From Botryllus schlosseri (Eukaryota), in the NCBI GenBank assembly GCA_051294905.1, contig CM119371.1:17484001-17548000 (forward strand): DNA of 64,000 nucleotides, in the 5' to 3' direction. Below the pieces are notes generated by a model. The model saw only the letters and a program-made list of their open reading frames with translations. It did not search any database and was not told the DNA's origin. Each line of letters opens with the position of its first letter. Positions within the stretch are counted from its first letter, which is position 1. The position numbers and the translations under genes are program-made. Of this stretch, positions 1 to 64,000 are shown one piece after another.

Positions 1-444
1 TACAGCAGGGCTGTCAAACACAATCCCGACAGGCCAGACGGCCCGCCACACGATTTCATCCGGCCCGTGAATAAATTTAATGCAAATCCTAGAAAGTAGC
101 AATCACCAGAGCTCACGTTACAGATGGAGATGTCCCAATTCATGACCTATGTTCCACTCCATTCCTGTATACAGTCAATGGGCAATGCTTTGCCAGTGTG
201 ACGTCATATTGGCAGATAATGTAATATGCCTCATTTTGAATCCGCTAGTGAGCGCCTGAGAGTGTCCGGAATTTGCTTCACAAAAATAAGGTAACCCTAT
301 TCTTAACCGGTGTTGCACGGAACACCAGAGGTTCCACGAACCAGCCTGAGTGGTTCCAAAGGAGGTCAAGGCAGTAGACACACAAATCTGGCCAAACTCA
401 TACATATGACTTCTGATGACACGCCATGGTAACGTGCGGACTTG

Positions 445-650
445 GAAAATTAGAAAATGTTCAGCTTTTCCTGATTAGATTAGAATTAGAATAAGAGCTA
501 CACAAGTTCATTATAAATTAGAGTAGAATAGGAATTAAAGCTACCCAGCTTTTGGAAATTAGATTAGAATTAGTATTAGAGCTACACAGTTTTTTCAAAA
601 TAAGATTAGAATTAGAACCACTGAATTCGCAAAAAATTGGAAATTGAATT
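445..650. repeat. Low-complexity (GATTAGAATTA-like) tandem array
   Basis: Repeated ttagattagaattag(aa/ta)taagagctacac units. Confidence 0.8.
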
Positions 651-1738
651 AAATTGTGAATGGTAAATGAATACAGCAAACATCAGTTCATATCAAATTA
701 TACAGTGCATTCCCCGCCCATGAGAATGGTTAACGTCTGTACATCAAGCTTGGCTCGTTTTTACCGTGCCCTGGCTCGTACCGAGCATTGCCGTATGCAG
801 CGGGGCTTGGTTTAAAAATCGAAACATCGGCTTTTCGAAGTGTCGGTTGTATATCCTATCTATATTTATTGCAGTGGATCTTAACCGATATTCCATCGAG
901 CACTAGGGGTTACCTGAGCCAATTTCAGGAGTTCCGTGAGTCAGGAGCTCAAGACACACACTTGACCCATACAATAATTTGTGTTGCCTACATTTGGGCC
1001 GTTCAGAAGTCGAATGGTGAGTTTGTGACCGTTGTTGTGGTGATACGTCCTGTGCAATGGCGTGTGCATGGCAAGCTAGGATTCGATATCGAATCTCTGC
1101 CCTTCTAAGCCCTTAGCCAATTATATCTTCAATATTTATATAATCATTTGTACACAAGCAAATGGTATCACGCTTTCATTTCGATCGAACAAAACGATGA
1201 AACTGTAAGCCTAGCATTTCTGAATGGGTATGTATAAAAACATTCAGTTGTGCTTTTCGCGTCGAAGGCTTTTTGCACCACGGCGATTTAGACATTTTGA
1301 TCAAAATGATAGCATGAAATGTCATGAAAATACAAGATGAGTACGTAGCTAAATGTATTTGAAAAGGAATAGCAGATTTGCAATGAATTATAGTGATTTT
1401 GTTTTTATTGGAAATCTCATTTTATTGGTTTTGCTCGTTTACCACTCTGTCGATGCACAGCTCCTTTGCGCACCAGCAATCTATAGTAATGTAATTTCGA
1501 TGTGTATTGTGGTATATTTTATTTTCATATGACTCAGAGAAAATTTGGGATTCCGTGAAGGAATGCAGATTGGCGTAAGGGTTCCACGAGATAGTAGGTT
1601 AAAGCCACTGGTCTAGATATTAAACATTATACTAATCGTTCTGGAAAAAAATTTTATTACCTTGATCATCTCGTGTCCAGGTAAATGTGCAATTGAATGG
1701 GATGGTATCAGATTCTTCGCCTTATTTTATCATCACAG

Positions 1739-1879
1739 CCAAATGAACCAAGAAGCTGCAAGATTATCTTGGAAAAACGAGACGCTGAGCTTGCTAATAT
1801 CTATGCGGAGGATCAATACAAAGCGATCATCAAATATCTGAAACCGTATATCGCTGTCAGAAATGATGAAGCAATTTAA
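1739..1879 (+). CDS. Candidate terminal coding exon of an upstream gene (PNEPRSCKIILEKRDAELANIYAEDQYKAIIKYLKPYIAVRNDEAI*)
   Basis: Pyrimidine-rich acceptor ccttattttatcatcacag at 1738; donor cag|gtaaat at 1680/1681 gives a 58-nt intron; frame open to stop. The upstream exon could not be fixed. Confidence 0.3.
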   Translation, partial: PNEPRSCKIILEKRDAELANIYAEDQYKAIIKYLKPYIAVRNDEAI

Positions 1880-2876
1880 ATTGGAGTCAGAACTGGAATG
1901 ACATACGAGCCCAACGTACGAAACTTTTTTTTGTAAAAATATATATCTACAATCGACAATCATCAATCGGCAATACGTACGTATCTGTCGCATCAATTAG
2001 TCATTCAATCCCCGTTATCACCCACTTGCATGTGTCCAGTGAAGGACACAATGGATTCACCAAGCCATCTGCAGCAAACCCCACTGACAGCATAAATCAC
2101 ACACCTCCTCCAGCATAAATCTCTAACGGCAATAGAGAACATTCTCGAAACCCATGGTGCCAGACACGTCACGCGGTTTGCACGAAAATTCAGCCAGATA
2201 AATAAACCAATCTTGAAGACAACCAGTAAATTGATGTACTATATCAGTTGTTCTTAACCTTTGACTTTCTTCAGCGCCCCCTTCCAAAAATTGTTTGAAT
2301 CTGGCGCCCCCACTATTATAAGGATTGTAGTAAAAACAAGGGGTAAGTGGTCAAAGATCCGCTTTTGGGTTGGGACTTCGCTATTAGACCACTGGACTAA
2401 TTTACGGTCCAATTGTATGTGCTATTTTCAAGATCAAATCCAGGTTGTTACAACAACCATCGGGTAATGCCTACGAGCTAATATAATTTGGTTCGATTTG
2501 GCAATACGGGGAAGTTAATTGTATTGGGTTTTGTTTTATTGTTTTGTATGACTACTTAATCATCTGAGAATGTGGTAGAGATTTGCTCACATTAAATTTA
2601 GTCCTGCACCCTGCAGAGGATATGTTCTGCTGTAGTGACAATGTTTGGCATTTAAAAAATATCAAGACGAACCTATGATCTCGTTTAACGGACGGAAATC
2701 TCAACGTTTGTCTGAAGCTTAATCTCACCAATAATCAACAAGACTACAAACTGGCATTAACTGCAAAAATTGTGCATATAGTAGATTCACACTTTCATTG
2801 TTGTGTACAATCGTTGGTACATTTCAAGTTTCGGAAGCTCAAATAAGGCAGTCAGCTTGATTAGTATACTAGTATT

Positions 2877-3040
2877 AGACATGGGGTGATTACTTCATGA
2901 ATATAATCTATTGCGATTGCAATTACCTATGAATCACGCTATTACGATTATGATTACAATTACAGCAAAATCAGGAAGTAGTCGATTACGATTACGATTA
3001 CATTGGAAAAGTAATCACGATTACTCACGATTACATAATT
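2877..3040. repeat. Dispersed element with (GATTAC)n array; second copy at 26047-26200
   Basis: Both copies begin agacatggggtgattac and contain gattacgattac...cattggaaaagtaatc. Confidence 0.8.
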
Positions 3041-4508
3041 TTCTTCGAGCTTCGCGATTTAATGTCTCTAGATAGCTTGATTTTCAAATGCATGCCTCCC
3101 CCCTCAAGAACAAAGCATGATTTATAGGAATAGGCATTTCGGTGCCGGTCATTACCGCGTCATAAACACGCCAAATGACATATATGCAGTTTCGGCTAAC
3201 GTCCGACTCCACAAGGTGTGCTACCAAAGACCTTGGCTGGAGCTATGTGTCCTATGTATATACTCGCGCTTGGTGGGCGTGACGTATAGTCCTGTCATTC
3301 CAATCTCAGCCCCACAAATTAAATGTCTTCATTCCTTTGTGGGTGCGTCGGGTGACATTTAAATTTGTGTGCGCGTCTCACGACACTTTTTCTTTTAGTC
3401 TGCTGCGTTTGGGCGACTCTACAATATCTTTTGATTATATAACAGACGGGAGGTAACGAGTCAACAACATACAATATTATAATAATACCAGCATACCAGA
3501 AGTTAAAATTATCAATTACGTGCCCCCATCTCTTATACAGGTAAATCTGACCATCGCGGTCTGTGAGGGTAATAATATAATACAATTACCCACATTATTG
3601 ACGGAATGCGGTCATCAACTTGAAAAAAAAAACAGGACATGCGTATGGGGCCCAAGACCAACTTTTAGAGCGCGGGGGGGGGGATTGCTGCTTTAGTCGT
3701 GATTCTAGCTATACACAGTCCACGCTTGGGCTGGTGTAGAAACGGGTGGCTATGGCGGCAGCCTCGAATATTATGTAAGGATTACATAACTAATACAATA
3801 ATCACGTTTTCATCCGGATATACAATTATTAAATCGTATTCGATGCAAACTTTATGTTTAAGCACAAAGACCAAAATAGTATTTAATGGATATATTAATT
3901 TATTGTAGTTAAATAGCTGTTGCAGTCAATCAGATATCTGAGATCGATCAAATTCGTCAATTACTTCTTTGAACTCCGGCTGCATGTCTGATGCAGAAAC
4001 CCTTAGTAAAGACTACTCGTGAACATAAATTATATTGAAATGCAACCTTGTCATGTTAATGTTTTCAGGCTGGAAAACTTGGATCATCATTATGTAACGC
4101 ATAGAATTCGTCAATGCTTTCATATCCTAATTGCACTTTTAGGATAGACACTCTCTGTGGGCTGCTGAAAATCCAGTCGCGGGCCGGCTTTTAAGGTGAT
4201 GCTTCGGCTCCAATAGACTGGACCTGACTGTAAGCGATCAACAAGTCTGAATGTGGCTAGTGACAGAAATTGACTTTGACTTCACTGCTATATATAGCAC
4301 GTAGGCCTACGTACGGCATCATCTAGTCACTAGTGGAAGGATCCCGCTATTACCGTGTTGTTCTACATCATAAAGCAGTGGTTCTTAACCTTTTTGAGAT
4401 CGCGGACCGGTAAACCATCAAAAATAAAAATAACCCGAAGATAGTTACAACATACGTATGTAACTCAAATAAAATGTAAACTTCAATCAATGCTGATTTT
4501 GGGTAGTA

Positions 4509-5471
4509 GGGGAGATGTGGTACCGATGGATCAAAAATTGCAAAATGATCTCTGGCCCTCAAATCTTCAGCCGAGAATGGCAGATCTTTTGCTGTCTCAA
4601 CACTTCGATACAAGCTCTACCTATCGCGGATATTTACATGAATATCCGCCTTTTCAAAAAAATATTTATAAACGTTTAAAATTTGTTGCTCGAACGTGTC
4701 ATCGGTCCCCACCCGGTGGGTCCAACGGCACACGACCACTGGACCTATGAGACATACGCTCAAAAACTCAAATTTGTTAACTTGTTTTGTTGTGTACTAT
4801 AAGCTAAGCTACAGCAAGCCAATGAAGAATGTTTCGTTGCGACCTTCAAGAATAAAATAGATTATATCAACTGAAATATTGGCATAAAATCATGTTTTGA
4901 TATACGCCTAAACTTCCAAAATTAATGCCCATGTACATATTTCCCGCAAATCGACATTTTGACTTTCAAATAACTCGTAATAGCGATAAAACACCACAGG
5001 TACCTATGATTTACAGCCTATATATATGTAGGCGAGTTTCTGTTGTTAAGTGATTAGTTGGCCCATCTATTTTGCTTGATTTGGCTATGGTACCATAGGT
5101 CCCCCACCCCATAAATATTGTAATTGACTTGAAAACAGTCCACTCGAGGATGATATTGATTAAAAAATATGTGCCAATATATACCCTGATATAAGCCCTA
5201 TACTTCACATCAAAAATTATGGCGGGTTTGTTAGTCTGGAAGTTGATATAGAAAAATGCAAATGTCGATCCAAATTCACTTTACACCCCCTAAAACGTAA
5301 ATCATTCGTCACAGACCCCATAACTCACGCAGGTCGGATTTTTTTGCATGTGAGGAAAGATTCTGTCAGCATGTAACTGTAGACAAATTCACGGAGTGTA
5401 ATCATGGAATTATCATGGAGAATTTTTCAAATATTTTCGGTCCCAGTGATCCATCGGTACCACATCTCCCC
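4509..5471. mobile_element. Non-autonomous DNA transposon (MITE) with TA TSD, nested in a hAT-type MITE starting at 4375
   Basis: Perfect 25-bp TIR ggggagatgtggtaccgatggatca / tgatccatcggtaccacatctcccc, with TA on both sides. Confidence 0.85.
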
Positions 5472-6899
5472 TACATATTTAGGTGTGATTCTGTTGAAGC
5501 TTACGCCAGGCGAAGCTCGCGTAGTCCCGCTTAAAGACCACCAACTTGATCGTGATTGCTCGGTGTAGTTTGGAAAGAATGAGAGTGATTATGATTACTA
5601 TTTTGCAACAGCAACACAACTACTTAGCGATGTGCGATTGGAATGACGTCACACGCACGGTATTGTTGCAACCATATCAACGTAACGGATATCTCTATTC
5701 AGGCGACGACATAAAACTCCAAATCAAAACAAGGTTCCTCAACTAGAACAATGGTCTACTTCTCGATATTGTTTGACGTTTATATCAATAGGGTGACATA
5801 AAGGTAGGCTATACGTCGCAGTTAGTGCATCGACATTATTTCACCAGGCTAGAAGTGATTAGCGACAGAATTCAGAGATATCATGTGATGACAGTACGTC
5901 ACGTGACGTACCAGTAGATTTTGGCTCGTTTTGTGGCGATTTGCACAATATTTGACAGAACTGTAATTGGATGAGTAATATATTATTTTTTGTTTAGTGA
6001 ATATAAGCAGAAATTAGGGGTTTGCCGAAGGCTTTCAGACTAGTGTATTGACTTGTTTGTAAAAGTAGATGAGCACTGCAGGGTTCGTATCATAGTTTGA
6101 CGAGACTTTTCATCATTGGTTTTAACTATGACTTCGAATACTTATGGAAACAATTCCTACCGATGGATGTGAGACTGTAAATTGGTGGTCAGTATAACAT
6201 ATTTGTACTAGGCATTAAGCGACCAGATTCAGATATAAATGGAACACATTAGTGTATAGTGCAGTGGTTCTTAAAGTGGACGCCAGCGCTCCCTTCCCCC
6301 TGGGAGCTTTCGCGAGCCTGAAGAGGGCGCTGGTCGACAGGGGAGATGCTGAGAGCAAATGGACGCGGTGTAGGCTTAGAAGGCAACCGCTCCGTAGTGT
6401 TGAAACGGTTGATCAATAAAGCGGCTAAATATGCAGTAAAACGTCAACGCGATTTACTTAGTGCAATTTACAGTCGTCCGTTCAACGAAATGACAGCCTA
6501 TATAAATTTACAGCAGTACACGATACCTAGCAACCACTCGGGTCACATAATGCCACAATCCTGAAGTATATATTGAGGTTTTGAACGTCGTCAAATGTAT
6601 CAACTGAGGCAATCGAATGATATAATAATCCAATAAAATCAACGTTTCCCGTCGCTTTGCGAACAATTTCGACTAGGACTCACGAGGGAATATTAAAAGG
6701 GTGTACCACGACAAAAAAAGATCGAGAGCACTGACCTCTACATCTTAATCGAGCATCAATTCTGGTGATTCCAATTCATAAGTGAGATATAATGTATTTG
6801 CCCATAGTGCAGTCATACGCAGTCAGTGCGGATGAACGTTTATTTCCAAAAAAGTGCAAATGGGTCTCAAAAAAGTTGAAAAGCACTGCCTTTTTACCT

Positions 6900-7265
6900 G
6901 CCCATTTGTTTAAAAACAAATTGTATGCATTTTACATCATGCGATCAATTTGGCTGACATAACCTGGCGGAAGTGCGATAAATGAAATCGAAATCATTAA
7001 TATAATTTTGTAGAGACACACAACCGGCTCCTGCGATAGCACGAGCAAACTGAGATCTAGATCGTGTCAAACATACTATCATAACAGGTCTTCCAAAACA
7101 TCCCGACGAACTTGTCAACTTGATCTCAGTGTCACAGACATTGCGAAAGACTTCGCGTTGAAATTCTGTCCCAATATCAAGCACTGTTGAACAGTTATTA
7201 TTTACGCGGTGGAAATATGTCAGTAGTATCGAATTTTACAAGCTGAAGTAACAATAAATAACCAT
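6900..7265 (-). repeat. Inverted copy of segment 8715-9075
   Basis: Reverse complement contains actgacatatttccaccgcg, ttgggacagaattt, gtgacactgag, ccggttgtgtgtctcta, ttcgatttcatttat, matching 8715-9075. Confidence 0.8.
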
Positions 7266-7385
7266 TAGTCAGCATATGGTTAGCAATACGTTTTACATTA
7301 AATTGTCAGTGATATTGTCGATACTAAAGGTGTCCCTGTATTGGGCTGTTATGTACATCAGTGAGGATATATAAACAGTTAATCC

Positions 7386-7790
7386 TAGGGTTACCGTATT
7401 TTGGAAATCGGAAAAGAATACACTTTTCAAAATTTCCATACTCACAATACTGAGTAAAATCCTGCGAAAATGGTAATTTATTCCCGACTTATTGGTTCCT
7501 TGACTAAAAATTACAAATGAAAAGTCAACTTTCCGGCTCAACTCCGGAAATACCCATTTCTAACAGGTTCTTCGTTGTTTGACTAAAAAAGGTCGTTTTT
7601 CAGGCTCAAGTCCTGAAACGCGCGTCGGATCGTTACTTGGCCGCTGATTTCCTATTTCTCAGTCCAATTTCCGCGTAATTTAACCCATATCCTCAAGAAA
7701 GAAAGAGGGGAAATTTTCAAAAAAAGAGAACATTTAGGCGTCCTTCGGGGCACTTTCGAAAAGGTCAAAAAAGAGGACACGGTATGGCTT
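7386..7790. mobile_element. hAT-type MITE (TAGGGTTACC terminus); related copy at 32033-32358
   Basis: Shared internal sequence (tcaactttc..., gaggacattt); the 32033 copy has 8-bp TSD cattaggt. Confidence 0.75.
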
Positions 7791-7809
7791 GCTTGTGGTG
7801 TTCATGGTG

Positions 7810-8000
7810 TTTGTCGACTTATAACACGGCCCACTTAGGCTTTTCGCAAGACACCGCTTACGCGGATGCCATGGTGAGGAGGAGCCTAGATAAACCTCCA
7901 GCACTTAAAAATGGGAATTCTGAAGTCGACCTCGGTCGAACTCGAACCCGCAACCCGTTGGTGTTGCAGCCACGGATTATGCCACTGCGCTATCTCGTGA
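7810..8000 (-). mobile_element. tRNA-derived SINE (family A; other copies 62785-62995 on +, fragment about 57080-57125)
   Basis: Reverse complement cgagatagcgcagtgg (A box) ... gggttcgagttc (B box), followed by a non-tRNA body (ctaggctcctcctcacc...ccgcgtaagcg) shared among copies. Confidence 0.85.
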
Positions 8001-9286
8001 CGTATGGTAACCCTAGCGAAATTTATATAGTAATCGATGGACGTGAGCACAATGATTCGAGTACTGTAATTTCAATCGAGTATTCTTTCTGATGATTCGA
8101 ATTCATTAGTGAGAGATAATCTAATCGCCTACTCAAATCATACGCAGTCCTATAGCAGTATACGAAACACGCAGTACAAAGCAACAGAAGGTTGCGGAAA
8201 CGACATTTATGTGAAGTAGGAATAAACATACAGAAGTGTCAGAAGTTGAAATTGAATAGGTATGGTTGAAAACACCAAGGATTATTATTTAATTTAACGT
8301 TGAATGGACATTATGTTATTGGTGGCCGCGTACCAGACACATATTTAAACTTTCACCGTCCTTGTGACGTCGTTATGAGTGATATTCCAATATTCGCCAC
8401 TCCACTCGAAGCCAAATATTCGATTCAGACTCGAATCAATGAGGTATATTCGATTTGCCAAATGAAATGCAAAAAATAAATATTTGCATTGACTTCATCA
8501 TATATCACATGCAATAAAATACCGCTTTGGTACTCCGCAGCCGAAATTGATACCTTTCGGGAGTATCTGCGTGGTAGAATCGTGTAGGGATCAAATATAT
8601 TACACGATCAAACCGATAAAACTCCGTTTTGTATCCTCTATCTCTTCCCGGCTTACACACAGCGCATGCATCGTAGCCTAGAGCTCAGCACAATTCAGCG
8701 CCACCTATAGCATCGACAATATCGCTCACATTTTACTGAAATTCGTTACAACTGACATATTTCCACCGCGTGAATAAGTGTTCATCTGTTCAATTGTTCC
8801 TGATCTTGGGACAGAATTTTAATGTCAAGATTTTCTCACTTTCCGTGACACTGAGTTCGAGGTGATAAGCTTGTCGGTAAATTTTGGAATACTTGCTATG
8901 TTTGACATGATAGGGATATCAGTTTGTCCGTGCTATCGAAGTGGCCGGTTTTGTGTCTCTATAAAAATTATTTTAATGAATTCGATTTCATTTATTGCAC
9001 TTACTCCTAGCGATGTCACACAAACTGATAGCATTACGTTCAACTCGTACAATTTGTTAATACACACATTGTTTCCAAATAATCCGAGGAGAGCTATTAC
9101 AAATTTGTGAACATGTGACTATCTATAAGTCTCGAATATAACCTGCTGATCTACCATATAGCTCAGTGCTCAGGAACGATTGTCCTGACTTGATGTTCAG
9201 AAAGATCCATCATGGAGTTTAATTAATATTTGTATGTTCAGTTTTTGTCTGATACGCTAGCTAATTGGTTCTAGGTTATAAATACC

Positions 9287-9359
9287 ATGGCAGAAGGAGG
9301 TCGTGGTCACAATTCTGGTGTCGCTGATGTCATGCCTTCATCATCCCCTGGGACAAGTG
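9287..9359 (+). CDS. NLR gene, coding exon 1 (MAEGGRGHNSGVADVMPSSSPGTS)
   Basis: Acceptor ttggttctag at 9274, ATG in good context (accATGg), donor g|gtttgt, phase 1. Confidence 0.7.
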
Positions 9360-9438
9360 GTTTGTTATGCATGCAATATTTGAGCTCAGACTATACTTAA
9401 TATTCATATAAACACTAACTATATCGAACAGTTTTATA

Positions 9439-10320
9439 TAGGAATGGTGTAAACCGCGGAAGGTTCAGGTTCGTGTGAACACGAACTTTGAAAAGGTTTT
9501 GTGCGTACTCGAACGTTGAGCCTTGACGTCACGTGACGTCCTATTGATAAATCCGACCCTAGATTTCAGTGAAGTGATATATTAATGTACCTAACGACGA
9601 CTCAGGCCAAATTATCCCACAAATGCTGAAGCACGTGCTGACTTTCCAAACCTCACCATATATATACTGGTGCAAGCAAATGATATAATACTCCCATAAA
9701 TTCAATCTCAGTAGTCGATTCGCCAACGATTTCGACGAGAACTTGTAAGGTAATATAAGCTCACGCCCAAACAGTCTAGGCCAGTCCGGATAACGTATTT
9801 GGCATCTTACTATTGGTACATTGATATTGAGCTGAGTGTAAAGCATGCCGACAAGAAAGCATAATGGTGAAGCGTCCTGCTTCGTGATCGGTAGGTCGTG
9901 GGTTCGAATCCCGGCTGGGTAAGACCAAAGACCTGCTTAGTAACACTGGCATCCTTGACTTACCTGCTTGGCGCTCATGCAGTACTAGCAGAGCATGAAG
10001 GGGTGGCACAAGACTTAGAAAGCCGAACAAGGCGTTGTCTGCACCTTCCTTGTCCAGCGGCATATGCACATCATGCACTTATCATATGCACGAATCATGT
10101 GTATGTGTATTATGAGTCGGTGTATATGGCGCAAAAACAATCGCATGGATTCGGTTTTATGATGCAATATACATATCCAATGAAGATGGATCCCGTACGC
10201 TTGATATATTTTGTACACTAGACAAAGATGTATTCTTTATATCCATTTCATTGATTGATCCAATAAACATTATTCGCGGACTACCTGCATATGGTGTATT
10301 CCTTCATGATGTTTTGTGAA
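9439..10320. mobile_element. TAGGGATGGTGTGAAC-family hAT non-autonomous element (3'-truncated), in NLR intron 1
   Basis: Colinear with complete copies at 33215-34173 and 58170-59090; interrupted by a SINE. Confidence 0.85.
9846..10075 (+). mobile_element. tRNA-derived SINE (family B)
   Basis: A box taatggtgaagcg, B box ggttcgaatccc, no intact acceptor stem, followed by a unique body. Confidence 0.8.
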
Positions 10321-10437
10321 ATAGTGTACAGCTCACGGCAGATTATCACTAGGGCTGGGCGCAATGATTCGAGTACTCGAATCTTAATCGAGTATTAATT
10401 GTGATGATGATCAAATGTGTGATCAAATGTGTTTCAG

Positions 10438-10569
10438 GATACGCAGCATTGGCTGAAGGTGAAAATGTCAATGTGCAGTTCACAAAGAGCTCTGTTACCG
10501 TTGTGGGTGGAGATCAGGTCGTTTACAACATGATCGGTGTTGAAAGTAAAGCAAGTCATCCAAGGCAAG
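10438..10569 (+). CDS. NLR gene, exon 2 with RHIM-like motif (GYAALAEGENVNVQFTKSSVTVVGGDQVVYNMIGVESKASHPRQ)
   Basis: Acceptor tgtgtttcag, donor g|gttagt, 132 nt, phase 1-1, open frame joining exon 1. Confidence 0.75.
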
Positions 10570-11224
10570 GTTAGTATAAAGCTTTGCCATTCAATTCGGA
10601 GCCACGATTAGGGAGAGTGATTCACGTAAACGTACGTTCCAATCACAAGCCAAATATTAAAAAAAAAATAGGCACACGACTAAAAATAATAAGTGTAATA
10701 GTGTTGAGAGGCATTGATCTGTAGGGGAGATATACCTGCTCTTCACTTAAATACGGGTTTCCCCCACATTTGAGCAAGTGAAACAGTTACATAGGCGACA
10801 CTTAAACATGAGACTTTGGTACCTCAAAGCTGACCCATTATTAAAACTTTAGCATATTTTTATTACGATAAGCCTAAGATTCCTGGGGAATTGACTGGCA
10901 TTTCTGCAACTCCCCAAAGCTAACAAACGGTCGGTCCAAGAGGTCCGCGGACTCCACTTCATGAACCCGTATATATATAGGCGATCGATCGATCATCTTG
11001 GGATGATATTATAAATGAATACAGTAGCCTATATGAGTAGCAGATATAAATATAATATATGATATATATTCTTTTATATTACGAGTGTCACTAAGTGATT
11101 GGTGTAAGATCCGGAAATAACCACGTTTAAGATCAATGTCTCTTGTGTAGATAATCATGTTAAATGCGGTTGAGATATTTCATAAGAGATGTCGTGTTTT
11201 TAGTAATAAATCATTTTGAAACAG

Positions 11225-11326
11225 GTGATAAGCAAAGGAGAAACAAAGACTGGTGGAAAAGTATCCGACGAAATGTTAGCAATTTTTTTAAGCGGTCATC
11301 AGCATCATCATCAAGTGATCAAGATG
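11225..11326 (+). CDS. NLR gene, exon 3 (GDKQRRNKDWWKSIRRNVSNFFKRSSASSSSDQD)
   Basis: Acceptor cattttgaaacag, donor g|gtaaat, 102 nt, phase 1-1. Confidence 0.7.
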
Positions 11327-11442
11327 GTAAATATGTGTTCAGGGCAATTCATTGTTCTTTATGTATATCATCGAAGTGTAGGATGTATCCACTTCAACAC
11401 CGCAATATGTAGGCGTGGCCGCGTGGCTGCCGCAATGAGCAG

Positions 11443-11512
11443 GTCCCAATGAACAGATTGGTCTACTATATTATTATTGGGCTAGCGGCAGGACTGATAA
11501 TTATCTTACTAG
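11443..11512 (+). CDS. Possible phase 1-to-2 linker exon (GPNEQIGLLYYYWASGRTDNYLT)
   Basis: Only nearby segment I found that reconciles the exon 3 phase-1 donor with the phase-2 NACHT acceptors; donor ag|gtacac is acceptable, acceptor aatgagcag is weak. Confidence 0.3.
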
Positions 11513-11607
11513 GTACACTGAGTTGCGTATCTATAATCGTAGCATCGTAATCCATATACTGCAACAAGCTTTCGTTGAGGTTCACGCCATCTGGTTAGTA
11601 TACTTAA

Positions 11608-11790
11608 CCGAGCGAGATAGTTTATTGGTGATGCGTCCGGATTCTCGATCGGCAGGTTGTGATTTCGGTTCCCGGTCGCGTCAGGGTAAAGACTCGAAAA
11701 CTGGTATACGCACTACGCAGCTATCACGCTAGACTGTCAGCATCCACGGATTGCATGACGGAGAAAAAAACCGGGGGTGCAGACTTGGTG
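11608..11790 (+). mobile_element. tRNA-derived SINE (family C)
   Basis: tRNA-like head cgagatagtttattggtgatgcg with degenerate B box gatttcggttccc, then non-tRNA body. Confidence 0.65.
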
Positions 11791-12005
11791 ACCTTTCAGT
11801 TGTATCGCATCTTTGTCGTCAACGCATCCTGGATTCTGGATTATTCAGACCATTGGTTATCGAACTTTTTAAACACCTTCATGATGATGAAAAACTTGGC
11901 ACCCCACTCTGTCGTCATATCAAACAAATTTTACAGCTTGTAGCCTACTTTATAGGGCCACCGTTGTAGACGACGCTTTATCTGCTCATTGTGAATCATA
12001 TTAAC

Positions 12006-12926
12006 CAGTGCTTGGGGAACCGTTTTCGACGGTAGAGACATATTGGACAATATTTTCAATTGTAATTCCCAAACAGCCATACATGCCAATCAATTGTTAC
12101 GTCAACATTTACATCCGTGACGTATTGGTAGCACCAATATATGGGATTCGTGGTGTACGGATATTTTTCTGCCCACATGGGTGGGAGCCAAACATGTTCA
12201 CTACAGCAGTAAATACCCACCGTGTGATACGACAATAACGTGGGGTTTGCGGAGGAAACTGAGGCAGTGCCTCAGATGTCGTCATGGATGAGTGAAGAAA
12301 ATTGTGAACCCTTCAATGGTTACTGGTACTTTCTATCGATGTTTATGAATGACTAGTTTTTGAACATTTTTATTCCCAAAATCTCGAAATTTTCATTTTT
12401 ATTGTTCGTAAACAAAGCAAGAATGGAGAGGTTAGGCTAGGACAAGGCTAGCCCTCACCTATGTGCAACAGCGCAAATCATCGTAAATAGCTTAGAATTT
12501 AAGATCACTGATCCAAGTATTGATCAACTTCTAAAATATTCGGCGTAACGTAATGTTGCGTTACACACCTACATTTTTACTGCGGTGCTAAAAAGCTACT
12601 AACCAATCAAGAAAATGGACAGCTATGGCGTTGTTTTTATTTTTAATTTTTAATTGTGAACGTCACTTCCAAGACATCAACTTAAATTTGGCGATTTTGA
12701 AAAGACGGTGGTACGAGCCCCTTACTCTGGATACCCCACTGTCTTGACCTCTCAAAGACATGTTTATGCTTCCACGGGAATAATTATTCTCGCTGTCATG
12801 AAAATTTACCAACGAGTTGCTGGAATATTGATCAAATAAGTAAAAAATTGAAAATGCCTCAAAGAGCCATATCTTATACCCAAAATATCCATATATGGCT
12901 CGCGAGCAATAAGTTTCCGGCCAACG
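12006..12926. mobile_element. hAT-type MITE, inverted partner of 17073-18233
   Basis: cagtg terminus; ends and internal blocks (gataccccactgtcttgacctctcaaagacatgtttatgct) are reverse complements of the 17 kb copy. Confidence 0.85.
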
Positions 12927-15083
12927 AAAAACGGTCAAATGAAACAAACAGATTGACCTAGCTTAAGCTCAACGTACCGCAATATTCTAACTGAATCACG
13001 ACTGCTTAGGCATTGGTTTTAATATCAAGAAGCACATGACGAAAAATTGTGATTTAGACCAGTGCTCTTCAACCTTTTTCGTGGTGCGTCCTTGTAACGT
13101 CTACTGGAAACTCGTACATCACGGACCACATAACACGCTGACTCCGTAGTAAGCCTAACACAGGGATGTTCACTGTTCAGCCTTTTTGGTATTCACGGCC
13201 GTATTTGGATTAAATATATAGCATAAGGCCGCATTCCGGGAACGACCCGTCATGGGTCGGCTATATAGACGTTATGTAATCCTGCTAATAGGCTACTGGA
13301 AACTTCGCGCCCCGGAGAGCCCTTGTGGGGTTTTGCGCCATCACTGATTTCCTGCGTATAGAAGCTTTTAACTGTACCAGCAGAACATCCCACAAGCTTG
13401 CTATCTGTGCTCCGAAATTGGGAAGATAAATGCTAGGAAATGTTATCTTGATGCTTCTCCTTATCGCGCAGATTGCGAAAAATGTTTCCACCCGGAAAAT
13501 TAATTTCGTCGATACTATTGGTTATTTCATACATTACTTTCAAATATTTATCCATTTGTTTAGCCTACGTGATCAGAATAAACAGTGGAGCTGATGGAGG
13601 GGCTGTCTTCGAAAATTTTGGACACAAAATTAATGATGTTGCATCTTCCGATTTTATTGATCGATCAAATTTATGACGGTGTCAGCATTGTATGTCCTGG
13701 AGTTGAACCAAAAGTAGAATCTCTAAATTTATGAACAGATCACTGCTCCCTGATTCAAATCTCCATCCAGTTCGAAGAATCGGGAGAACCGACTTTTATC
13801 CCCAGTTTTGAAAATTGTGTATTGAGCTTGACCATCTTATGAAATGTCGCCAATGTTTCCGACCCGTGCACAATATCAGCGAATCGACGATTGGTTGGAT
13901 TTGAATCAACATATACAATATCTCCATATCGTCACTATATATTCAAATACCAATAGTGCGTTTAGGCTTATGATCCCAATTTTATATAGTACGGCCCGCG
14001 AGAAAAAAAGTTTGCCCACCCTTGCTCTAGGGTGTACCAGATGCGGCGTACTGAGGTGAAAAATATTCGCCATTATAGGAGGAACCGATGACAAGCAATC
14101 ACGATAAATAGGCAAGTTTACGTTTCGGAACAGGTCTATAGGACTAGTAATTACCGCCAATCATTATTTCCACGCGTGTCGTGCTTGTATTTATACCCTT
14201 GTGTTATACTCTCTATCGTATTTTCGTTTAACTGCACTCTGGATCGTGACCGTGTCGCCTGTCCTAAAGTTGTTGTTCTGCTGATAATATTCTCAATTCA
14301 TACTGAATCTTCGTCGTATGAGTTATTGTTCGAATAAGATCAAGAGCATAACAATCGGTGTCAGAATTCGAGTAATGTAGGGGTCCAACTCGAATAGATC
14401 TATTCCGTTGAGTTCGATGAAATGTCTGTATCATTACGAAAACATAGTTGCTGCGCTGCGCCTACCGATAATCAACGTCACCCGCAAATTCGCTACCCGA
14501 CATCGTACACTTTGAATTGTTGGATTGCTCGATGGATTAATTTATTGGAATGAAAAGATGACTCACATATTCAATATAGTTTTCAAATCCAAAAGTTCTT
14601 CCAAAGCAATTGCGAGGAACACTTTGTCAATTACAATTTCAAATTACAAACATAGTAATGTATATTGCCGTTTGTAAGATAGTTTTCTGTAGAGAAAAAT
14701 AATTGCCCATTCCTGCCATAGGATACACCGGGCTGAAGAGTAAGCGAAATCCTTCCTGATGATACAATCAATATCCACTGCCTACAGGGTTGCAGAACGG
14801 AAGGCTAAACGGGGTATTAGTTTGATATGCGATCGTACCGTCATATATTTGTATTCGTAACAAACCGTTTATAATAGTCTGTGTTCACGTGAGCATGAAC
14901 CTCAATGCAGGGCACTTTTGAAAATCCATGCGCGGTTTAATTAACATATAAGTAACGATAAACTGTATCGATCCGTACATATGAAATGACTCTTTATTTC
15001 CGTTTCAGGCATTATATCCAGAAATCTAATACGAATTACCAACGAAAATACCATGAAATTGACGGCTGTTGACATCCTTTCAG

Positions 15084-16432
15084 ATTTGAAAAGCTTCAGC
15101 AACCTGACTTTGAAGCTTTCCCGCAAATGCAAGAAATCGACGTGGAAGATTATTACAAAGGTCGCTATAACAATTCCAGCACGCAACGATCTCAGAAGTT
15201 AGGTGTCCATAATCAGCTGACAAAGGAAGTTGGGTTTTTTTGCCAAGAGGAAATTAAAGCAAAAACGATCGGAATTGATAACGTAATGACATCCATATGG
15301 CAAAGAGAAAATGGAAGCTCGCTAGAAACAGTTGGAGTAACCGCCATAGTGGCATCTGCTGGATCTGGAAAATCCACACTCACACGCAGAATAGCAAGAC
15401 AAGCTCTCGGTATATCTACTGGAGACGATGTCAAGTATCCACCATCTTACGATAAAAAAATGGTGCTTTATATTGAATTGAAGGATATAGAAGAAGTTCG
15501 CGAACTTAAACCGTCTCAATTTCTATTTGGGGGAATGTATCAAAGCGAAGAGGAAGAAGATCATGCATTCAAATGGCTATATAATCACCAGTCTGATGCA
15601 ATTTTAATATTTGACGGGCTTGATCAAGCAAGCTGGAGGTTTTATGAAAAGAGTCTCCGAAACATAGGAAACCATGAAAAAGCAAGTTCCTGGACCGTCA
15701 TGTATAACATTCTATCCCGTAATATCCTCCGTCACGTGAAAGTTTACATAGCATCACGCGAATTCAAGGTTTCGGAGTTGCCGGCGATGGCGCGACCCGA
15801 AACCATCATTAAGCTGAATGGTCTTACTTTAGAAGATGCGCATAGGCTATTTGTCTTTTTACTCAAAGAGAATGGTGAGGAAATATGGCAGAAAATTGAA
15901 TTCATGTCACCAAGACTGCTGAATTTGATTTCTGTCCCAGTTTTCTTGATTTTAACTGCAATTGTGATGGGAAGGGATCCAAGTAAACCTCCTCCGAAAA
16001 CATTAACAGAACTGTACAAGAGAATCGTATTAGCTCTGCAAAGCGTTGAGAACATTCGAAATAGGACACAAATTTTATCCATCGTCCACAAACTTAAAAA
16101 AATGGCATTTCAAGGTATGAAAGAAGAAAGGGTCGTGTTCAAAGAGACCGACTTGATACAGTTTGGAGTGTCCGCAGAGGATATCCAAGATTTAATGACG
16201 AAAGTTCCAGGGAACAATCTACTCAGCCGACATTTGATGCAAGGAGATTTCATATTCTTCTTCTGTCATCAAAGCCTTCAAGAATATCTGGCAGCGATCT
16301 TTATAACAGAAATGAAGTTTAACGAGTTCTCTCACTTCGATTTGGAACATCTTCATGAAGAGCGATGGTCCGTTGTGCGAAGTTTCGTGGCAGGCATCGT
16401 CTTCTCGAAATCAGAAAACGATCTTTACGAAG
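15084..16432 (+). CDS. NLR gene, NACHT NTPase exon
   Basis: Walker A ASAGSGKST (starts 15352), Walker B ILIFDGLDQ (15601-15627), ASRE sensor region, VPVF (PxxC-equivalent position), winged-helix FCHQSLQEYLAA (16261-16296), ERWSVVRSFVAG; donor gaag|gtcaga at 16432. Acceptors at 15008 or 15083; the ORF-track ATG at 15127 is probably internal. Confidence 0.95.
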
Positions 16433-17072
16433 GTCAGATATCAACCATAATACTATGTTTATAATTTTTGATTTCCCTCTACTGTAACCTCAACGGGATT
16501 TAAATTCGAATTCGACCGACGTCAACTGCATATCGTCTCGATAATTTCTTACGTAGGGTATCTAATCCACATGGGCATTTTCAGCGAATGTGGGCACTCA
16601 TTTAGGAATAATATCGTCGTGGTGTTCAATGATTATCAATCTCAAAACACCGGCAACGTGCTGGAAAATGATACTAATATACTAATTTTATACTAGGAAG
16701 TGAATTTTAAGAAATCAAATTACGTGGCTGGATTAAGTATAAAATATTGTGGGCGAGATAGTGGACGAACACATATTCCAATTCGCTGCAGTAGAGAATT
16801 CGACTTATGTATCTTTTTCCGTAGGACGTAGGTAGAGTTGAATTGCGAATTTCAAATTCGAGCGGGTTCCACTTAATTCGAAGACAGGCTTGCAATTCTC
16901 GTGTTTAGGTTACGGACTGAAATATAAACAATATTGTGTTCGTTTTAGCACAAGATGAGTGATTATATCGGAACAATGACGATCCATGCCATGAAAATTG
17001 AGAATGGACTTAAACAAAGACATTCCAGCTCCATTGTCGTTTTTAATTGGGTACATTCACGTGCATCTAGTA

Positions 17073-18233
17073 CAGCGGTCGGGAGCCTATGGCTCGTGAG
17101 CCATATATGGCTCTTTTGGGTACAGGATATGGCTATTTGATAATTTTTTTTAAATTTTGTACCTAATTTATCAATATTGTAGCAACTTGTTAATAAATTT
17201 TAATGAAGGATAGAATAATTATTCTCGTGTCAGCATAAACATGTCTTTGAGAGGTCAAGACAGTGGGGTATCCAGGGTTAGGGAATCGTGCCGACCTCTT
17301 TGCAAAATCCCCGCGTTCAAGTGCTGTTACACCAACGACTAATACCACTCGCGAATTCGGTCTAACCACAAACGCGCGCCTATAGCAATCTTGGATTGCA
17401 CGATACCCTGATTGACGAAAGAGAATAGAAGACATGGCCACCCTTGTTGAACAATGCAGTTTTCAAGTACACATTGTCTTTCTTATCTATGATGAGAAAT
17501 AAAATGACTTGGAATTGACATTCGCAATTACATGTTCAAATTAAAAACAGCGCCATAGCTATCAATTTTCTTGATTGATCAGTAGCTTTCTATCACCGCC
17601 GTAACAATGCAGGTGTGTAACGGAAGATTCGGTTACGCCGAATATCTTAGAAGTAGATCAATTCTTAGATTTTCAGAATCAGTGCGACGATTACATTTGA
17701 TTAATATCAGTGATCATAAATTCGAATTAAGCTATTTACGATGAGTTGTGCTGTCGCAAGTAAAGCTTAGCCCATCTGTGTCCCATCTGTGTCTCATCTG
17801 ACCCTTACCTCTTCTTCCGCGCTTTATTTCCGTACAATAAATATGAAAATACCATTATTTTGGGAATAAAAATGTTCAAAATCCAGTCAGTAATAAACAT
17901 CGATAGAAGATATCAATAACCCCTGCCGGGTTCACAATGTTCATTCTTTCATCCCTGACGATATCTGAGGCACAGCCTACCTTGCCTCTCCTTACCCCAC
18001 GTCACTGGCGTATCACACATTGGGTATCTACTGCTCTATTGACCATGTTTAGCTCCCCCTACCGACTGCAGAAAAACAGCGCATACTGCGAATCTCATAT
18101 ATTAATGCTTGCATACGCCAGGGATGTTCAATTGTGACGTAGCAGATGATTGACATGTATGGCTCTTTGGGAGTTACAATTGAAAATATATGGCCAATAT
18201 GAATTTTCGGTCGAAAAAGGTTCCCGGCCACTG
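17073..18233. mobile_element. hAT-type MITE, inverted partner of 12006-12926
   Basis: Termini cagcggtcggg / cccggccactg; reverse-complement colinearity with the 12 kb copy. Confidence 0.85.
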
Positions 18234-18240
18234 TCCAGTA

Positions 18241-19411
18241 CAGTGTTTCCCAACCCTTTTTCCACCCACGTACCACTTCGAGGTCTTATGCAGTGCTCGC
18301 GCACCACCTACATAATTTACGCACGCCGTAGGCGATCAAAATGTTTTCACTATTTATGACGCCGTAATCGCGTATTTTACTTATGTGGGGTGTAATAACT
18401 AGGGCTATTTTTTTCGTAAATATCTGAGGATGTTGATATAAAAAACTTAATTTTTACCAACTTTTGACCTCACGTACGTAAATTAGGTGTTTTCGCTTAT
18501 AATGGTAAAATTATACTACTTATAATCATTGCTGGTTAGGACTGTCTGTCCTTACGAAGTAGTTGGGCCTGAAAAAAGCGTTTTTGATTTGAAAACTGAC
18601 AAATTTTGACATGAAAATTTTTTATTTTAATGATATCTGGCTAAGTAGTTACACCGCTTATTATGGTACAGTTAATTAAAATTTGTTGCAGTATAACGAA
18701 CGATACTTTCCTACATTTATCGGGTAGCAAGTGTCTGTCCTTACTAAGCATCTTGCCAAGAATAGAGAAAAATCGTTCAACAGCAGTAATTGTTGGCTGA
18801 CAACACTGTGTTCACTGCCGGGGATACACCATGTTGTTTCATTCTGACAATGCTGTCGCCCATCACAATTATCCATCATGCGCTTCTTGATAAAATAGCC
18901 ATGCAATGCCCTAGCAACCTTTCTTTAGTTAGGATATTGCGGTACGTTGACCATAACACCATGTCAATTGTCAACCTATTTGTATCGTTCGGCGGTTTAT
19001 GATCGACGATCAGCAGACAATGGGCCATCTACAATGGCAGGCCTATAAAGTAGGCTACAAGCTGTAAAATATCAATATCTACGATACAAATGAAATGGAG
19101 GGGTCAAAAATTTGTTTTGACTTTGTAAACAATTTTCACGATTTTTTGACTTAATGCTTCAATTTTGTCAAAAAAAAATCGCCCTGGTAATACCAAATTC
19201 TATTAAACTAACAGCATTATCAGCCCGGTTTGATGAAATGCATAGAATTGTTTTTTCACCGCTAGTCTAAAAACTTGAAAAATTTCAAAATCAACCTCAC
19301 CTGAACTAATAACTTCCTCGGTCGAAAAAAAAAACAGAATCTACTCGCGTATCACCTGGAAGACCTTCGCGTACCACTAGTGATACGCGTACCACCGGTT
19401 GGGAAACACTG
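18241..19411. mobile_element. hAT-type MITE hosting a nested element
   Basis: TIR cagtgtttcccaacc / ggttgggaaacactg; TSD gtccagta / gtctagta. Confidence 0.85.
18400..19186 (-). mobile_element. hAT deletion derivative retaining the transposase C-terminus (copy 1 of 4)
   Basis: TIR tagggctattttt / aaaaatcgccctg, TSD gtaataac / gtaatacc; minus strand PTITAVERFFSILGKMLSKDRHLLP (hAT dimerisation-type motif). Confidence 0.85.
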
Positions 19412-19853
19412 GTCTAGTAGAACAGGTTGGTACAGACGAGTTGAGCAGAAAAAGTGAAATTGCTCGCGAAAGTAAACGGAAACAAAGATGATCTCGTGTC
19501 CATACTATTATTTGGCCCTGAAAGATAACGATATATACGTGAATCATGAATGTTTAGTGTTGACGTAGGTATGTCAAACTCAAGTTGGTCGGCGGCCGGA
19601 TTCAAACCTTAGAATTGATCGCAGGTCAGAATAGTCAAATTGCTCCAAATTATAGAGCCCTATTCTATCGATGCAATGGAATTCGTGGAATGCCGATGAT
19701 TGGTCGATTGAATACAGTTATATAAACTGCTAAAACAGTAACTTTAACGACGATGTACGTTGGCATATTGCTATGATTGCTATGTTTTTTGTCGCAATCA
19801 GGCAATAGAGCTGTGTATATAAACGCAGAGCTGGCACTTTAGTTCATCAATAA

Positions 19854-21228
19854 CACTGGTCAATACATATTTTTAGGCTGACAAAGTAGAGTGGTTTTGG
19901 GGGTTCTGAAGAGCACTGATTCCGAATATGACCTTGATTTTTTCAAATTGGCTCTTGTTGTGAAGATAACCCATGGAGCTATTTTGATCGAATCCTCTCA
20001 TTTTGGCGGTAATGACTAGATAGAAAAATCGACTTAGTCGTACTATAAAGTTTAGAAATTCAATCTACTTGTTATTTTTACACACAGAAGACTATTTTAA
20101 ATCAAAATACAGCAACAGCACTATATTTAGTGGTAAAAGATTAATCATAGTTACAGACTTTCACAGATATCATGTACATAAATAAACTCCAGTCTTGTAT
20201 ATAACTATTTACCTAGATGCTCAAATAACGTGGCATTAATTCAATCAGTTCTACGTCAACCACCTATAGTAAATTTGAAATAATCAGTTGGAATACAAGA
20301 TTATTGATATCTTTTAAATTGAAATTGTTTTTTGTACTATTTTCGCCTGTAAGCTATTTAGTGCAATTTCTCGAAAGGTTCCTGCAATGGTCTGACATAA
20401 TATGTTCAATATTGTACATCTCATCTGCCCTGATATCTTTCTTTTGTTGTTCTGATGTCTTGGTAGAACATCTCCCTTTGCTAATCAACAAGATGATCGG
20501 GAAATATATCAAGATGACTGAACAGGAAGTGAACTTTTATGCTCATGTTTGTTACAAGTTTTCGATATGCAGATAAGAATTTTCGGACCAACTGTTTGTA
20601 GCTGGGTGCATTGTGATCATCTAAAAAGTTTTATTTACTACATATTAGGGGAACTTACATGTTGTCAACTCCTTCCTAATGTGAAATTGGAATCTTTCAT
20701 CGGTATACTAGGTATACCCACTTTGTTAAATCAGTGGAAAATTATCCATCTACCAGTCAAAAGAAATGAGACACATATGAGTATTGTAGTTAGACCTTTC
20801 AAGGACAAATTTTATAGTTCTATACTCCTCTTTAATTTTGGTAGAATGACCAATTGATACAGGAGAATATGAATTTCCGTTGTGCAAAAGTACAATTTTT
20901 AGGCTTGACAAACTGCTTTTTGGACAAACAAATATTTCATATCATACCATGTTAATATTGATAGAATGACTGAGAATGACATGAGGGTTCCTTATAGTCA
21001 ATTAGTCATTCATGCGTAGTATGAAATTAGAAAAAACTTGATTTTCTTCCTACCAATTGATATATTTAAGGGTAAATATGGTGATTTTGGGCATTTTTAG
21101 GGGTATAAATATCTTCTGCCAGAGAGCCAATCTGGCAAAACGAATGTGATATTCGTAATCAGTAACCTCAAAAACCCCAGAAACGGCTCTCAGATGTTCT
21201 GCCTAAAAAATAATTTTGTTGACCAGTG
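19854..21228 (-). mobile_element. Chapaev3-type (CMC superfamily) DNA transposon, internally deleted
   Basis: CACTGGTCAA termini with long imperfect TIRs, TAA TSD on both sides; minus strand NFLDDHNAPSYKQLVRKFLSAYRKLVTNMSIKVHFLFSHLDIFPDHL...MFYQDIRTTKRRYQGR at about 20390-20630. Confidence 0.75.
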
Positions 21229-21539
21229 TAATAAATCGCGATTCCGGTTTTTCAAGGAGTCGAGGAGCTGTTACGTCATAAGCGAAAATGAAGTGCGCCC
21301 ACGGATATATATTTGCGTGATAAACCGGTACACCGGTTTCTAACTGGCGTTTTCACTCTGCAAATAAGTATATTTTGGTCCATTTCTCCATAACAATCTG
21401 TGCTCAGTGTGCACTTTTTCACTCTTGGGATTGGGTGTCAATGACAGCTGCTTGTTACTGAAAAAGGCGATTTTTGTACTAACAACCGAAAGATGTTGAC
21501 CTAAAAGTATAAATACTGATATTGTTCGAGCTGAAAAAC

Positions 21540-22075
21540 CTAAATTTGACATTATTTAGACCCCCTTGTTTGTAAATTAGGCGTCTTCCCACATCATGTT
21601 GGAATAGTACTACTTATCTTTATTTCTTGCAGGGACTGTCCGTCCTACGGAGTACATCAGCCAGAAAAAAAAAATTGACTTCAACGCTGACAAATTGTTA
21701 CATTGAAAAACCCAAGTTTTACCGAAATCTGAAGCTATGGAGAATTTCTGTAGTGTTACATCACGCAATATGGTAGAAATAATTTAAAAAGAAATTGTAG
21801 TACAACGAAAATACTTTTCTATATTCTCGGGTGGAAAGTGTCTGCCGTTACTAAGTAGCTTGTCAAACATGGAATAAGAACGTTTACCAGCATCAGTTGT
21901 TGGTTGCCAACTCTGAAATTGTGGGTAGCCTACAGTGCTGGTGACATACCGTGTTGCTTCGTTCCGACAATGTGCTCTACACCCTGCATCACAATCATTC
22001 ATCGTGTGCTTCTTGATATAAGAACCAATGTCCACGCATTCTTGTGGCATACTTATAGGTCAATCAGAGCCGAAA
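21540..22075 (-). mobile_element. hAT deletion derivative, copy 2 (truncated)
   Basis: Colinear with 18400-19186; minus ORF contains KRSYSMFDKLLSNGRHFPPENIEKY. Confidence 0.8.
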
Positions 22076-22189
22076 GAAGGCTACCTTGGAGCCGCATACC
22101 ACTCTGAGAGCCGCGGTTGGGAATCACTTGGTTGAGCGAGGAAGCTAGGACTTGTCAAGTCCGTCCATACGTCAGTGGTTATTACAAAG

Positions 22190-23005
22190 TCCATTTTTTT
22201 CTTGACTTGAAAAACAGAATATTTTGAATAAAAAAATCAACATTTTGGCAGTTAGTGACCATTAAAATCTTAATTTTGACCAGATTTGACCTAACTTATG
22301 CATGTTATTTGTGAGTTATGTGTTTTACCACATAGTGTTAGAATTGTTCTACTTATATTTATTTCTGGTTGCAACTGTCCGTCATTTCGAAGTAGTTTGA
22401 CCTGAAAAAACTTTTTTGACTCAACAAATGACAACTTTTTACATGAAAAAAATTGTTTTTACGAAATCTGGCTTTATGAAGAATTCAAGTATTTAAACAC
22501 CTGTCCTTACTAAGTAGATTGTCAAGATTGAAGAAAGAACGTTCAACAGCAGCAGCAGATAGCTGACAACGCTGAATTTGTGCGTACACTGTTGGCGACA
22601 CAACGTGTTGCTTCATTATGACAATGTTGTCTACCTCACAATTTTTCATCATGCGCTACTTGATATAATACTCATGCAATGTCCACGCAGTCTTGCTTCA
22701 GTAATGATATTGCGGTGCGTTGAGCAATGCGCATAACACCATGTAAACCTATTTGTTTCATTTGAATGTTTATGATTCACAACGAGCAGACAATGGGCTG
22801 ACTACAACGGTACGCCTATAAAGTAGACAACAATCTGCAAAATGTGAAATAATAAGTTCACCGACAGTGTAAAATCTCCGATACAAACGAAATGCAGGTT
22901 GCAAAAATATTTGGACTTCGGAAACAATTTTGACATTTTTGACCTAACGCTACGATTTTGACATCATTTTGACTATTTTTCACAAGTAAAAAAATCGCTA
23001 TAGTT
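22190..23005 (-). mobile_element. hAT deletion derivative, copy 3
   Basis: Colinear with copy 1; degenerate terminus aaaaaatcgctatag. Confidence 0.8.
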
Positions 23006-23035
23006 ATTGCTACTTCAAATTCTCCTTCAGTTCAA

Positions 23036-23470
23036 CTATGCCTTCATCACTTTCATTGCAAGTATGCCTATTAACAGTGCATCTCGATGGCAAAATATCT
23101 GTTTTTGCCACCTGAGAATGCTTGACACCAATCTCAATGAGCGAATGAGAACAATGGCCAGTTCTTCAATGCTGCCACGTTCTATAGCTGATAAGGGACG
23201 AACATCCTTAACAATATACGTTATAGATGCGTCCAATAATTTATTTTTGGTTGCCGCTGCTAGAACTACTGTGATGTTCCTCTGTCCTTTCTGAGTTTCC
23301 TGTCTTGCAGCTTTGCAATAAAGCTGCATGTAGCTCAATAAATGGGAAGTAACACCAGTCTCTCGATCATGCTCTGATGACTCATCACACAAAGTGCACG
23401 AAACGTTACCTGCGTACTTCCGGTATTTGGCACAATGCAAAACAGTGCTTTTGGGTTTATTAGGGGTGTT
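23036..23470 (-). pseudogene. Hermes/hobo-like hAT transposase N-terminal relic (BED-finger-like plus DNA-binding domain)
   Basis: PKSTVL...VSCTLC...GVTSHL (BED-like) followed by KNKLLDASITYIVKDVRPLSAIERGS, matching the DxRP[F/L]S motif of Hermes-type transposases. Confidence 0.65.
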
Positions 23471-24309
23471 GCTTTCATGTAATTTCCACCATCATTTTCA
23501 CAACACCGTAACTCGCACTCATACTGTTTAGACTTCTAAATATGGTCGCTCTCGTTCAACTATGATAAGAACAAGTATAATTCAGTAATATTTCAACATT
23601 GCAAAACCTCATAATTGCAACTCTCTGAAATATGTTAACGTTAACCAGTAACCGCATGCCTTTGATGTGTTTGTCAGCATATATCGCCTGAATTGTGATC
23701 TGTCTGTAATTAGGTAATAAAACAATGGAATACAATGCCGCAGTGTCCCGCGTAAACAACGGACAACATAATCGACCCTATTGTCGTAACTCCGTGATAT
23801 TTGCGAAATTGGAACTTCCTCAAACCTCACCGACGTCGATGACTTTTACTCGGCGTCGTGCATTAGTAAATACAAACTGGATGTAGTAACAATTCTTCTC
23901 TCCCACCGCTCCGCAATTCTGGTTGCGAAATCAGCGTACCCGAGTCAGGTTATTGGCACGCCAGAACTTGAAACTCAGTACAAGTTCAACTGTATCCGTA
24001 AAATAATTCACAATGCCGTCAGATCCGGATATGTGGAGACTAAAAAATTAATTTAATAGTTCTTGGGTCAGAAACCGGTTATACTAAACATCCTTTTTGT
24101 GTCTGTGCACTTCCTCGTCATTCCAAAAGGCCTAGATTTGGGCCCCGCTACAGGCCGGCAGTTACGGAATCAAAAACGACGAATATCGGCCTGTTATATA
24201 TCACAATTGTAATCGACAAACCTGATGAATACTACAAAGAACAACTCGAGGACAGATGACCACCAATACACACAATTTAGCTGGCCACACGAAACATGTT
24301 TTAAACCTG

Positions 24310-24950
24310 GTTACACACATATTGTTAGAATTGTACTACTTATCTTTATTTCTTGTTGGAAATGTCTGTCCTTACGAAGTGGTTTGGCCTTAAATAACTT
24401 ATTTGACACAAAAACTGACAAATTTTACATGAAAAAACAATATTTTAACAAAATCTATACCTATGAATAATTGCAATACAGCTAATCACGTATTACAGTA
24501 TAAATAATTAAAATTTGTTGCAGTACAATGAAATATACTTTCCTACATTCTCGGGTAGAAAGTGTCTGTCCTTACTGAGTAACTTGTCACGAATGGAGAA
24601 CAAACGTTCAACAGCTGTGTTAGCTGGTAACACTGAGGTTATGCATACACTGCTGGGATCAAACCGTGTTGCTTCACTCTGACAAGGTTTTCTTCGTCAC
24701 ATTTTGCCATCATCCACTTCTTGATATAGGAACCAATGCCTACGCAGTCTTGCCTGCATTAGGATATTGCGCTACGTTGAGCACATCAGTCTATACAAAC
24801 TGTAAAATGTGAAATGATAGGATTACCGACTGTACAAACATCTACAATACAAACGACATGCAGGTTGCATTTTTTTTTACAAAGTTTACCGGACGCTACA
24901 ATTGTGATAAATTTTTGAATTATTTCGTCATATTAAAAATAATCGCCCTG
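24310..24950 (-). mobile_element. hAT deletion derivative, copy 4
   Basis: Terminus aatcgccctg at 24950; minus strand PANTAVERLFSIRDKLLSKDRHFLPENVGKYISLYCNKF* at 24508-24627. Confidence 0.85.
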
Positions 24951-25008
24951 CTCATCAGAATTTCGTTCCAGTTAACTGTAAATATTGAAATAGCTACGTA
25001 TCGTAATA

Positions 25009-25588
25009 CCATAGTTTCCTATATGGTGTGAATACAGCGAGACTGAACGGCTCGCTGCATTTGGGTTACGTCATACTTTCCATTTGATTAAAGGCGACTA
25101 TACGGCAATTTTTTACCAGCTTGTCGAGAGCTAAAGTCGATAAAATAGGTATCAACGGAGAGCCACTGGTGTACTGATTGCAAGAATAAATTTTATTCTG
25201 CTCATGGTCCTGGAACCCCTCCAAATAACACTCGAAATTTGCACCGTAATCGAGAATGTTAATCTGTCTGGCTCTTTCTTCTTAGCTCAACTCTAGTTTC
25301 CCCAGATAGAGTTATTGTGTCACATTGCTAAAGTCGATGCAAAATTCGAGGCTCATTTTTTTTTTTTTTGGGGGGGGGGTCCCAGGGCCATGAGCAGAAT
25401 AAATTTTATGTTTTCGCAATCAGTTAAGAATGAGCTCTCCATTGATACCCGTTTTTACGAATTTAGCGCCAGGCAAGCCGGTCAATAATGGCCGTAAAGT
25501 TGCCCTTGGTCAAATGGAAAGTACGACGTAAACCAAATGCAGCGAGCCGTTCATTCTCGCTGTAGCCACACCACCTAGGCCACTATGG
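25009..25588. mobile_element. Foldback MITE with TA TSD
   Basis: Long imperfect TIRs (ccatag...ggtgtgaatacagcgagactgaacggctcgctgcatttgg / ccaaatgcagcgagccgttcattctcgctgtagccacacc...ctatgg), TA at 25007-8 and 25589-90. Confidence 0.85.
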
Positions 25589-25630
25589 TAAGACAAGACA
25601 ATTTCAACGATATTGCTTGTTGCGCCACAG

Positions 25631-25941
25631 TCCCAGATCAAACCAAGAAGCAAGATGCTCTCGCACGATCGATTCGTTCGCAACTCGAAAAGTACAATAA
25701 TGGATTCGCAGACGTTCGTATGGAAATCTATACAGCAATCTACGAATCAGACGACGACATTCTCATGAAACACCATTCCGTCATCAACGCATCTAAGATC
25801 TCATTGAGTCGCGTTGAAGCTAATATCATTGGATCGCTTGCAGCAAGGAATGAAACCCTTGATTCGTTGAATTTAACCCACTGCAAAATCAACGGCGAGC
25901 TTTTGGGCATTATTGCAAAGTGCATGGATAATCGAATTCAC
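25631..25941 (+). CDS. NLR gene, HD2/LRR exon
   Basis: Acceptor gcgccacag, phase 1 matching the NACHT donor; MEIYTAIYES resembles the HD2 end; LRR-like ETLDSLNLTHCKINGELLGII; donor cac|gtgagt, phase 0. Confidence 0.8.
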
Positions 25942-26426
25942 GTGAGTCACTTTAATAAATCATAGCTTCTGTAGGAAAACACTAGAAGAAGGTTTTCTAA
26001 ATTCATCAAATTCATACCCAGTGCATTTTTCAATGCGGTGCCTACCAGACATGGGGTGATTACGTCATGAATGTAATCGATTGCGATTACGAATACTTCT
26101 GAATCTCGCGATCACGATTACAGCAAAATCAGAAAGTAGTCGATCACGATTACGATTACATTGGAAAAGTAATCGCCTACTAACGATTACATTTATTTTG
26201 CTTCTTACAACTAATCTTAGAAGGTATATTGGAACAGAATATGAGGATTGCGATGAAAAGGCCTAATGAGATAATAACTTTATTTATAAATGATGCCTCA
26301 TATGCTTGTTACGTCATATTGTACCCATTGCCCAGCTTTATGGGAAAACTTTATCGCACCCAACAATTTGCATTCTTGCCAAGTCCGACTACCTCACTTC
26401 AACCTGTCTCGTAGGGGACTCAATAC

Positions 26427-27935
26427 CAACGTTCCCTCTAAGCTGCGCACGTGCGCAAATGCGCAGTGTTGAAACGGTCTCTGCGCACAGAAAATCTGCG
26501 CTGCGCAGAAGAAATTAGAAATGATGTTTTTTTATAGTTGTTGCGCACTGTTGTCCAATGGACCACGCAGGCGCGCAGATTAGTGAAAATTAAGATAGAA
26601 CATTGCCAGGGCCAAATAGTGTTATCACGGAAGTCTGGAACCGAGGTACAAGTGCGCCCCGCAAAGGTAACTATTGCGCTCCGTGAAGAAATGAGAATTC
26701 ACAATCACGTGGGACTCACGGAAGATATTTTTTTAGTATGGCCTCGTACGTGTGAGTGATACTGATATCATTTCAATAGCGCATTATTTTCTGGGAATGG
26801 CGAAATAAGACGGTTTAACAAAGTTATAAGTAACAATGGGCTAGCTCGAAGTTAATCTGCGAGAAACTAACGAATAGTCTTCTCCGCGTGGCATGAACAT
26901 TGGGTAAGATTTACTCAGGACCGTAACTTTCGCACCCCAAACCACCCAATTGGAGGGGCCGAGCTCAAAGGGGGTCCAAAATTATTTCGAGAATTAACAT
27001 AAATCATGGTGTATTTTTTGAAATTTTTCAGGATTTTTTTTCGCGCAACGCTCGTTTTATTATTGTCAGATATCTGATTGTTCGGTTCCCTTTCCCAACA
27101 AAAATTACGCATGATTTATAAAAATGGGCAGTTGGGCGTCGGCCATTACCGCACCATGACGCGCCAAGATATATGAAGTTAAAGGCTATGTAACATGCGA
27201 CTCCAAGAAGTGCGCCAGAACGATCAGCAGCGAGAAAACCTTGGGCGAAAAGACTGCCCCGGTGCTGACAAAAAACTTCGATATATACAATTAATACAAA
27301 TGTCTGTGTAGTTGTCCATGTCCATAGGTACCTAAATGGCTGGCGCCGAATGTTCCTGTCCTGACGATCCGAGTCCCGCAACAAGACAAATGCCATATCG
27401 AGTGAACATAATTTTCCAGTTAAGAAATACCAATTTGAAATCGTGTACGTCTTTTACTTTAGTACGTTTTGGCGATTTCAATATCTTTTGACACAGCAGA
27501 TAGGGGGTCAGGAAATAGCATCATGTAACGAAGTCATTATATCAACGGGTACGCCAGAAGATGTTTTATTATTATTTAAAGGGCCAATCTATTCCAACAC
27601 ACCTCACTGGATCAGCTCTACCGGTAAATCTGATTATGTGAGCATTATTGATAGCAATATATAGGAAGTTCCCGATCATATTGGCCTATATGCAATCATG
27701 AATTATATACTTTTTTCGCGCTTCGCGCGTTTATGGACGCTATTACCAATTGGGCACCCAATATAGATGATAAGTACCGGAAAAAAGCCTAGAACCCTAG
27801 GTGGTCTGGGGGGCGAAGCCACCCAGTAGTTAGTTTTATCACCCGATTGGAGAGTGGTTGCGCACTGTTGTCCGAGGGCCTGCGCAGTGAGTTGGCGTGT
27901 TTGCGCAGACTCTTGAAAAATTAGAGGGAACATTG
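26427..27935. mobile_element. hAT-type MITE with nested insertions
   Basis: TIR caacgttccctctaa / ttagagggaacattg, TSD ctcaatac / ctcaatgc. Confidence 0.85.
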
Positions 27936-28269
27936 CTCAATGCTATTACTCAAACCAATATACATTAAAGAGTATTTTCGTGGGATTTATAATTAAAAAA
28001 TAACAAATGCCACCCGGGGCACCCACAGAGGTATAAGGACATGATAATTTGTCTGTGCGTCACACGAAAGTTTTTCTGTTATTCTGCTACGTTTGGATGA
28101 CTATTACATCTTTTGATTATAACAAACCGTAGGTCACGAATTAACAACATACAATGAAGTAATTATAACAACATAGCAGATGTTAGATTTATGAATTACG
28201 TGCCCTCAGCTCTACAGGTCAATCTTACCAACGGGGGCTAAGAGAGGATTAAAAATTATTAGTGATGTA

Positions 28270-28985
28270 ATGGAATTACTATCTCCAAAGGCATATACGG
28301 AGCAAAATCGTCAGGCAAGAACTAGTCGTCATTTACCGCCAAGTTTGTCGGAATTCCACTGGCAATAGAGTGGGAGAATGGAAATGTGCACTAGGACATT
28401 ATAATAATTGTTGATTGGTAGAGTGCCCTTCAAGCGATTCAAGAAATGGAGGTGAAGTCTCATTGCCTTATCGGAAAGATTCTGCAAGGCATCCACGCAT
28501 TGAAAGAAAGAGGAATCAGTGTCGTACGGTGTCTTATTGGTATGGATTCGTGGATATTGCGGAATTCACGCGAACGAGAAAGCAGATGTCCTAGAGAAAG
28601 CGGTTGCCGACTCGCCTGTCCTAGAAGAAGAAGAGCCAAGCCTGAATTCGAAGGAAATCATACGAAAACATGTGTATGCAGAGTGGAGCTCGAGATTTGC
28701 AGGTTCCAAAACTGCAGAACATTTCAAAAAGTTTGTTGCCTATTTTTATTCAGCTGTTAGCTTCTGTGAAATGCCGAAGAAAAGCCAGTCAATTCTATTC
28801 CGCCTATAAACCGGGCATTGTGGATTAAGAGCACATCTCAACAGAATTGGTTTGTCAGATTCTCCAAATTGCGAATGGGTTAATGAACTAGAAGACGTAG
28901 CCTATCAATATTCAAGATCGGGCGCAAATGACCTTATCGGCAATAAGCCCTAATAATTGTTCAAATGCACACACACACACACACT
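28270..28985 (+). mobile_element. Non-LTR retrotransposon 3' fragment (RNase H plus C-terminal cysteine-rich region, I/Nimb-like), (CA)n tail
   Basis: WIRGYCGIHANEKAD (RNase H), LFRL*TGHCGLRAHLNRIG..PNC; stops and frameshifts. Confidence 0.8.
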
Positions 28986-29100
28986 ACGTAAAATGCTCGA
29001 ACCTCAAAGTACCAATATAATTGGAAGTCCTACTTACTGACGCACGTCTCTTCAAGGATGCCATAGATTTCAATCTATCCACGAATGCAATATTCTACTT

Positions 29101-30199
29101 CAGGGGTTCTCAACCCGCGGCCCGCAGACGTTCATTTTGCGGCCCGTGACATCTTTCTTTATAAACGCAATTACTACTGACACGGTATTGTTACAAATTG
29201 ATTTAGATACTCAGCTCCTTTATTGCACCGTCTCTGTATCGTTTCATTACTCATTATTGAAAGCAGTGGTTCTCAAACAGGGGGCGCGCCCCCATGGGGT
29301 CTGAAAGCATCTTAAGGGGGCGCAAAGCTGCGGTCAACTAAAAAAATTTGCGCTGCGCGCATTTTATCTCCAGGTTTTGAATATTGCTCTGTGTATATAG
29401 TCCGAATTTCATATTTGAGAATTCTCTCATCAACAGCCATAACCTTCCATGCCACCAAACTAGCCGTTGGTATTGCTAGCATTCTGGTTGCATTTTGTGA
29501 TATAACGATAAGGGGGCACGAATTTTTTCCCTATCAAGAAGAGGGGTGTGCCTAACACAGTTGCCGCGTAGACTACTTTAAATCAGCCTTCGTCGAATCC
29601 ACCGACATTGCATAACTAATTATCTGATTGAAATTTATCAGAGTGGACAATGGACATGTAGAGGAAATGCTGGACGGGCAAACGTGGGGATGGTACCAGC
29701 GAAAAATATCAACTTGACAAAGTTGACTTCTGTAGCTATTGCCGCAGGCCCCCAGGAATCGAAGGAAAGGAGAATGGTTGCTTGGAAATGGCCCGGAACA
29801 CCAGACTTCTTCTCATATCACTCACGGCTCAATGTGCTAATGGCCTCCGTAACGCAAAAGTTACCGTAATTTTATACTTGCTCGCTCACGCATTGAAACA
29901 GAGAGTTCGGTTCTCTGGTGGAATGGTTTGAAGTTGCAAATACCAACATAGCAACGAATGCAATGCACGCTCCATGAATGGATTAACTTGTGTCGCTAGA
30001 AGATACATCGTCACACAGCGAACGCTGTCCATTATAATGCACATAAACGTGCTAAATGCCCGTATACGACTGGCAAATAGGCTGCAGTGGCCTAAATTTA
30101 ACATTCGCCCACAAATACATGTTTATATTGTTCTGCGGCCCGCAGTGTCTTCTGGTATTAAAATGCGGGCCGTTATACAAGGGTAGTTGAGAAGCCCTG
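29101..30199. mobile_element. hAT-type MITE with nested MITE (about 29263-29570)
   Basis: TIR caggggttctcaac / gttgagaagccctg, TSD ttctactt / atctactt. Confidence 0.85.
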
Positions 30200-30476
30200 A
30201 TCTACTTGATGAACAATTATCGGAAATATGGGGACATAAACCATTAAGTTAAAATCGCCAATCAAATCATACTCAACAACAACAACAACCCTAAAAAAGC
30301 TGTGACTCGACTTGATTGGAGAGTCACCTTCGAAATTCGATTGACTTGACTTGACTCGAGTCAAAATATGTAATGACTCGAGATGACTCGTGACTCGAAA
30401 GTAGTGACTTGACCCCAACACTGCTTTGATGCTACCGGATTATTCATCACTCATGACAAGTCATATTCAGTTACAT

Positions 30477-31252
30477 CAGGGCTGTCAAACATTCGGCCCG
30501 CAAGCCGCCGATCCACCAGACGATTCCATCCAGCCCGCTAAGCAATTCTGAGTTGAGTGAAAGAATCTTATATCATCCAGCACATTTGTAGCAAATGATG
30601 AGATTTATTTTGCAGGAAATACATCCGTAAAAGATTTCCTCAAGACAGCAAATGTCGAGCATTTTCATGTTCATAGGCCAAATTACAACTGCCGGACTAC
30701 AGAGTTGTGGTTTCACTCTACTGACTCTAGTTGCCACTCAAGCCGTTGACATTGACACCCAATTTCGAGAAGGCAAGATATGCACACTGGGTTCAGAGTT
30801 TTATGAAAAAGATTGACTGAAAAGTAGCTATTCACAGAAGCGATGACGCCATTGGGGAGTCGGTACCAATATATGCAGTTTACATGGAAAATTCATTTGT
30901 TACACAAATATATAATTGAAACATCTACGGTCGCACTGATGTGTCACTTCCGAACCAATGAGACCCCGGGCGTAAGGGAAACCCGACTGGCGATTTATTA
31001 ATAATGACTTAATTTCCACGTCCACATTTAAAATTACATATCTTGTATTCCTCATGACGCGTACGTAGGGCTAACGCCTGATTGCGACTAAAGCAAAGCG
31101 TGCAGAGAAATATGCGAACTTATATCGTCAGCCGTGTATATATGCTTGATAATCAAGCATTCAAGTGAAAAGCAAGGGCACGCGGTAACATTTTGGAATC
31201 AGTTGGCTGATCCGGCTCACGAGCAACGAACAATTTGAGTTTGACACCTCTG
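30477..31252. mobile_element. hAT-type MITE
   Basis: TIR cagggctgtcaaac / gtttgacacctctg, TSD agttacat / agtgacat. Confidence 0.8.
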
Positions 31253-33214
31253 AGTGACATTGAAAGAGGCCACATAGAGAGTAACAACATAGATATCCGT
31301 CGAAACTCAAGAGTTAGATTAATCCATGTTTTACATCAGGTGTCGCCGGCCACTTCACAAAATTCGTGGAGGCCCCGGGCTGCATGACTTCAATATCGAG
31401 ATAAAAATAAACAACGCTGTTTAACAACCACGTTTGGATATATCTACGTCAGTAGAACGCTATGCTCTCTAACATGGGCAACGAGCGTAGCTACCACAAA
31501 AAATATATATATTTTATTGAAGTTATTTTGCATAATCATGAGTCAATTTCGTCATTAATATTAGTGGAATTTCACATATTATTATCAAATAGTTATTCTA
31601 TCTTAGCCCATGTGAGCAGATTAACCGGTACAGTAGATGCTTGGTTGTCTTCGAAAATTTAGGAAAGTGATAATTTCTGTGCTGCATCTTTGGGTGAGCC
31701 AATTGTTATTAGTCCTCTTCATTGCATCCTGTTATTTATCGACTTGTCGTCGGGATTGTTGGTATAGTGCAGTGGGTCTCAACTGGTGTGCCGCGGCACG
31801 CGGCCGCGGCCAATTGGACTGCTCAGGTGTGCCGCGAGCAAAATGTGGTAAACTATGTCAAAGTATAACAAAAATCCAAATTTTGAGTGTGTCATTGTTG
31901 GTTTTTTTATTGAATTTGCCCGATCAAGACACGCGATGCACAATCCGATGCATTGAACAGATATAAGGTTGACAAGGCGACCGTAGTTACGATATCTCAA
32001 TCTTGTATCTCAATCCGGCATCCCCATTAGGTAGGGTTACCATATTCTGGAGTCGGGATAAGAGGACACTTTTTCAAAATTTCTTAACTTAGAATACCGG
32101 TGGAAAATCCTGAAAAAACGGTAAATGTTTTCCACTTCGTGGTCGGTTGACTAAAGAAAAAAGTCAACTTTCGCTCATCTCCCGAAATACCCGCCTGAGT
32201 GTTAGTTCAGTGCTATTTTATGGTATCTCGGTCGCATTTTGCCCTATGTTTAACGAAAATTCTCAAACAAGAGGACAAAATCTCAAAAAGGAGGACATTT
32301 AGGCATCCTCGGAGGACATTTTCAAAAACCCGAAAAAGGATGACGTATGCTAACCCTGCATTAGGTCATGGATTGGGTCTTTCTCTGGGCTTTTTATTGT
32401 AAAGACGCTCTGAGCACAGCAACGTATAGGGTCGGAGAATCTCATAAATCTGCGACGCTTCGTAACTTGCTACTGTACTGCCATGAATCAAACTGGGGCC
32501 TGCACCGTCAATGGGCGTGATACGCTAGTTTACCCACACATAGTAGCATTTAGGACGGGGATAACTAAACTCGGGCAATTGGACCGTGATATTGACGTGT
32601 GGCCGAAGTGTTCACCTTTTACTCGTCACCCCCATCAGAACCGGAGGCCGAACAGGGACATGACGCAGGTTGATGACCTTTTTCAGTTTCTATTTGTAGT
32701 CGTATTCTTGCCATGTCTTCGTCATCGATGATCATTTTACACCATACCGATATTACTTATTATTTTGATTCCTGAGATGCCAACTCATAGCACGGCCCAC
32801 TTTTTGTGAGCCCCTGATTTTGAAGATTGAAGGACGAGCAGGAGCGTACATAAATCCCCAACACCTAGGAAGGCATTCTCACCATCGAGAAATGAACTCA
32901 TGTGGAAGTGATGTTCACGTTTACCAATTAGAATTTCCAACATAGTCACTCATATTGAGATTGTTAGGTAGCGTGCTTGCACTGCAGGTAAAATGTAGGC
33001 TCAGGGTGCCACGTTATGTTGCAGGCGACAAATTCGAAAATGGAGAAGTAAATTTGATCCAATTATATCAGTTACAAATTTCCCCGCCGCTGAGGTTTAT
33101 TATCCCGGTTTGTTGGAACTACAATTGAACTGCGGGTGGGTGCCAGTAACACTATTGAGGTATATTATCCTCACAGATGCTATTACACGATCTGCGTGGA
33201 AATGCGTTAGGCAT

Positions 33215-34173
33215 TAGGGATGGTGTGAACCTCTGAAAGGTTCAGGTTCGCGTGAACGCGAACCTTTTTGAAAGGCTCTGTGTGAACGCGAACGTGAACC
33301 TCATTACGTCATATTGCTAATTCCTACCCTATATTTCAGTGGAGTGATAGCCTATATTATTGTACACGATTGCGACGACTCGGCTCACATAATGCCACAA
33401 TGCTTAAGTACATATTGTCGTTTTAAACGTCGCCAAATGCATCAACTGGGGCAATCAAATGATAAAATAATCCTATAAAATCAATATCTTCAGTCGCTTT
33501 GCCAACAATTTCGACAGGAAAGTAAGGGAATATAAGCTTACGCCTTAACGATCTAGGCCAGACCGCCCAGCCACTGTATTCGACGTCTGAGTATTGCTAC
33601 GTTGATATTGAGCAGAGTGTAAAACGGGTTTCTATACTTGCTACCGACATTACCCCATCAACAAGTTATACAGTAGTAGCCAACAGCTCAATAGCGCGGA
33701 TTGGTTTTTATGATACATATGAAATCAATATTTACCCCGTACGCCTGCTAGGTTTTTTACATCAGACAACGATATCAATTTCATTGATCAGTTGAATAAG
33801 TATCATTCGCTGACTATACCTACATGTAATGTATTTCTCTATTGATGTTGTGTGATTGGGGGTCAAGCTCACAGAAGAGAGTCACTAAATATCCGAGCAA
33901 ACTTTTTAACAAAGCAAGTAAAATTTTTGAGATTGTCACGGTGCATGCTCGTTTAGTGACGATTTTTGTGCTACAAGCGCCATGCATATAATGGCCCGCA
34001 GTTGAAATGCAATAAATGTCAACCAAAGATGTTATAATGAAGTGAAAATTGTAATATATGAAAAAGGTTCACAGTGCAGAACCTATTAAGGTTCGTCTGT
34101 GAACGTGAACCTCTAAATTTCTGAAGTTCACACTCAGAACGCGAACGTGAACCTCACGTTCACACCATCCCTA
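33215..34173. mobile_element. Complete TAGGGATGGTGTGAAC-family hAT non-autonomous element
   Basis: TIR tagggatggtgtgaac / gttcacaccatcccta, perfect TSD ttaggcat. Confidence 0.95.
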
Positions 34174-34229
34174 TTAGGCATCCATGTATAATACACCTCT
34201 ATACGCCTCTGTATTTGTTAGTGGCGATC

Positions 34230-34720
34230 GTGATTGGACTCTTCGATGCGACGGTTAATTACATCGACAATGCGGTAATGGGCAGGCTTTATTGTCAATC
34301 CAATCTGTTGAAATTAAGCTAAACCTGAAGTTTAAACGAGATCTCAGCGGGACAGTTTTGTGGTAACCAACGTTCCTCCAAGCTGTGTAAGTGCGCAGAC
34401 GCGCAGTGCTGACACGGGTCTGCGGCTGCGCACAAAAAATCCGAAGTGATGACATTATTTTTTAGTATTCTTGGTAACAGAGGTAATGGCTGATAATTCA
34501 AAACCTCACACAGAAGCGGAGAAAGTTCTTCTTCCGACCTGCAATAAAATTGTAAAAAATGTTTGGGAAGAATCGAAAACGATTCCCATGTCAAATGATA
34601 TCATTCGTAGACGTATTTTAGAGATGTCCGCAGCGATAAAAGAAAACTCAAGCAGAGAAAAGCCTATTTGAGTGTTCCAAAAAGGTAGAAGTACTTCGTC
34701 AGTGACCATGACAACTCTGT
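34230..34720 (+). pseudogene. Buster/Charlie-type hAT transposase relic, interrupted by a MITE end
   Basis: KPHTEAEKVLLPTC...IPMSNDIIRRRILEMS matches the KPHTI.E..ILP / PLSNDT..RRI..MS motifs of Buster/ZBED5-8-like transposases. Confidence 0.8.
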
Positions 34721-35619
34721 AAAACTATATGGTTGCTGCTATAAGCAATCTGTTAGTTTGCCTGCGCCGTAAGCCAAAAGAGTTCAGAACCACTGTGCTA
34801 GTGTGCCGCGAACTATTCTTCATTTTCAAAGTGTGCCGCGAAGTCAAAAAGGTTGAGAACCACTGGTATAGTGGGATGATATTAGATTCGCCCAAACGTA
34901 AGCATTCCAGAAATAAATTTCCTTCGTGAGGAGAACAGAACGATTGCAAATTGGTATTCCTATATGGGGCGCATAATTTTCCTCTTCGCATTGTGTGGCG
35001 CGGATTACAAAGGAAACTACTATATTAAAATCGGAAATCAACTCGCATTGGACCGCGTCTAGCGCGAAGTAAACTTCAACAGTATACCAACCATGGTTGT
35101 GATCAAGTAACTAGGCTCCTAGTCACGAGTCAATCTCGCTTTCATAGTTTTGTCTCGAGTCAAGGTCCTAGTCATTGTGCTGGCTGCTCAGTTCCCAGTT
35201 AAAGTCCTGTTAAATCCACTTTTTATACTGCTTGGTGATATCGAATGGTTTGAATTTGAAATGTACTAATTTTCTCTACTTTTGCAGTTTCTAGTTGCAT
35301 TTTTAAGTACCAGGACCAATAGACAAAATCCCTATAGTGTGATTACTTATTACTTGTCTTCTAAATTCAATTTGCATATTAACAGCCGCTAACACGTCCT
35401 AATTAAATTAAGTGTCGACGTAAAGCTTGGTCTCTTGGGGAGCCCGTAGTCGTTTTGCAACTGTCTTGATTTTGGAAATGGTGGGTCATTGCACGTCAAG
35501 CCAATATGCCAATTCATATCAGAAATTATTCCTCCATCGCAAGATATTACCATCTCAAAATCCTTATCAGCTAGTGTGGAATAGAGATGTTGGGAACAGG
35601 AAAATGGCTTTCTTTGAAC

Positions 35620-35651
<32 letters not shown>

Positions 35652-35849
35652 GGTCGCGATCCACGAAATATGAATGCGGTACGCGGGCTGCATGTTGGTG
35701 ACCACTGGTTTACAACGTCCGGGCTAATCGTCATATAAGATCGCTGATAAGCAGAGATGCTGACTAAATTTTGTCGCGCGATCAAATTTCGTGCAGACGA
35801 TTAGGTTTATGGTATCAGATGTAACAGCCGTGCTTGGGTGAGTCATGAC

Positions 35850-36415
35850 CAGGGTTGTAACCAAGTCACAAAGCTCCGAGTCACAAGTCATTCTCATTTT
35901 TATTGTTTTGACTCGAATCAAGTCGAGTCATTTTCAATTCACTACCGAGTCAAGTCAGAGTCCAAGTCATCGAGCAGAGGTTCGAGTCCGAGTCGTGGTA
36001 TTATGACTCGAGTCCGAGTCCAAGTCATTGTGTTGACTGCTCGGTTTCCAGTTAAAGTCCTAATAAACCTACTCTTATAACCCTGTTTGGTGATATCGAA
36101 TGGTTCGCATTTATAATATATTAATTTTCCTCACTTTTAACAATTTCTGGTTGCATTTTCAAGTACCAGTACCAATAGATGTAATCCCAATAGGGTGGTT
36201 ACTGTTTTTCGAAATTACAATGAAGTGTCGGTGTTGGCCGTCTGAGTCTCGAGTCATATGACGTGGTTCGAGTCATGCGCAATGACTCGAATCCAAGTCG
36301 AGCCAATACGCAGATTGACTCGAGTCGAGTCGAGTCATTTACGTATTTTGACAAAATGACTCGAGTCAAGTCGAATCATCAAAAAATCGTGACTCGTGAC
36401 CCTCGTCATGACGGA
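35850..36415. repeat. GACTCGAGTC-array element (related copies about 30270-30424, 35090-35390, 41520-41640, 49325-49432, 55780-55920, 63890-63960)
   Basis: Recurring gactcgagtc / gagtcaagtc arrays with shared flanks. Confidence 0.8.
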
Positions 36416-37096
36416 CTGTGCTAGCTCGTTTTCTGTTGTGTTGTGAAAAATGGCATTCGATATCCACCTCAGAGATGGATAGTAACGAAGTAATTCTTTT
36501 ATACGATCTACTCAAGTACTTTCTTCTTCGCCCAGTGCATATCCTGATTAAATCTAATTATCTGCTATACGTCTACTTCTACTTCGTCGTATTTTGTGAC
36601 TTACTTTTCGGTATTCACAGTTTACCAATTACAAGTATATTGTCATTTCAAAAGAAGACAGAATGAGACAAAAATGAATAAGTTTGTGAGTTGTTTCCTG
36701 GGAAAGTCCAGAATTTTCATTATGGTTCACGCGAAATATGTATAAAATGACCGATTTGTCTCCGTCATTGTAATTGACGTTGTGTATTAAGTTCTTCATT
36801 AGTCCGTTACAAGAAAGATTCTGATTTTGTTCTGTATGAATTTGTCTGATGCATAAAATTACTCATATTCGTGGCATACAAGTCCATAGAGAATGTGAGT
36901 TGGAGATATTGTACAAGTAACGAAAACGCATTAGCATCGCATCGCCTCGTGAAATATGGAACCTATATGAAATTACCTACGAGGTTTCTGATATCAAGAA
37001 CTACGAGCATCGCTTCGTAATCTAGGCTAGTTCTTTTCAACCAGTGTGACGGTTCGAACTCGTGCTAATGAAAATAATTACTGTGCCAATGACGAA

Positions 37097-38610
37097 GGTG
37101 GTAGGTAGGTAGGTATTAGGGGGGAGGGGGCTTAGCTACTTGACTTTTTGCCCCAGGACGATAACTAGCGATTATTCACGCCTATACCAATGGTTATGAC
37201 TCTTCATATAGCCCTTCCACTCGCTATCATGAATTCAATGACTGGCCGTATAGTATGGTCATCTGTTAGCAGGGACTTGGGCGTTAATGATACTTTATTC
37301 CTCTCTGCGGTCTGTTGTAGATTCGTCCTGGCACGGTCATACTTAGGGCAGCGAAGGAGAAAGTGTTTTCTTCGATCCCGCACAAATCACAAAGGCCATT
37401 TTGGTGACATTTCGTTCTGTGGAGATGGCTGTTCAGCCTAGAATGGCCAGTCTGCAATCTAATTAGAATTCCGGCTTCTCTGCGAGACAAATTCATGATT
37501 GGTTTCACGTCCCTGATAACTCCAAACAATTTTTATATTGCGAGTCGTCTTCATTTGCATTCGTGTGAGCGATCCACTTTTCCGACATTTACCGACAATG
37601 TGAGATTTCATTTCCTTCGCAGTTAGTTTTTGTTGGAGGGTTTCATCGCGTGTGGGAGGCTTCACGGCTGCCCGCCTTGCGATTTCATCAGCTTTTACGT
37701 TACCGCGGATGCACTTATGGCCGGGGATCCGGGCCAGAACCAGTTCGATATGTAGTGCATATATCCGATCCTAGGATATGGATATCGGCGATGATTTCGT
37801 TGTCTGGAGAGCAGTTTCGAAACGCCATTAGGCTGCTCTGGCTGTCTGCAAAAATAGCCACCCGACTTTCTGGCGTACCATTACGTTTAACCCAATACAG
37901 ACTATTCCGGATGGCTATCAATTCTGTCGAGAGGACTGATAAGTGACCGTCAAGGGTAAAACTGGAACATGCGTCTCTATTATCCACAAAGAAACTAGCC
38001 CCACACCCTGATGAGGTTTTCGAACCATCAGTATATATTCTGATGCTCTCCGCGTATTGGTCGTGTATGAATTCTTCGGTGATATATTTCGCAAGATCGG
38101 GATGGTCATCTTTCGATATTAACTTAGCCAGGCGTAAGTCAACGCCTGTCTTCGGCCGTGACCATTGTGGCAACGGAACTGTTTGTAGGTTTGGACGATA
38201 GGGCCTTCGAGCATATCCGGTCCCGTCACCATGTTGAAGGTTCGGAATGAGTGTTTGTCCGGAAATATTTCATGCCACGAGCCGGTTATCAACTCCTGTG
38301 AGGCTGATTCACATTTGCCACTATCCTAGACCGCGAGTTTAGGCAAAGTTGCAAGTGACGCAACAATGGGAGGCTCCACACTCGAAAGTGGCAATGCATG
38401 CAAGAGCGTGCTCTTCATTGCTCCGCAGCAAATGCGAAGTGCAGTATTCTGAATTTTCTGTATTTCATCAATTACGTATTTTTGGGAAAGCAGGTATGCT
38501 TCGGAACCATATTCCATCATTGATCTTATGATGGATCTGCATAGCGTCAATACACTCGATTTTGATGCCCCCCAAGGTGTGGTGCCAGAGTGCGAAGGTG
38601 GTGCCAATGG
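37097..38610 (-). mobile_element. 5'-truncated non-LTR retrotransposon (I/Nimb-like): RT C-terminus, RNase H, cysteine-rich end, (TACC)n tail
   Basis: WGASK..TLCRSIIRSMMEYG..IQNTALRICCGAM; IYTDGSK..ELIAI..IFADSQSSL; IRLQTGHSRLNSHLHR..CDLCG; frameshifted. Confidence 0.9.
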
Positions 38611-39126
38611 TGCGAATGAAAATCTTGAATGACTGTTAATTTTTCTGACGTGTAATAATTCAAATAAACCTAATAGGAAATTCAAGAGCAGTGAAAACTG
38701 TTGTATTTGACACGGAATTGTAAAAACTTGTTTAACTTACGACGCGCCACTAATTAGATTATAATCGTGTCTTACAAGTCGTAGTAAATTAATATTTTCG
38801 CCATATGATTATTACGTAGCCAAAAGCTTGGTTTGGAAGCTGATGTAGTAGCAGGCATACGGTATCTCAGCCCGTCTGAGCCTGTGACAGGCTGGAAAAA
38901 TTACGTCAACTCGACTTTCTGCTTTCTTTCGCTGAACAGTCTTCATATTTTCGTAACAACTGTTCGATTAGCCCGAGGCACGAGGATAGTAGTAAACACC
39001 ATTATTTCAGACTCATAGTTGCAAGTTACTGTAACGGAAATTTTTACCCCTTCAAAGTTTGTTGAAGTATGGGCCGCAAAAGGGAATAATATCGGGTCTA
39101 CTCGGTGCCAAAGATATCAGTTAATA

Positions 39127-40263
39127 CAGGGGTGGGCAAACTACGGCCCGCAGGCCGCATGCGGCCCGCAACACCGTTCTGTGCGGCCCCCGAGAGTCTA
39201 AAGAAACTTTTTAAAAATATTAATGAAATGCGTACTAAAAATCGAATTAATGCAGGGACTTGATTAACTTTTTCTCAGTATATTTCACCATGATAATTCT
39301 AAGACAGTGATTCTCAAACTGGTGACTGTCACCCTCCCCCCCTTGGGGGCGTGAAAGCATCTGAAGGGGGCGCGAAGCTGAGCTCAACTGAAAAAATCTT
39401 TCGCGCTAGGCGTGATTTTCATCCAATGCATACTTATTGCTCTGTATTTAGTCTGAATTGCATATTTAATAAAGCTCTCATGCACAGTCGTAACCTTCCA
39501 TGCCAACAGACTACCCGTTAGGTTTGCTAGTATCCTGGTTGCATTTTGTGATATGACGACATGGGGGCGCGCAATCTTTCACCATCGTACTGGTGGGGTG
39601 GGGTGAAGGGCTTGTCTTAAAAAGTTTGAGAGCCACCGATCTAAGGTAAATACTTGATATCAAAGCGGGATAGCTGCAACGAGATTGACATAATTTGGAT
39701 CACGAGGGGGATTTCAAATTGGCCACTCCATTTTTAATTATTTCAGTGATGTGCTTATAAAACGATTCGGGCGTGTCTTTGGTAGATTCGTTGTCTGTAT
39801 GCGTAGAATTGGGGTATTTATATTTTATTTACACATAGTAGAAGCGTGTTTGAAGCTGACATGGTTATAAACTTATAATGCTGTCAGCATTGTGTGTCCT
39901 GGAACTGAACCGAAAGTGAAATCAGTAAATCTATGAGCAGATCACTGCTGACAGATTTAAATTTCAATCCTGTTCTTAGAATCGGGCCAACCGTCTTTCA
40001 TCTCTATAGTTTTGACAAATTGGTTATTGAGGTCCGCCAGCGTATGAAATCTCGCCACTATATGTTTCTGACGATTGTACGATATCATCAAAGCATTGTT
40101 TGGCTTGTTTTATATAAGCACATATATTATTTCCAAGTCGTCGCTATATAATCAAATATCAATATTTCGTTTTGGTTTATAATCCCAATTTTATATAGTG
40201 CGGCCCACGAATGGATTCAGATGTTGAATGCGGCCCGCGAGCTCAAAAGTTTGCCCACCCCTG
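39127..40263. mobile_element. Composite hAT MITE (outer CAGGGGTGGGCAAAC; inner MITE 39305-39638)
   Basis: Outer perfect TSD agttaata; inner TSD ttctaaga / atctaagg. Confidence 0.9.
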
Positions 40264-40339
40264 AGTTAATATGTATGTAATGTTTGTTAAATTCATTGCA
40301 AAAAATCCTGCGATAGTTTTTACCTATCCAAAGTCACTG

Positions 40340-40690
40340 TGTTGGGTACTGTAGCCAATAAGCGAGACACGCAGAAAGTATCATTCATGATGATATTTGC
40401 CTGACTGGTTCTCTGGACGACATGTTCGAAGACCGTTGGGACAAACTAGTGTAGGTAGGGATGAGCAACGAACGAGTTCAAGCCTATGAGACTCATTCAT
40501 TTCGAGGCCAACCACTTCTGCGTCGGGGCACATGAAGACGTAAAGTTTTGGCCCACATTCCGCTGATAAATATACAGACAGCCACGAATTCTTGGCTAGA
40601 ACATGATCAATGCTGTATGGTCAAACTTTTCGATATGGATATGCTCCGTTGTGGGCACGGAATAGTATAGTTTTTGCAATCTGAGTAGAC
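40340..40690 (-). pseudogene. Possible degenerate L1/Tx1 ORF2 C-terminal cysteine-rich region
   Basis: Minus frame ILFRAHNGAYPYRKV*...AECGPKLYVFMCPDAEVV loosely fits zf-RVT spacing; weak. Confidence 0.3.
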
Positions 40691-41104
40691 ATTAGTTACG
40701 GTAGTACAACTGCTACACACAGGAATTTAATTCACCATGATTTGAAATCGCTTGCGTCATACATGTTTTGTAGAGCTGTGTTGTGTATAGACTTGTGGTG
40801 TGCGCGTTCTGTATGTCATACATGACCGTAAAATCGCAGCATACAACTGTGATATTAAAAAATGAATTCATTTACATGGGGAGGCTCGGGTCGCTAGTTG
40901 CTATGAAAACTTAGATTTTCGAGGTAGTCTAAAAAGCTGATTTATCGAATGAAACTGTTATGAATTCTCAAGTGAGATTAGGCTAAAGAGCAGAACATTC
41001 TGTATCGTGAGATTATTTGCTCTTTTCATTTACTCGCGAGAAAGAAAATGGGAAATGGAAAAAAACATAGCACAGTTTGGAGCCATGCATTATGGGGTAG
41101 CCAG

Positions 41105-43175
41105 TAGGGATTGTGTGAACCTCTGAAAGGTTAAGGTTCGTGTGAATGCGAACCTTTTAAAAAGGTTCACGTCCCGTGACGTCATATTGCTAATTCAAAC
41201 CAACCAATTTCAGTGATGTTATAGCCCGGAGGTATCAAACACGCAGCCCGCGGACCGCATGCAGCCCGTCAGAGCATTTTGTGCGGCCCGCGACGACATT
41301 TTCGATTTCTAATACTTTGACAATGTATAGGCCTAATTGTCGAATATATCTTTTCAGGTTATAAAGTCAAAATTCCCTCTTAAATTGCCCCGAAAGACTG
41401 AAACTATTCATCAAACTTCACTATCACATCAATTGCAAATGCTACCATGCAGTGGAAGGTTCACTATTTCGCCACATTTCCAGTTCAAGAAGACAAAACC
41501 TGACCCTTAAACCATTCCTGACTGAAATTTGAGAGTTGGACTTGGACGCGACCTTTCTTGGACTTACTCAGACTCGGGCTAACTCGATGGCAAAATGAAA
41601 ATGACTCGAGTGGACTCGGAGTGACTCGGAATGCCGTGAATTTGTTAGAACCATGGACGCAACAAACTAATCGCGTATCAGGGGAATAGTAATAGATCAG
41701 AAGGTCGCACCTAGGTATTTCTTTAACTAAGCAAGTAGTTTTGGTAAACACTGGCAATCGGTCAGTTACATCTTTGGTTGCTAAACCATGTTATTAAGGG
41801 CACTTACAAGTACCGAGTACCGTAGTTGTACGCTCCAACGATGTAACAACAATGGCCCGTTCGGCGTCCCGACATTTCAATCACTAGGACACATTCATTA
41901 ATATATTTATATTATATTTATATTTGTTTCTGCTCCTATATTTGAAGATATTTGGCCACGAGATTATTAGCCTACTTATCAGAAGTATACCAGAATCCTG
42001 GATTGGAATTACAATGCCCAACCTAAAAATGTTTTGATATCAAATCAGTCTCTATTATCAATCTGTTAAATTCAAAATATTCATAGTAGCTGCAAAATTA
42101 TAACCTGTTAGCTTTTATGATGGCATCATACATTTGTCCGCCCATATTGTGGCTATATCTTATAATCAAGTATATATATATCAAGTACAACAACAATTCT
42201 ATTCAAATAGTTATAAATGTGACGATTCTTTTCGTGCCACGCTTGAATTTATACAAGAGTAAATCACATTTGACGATACTGTCAGTCTGTTGGATCGGCT
42301 CACTTTCAATAGAACGATTCATTCCCGCCAAATAAGGCCTACTTGAAAAGATATAGAATATCCCTATAAATGCTGCGGCCCGCGGCGTCGTCAAAACTGG
42401 AAAACTGGCCCGCGAGCACATTTGTGTTTGAGACCTCTGTTATAGCCTATATTAATGTACCGTACCTACACGATACCTAAAGCGACGACTCGAGCCACAT
42501 AATGCCACAATGCTGACGTTTTAAACTTAGCCCAGTATATCAATTGGGGCAATCAAATGATAATTATTCCTATAAAATAAATATCTTCCGTCGCTTTGCC
42601 AAAAATTTCAATGAGAGATTGATGAGCTTTCGCCATAACGGCCTAGTCCAGACCTGACAATGTATTCGGCGTCTGAGTATTGCTATATGTTGATACTGAG
42701 TAGACATTAAAACGGGTTTCTATACTTGCTACCGATACTACCCCATTCACAAGTTATACAGCAGCAGCCAACACCCCAATTCAACGGATTACGTTTTTCT
42801 GATATAATAAACATATGAAATCTAGATTGACCCCGTTCGACTGCCAGACAACGATATCAATTTCATTGATTGGTTGAATAAGCATCATTAGCTAACTACC
42901 TACATGTAGTGATTGCGGGTCAAGCTGACAGCAGACAGTCACTAAATATACGAGCAAACTTTTTTAACAAAGAAAGTAATTTTTTTAGATTGTCAAGGTG
43001 CATGCTCGTTTCAAAGTGTTGATACTTATGCTGCCAGCGCCTTGCATATTGTGGCCCGCAGTTGAAATGTAATAAATTCAAGCTAAAAGTGTTATAATGA
43101 AGTGAAAATTGTAATATATGAAATAAGTTCACAGTGCAGAACCTACCAAGGTTCCTTTGTGAACGTGAACCTCTA
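41105..43175. mobile_element. TAGGGATGGTGTGAAC-family element with nested MITE 41227-42439
   Basis: Host sequence resumes on both sides of the nested element; nested TSD ttatagcc is perfect. Confidence 0.9.
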
Positions 43176-43468
43176 GAACAGCGGTTCTCAACCTTTTTTG
43201 ACACGCGCCCCCCTTGGCGATGGTCAAAAACATCGCGCCCCCTGACCCCCCCCCCCTTGCATTTATCGTCATGTCAAAAAGAGCACTTCATCTAATACAG
43301 AGGTGGACAAACTTCTTGCTAATCATGGCCGCATTTCGATTACTTATGTAGCCTAAGGCCGCATTCCAGGGCATAGCCGCAATGAACGATCTGGACGCAA
43401 AATACCTATATAAAACTGTCCATATCCATTCCCGGTGAACTCCGGGGTTCTATACCAATACCGAGAAA

Positions 43469-43985
43469 ACCATTACCGAGAACGGACATTACCGAGAACG
43501 CTATTACCGAGAATGGACATTACAGAGAATGGACACCACAGAGAATGGACATTACCGAGAATTGACACCACAGAGAATGGACACAACCGAGAATTGACAC
43601 CACAGAGAATGGACATTACCGAGAGTTGACACCACCGAGAACGGACATTACCGAGAATTGACACCACAGAGAATGGACATTACCGAGAATTGACACCACC
43701 GAGAATGGACATTACCGAGAATTGACACTACAGAGAATGGACATTACCGAGAATTGACACCACCGAGAATGGACATTACCGAGAATTGGCACCACCGAGA
43801 ATGGACATTACCGAGAATTGACACAACAGAGAATGGACATTACCGATAATTGACACCACCGAGAATGGACATTACCGAGAATGGACACCACCGAGAATGG
43901 TCATTACCGAGAATATGGACAATACCGAGAACGGACATTACCGAGAATGGACACTACCGAGAATGGACATTACCGAGAATTGCCA
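43469..43985 (+). repeat. 16-bp-period minisatellite (accgagaatggacatt / accgagaattgacacc) within a dispersed element; inverted copies about 48160-48420 and 57408-57650
   Basis: Direct reading of tandem units; adjacent unique sequence (gataccgaatgtggc) shared with the 57.5 kb copy. Confidence 0.9.
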
Positions 43986-46900
43986 ATGTCGAGAATCTAA
44001 CTTACTGAGACGAACGTTGTAGGGAAAATTATACCTGAGAATTGATACCGAATGTGGCGACGCCATGATGCACATACACGCGATCTGTACTTACATATGC
44101 ATGACATGCCTGCATGACTGCATGCATAAATTGTACACGTGAACTTATAGTCCTAAAGCATGTGATCATCGATCAATAGGGTTGGTTTTAAAGCGGTTTT
44201 ACAATATCAGCTGATTGTCTACAATGTTTCCGATTCGTGTACCAACCATGACATACGAATTAGCCTACTTCGCTTCACTGATACGGAAATCTGTAGCATC
44301 CAGCTGTCATGAATATCTCAAAAGAGTGTAATATGGTTGAAATCTAGAAGGCATCAACTCTCACAGAGCTCGCAAAGGGAGTAACAAATATGCTGGCAAA
44401 TCATGGTCTACATTTTTCATTTGCGGCATGGGCCTACTCATTTTCAGTAGACGGTTAGACATTCTACACATTGGTCAACATATATGTTTAGGCTGACGCG
44501 ATAATTCATATGTTTAGGCTGACGCGATAATTCGGGAATAGAGTGTATCAAGTAGACAAGAATTAATATTGGTAGCAGATGATTACTATGGAGAAAGTGC
44601 GTATTCAATCAGTAGTGACCGTCACGAAAATCTGGCTCACGATGTATTGTAAGAGAACGTGTCTTGTGGTGATTTTGGGCGCAAACACAATTTAATGTAG
44701 GGCGAAGATAATAAAGCTGGGTTGATTAAAAAGTCTATTATCGCGTTCATCAGGATTTAACAACACAAGATAAAGAAACTTCGTTGATCGCTGCGTATAC
44801 AATTGATCGAGTTACATTTTTCATCTAAAGCAGTTAGCAAACCTAGACAAACTGTACACTGCGTAATATTCCTACGCAGAAATATATTCGATTATGAACG
44901 TGACGATTGTGATTCCTAGGTAATGGCTTCGCTCAACAATCGGACAATCAACGAATTATGCACTTACCTTTGTAATGCAATATATCATATCTATATTCAA
45001 TGATACGCTGCGTCGCTATACCGTACTAATTGGACCCGAATTTCATTTCGCGATGATGATAATTCTACCTGTTACAATCGCAGAATAGTTTGTCAGTAGG
45101 CTGCCGTTTTACTCAGCAACCTGACAACTGACAGCCAACCATTACGCTATCTTGCATGTAGTCACGCTATATTTCCTTGTCGCTCCTTTCCTACTGTTTT
45201 AAAGCTTCTACGGCTAGCAAAAACAAGAGACTGAGAAGTTCTGAATTTACTGTAAGCCCAGAAACTCCAAAATTATAAGCAATCATGTTCCAGGTTATTT
45301 GCATTTTATTACTTGTCTGTGGCATGCTAAAATGAAACATCCAGAGGATAAATAGGTACAGCGGTGATCACCAACACAGACTTGGCGTTTCTTCGTCAGA
45401 AAGGATGCTAAATATGTGGTGATCGCTATTATCTATTTATTCACTTAGATTGTATGCCACTCTTGACAGAAAATCTGTAGTCATGTCGGTTGACCACGCT
45501 GGATCACAAAGCCGCTTCAATATCGCTAATGTCGACGTATTTTTTCTTTCTTTTAGGCGTTGCCTGGCCTGTGGAAGTTTGTAACAGCTGCACTCGATTT
45601 TGCATGACATCCATCCTTCAAAAATATATGTATATTCAAGTTGAAACCAAGTACACATATACATCTTCTATTATTTATACTCACTTGATACACTCTAAAA
45701 ATTTCCAAATGGTTACGTGACATCCCCCAACTGGAACGCGGAAGCCGTGATGCCAGCCTTCAACAGAAATGTTGGTTCGGCGCATGCCACCGATGGTACA
45801 TTGTCGCACATTCCAAATGCTGGGTGGGAACAGCGGCCGCCTATTACTGCGTTGTTGATCATTCGTGATACCTAAGGCAGAAACAATAATGAGTTAAATA
45901 CTTCATATATTCGCGAAGCAGATCCGTACTATCAATGTTTGATATAATGTGATAATGAAAAGACGTTATTCATGGACAATTCGCAAAAGTGTCATCAATC
46001 TTCAGGGGTGAATCAAAAGGGGGAGAGGTGTGCTTTTTTGCAATCAGGCAATGTTTTAAATTGTAGTAGATTAATCGGGTTAAATCTATGTACGTTAGTA
46101 CGTACAAATGCCAGTTCGCGTTTACGTCTCTACACGCATAAACATATGCCAGTTAAGTTATATATTAAAATATAGAGTTAGATGGATTATTTTATTCAAT
46201 TCAGTAGGCTGATATGTGAATAATGACTTGGTCACAAAGCGGCGAAAGCGAATCGCAAACAAATTTCGGCGCCGCTATTGATGACTTGTGCGAATCGATT
46301 AGTCTTGTTGGTATATAAACGCATCGCAGACATAATCTAGTCTGACGGGTGATAATTATAAAGATTTAGGTGGTTAAGATAGAACAACAAGGTCGTGAAG
46401 ATACAATAATAACAATATGAACATCGTTAGAGTAGTCTTCGACTCTACCCCATAGTTTTAGACATCTCAACACACCAAAAATGCTATACTATCTTACACT
46501 GATTCAAACCTGATGATGCAATACAAAATATTCCAGATCAGCAAGAATTTCAATGTGGCCAATCCAATCCGCAACAGTAAAAAAGATTGCATCTGTTAAT
46601 ATAGCCTACCTATATATGTATCCCAGAAATAATTAGCCAAACCCCCGAAAACGGTTGATCACTACTCTTTATGCATTCGGTTCACAAACGGTATTGCGCG
46701 ATTCACGAACGAGCCGAAATAGCAAACAGGAAACTCAAAATTATTAGTGAATTTGTTGGAACGTGTTTCGCGGTCTCGAAAAATTGTCTCGCGGACCGCA
46801 GTTTGAGCACCACTGGTCTGGCTAGACGTGAATACATTTCCCATAAAACGATAATTAAATAACATCATACCTTTGAACCATTTCTTTTGCCTCTACTAGG

Positions 46901-49479
46901 CCAAACGTAGCACAGTGATTGTGTTCTTGAGATTGCTTCAGAACGATTGGTGGCTCTGATCCTTCAAGGACTTTCAATGAACACCGACATTTTTTTCTGT
47001 CATAATGCGTGCATATCCAGTACGCGAAGTACCATTCGAAACTTTCATTCTCCTAAATACGAACTCGCCAACAGCGATTAACTTATTTCCTCAAGTCGAA
47101 GTAATGTATTTTGCTAACACATTAGGTCCTGATTGTTCTGCCATTTCGTCGTCCACCTCTCTTAGCTAACCAACACCTGTCATGACTTTTAGTCGTAAAG
47201 CATGTGATTTACCGATACGGTTGGTTTTAAATCAGCTGATTGTCTCGAACACTCCACATTGGTGTGGTGATGATTCCAACTACGGCATAACATTGAATAA
47301 TTTCGCTTCACTGGCGCACAAATCTGTAACAACCTGCTGTGATTCTAATCTTAAAAGAGCATAATATGATTAGGAGCCACTAAAGAAACTATGGTTCGAT
47401 AAGGAATTCCGTCGCTTCTCTGGCATGGATACCTCTAATAACCCATCAACCTGCTGTGATTCGTAGGCCTATCTCAATTCGTTTTATCTGCTTGAAAGCG
47501 AAAAGGCAAACTATGACATAATAGTTTTCTTCAAAGGAACGGATATCTGTAATACTAGCGGAACTCATCGAGCTGCTGTGATTGGTATGAAGCAAGAAGG
47601 CATCAATTCTTTCAAATCTCGAAAAGGGGATAAACAAGTATCTAGGCGGATCATGGCCTACATTTTCGGTTGATGCAGCTTAGCCATTTTCAGTAAACGG
47701 TTGGCTTTAGGCTACTAGTAATATCCTCTCAATAATGTTTACTTTGCCCGACTTAGAAAGCCTTATAAGGCTATTCTGCACCTTCCCCTTCCAGCAGCAC
47801 ATTGTTATTATTAATTGTTAATTGTTGAGAAGGAAACAATGCGACGCTTATCACTTTATCGGTGGCAGAAAGTAGTACGAGACATTTTACAGTAAACGGG
47901 TTAGATTACCACATTTCTGTCCAGTCTCATATGTGCACAATGCCTATAATGCACGCATGTTATGCACATTGCACATTGAACAAACACAAATCGTATGTAC
48001 ATCACTCTCTAATTTTTCACGAGGCTGCGCGCACTCCCCAACTCACTGCGCGGTCCCTTGGACAACAGCGCGTAACAACTATAAATAACATTGATCCCAA
48101 CGTCCTGATATTAGGTATTTTCTGGTTTAGATTTCACGACATTCTTCATATTCGGAAATATACATTCTCGGTAATGGCCATTCTCGGTGGTGTCCATTCT
48201 CTGTAATGTCCATTCTCGCTATTGTCCATATTCTCGGTAATGACCATTCTCGGTGGTGTCCATTCTCGGTAATTCCATTCTCTGTGGTGTCAATATTCTC
48301 GGTAATGTCCATTCTCTGTAGTGTCCATTCTCGGTGGTGTTCATCCTCGGTAACGCCTATTCTCGGTAATGTCCATTCTCGGTAATGTCCATTCTCGGTA
48401 ATGTCCATTCTCTGTGGACTATTCTACTTTTCACAACGGCCTATTGCACCCACCGAAATCGCGAGTGGCAATGCTATGAATAGTTCCTGGGAGTGCATAT
48501 TGCCGCGCGGAGCGCGAACATTTTTCAGAACCGCGAATGAATTGTTATTTCTTGACGATTCCCATTCCGGCACAGATTAAGACGGGCGCTACTGCATTAA
48601 AATCGAAAAAACCTTATTTCCCAAGACATACGGCATAAGATATTTGTGTCAGCTCTCAAATACGATTTCTGCCAGCATGCAGTATTCACTCGCGACAAAT
48701 GCGCTGTATTTTTGATGGGAGTGCAGAACATATTTCAAGACCAGGCCATCCAAGCACTAGAATAGACGGACTTGCACAAACCCCAACAGTTTGTTTGGCA
48801 GTGAACGGTTTTAGTGAAATAGTTGAAATCAAAATGAGCGAGAAAAGTTGCCTTTTTAATGAGACGCTGGATGGCTTAGTTTGTGCGAATGAAATTTATT
48901 TTTTCAAAAAAAGTGCGAACTGAGCTCAAAAGGGTTGAAAAGCACCGATCTAGGCTACATCGAAGATCTCTTGGTATAAACTAAATAACTCACGGATCGG
49001 TTAATTTGTTTCGTCGGCGCTATTTTTATTCTATACATAGTTTCACACAAAGTTCTCTTCGGCGTTTCATCAAATATTTTCAACGTTTCAGGTGCAGGTA
49101 GTTGATTTGTGTGGAAACGAAATCTCAGCGGCAGAACTAAGATCACTTCTTGGACATCATCGGATTGAATCGCTATCTGGAAAATTGGATTGGAAAGTAA
49201 GTTTGATTCTATGATTTAGATGTGTACTAACAAGTATAGGTAAGGTATGCTGCAACTTGTGACGCTACAGTCGATCGTGATCGGTGACGTCATAGTATCA
49301 TGAGAACGCATTCTCAAAGGGGACTCGAAACAAGTCAAGTCACTAGTTTTTGGAGGTGACTCGAGTCGAGTCAAGTCGAGTCAAGTCGAGTCAAGTCGAG
49401 TCAGGTCGAGTCAAGTCGAGTCAAGTCGAGAGTAGTAGTTACGATCGCTCGCGATTCGTAATGGGGTTCTTATGGGTGC

Positions 49480-49835
49480 ACCCGACCGGTGCCGCGAAAA
49501 CTCGTCCTGAACCGGTGACCCTTTCAGACCCCCCTTCCACCCGACCGGTGCCTGGGTTGGTATAGGCATCTCTCGACCGGTAACCCTTTTCGGTATAGGG
49601 ATCACTCAACCGGTGCCTCGAAACTCGTCTTGAACCGGTAACCCTTTTCGGTATAGGGATCACTCAACCGGTGCCTCGAAACTCGTCTTGAACCGGTAAC
49701 CCTTTTCGGTATAGGGATCACTCAACCGGTGCCTCGAAACTCGTGTTGAACCGGTGACCCTTTTCGGTATAGGGATCACTCAACCGGTGTAGTAGTGGTA
49801 ATTCGTACTTTCGGGTATATGCATCTCTCGACCGG
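49480..49835. repeat. 58-bp minisatellite with two ACCGGT palindromes per unit
   Basis: About 3.7 near-identical units (ccggtgcctcgaaactcgtcttgaaccggtaacccttttcggtatagggatcactcaa) plus degenerate flanking units. Confidence 0.9.
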
Positions 49836-51049
49836 TGTTGAATATGTATCTTGTATGGTAAATAGTGACGTGATTGACTCTTAGTTAATGTGTATACCTC
49901 AAATTATTATATATGTCCGATTCGAGTTAATCCCAACGTTTGCGGTGAATGCGACTTCGATATATCGTTATTCTTATGGGCGCGGCGATGATTGGTACTT
50001 TCGTTGATAGAATGCTAGCGGCATGTCGTACTTTCACCGAAAAGGGTGTGAAATAGTTTGCTAAATCTAGGAATCAGTCGCTTGGTAATTAGTTTACCAC
50101 GGAGCCGGCGTAGACGGCGATTCCAATACCCACAATAGCCGCGTTCACATATTAACACTCCAAATAGGTGTGAAATAGTTTGCAAACCCTGCGATCGCTG
50201 ACAAGATAATGTCTCAGACATACGCGACTTGATGTTACAGGCATATCGATCGCTCACGCGGTGAAATTTTCGTAAGCAGTTTGTCACAGAACTTGATTTC
50301 ACTCGTAAAGATTTAATAAGTAACGAATAACAGACCGCCAGTGTCAGTGCCAGTGTCGGAGTATTTGGTTGTATTAAAGGCTATATAGAGTACGCCTACA
50401 ACCAATGAACGAACGAATAAAGCTGCAACGACGACGACAACGACCGCCGACTGACCGCCGACCGACCGCCGACCGCTGCCAGCTGCCGCCGACCGCCGAC
50501 CACCGCCGATCCGCCGCCAGCTACTGCCTACTGCCGACCGCCGACCACCTCCGCCAGCTACTACCTGCCGCCGACCGCCGACCGCCGCCAGCTGCTGCCT
50601 GCCGCCGACCGCCGACCACCAGCGGCCGCCGCCAGCTGCTGCCTGCCGCCGACCACCGCCGACCGCTGCCAGCTACTACCTGCCGCCGACCGCCGCCAGC
50701 TACAGCCTGCCGCCGACTGCCGACTGATCGTTGCAAACCGCTACCAAACTCAAAAAGGAACCGACGGTTTTGGAGTATACTCCAAACCAAAGTCCTAAAG
50801 ACAAACAAAGAACCGCGAAGAGGACGCTATATGTCATACCAAACAGTAAGACTCAGCCTTTCTACAAACTACTCTTTACTGTTAAATACCTCGGAACTAG
50901 CCTTAACCTATAGACAAGGGGACAAGACCTCCTCTTACGCGCGCATCCTGCGGACAAGAACTCCGCAGGCAAATCTACTTCTCGCGGACTGACACTCCGC
51001 AGAAGACTGTCACTTCACCCAAGCGGACTGACAACCCGCAGAAACAAAT

Positions 51050-52331
51050 ATGGCATATTCAAATAACGACAGACCAAGATCTCTCGATGCAAACGTCCCA
51101 CAAGGGATCGTCACATCTGGAATTTACAACGCCATAATGGACTTCGAAGCCCTCAAACACCTAATAGGAAACATAGAATCAATTTATCAAATCGGAGCAA
51201 CTACATATAACATTACAATATTCGACACACCAGAAATGCAAAAAAATTAAAGAGGAAATCATACATGCAACCAGGAATGGGATACCAACAACGCACGGAC
51301 CAATTGAAATCGAAAGTGCACAAGAACCGTACAAAACGATAAACATTCGAGCGGTCCCCACAGAGACGACAGACAACGAAATAAAACAAGAATTGGAAAA
51401 ACGCAACTGCGGAACTGTAATCAAGATAATCAGAATAATGCACAGAGGAACAAAGGTCCATAACGGGTACCGACGAGTGCTCATAAAAAAATATAAACAA
51501 GGAAAACTGCCACCCTTCCTACATTTCAGAAGCCTTACATGCAAGGTATTTCTTCCACCCGAGGAATATACCCCAGTATGCAACCACTGCCTGCAAAGTG
51601 GACACACTGCCAGGCAATGCCAACAAGACGACACTGTCTGCCTGGAGTGTAGACAACCAGGACACCGACGGATAAACTGTCCCGTCCTAAAAGAGAAATA
51701 CCCAACCCCTCAGGAGGTTGCTGAAAACACTCAACAAAATAACGAACTAAATGAAGAAACCAACGAACAAAACGAAGAAAATACCATGCAAATTGAAGAA
51801 AATAATGAAATAGACGAAAAAATAAACGCAACTGAAAAAACTCCAGAAGGAGAAGTAGAAGCAAATGAACAACCAGAGGAAAATACGGAAGAAATCCTCC
51901 CCGAACTCACCGAAAGCTCTTCTGACGAAAACTCTTCTGAAGAAAGCTCTTCTGACGAATCTGAAAACAAAACCGACCTCTTCGACCTATCAAATGACAA
52001 AAGACCCTCCCTCACAGAGGGAATTGATAGATCCCCAAAGGAGAAGACGTCATCCCAAATAATAGATCAAACCCAGGAAGAAAACCATGACTCACTGGAA
52101 CTCCCCCCCCTAGCCCCTCCCAGGAATAAACAAAGCAGACAACGGGCCCAAGGCGTCTCAAACGCCCTCAAAGATGACACAGAACACTACATCGAACCAC
52201 TCGAAAACTTGACGCTCAGCCCTATAACAGCAAGGCAGAAAAATAAGGAAAATGCACCAAAAAGACCCCACCACAGCAGTTCAGAAGAAGGAAAACCCGA
52301 GGAAAAACGACTAAACACCGAAAATAGCTGA
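51050..52331 (+). CDS. LINE ORF1 (gag-like; two CX2CX4HX4C knuckles, acidic low-complexity tail), one +1 frameshift in the A7 run at 51240-51246
   Basis: MAYSNNDRPRSL...EMQ joins KIKEEIIHATRNG...CNHCLQSGHTARQC...CLECRQPGHRRINC if one A is removed. Confidence 0.9.
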
Positions 52332-52395
52332 AAAAATACGGAAAAAAACGAGAGAAAAACTGAAAAAAAAAAATCTTCCAACAATCCCTTTTAAA

Positions 52396-53107
52396 ATGGA
52401 GAGCCAAATATCCAGCTATCCGGCAACCGCCGATGGAAAACATATTGGAGTATTTGGTTGCAAGAAGGTCTCCCAGATACCCACGAAGGATGACATAGAG
52501 ATACCTAGCTGTCACCTCATTTCAATAAACGTAAATGGGATAAACCGGCACTGGGACGACTTTACCTTTTTTATCCTAAAGAACAAGGCAGATATTTACT
52601 GTATCCAGGAGGTACACAGGATGCCCGAACAGAAACTAATAAAATGGGCCCTGAGGAATGATTTCCTCATCTTCAAAAACTTCCGAACCAACGACGAGAA
52701 AGAATTCACCCCCCAAAAACAAAACTATTACCAGGGAACTGTAATCATCATTAAAAAAGATATAGCAGAAGATCACCACGTCCAGCATGAGGTCATCGTA
52801 GAAGATCGAGCACAAAGAATCAGAATCCTAACAAACACCCTCGAACTGGTTCTTTCCATAACAAACATATATGCACCACCAAATCAGGGAGCTCAGGAAA
52901 CCTTCTATGGAAATCTAACGCCTCAGCTGAAAGAGGACAGTGTCAGAACCATCATTGCAGGAGACTTCAACATTATAACAAATAAATTAGACAGTGAGAA
53001 ACAAACAATGCCCAAAAGAATGGCGGCCACAAAAATATGGAAGCAATTCACGGATGAACAAAACCTGATCGATATATACAGATGGAGGAATCCACACAAG
53101 AAAATCT
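52396..53107 (+). CDS. LINE ORF2 apurinic-like endonuclease domain (truncated before RT)
   Basis: ISINVNG, CIQEVH, NIYAP, IAGDFN, LIDIYRWRNP motifs in one open frame. Confidence 0.95.
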
Positions 53108-53109
53108 AG

Positions 53110-55766
53110 AATTGCGGACGAGCATTGTCATAAATCCTACGTTTACTCTGCCCGTGCCTACTTTGTGTCATTATATATTCAATCATTGTAGTAAAGGACA
53201 GTGTTTGATTTATACCGGCGTTACCGACCGTCAAGATTAGACAGGGTTCTGCGCCTATAGTCGCCACACGAACATTTCGCGTGCCGCGCAGAAACAATTT
53301 ATAACAGCTACAATTTACAACGCTTGCTTCGATTACAAAAGCAAGTCAAAGTAATCCAATCCGTATTATGCAACGGAGATTTGGTTTGTTTCATCGTTAG
53401 AGTGCTTTCGATTGCACCAATTCAGCAATCACCATTAACTGCCCTGATCTTTGAAGACAAACGATTAGTATCAGAATGCCGCTGCAACACTCTCCGACCG
53501 ACGAGAAAGTTCGATTAGCTCCTTCGTTCAAGACTGTCGCCAAGATAACCGTTGAAGGGATGCGTTTAGAACTTGCTGCTCTCGAATTGCCAATCACTGC
53601 GGGAACAAGGCCGCGCTATCAAAAAGACTGAAGAAAGCTCTTGAGTGTAAGCCCGACAATTTGGAGACATCTAGCCAGATTCACCGGTGCTAGATCAATC
53701 CGCGGCTTCGCCCGATCCATTTTCACTTCAGACCGAGAAGCCCAACGACCTTATGATGATGTTTACACCGATGAAACAACATCAAAAAGCCGCTGAGAGA
53801 AGATTCCTTCTTCAGATTGAAGCGATGCGTCAGGAGGCGAAGGAAGAGGGACACAATTTACCTCAGTTCTTCACCGACGTACGCAAGGATCGAGGCAGAG
53901 AAATCCAATTCTAGCGGGGACTCGAATCTGCCCAGAGTCATTGGTAAGCGATTTAAGCGAATGAATAAAGATCTTCTGGAACTATTGCAGGCACTCGAAC
54001 TCGAGTACACGACTTCCCACTCGGTCGAAGAAATTGAAGTGTACGTGAAATCAGCCGAGATGTCCATGACGGATTTGAAATCCTACGTAGATAGTAAAAT
54101 TGATCTATTGGAAGATGGCGACTTGAAGACCGAGATTATTGACGGTTTGAAAGACGCTAGTCGAGTCTATTTAACTAACACTCCTCTAGCCAGGTCAAAG
54201 CTATCGAAATTGAAAGCGATTGACGAAGCTGACAGGACAGCTGGAAGTCTATCAAACGGTGTGAATCCGCCCTCGTTTTATGGCGACATACTTTGTTTCC
54301 CCGTCTTTCTGGGAGGCGTTTGAACGACTTGTTCATAACAACCCATCGGTCAGTAAATTTTACAAAATGACTTATTTGAAGGCTGCTATGAAGGGATCGG
54401 CGTCTGGTGTTCTGAACGGCTTTCCGTCTAATGCGACTAATTATGAGCCGGCGATTGTTGCGGTACTGCAACGATTCGGCAGGACGCAAGCAATTGTTCG
54501 CAGTCACATTAAAGATCTGCTTGAAGGGAACCGGGTAGATTTCGAACTCGACAAAGTGCGAGGTATGCTAGACCGGGCTAATGCTAAGAGGTCAATACTG
54601 ACTGTAAATAATATCACCTGGAATCAAATGTTCACTCAGATATTGGAATCGCAGCTGCCTCAGAAATTACTCGAGGGCTGGATGCGTAAAATTAATTGAG
54701 TCCAACCAGGTAGCTTCATCCGATCTAATGTTCGAGTATATCTCCACAGAATTGGCGACTATGGATACTTTCAAGAAGTCCAGCTCCAAGCAATCGAAGA
54801 AGCAACCGAAGACGAAGCAGCAGACCTCCAGCACCGATAAGTATTGTTCCGCTCAGTCTTCTACGAGAGGATGAATAGATCCATTAAAGAACCTCTCAGA
54901 AAGATTCTGGGTAAGGCAAAATTGAACTTCACTGAACTCTACACGATTTTGACAGATCGAGTGTGCGATGAACCAGCGGCCTTTGACGTATCTCGGTTCC
55001 TATTCGGGAAATCCGCAAGCAATAACTCCGGCTCATTTAGCAATTGGTCGACCACTGCGGCAGCTACCGAATTTTCGGGCCAAATCCAGTGTCAACGTCT
55101 CGAAGCGATTTCGCTATCTTCAAACGATGTTGCGTCATTTCTGGTCGAGATGGTCGAAGGAATATATCCCGACGTTGATCAGAAGAAAGAAATGGGTTTT
55201 CGAACATTCTGTTCCAAACGTCAGAGACGTTTGTTTAATTGCAGACGACGGATACGCGCGCTCGAAATGGAAGGTCGGCAGAATCGTGACGGAATTTAAA
55301 AGCAAAGATGGCCTCGTGAGAACGTTCAAATTGAAAACGGCCCGCGGATTTCTTACGAGACCCATTCAAAAACTCCACTTACTGGAGAGAGACTATTCGG
55401 TTGACTGTGACCCGTCAAAGGGGGGTGGATGTTAGCGCGTGCGTACGGCATTACCTTGTTTCTTGTGCATTTCTATTTAATTACTGATCGGTATAATCAT
55501 CATCATCACTCGCGTTTTTCTTTTCCTATATATTCAATTGGTAGAACTGTTTTGTGGGTTACTTTGTAAGGACGGTTGGAAAAATTGCGGACAAGCATTG
55601 TTATAAATCCTACGTTTACTCTGCCCTTGCCTACTTTCTGTCATTTATATATTCAATCATTGTAGTAAAGGACTGTGATTTATACCGGCGTTACCGACCG
55701 TCAAGATTAGACAGGCTTCTGCGCCTTTTGTCGCCACACGAACATTTCGCGTGCCGCGCAGAAACA
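53110..55766 (+). mobile_element. BEL/Pao LTR retrotransposon, internally deleted, 5' LTR truncated
   Basis: 5' LTR remnant 53110-53296 matches the 3' part of full LTR 55430-55766 (TG...CA); purine tract aaaggggggtgga before the 3' LTR; gag PSFYGD..F.SFWEAF..VHNN..YLK..MKG.A..NY..A..RFG (DUF1759-like); integrase tail ERMNRSIK..RPLT..ITPAHL..FWSRWSKEY..WKVGRI..DGLVR..RPIQKLHLLE (DUF5641-like); PR, RT and RH not seen. Confidence 0.95.
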
Positions 55767-57723
55767 CCGTTTACTTAATGACTTGAAATTGACTCGTATA
55801 TTTTGCCCCTAGTCACGAGTCAATCCACTAAGCGCAGCGTCAAGTCAAGTCATTTTTTTCAAAGTGACTCGAGTCAAGTGAAGCCATATGAAAGAGTTGA
55901 CTTGAGTCCGACTTGATTCTTCCATGAAGTAGTTCTGATTTTCATGTTCTCAATAGCAAACTATCCAATTTCGCGCTCCAATTAAAAAGATGAAAATCAC
56001 TCATGAATTAGTGGAAATGCAAAAGTACCTTTTGCGGTGCTTATAATTTCATAAAAGATAAACTAGATTCACCAACATGACTCACTAAAGTCGTGATTTT
56101 TCTCCCGTTTGAACCAATGCCCTTCTTACCTCGTATAAACGAGTGTTTACGGATATACCGGCGCCAGTAAAATCAGTGAGCCGTGTCGATGACGTATAGC
56201 ACATGACGATCACTGATGCTCTAGTCCAGTGCTCTTCAACCTTTTTCGTCGTGGTACACCCTTTTAACATTTTCTCAAAACTCGTACACCCCTGACCTTA
56301 TAATACACCGATAACGCAGAAATCCGCATTTTGATTACATATACAATACGTCCGGATTCCAGCGGGGAGTCGCCATGGCCCATGGACGACAAATACTCAT
56401 GAAATTTGATACCGGTACTGGGAACTTAACACCGCGGAGAGCCTTTGTGTCGTTCTGTGCCTTCACTTATTTCTTGAGATATGCCTTGCGTAAATTTTCT
56501 TATTGTAGAAGCAAAACATCCCAGCAGTCTCACCATATATAATTTATGTACCAAAATCGCGAGCATAAATGTCAAGAAAAGATACTATACGAATGTGTGC
56601 AATCGCGCGGAGCGCGAAAATTTTGCCCCTTGAATGGAATTCATCGAAAATGTTGGTAGTTTCACATAATATTGTCAAAACTTTATTCATTCTCAGGTCA
56701 CATGATCAGATTAACCCGTAGAGCTGATGGAGGGTGTCTTCGAAAATATTGGACACAATATTAATGATGCATCTTCCGGTTTTTATTAATAACTTAGTTG
56801 CATGTTGTTATTTCTTGGCCTCTCACCAGGATTGTTTGTATTGTTATTGTTAGTATTTCTATTATACATGAATGACAGTGGCGATAATCACATGTTTAGA
56901 ATTTGTGTGCCACGACAGTGCAATTCTTAAAGTTGAGTGTATTTGCTTTGGGCAATGAGGACGACTTTCGCTTGCACGCGCACTCCCACTCTTCATTCTC
57001 TCTCGCTAACGTGCTGTCACTTTCAGGACTCTTCTGCTGACTTTGGAGCTCGGCTCACTCTTCTTCTAGCCAAGCTTTTCAAGACGCTACGACGGCGATG
57101 AGGAGCCTAGATAAACCTCCGACATAGAAACATGGCTGAGCCGAGACTAGAACCAGCAACAATTGGTTGCATAATGACGGCCGCCAACACACGCAAATTC
57201 AAATATGTGTAGAAGGTCGCAAAATTACGGGTTTGCGGCTGAATGAGGCCGTACGTCCGCTGGTTGTGCACCCCTGGCCTAGCCGAAATAAAGATGAACA
57301 TTTGAGCAAGGCTGCAACGTATAGTAAATGCTAAATACGAATCAGGGCTCGAGGTTACTGGACCACCATCTAACGCAGTGGTTCGCAAACTCAAAACCGG
57401 TCAATACAGAGAATGGACATAACCGAGAATGCAATACAGGCATGTTACGCATATGAACAGGTCGAGTGTGTGCATAACGTCGTTGCCACATTCGGTATCG
57501 ATTCCCAGGTATAAATTTCTTGACAACGTGCGTTACATTAAGCTAGATTCTTCGCATTGGCCATTCTCGGTAATGTCCGTTCTCGGTAATGTCAATTCTC
57601 GGTAATGTCCGTTCTCGGTAATGTCCATCTCGATAATAGCATCCTCGGCAATAGTATGGAACCGTCGAAAAGGAAGTAATAAGTTCATTACCAAAGGTTA
57701 ACTGATGAGAAACATTTGCTTAT

Positions 57724-59772
57724 CAGGGGTGGGCAAACTTTTGAGCTCGCGGGCCGTATTCAACAGCTGAATCCATTCGCGGGCCGCACAATGTAAAATT
57801 GGGATTATAAACCAAAACGCATATTGGTATTTGATTGTATAATGAGGACATTGAGATAATATATATGCTTATTTAAAACAAATCAAATATGGTTTTTATG
57901 ATATCGTACACTCGTCAGAAACAGTAGCGAGATTTCATAGGCTGGTCGACCTCAATAACCAATTCGTTAAAACTATGTAGAGATGAAAGTTGGTTGTCCC
58001 GACTCCCGATTCTTAGAACAGGATTGAAATTTAAATCTGTGAGCAGCGATCTTTTCATAGATATTCTAATTACACTTTTGGTTCAGTTCCAGGACACACA
58101 ATGCTGACAGCATCATAATCATGTTAGCTTCAAACACGCTTCCACTATGTGTAGATATAATATAAATACTAGGGATGGTGTGAACCTCTGAAAGGTTCAG
58201 GTTCGTGTGAACGCGAACCTTTTTGAAAGGTTCTGTGTGAACACGAACGTGAACCTCGTGACGTCACGTGACGTGACGTGATATTGCTAATTCCAACCGT
58301 ACATTTCAGTGAAGTGTTATATAAATGTACCACACGATATCTATAGCGACGACTCGCGCCATATTATGCCACAACGCTGAAGTACATACTGACATTTTAA
58401 ACTTCGCCAAATATATCAACTGGAGCAATGAAATGATATAATAATCCCATAAAATCAACATCTTTCGTCGCTTTGCCAACAATTTCGACGAAGACTTGCA
58501 AGGTAATATAAGCTTACGCCTTAAACGGTCTAGGCTAGACCGAAATATGTATTCGGAGTCTGAGTATTGCTACATTGATATTTGCAGAGTGTAAAAAGGG
58601 TTTCCATACTTGCTACCGATATTATCCCATTACCATGTTATACAGGAGTAGCCAACACCCCAATCACATCGATTCGTTTTTGTATGATACAATAAACATA
58701 TCAAATCAAGATGGTCCTCGTATGCCTGCCCCGTACGCCTGCGGGTCAAGCTCACAGCAGCGTCCCTAAACATTCACTTACGGAAACCCGACATTTCGAA
58801 CAAACTTCTTGAACGAAGCAAGTTAACTTGTTGAGAGTGTAAAGGTGCGCCCTGCGCATATGCTCGTTTAGTATTGATTTTTTATGCCACCAGCGCCATG
58901 CATAGAGTGGCACGCAGTTGCAATGCAATGAATTTTAACCAAAAATGTTATAATGACGTGGAAAATTGTAATATACGAAAAAGGTTCACAGTGCAGAACC
59001 TACCAAGGTTCGTTTGTGAATGCGAACCTCTAAATTTCTGAGGTTCACACACAGAACGCGAACGTGAACCTCACGTTCACACCATCCCTAATAATAACCC
59101 TAATTCTATGCATAGGCCTACAGAGATCGAATCTACCTACGACACGCACGAATCATTTTTTATAAGCAAATCACTGAAATAATTGAAACTGAAGAGGCCA
59201 ATCTGAAATCACGCTCGTCATCCGAATTATGTCAATCTCGTTTAGGATTTCTGTGATGTTTAGCAATTGAAACCTTTCAAACTGCGTGGGCCTTAAGATC
59301 TGTCTGTCGCGCCCGAAATTGAACATAAAAACTAATATTGGAACTATTTACCTTAGAACAGTGCTTATCAAACTTTTTAAGACACGCCCCCCTTATGATG
59401 GTGAACGATTTCGCGCCCCCTTATCGTCATATCACAAAACGCTGCGAAGATGCTAGCAAACCTAACGGATAGTTTGATGGCATGGAACGTTCCGACTGTG
59501 GTTGAGAGATATGAAATTCAGACTGAATACAGAACAATAATAATTATTTGATAGTAAATCGCGCGACGCGCGATTTTTTTTTTAGTTGAGATCAGCTTCG
59601 CACCCCCAGTTTGAGAACCAGTGCCTTAGAATTATCATGATGAAATATATTAAGAAAAATTTTAATTAAGTCCCTGCATGGATTTGGTTTTAGTACGCAT
59701 TTTATCAATATTTCAAATATTTCTATTTCTAATTTCTTTAGACTCTCGCGGGCCGTAGTTTGCCCACCCCTG
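57724..59772. mobile_element. Composite hAT MITE (same family as 39127-40263, opposite orientation) with inner MITE 59359-59623 and an inserted TAGGG element 58170-59090
   Basis: Outer TIRs caggggtgggcaaact / agtttgcccacccctg; inner TSD ccttagaa perfect; TAGGG element has complete TIRs. Confidence 0.9.
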
Positions 59773-60263
59773 GCTTATAATATCACATTGTACGATATAA
59801 CACATCCAGTCAATCTGTTTTGAAGCGTAAACTGGCGTTTCTATTGCTATGGCCATCGTATCATCGGTTCGTCATAATGTGGATCTGGTGCACCCCTGTA
59901 CACCCAATCCGAGTGGTACACACTCCAAAAATTACGGTACACCCTGGGGTGTATGAAACACCCGGTTGAATAGCATTCCCCATTGCTCATTAACCTGTGC
60001 GTGAACCTGTACTAACGCATGCACCTGCCTTTGTGATAGCTAGCCATCGGCTCATTGTAATTCGGATCAGGTACACCCCTGTACACCCCATCCGAGTGGT
60101 ACACCCTTTGAAAATCCTGGTACACCCTAGGGTGTACGAAAACCCCGGTTGAAGAGCACTGCTCTAGTCATCATCAGTGTATCTGTGATTTGACGTCACA
60201 ATGTTTTGTGTATGATGAGTAAAATGTGTACAATATCAATTTTAACATCTGAACAATATTCAG

Positions 60264-60365
60264 GTTGCCAAGCTGAACATCGGAAGATGGCCTGTTGTAT
60301 TGGAGAACAAAACAGATGTCATAAAGATAAGTGGAGATTATGTTGAAGGGCACTTCAACATTAAG
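60264..60365 (+). CDS. Candidate exon (VAKLNIGRWPVVLENKTDVIKISGDYVEGHFNIK), possibly a distal NLR exon
   Basis: Acceptor aatattcag, donor aag|gttgga, phase 0-0, compatible with the 25941 donor. Confidence 0.45.
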
Positions 60366-60657
60366 GTTGGATATCAAGAAGATACAACTTTGATTACGAG
60401 TTTATAATAATGATTGGAATCGATCTGCGGCGATTTAACTGACTTTACTATTCACTAAGCTGTTAAGCAATACTGGGCATATAGGGCAATGGCTTGGTGG
60501 GGTAGTATAACCAGCTAATGAAATAATTATAGCGTTATGAAGACGCCATTGTTTCATTAAGAATAGTTAGCTAAATATGCTGCTAATTTCATAAGTAAAG
60601 TTATTTTCCCTGCTCAATCCTTAGATTTTTTTTGTCGGACTGTACTTTGATTTTCAG

Positions 60658-60818
60658 GCCATTCGGGATTTTAGATTACATCTATTTAAAATCGACCAGC
60701 CACCATTTCTAAATATTCTGAAACGTTTCACTGAAAACTTCTGTGGTGGGTGTGGGAACATTCAAGGTATATTCAGGACACAGTTCTGCTTCAATGAATA
60801 TGAATCACTATTGTGGCA
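60658..60818 (+). CDS. Candidate exon (AIRDFRLHLFKIDQPPFLNILKRFTENF...ESLLW)
   Basis: Strong acceptor actttgattttcag, donor ca|gtaagc, phase 0-2, open frame. Confidence 0.5.
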
Positions 60819-61175
60819 GTAAGCAGTCAGTGACACTATCAATATCTGATAAGACCCGTGAGAGGAGTGCGATTTGGAATCCATAATTTTATTCAATTCA
60901 AAAAACCCTTGATCAGACTTAAATCATTTCAAATATTTGCAGTACAATGAATTTGCAGTACAATGAAACGATGGTTTTAAGTTGAAGCGAATTCAAGCAA
61001 TTCACTAATTCAAATCAGGAGTTGGTCAATGGCGAAGTACGTTTACTTTTTAGAATTAGTCACGTATTACCCTCTACTTTGTAGTACTTACTCAAATGAA
61101 TCCAATTTTCCGCCACTCATCCTTTACTTTTACTTTGTCGTATTTTGTGACTAATTTACTTAATTCTATCTACAG

Positions 61176-61251
61176 TTTGTCAAGCAGAAGTATTATATAC
61201 CTTACATTTAATAAGAGTGCGATAAAGATAGACCAAGACGAGAAAATCCAG
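61176..61251 (+). CDS. Candidate exon (LSSRSIIYLTFNKSAIKIDQDEKIQ)
   Basis: Acceptor attctatctacag, donor cag|gtgctg, phase 2-0; optional 18-nt exon 61019-61036 keeps phase. Confidence 0.4.
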
Positions 61252-62366
61252 GTGCTGTTTTGAGGATAATTCAGAACAGGGTGTCAAATATACGGCTCGC
61301 GGGGCGCATCTGGTCCGCCAGAAATTTATTCCAGCCTGCGAAACAATTTTGAGTTAATTCAAAAATGTTTGTATTATCAAGAACATTCCTGGCAAATGAT
61401 GAAAGTTTTGTAAGAAGAACTCGCACTAAATAATCCCTCAAGGCAACACTGGGTAACAATATTAAAGGAAATTTTTCAATACTATTTTGATTTTGCACTT
61501 GTTTTAGGCTAGTGGATTACTGGGGGAGTCAGGAATACCGATTCACAACTCAAGTGAATGGCTAATGTCTATTGGTAGTTGAAAGGGGATCCTAAAGTGT
61601 GACATTGTCCAAAATGGCAACGTCTTGAGCGTGGTAACAATTCCACACTCACTTAGTCTTCGTGAATGATACAGAAATATTGAGAATAATACAGAAACAT
61701 TGAAGTGTTCATGTTGCAATACCACGGGCACAAGTGAGATTGGATCATATGTGTGAGCTTTAAAATATTGTGTTTTCTTAGTAGTCAGACAATAAGAATG
61801 CACATTAGGGCTCTTAAAAATGACTTTTTTTCTCAAATCGCATTGGCTATTTGATAGAATTGTTAGGTTACCTAATTTAAGCCTACACACAAAATTTGGT
61901 TCAATTCCAGCAGGTAACCGCTTTGCTACAGGAGAAGAAAGTTTCTATTTAATATATAAAAATAAAAACCGAAAAATTTCAAAATTTTCTGTTCATCGCA
62001 TGAAAGTGTTATGTTGTCTATAGAAACGATGTGTTCAATTCCAACCAGTAGAAACGAAGTTATTGCCGTCGAAAAATTTGGATTATGAATAAAATAGTAT
62101 TTACGGTGACAAATTCTTCAATTATTTATTATAGTAGTGCTCACCGTAAATACTATTTTATTCAAATCGGAATCCACATGTTGCTTTTGCGTGGTTCATG
62201 TGCGCAACTCCGGTGTATCGTTTGACAAGCAATGTTTTGATAAGGCGATCTCATCGTCTTGCCTGCAGCGTGAAGAGTGACATTGCTCTTTCATGCTTAA
62301 TCGTATCTCCGGAATTTCGTTGTTGGTATGAACTGCGATGTACCTGACAACAATTTTTCTACACAG

Positions 62367-62516
62367 GATTCGACGCTATCATTCCTCGGAATTGATACCG
62401 TAGCACTGGTGGGATTCTTTTGGATACTTTTCGATGCAATCAAATACTTTGAGCAACGACAACTGTTGGCAGATCTGAATGATTTGCGGAATACATCACA
62501 ATGTAAATTGGAAAAG
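62367..62516 (+). CDS. Candidate exon (DSTLSFLGIDTVALVGFFWILFDAIKYFEQRQLLADLNDLRNTSQCKLEK)
   Basis: Strong acceptor aatttttctacacag, donor aag|gtcagt, 150 nt, phase 0-0. Confidence 0.55.
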
Positions 62517-62784
62517 GTCAGTTTTGCATATGTTTATACTATCTATATAGCTTCAAATTCTATTAAAACTGGAACGTTGCATCATGGTTGACGATTGTGA
62601 CAATTCGATATTCTTTTACTTTCAGCCGTACTTAGTCTGTTATTAGGTTATTAAGTAATCAATGTGTAAATATACGACGAAATAAGCAACAAAACTCTTT
62701 CCTATGTACGCTTTAATTACACTGGCCTACACGAATTTTGCGCCAGGACTTCCTTCGGTCAGTTATACCTAATTTCGCGCTGTG

Positions 62785-62995
62785 GCGAGATAGCGCAGTG
62801 GTAGGGCCCATATAGTCCGCAGCTGCAACACCAATGAGTTGCGATTTTGAGTCCGACCGAGGTCGACTTTACAATTCCTCTACCTGAATGTTCGAGATTC
62901 ATTTAGGCTCCTCCTCGCCACGTCATCCGCGTAAGCGATGTCTTACACAAATGCTAGAAGTGAGCCATGCTACAAGTCGGCCGATACGGAATCAA
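62785..62995 (+). mobile_element. tRNA-derived SINE (family A)
   Basis: ggcgagatagcgcagtgg head; body matches the reverse complement of 7810-8000. Confidence 0.85.
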
Positions 62996-64000
62996 ACACA
63001 AGCAATATCGGCCTATGGTGTAAATCAGAGGTCTCAAACTCAAATGTGCTCGCGGGCCAATTTCCTATTTTTGATTGGGCCGCGGGCCGCAGCCCCATTA
63101 ATAGGGTAATTCGATGTATTTCCAAGTAGGCCTTATTTGACGGGACCTTGCAGACTGACATTCCGCACGCATCGTAAAAGTTTTATTTAGTATTGTGAAT
63201 TCACGCCTGGTTCGAAAAAACAACATTATTAGATATTTTAATAAAATTGTTGCTATACTTGGCATGGTTTGTCAAGTAAATTAGTTGTAGAGACCATGTG
63301 AGAGTGCAAATGCATCATGACATCGAAAAAGCTATCGCGGTATAATTTTGCAGCTAGCGGACATTTAGCGTGCCGCAATTATAGGTAGAATTTTAGAATT
63401 TCACAAAGATTGATCTGATATCGCGCATTGGAGCAGTGCAGATTAATCCGGGTCTCGGGTATACTCTGGATAACTAGGCTATTGATCAGCGTTAGATTTA
63501 TTTTCGAATATTTGAACAGATCAATAACAACTTGAATATAATGATTACTGTGCCATGGCAATATAAATCTCCAATCGTCGAAGAATCCGTTTGTGATACA
63601 GCTGTGAAGCGTAGGCTACGACTACTTTATACTCGCCTCATTTAATTGGCGATAATAACATGGATGAAGATACCCAAGATGACACAGAGTGTAACCAAAT
63701 ATACATCAAGCGGGCAACATCATGCCAAGGGTTGCCATAGCGAACTGCTTAGATACATAAATAAGCTACGAAACGCAAGCTACGATCTTCTGATAAATTA
63801 CTATTTTCCATACCAGTTTGATAGTTTGTTGCGTGACTGTACCAAGTCACGGCGTTCCGCGTCACAAAAGGCCTTCTCTGATTGTATCATCTCACGCGAC
63901 TCAACTCGAGTCATTTTTATTTTATCACCCGTTGAGTCCGAGTTCGAGTAATTTTACAGAAGGTCGCGCCCTAGTCCAAATCACAATTTTCGGTACGAAT

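What the first reader, a model, noticed from the sequence alone, without database searches (positions are those of the whole stretch)
10438..10569. NLR whose N-terminal effector region carries a RHIM-like amyloid motif on its own cassette exon
Seen: exon 2 encodes NVNVQFTKSSVTVVGGDQVVYNM, and exons 1-3 show no CARD, DD, DED, PYD or TIR. Known: RHIMs (e.g. RIPK3 VNIYNCSGVQVGDNNYLTM) and fungal NLR N-terminal motifs signal by amyloid templating. The exon aligns without gaps (V-x-F/I...S...V-G then a polar/hydrophobic tail), but the core reads TVVG rather than (I/V)Q(I/V)G. Inference: this receptor may signal by amyloid nucleation to an unknown partner, a poorly described mode for invertebrate-chordate NLRs.
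Basis: partly seen in the sequence, partly recalled or inferred. Interest (0 to 1): 0.75.

Follow-up and report, generated by a model that had tools for sequence, protein, structure and literature searches.

The report
Conserved sea-squirt NLR tag, not RHIM
The exon is real and belongs to a family of over 100 copies of a short, well-conserved, strand-forming tag at the front of immune-sensor (NLR) genes in what is probably a sea squirt, but it is not a recognisable RHIM, nothing shows that it forms amyloid, and in this copy a 7-base deletion cuts the tag off from the sensor's ATPase domain.

Summary
The peptide is at 10438-10569 (+). The exon is 132 nt, has AG/GT splice sites and is phase 1-1.

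It is one of at least 105 copies in this 495 Mb genome. The nearest named NACHT relatives are ascidian, not amphioxus. A conserved first exon (MAEGG...) precedes it. In 11 of 20 fetched paralog loci a NACHT exon with a phase-1 acceptor lies within 8 kb downstream. Three loci carry NHL repeats instead.

The first 28 residues (consensus SATLAEGENVNLKFTKSSVNVVAGDQIN) are under purifying selection (pN/pS 0.32, against 0.83 for the exon's tail). They are more conserved than the NACHT region (81% against 72% identity).

RHIM membership fails. There is no Pfam or PDB-profile match, and the (I/V)Q(I/V)G core is absent from all 33 copies examined.

Amyloid signalling remains an untested analogy. It rests only on composition (rich in N, V, T and G, almost no P), position, and the tag being shared by two gene types.

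This copy looks broken. A 7-nt deletion near 15080 shifts the frame between the conserved acceptor and the NACHT frame. No RNA reads covered exons 1-3 or the first 270 bases of the NACHT exon. "Exon 3" has no clear counterpart in the 20 paralog loci.

The scan already found this tag family on other DNA of this genome (s1-258698, s1-262578).

The parts
9287..9359 (+). Exon 1 (start codon to phase-1 donor G|gtttgt). It encodes MAEGGRGHNSGVADVMPSSSPGTS plus the first base of a Gly codon.
   Evidence: The sequence is. The same MAEGG...SPGTS|G-gt(g/a)agt exon lies 200-300 bp upstream of exon 2 in most paralogs. There is no Pfam hit. There is no RNA support.
10438..10569 (+). Exon 2, the finding. 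It is a 132-nt phase 1-1 exon carrying the conserved tag. The core is at about 10440-10517 (YAALAEGENVNVQFTKSSVTVVGGDQ). This copy lacks the family's 'IN' after GDQ.
   Evidence: Searches show the sequence. One search gives 105 genome matches. Searches show the alignment and splice phases. One search gives pN/pS of 0.32 for the core. One search shows this copy is the second most divergent of 21 from the consensus (71%).
11225..11326 (+). Its status is doubtful.
   Evidence: AG and GT sites and the phase were read. Among the 20 paralog loci there is only one weak look-alike (L027, E=0.17). The nearest paralog, L036, has only about 430 bp between exon 2 and the NACHT exon and no match to exon 3. 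No RNA reads cover it.
15009..16432 (+). NACHT exon (1424 nt). The conserved phase-1 acceptor is at 15008|15009 and the phase-1 donor at 16432|16433. It is frame-broken by a 7-nt deletion at about 15080. NACHT and NOD2_WH are encoded in the other frame (open 15073-16461). In the acceptor's frame a TAG falls at 15197-15199.
   Evidence: Pfam results are. Acceptor conservation and phase in 11 paralogs are. The exon length 1424 leaves remainder 2 on division by 3, whereas 1424+7 is a multiple of 3 (sequence).
25631..25941 (+). Next conserved coding exon of the same gene (phase-1 acceptor cacag|TC, phase-0 donor CAC|gtgagt), with a weak LRR match. It is intact.
   Evidence: tblastx against paralog L036 gives 53-82% identity over 25627-25950. 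The LRR_6 match is weak (E=0.1).

Best explanation
The exon is a divergent copy of a lineage-specific N-terminal tag. The tag consists of exon 1 (MAEGG..., about 25 aa) plus exon 2 (45-49 aa). It sits at the front of a greatly expanded NLR family in what is probably an ascidian, in the place where other animals' NLRs carry CARD, PYD or death domains.

Shown here. The tag's 28-residue core is under purifying selection. Its splice phase fits the NACHT exon in paralogs. The same two-exon module also precedes NHL-repeat genes.

Inferred. The tag is a short, strand-forming interaction motif. When the NLR oligomerises, the tags would be brought together and would recruit other proteins that carry the same tag. 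That is an adaptor role like CARD, PYD or RHIM. It might, but need not, involve amyloid-like stacking.

The tag is not a RHIM.

In this window the gene is most likely a recent pseudogene. A 7-nt deletion uncouples exons 1-2 from the NACHT frame.
For: Family and linkage:
- The genome has 105 matches to the exon peptide.
- All 21 aligned copies have an ag|G(A/G) acceptor, a GT donor and a length that is a multiple of 3.
- 11 of 20 fetched loci have a NACHT exon within 8 kb downstream on the same strand.
- In those paralogs the NACHT exon's acceptor is phase 1. Exon 2 can therefore be read straight into it.
- The genome holds at least 224 NACHT candidates, of which 94 were scored and listed. By my reading of the two coordinate tables, about 25 of the 105 tag matches have a listed NACHT match within about 12 kb downstream on the same strand.

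Constraint:
- Core pN/pS is 0.32 against 0.83 for the tail, at equal pS.
- Core identity is 81%, NACHT 72% and tail 43% in the same paralog pairs.
- The profile finds 12 further divergent copies, on short open frames in other public assemblies, that keep LAEGEN...VNVVAGDQI.

Sharing with another gene type:
- In L021 and L031 (chromosome C8), exons 1 and 2 are followed by NHL repeats (E=3e-25 in L021, 1e-18 in L031). L022 carries the same linker exon and the start of a matching repeat frame, which was not scanned.
- A linker exon in L022 and L031 has a phase-1 acceptor.
- The NHL-linked copies form one clade nested among NLR-linked copies (support 97/96).

Character of the motif:
- The core is enriched in N (3.8x), V (2.1x), T (2.1x) and G (1.4x), and P is nearly absent. 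This matches the bias reported for NLR amyloid motifs (bioRxiv 10.1101/2020.01.06.895854, read).
- AF2 gives a low-confidence hairpin with its turn at GGD.

Context: ascidian NLRs are described as lacking an N-terminal domain (PMC11508797).

Broken copy.
Against: - No RNA evidence exists for any junction. Four runs were laid and none covered exons 1-3 or the first 270 bases of the NACHT exon.
- Homotypic binding is pure inference. The four-copy complex prediction gave no answer.
- The NHL domain is usually a binding propeller, not an executioner. The 'partner' reading is therefore weak, and the tag-NHL splicing is itself only phase-compatible.
- The motif contains conserved charged residues (E, K, D). 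It might equally be an intramolecular element.
- The 7-nt deletion was not checked against raw DNA reads. It could be allelic or an assembly error.
Confidence: 0.55

Rival explanations
1. The exon is a RHIM-like amyloid motif, and the receptor signals by templating an amyloid fold onto a partner that carries the same motif.
For: The motif is short and conserved at an NLR N-terminus with no death-fold domain. Its composition is like that of known amyloid signalling motifs. The same tag sits on a second gene type. One paralog carries two tandem tag exons, which recalls multi-RHIM and HET-s pseudo-repeats. RHIM-NACHT architectures exist in amphioxus (PMC4262963).
Against: There is no RHIM, HET-s, sigma or PP Pfam match in 21 copies and no RHIM or HET-s chain in a PDB profile search. 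The G-phi-Q-phi-G / (I/V)Q(I/V)G core is absent in 33 of 33 sequences, and the alignment to RIPK3 is no better than shuffles. Tunicates were reported to lack RHIMs. This copy is frame-broken.
Confidence: 0.12
2. The tag is not a signalling adaptor. It is instead an intramolecular or regulatory element, for example a hairpin that packs on the NACHT or LRR domain for auto-inhibition, or a docking site for a different, non-homotypic partner or modifying enzyme.
For: AF2 predicts a simple hairpin. Charged residues are conserved. No executioner domain was found attached to the tag in the 20 loci studied. The homo-oligomer prediction gave nothing (that result is not evidence either way).
Against: The same two-exon module was moved intact onto NHL-repeat genes that have no NACHT. 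That is hard to reconcile with a role tied to the NACHT or LRR body. The symmetric 1-1 phase and occasional tandem duplication fit a portable module.
Confidence: 0.23
3. This locus is still a working NLR. Either the 7-nt gap is an assembly or allelic artefact, or a cryptic in-frame acceptor is used (for example ...tttgaag|CT at about 15113).
For: The NACHT frame stays open for 463 codons and the next exon is intact. Any decay must therefore be very recent. A cryptic phase-1 AG exists in the NACHT frame (sequence).
Against: Both nearest paralogs have the 7 bases. The exon length is a multiple of 3 only if the 7 bases are restored. No reads covered exons 1-3 or the first 270 bases of the NACHT exon in four RNA runs. 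The splice donors here (gtttgt, gttagt) are weaker than the family's gtgagt or gtaagt.
Confidence: 0.1

Closest known systems
RHIM (RIPK1, RIPK3, ZBP1, TRIF; insect cRHIM; amphioxus RHIM-NACHT protein BF82280 of Kajava et al. 2014, PMC4262963)
   Same: It is a short, non-globular, strand-prone motif that takes the place of a death-fold domain, including at the N-terminus of a NACHT protein in an invertebrate chordate.
   Different: There is no profile match. The defining (I/V)Q(I/V)G core is absent from every copy. The conserved part here is LAEGENxN...SxVNVVAGDQI(N). The published survey reported that tunicates lack RHIMs.
NLR-associated amyloid signalling motifs of fungi and bacteria (HET-s/HRAM, PP, sigma, BASS1-10)
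   Same: The conserved motif is about 25-30 residues long and sits at an NLR N-terminus. It is enriched in N, V and G and poor in P. The same motif is found on a second kind of protein.
   Different: No sequence similarity was detected to those of these families that have Pfam models or solved structures; the BASS families were not searched. The second protein is an NHL propeller, not a pore-former or enzyme. It is not an adjacent gene, and it carries the tag at its N-terminus rather than its C-terminus. Fibril formation is untested.
Death-fold adaptors (CARD, PYD, DD) of vertebrate, echinoderm and amphioxus NLRs
   Same: It occupies the same position in the protein. It is encoded on its own symmetric exon or exons. 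Its presumed role is to couple the oligomerised NACHT to downstream proteins.
   Different: It is not a six-helix bundle. It is about 45 residues long, strand-prone and probably unfolded on its own (pLDDT 59).
Annotated ascidian NLRs ('NLRC5-like' of Clavelina lepadiformis and Styela clava)
   Same: They are the nearest named NACHT relatives (about 30% identity). Their gene models also begin with a short N/V/I/T-rich stretch and no Pfam domain (Clavelina: MAEQSTSSNVNITDAVLNQSPVIKDAENVTINYTQ).
   Different: Profile-profile comparison gives no support for homology of the N-terminal stretches (probability 2.4% and 0.2%).

Membership tests
RHIM (Pfam RHIM model) | Significant match to the RHIM profile | tested here: not met
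   hmmscan of all 21 copies at E<=10 lists no RHIM; the window copy also has no hit at E<=1. HMMER's filters may drop very weak matches.
RHIM (Pfam RHIM model) | Core tetrad (I/V)-Q-(I/V/L/C)-G, within the G-phi-Q-phi-G signature | tested here: not met
   A regular-expression search over 21 genomic copies and 12 database copies gave 0 hits. The relaxed pattern phi-x-phi-G-x-x-N also gave 0 hits. The signature is as stated.
RHIM (Pfam RHIM model) | Similarity to solved RHIM fibril chains (RIPK1, RIPK3) | tested here: not met
The A1 profile searched against all PDB chains at E<=10 gave only adhesin and MthK noise.
NLR-associated amyloid signalling motifs (generic class) | Short conserved motif at the NLR N-terminus, next to the NOD domain | tested here: met
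   at the level of the paralog family. In the window copy the frame into NACHT is broken.
NLR-associated amyloid signalling motifs (generic class) | The same motif on a separate effector protein | tested here: inconclusive
   The tag precedes NHL-repeat exons at three loci, with a phase-compatible linker exon. No transcript is available, and NHL is not a known executioner. An earlier scan note reports five copies before putative RNases; this was not re-tested.
NLR-associated amyloid signalling motifs (generic class) | Strand propensity and N/Q/G/V/I-rich, P-poor composition | tested here: met
   N is enriched 3.8x, V 2.1x and G 1.4x, and P is 0.2%. AF2 predicts strands at 9-22 and 26-39. Q and I are not enriched.
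NLR-associated amyloid signalling motifs (generic class) | Forms cross-beta fibrils and templates the partner's motif | not testable with these tools
   This needs ThT, EM, fibre diffraction, DAmFRET and seeding assays. The complex prediction gave no answer.
NLR (NACHT-LRR) family | NACHT ATPase with Walker A, winged helix, and C-terminal repeats | tested here: met
   NACHT E=6e-16 and NOD2_WH E=7e-7. The GSGKS Walker A is present in the open frame. A weak LRR exon follows.
NLR (NACHT-LRR) family | Intact reading frame from the start codon through NACHT | tested here: not met
   A 7-nt deletion relative to paralogs lies at about 15080. A stop falls at 15197-15199 in the frame of the conserved acceptor.
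Death-fold N-terminal domains (CARD, PYD, DD, DED) or TIR | Pfam match in the N-terminal exons | tested here: not met
   There are no families at E<=1 for exon 1, exon 2 or the proposed exon 3.

The most novel reading that the evidence does not exclude
The tag family is a new, RHIM-unrelated amyloid-like (prion-type nucleation) signalling motif of chordates. On this reading it couples over 100 ascidian NLRs to tag-bearing partners such as the NHL-repeat proteins. That would be an animal counterpart of the fungal and bacterial NLR amyloid cascades, and it would explain how ascidian NLRs that appear to lack an effector domain signal.
Probability: 0.15. Interest if true: 0.85.

Novelty: new variant of a known kind. 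Interest (0 to 1): 0.4.

Why it matters
Ascidian NLRs are described in the literature as having lost their N-terminal effector domain (PMC11508797). That leaves open how they signal. A 28-residue tag that is better conserved than the ATPase domain, sits on its own portable exon, and is shared with a second gene type is a concrete candidate for the missing coupling element. It can be tested directly with peptides and reporter assays.

If it proved to nucleate amyloid, it would be a second, independent amyloid signalling motif in chordates besides RHIM.

This particular copy adds little. It is a divergent and probably dead member, and the scan had already met the family elsewhere in the genome.

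Tried and rejected
- RNA support. Four runs were laid on 9280-15279: one set of contigs that may be RNA or DNA, and three sets of raw RNA-seq reads. Only repeat fragments were covered (9880-10079, about 10350-10400, about 14145-14199). There were no reads or joints on exons 1-3 or the first 270 bases of the NACHT exon. Only 6-13% of each raw run is read, so this is not evidence of silence.
- Homo-oligomer prediction for a consensus-like tag (L024 exon 2, four copies) returned 'no answer', score 0.02. This is evidence neither for nor against binding.
- The ESM Atlas look-alike search returned nothing usable; the best score was 0.77.
- The profile search of 1.84 billion proteins found only short genomic open frames with the tag, plus bacterial Ig-like repeat proteins (DUF11-type 'VVAGDQLTYTV') that score by repetition. 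I rejected those as spurious.
- The weak EAD10 hit (E=0.14 in one copy) was rejected as noise.
- Homology between the tag and the N-termini of Clavelina and Styela NLRs is not supported by hhalign.
- I considered that the window's tag might pair specifically with the NHL-linked tags, because its highest protein identity is to them (67% and 65%). The tree does not group them, so I dropped the idea.
- I considered a mini-exon or cryptic splice that would rescue the frame. The only internal GT would leave a 16-nt intron, so I rejected it. The cryptic acceptor at about 15113 remains possible but has no support.

Full report
**1. The observation**

Window 10440-10568 (+) translates to YAALAEGENVNVQFTKSSVTVVGGDQVVYNMIGVESKASHPRQ. 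The flanks read tgtttcag|GA at 10437|10438 and CAAG|gttagt at 10569|10570. The exon is therefore 132 nt and has phase 1 at both ends.

An upstream exon runs from the ATG at 9287 to 9359. It encodes MAEGGRGHNSGVADVMPSSSPGTS and ends G|gtttgt. It also ends in phase 1, so the junction codon with exon 2 is GGA.

It has an AG, a GT and phase 1-1.

The only large open frame downstream is 15073-16461. It carries NACHT (E=6e-16) and the NOD2 winged helix (E=7e-7). None of the three small exons matches any Pfam family at E<=1.

**2. The exon belongs to a large family**

Searching the whole assembly (495.5 Mb, 219 contigs) with the 43-residue peptide gave 105 matches. I fetched 20 of them with 10 kb of context.

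All 21 copies share an ag|G(A/G) acceptor, a GT donor (gtgagt in all 20 paralogs) and a length that is a multiple of three, 132-147 nt. The alignment consensus is SATLAEGENVNLKFTKSSVNVVAGDQIN(xxx)IVYNITGAEGE. Positions A2, L4, A5, N9, S17, V19 and Q26 are invariant.

An MAEGG...SPGTS exon with a phase-1 donor lies 200-300 bp upstream in most copies.

In 11 of the 20 loci a NACHT exon lies within 8 kb downstream on the same strand. In those paralogs the NACHT exon opens with a conserved phase-1 acceptor (ttctgcag|GC GTx...). Exon 2 can therefore be read directly into it.

The genome holds at least 224 NACHT candidates, of which 94 were scored and listed. By my reading of the two coordinate tables, about 25 of the 105 tag matches have one of those 94 within about 12 kb downstream on the same strand. 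This happens even though fewer than half of the NACHT exons are listed.

**3. Constraint on the motif**

Nei-Gojobori counts over the 210 pairs give pN/pS of 0.32 for alignment columns 1-28 and 0.83 for columns 32-48, at equal pS of 0.35. In pairs of paralogs with complete NACHT exons, the 28-residue core is 81% identical, the NACHT region 72% and the tail 43%.

The conserved unit is therefore the first 28 residues.

A profile of the 21 copies, searched against 1.84 billion proteins, found 12 further divergent copies. All are on short open frames, which look like ORF calls that run into intron, from other public assemblies. They keep LAEGEN...S.VNVVAGDQI. The other hits are bacterial Ig-like repeat proteins that score by repetition, and I set them aside.

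**4. The organism**

The nearest named relatives of the NACHT frame are NLRC5-like proteins of the ascidians Styela clava and Clavelina lepadiformis, at about 30% identity.

This matters for two reasons. RHIM-NACHT proteins of amphioxus were published in 2014, and the same paper says tunicates appear to lack RHIMs (PMC4262963). In addition, ascidian NLRs are described as lacking any N-terminal domain (PMC11508797).

The Clavelina gene models begin with an N/V/I/T-rich stretch (MAEQSTSSNVNITDAVLNQSPVIKDAENVTINYTQ). It looks analogous, but hhalign gives no support for homology.

**5. Is it a RHIM?**

No test supports RHIM membership.

- None of the 21 copies hits the Pfam RHIM, HET-s, sigma or PP models at E<=10.
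- The family profile finds no RIPK, ZBP1 or HET-s chain among all PDB sequences at E<=10.
- The core tetrad (I/V)Q(I/V/L/C)G is absent from all 33 sequences examined.
Of 5000 shuffles of the exon peptide, 88% do as well or better.

**6. What speaks for an interaction tag, possibly amyloid-like**

- *Position.* It occupies the place of a death-fold domain and sits on its own symmetric exons.
- *Portability.* In L021 and L031 on C8 the same exon 1 and exon 2 are followed, 3.7-4 kb downstream, by NHL repeats (E=3e-25 in L021, 1e-18 in L031). L022 has the same linker exon and the start of a matching repeat frame, which I did not scan. The linker exon in L022 and L031 has a strong phase-1 acceptor. 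These NHL-linked copies form one clade nested among the NLR-linked copies (97/96 support). This fits a single exon-shuffling event followed by tandem duplication.
- *Tandem copy.* One NLR-linked locus (L040) has a second tag exon 1.1 kb after the first, with the same ag|GA acceptor.
- *Composition.* N is enriched 3.8-fold, V and T 2.1-fold and G 1.4-fold, and P is almost absent. This is the bias reported for fungal and bacterial NLR amyloid motifs and for beta-solenoids.
- *Predicted shape.* AF2 with the 21-sequence alignment predicts a long hairpin (strands 9-22 and 26-39, turn at GGD), but with pLDDT of only 59.

None of this shows binding, and still less fibril formation. A four-copy complex prediction gave no answer and counts for nothing either way.

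**7. This copy looks broken**

Aligned with its two nearest paralogs, the window lacks 7 nt at about 15080, between ...gacatcct and ttcag.... From the conserved acceptor at 15008|15009 the frame reads GIISRNLIRITNENTMKLTAVDILSD. This matches L036's GIKFRKLIQICNDNTKKLTAIDVLHD. It then runs out of the NACHT frame to a TAG at 15197-15199.

The exon is 1424 nt from acceptor to the donor at 16432|16433. It would be a multiple of three only with the 7 bases restored. The rest of the exon and the next conserved exon (25631-25941) are open. The lesion is therefore recent, or it is allelic or an assembly artefact. I could not check raw DNA reads.

Several smaller signs agree with decay.

- This copy lacks the family's 'IN' after GDQ. 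It is the second most divergent of 21 from the core consensus.
- Its donors (gtttgt, gttagt) are weaker than the family's.
- Intron 1 is about 1.1 kb, against about 0.2 kb in paralogs, and contains a repeat.
- The proposed exon 3 has only one faint look-alike among the 20 loci (L027, E=0.17). The closest paralog has just about 430 bp between exon 2 and the NACHT exon.
- No reads from four runs, three of them raw RNA-seq, lay on exons 1-3 or the first 270 bases of the NACHT exon. Only 6-13% of each raw run is sampled, so this is weak.

**8. Verdict**

The family behind it is of some interest: a conserved, portable, strand-prone N-terminal tag on over 100 ascidian NLRs and on NHL-repeat genes.

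The RHIM label is not supported. Amyloid signalling is an untested analogy, which I put at about 0.15. This locus is most likely a recently disabled and divergent member.

The scan had already met the same tag family on other DNA of this genome. Note s1-258698 reports at least 150 copies, 67 before NLRs and five before putative RNases. Note s1-262578 concluded that a conserved short motif was not a recognisable RHIM. My counts and conclusions agree with both. I did not re-test the RNase link.

Noticed in passing
L021:5703-6599:+, L031:5967-6869:+ and L022:9421-9999:+ (G000 C8, 3.86-3.98 Mb; a further tag match lies at C8:4008646): A tandem cluster of genes in which the same exon 1 plus tag exon are followed by a Ser/Asp-rich linker exon (phase-1 acceptor) and NHL repeats instead of NACHT. 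Pfam confirmed the repeats in L021 and L031; L022 was not scanned. This is a second architecture for the tag.
   Followed up: partly
L040:6701-6850:- (approximate; G000 C1 at about 11.76 Mb): A second, divergent tag exon (FATLADGENIYQNFINSEVKVVAGDEIHGNK...) lies 1.1 kb downstream of the first, with the same ag|GA acceptor, ahead of one NACHT exon. Several other pairs of tag matches a few kb apart appear in the genome table (for example C1:16397417 with 16402296, and C12:2905693 with 2907510).
   Followed up: partly
window 9880-10079 (intron 1): A repeat with a tRNA-like T-arm string (GGTTCGAATCC) is very abundant in RNA-seq (depth about 100-300), with sharp read boundaries at 10045 and 10079. 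ARAGORN calls no tRNA. It is probably a SINE-type element. Similar small repeat pieces lie at about 10350-10400 and 14145-14199.
   Followed up: partly
window 50400-55450: Retrotransposon remnants: an AP-endonuclease open frame (Exo_endo_phos, 52396-53109), a CCHC-knuckle, acidic gag-like open frame (51393-52331) and a DUF5641 open frame (54968-55435). Strand composition is strongly skewed (AT skew about 0.3 at 50-54 kb).
   Followed up: partly
P0037-P0051 (Clavelina lepadiformis NLRC5-like models), residues 1-48: Thirteen annotated Clavelina NLRs share a nearly invariant N-terminus, MAEQSTSSNVNITDAVLNQSPVIKDAENVTINYTQPPSTSSSDEDEWN (94% mean column identity). It is N/V/I/T-rich like the tag here, but not detectably homologous. 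It may be an independent or very diverged counterpart.
   Followed up: partly
window 16500-25600 (intron after the NACHT exon): This 9-kb intron is filled with several copies of one repeat family that also occurs in the corresponding intron of paralog L036 (tblastx matches at about 18.4-19.1, 21.3-23.0 and 24.3-24.9 kb).
   Followed up: no
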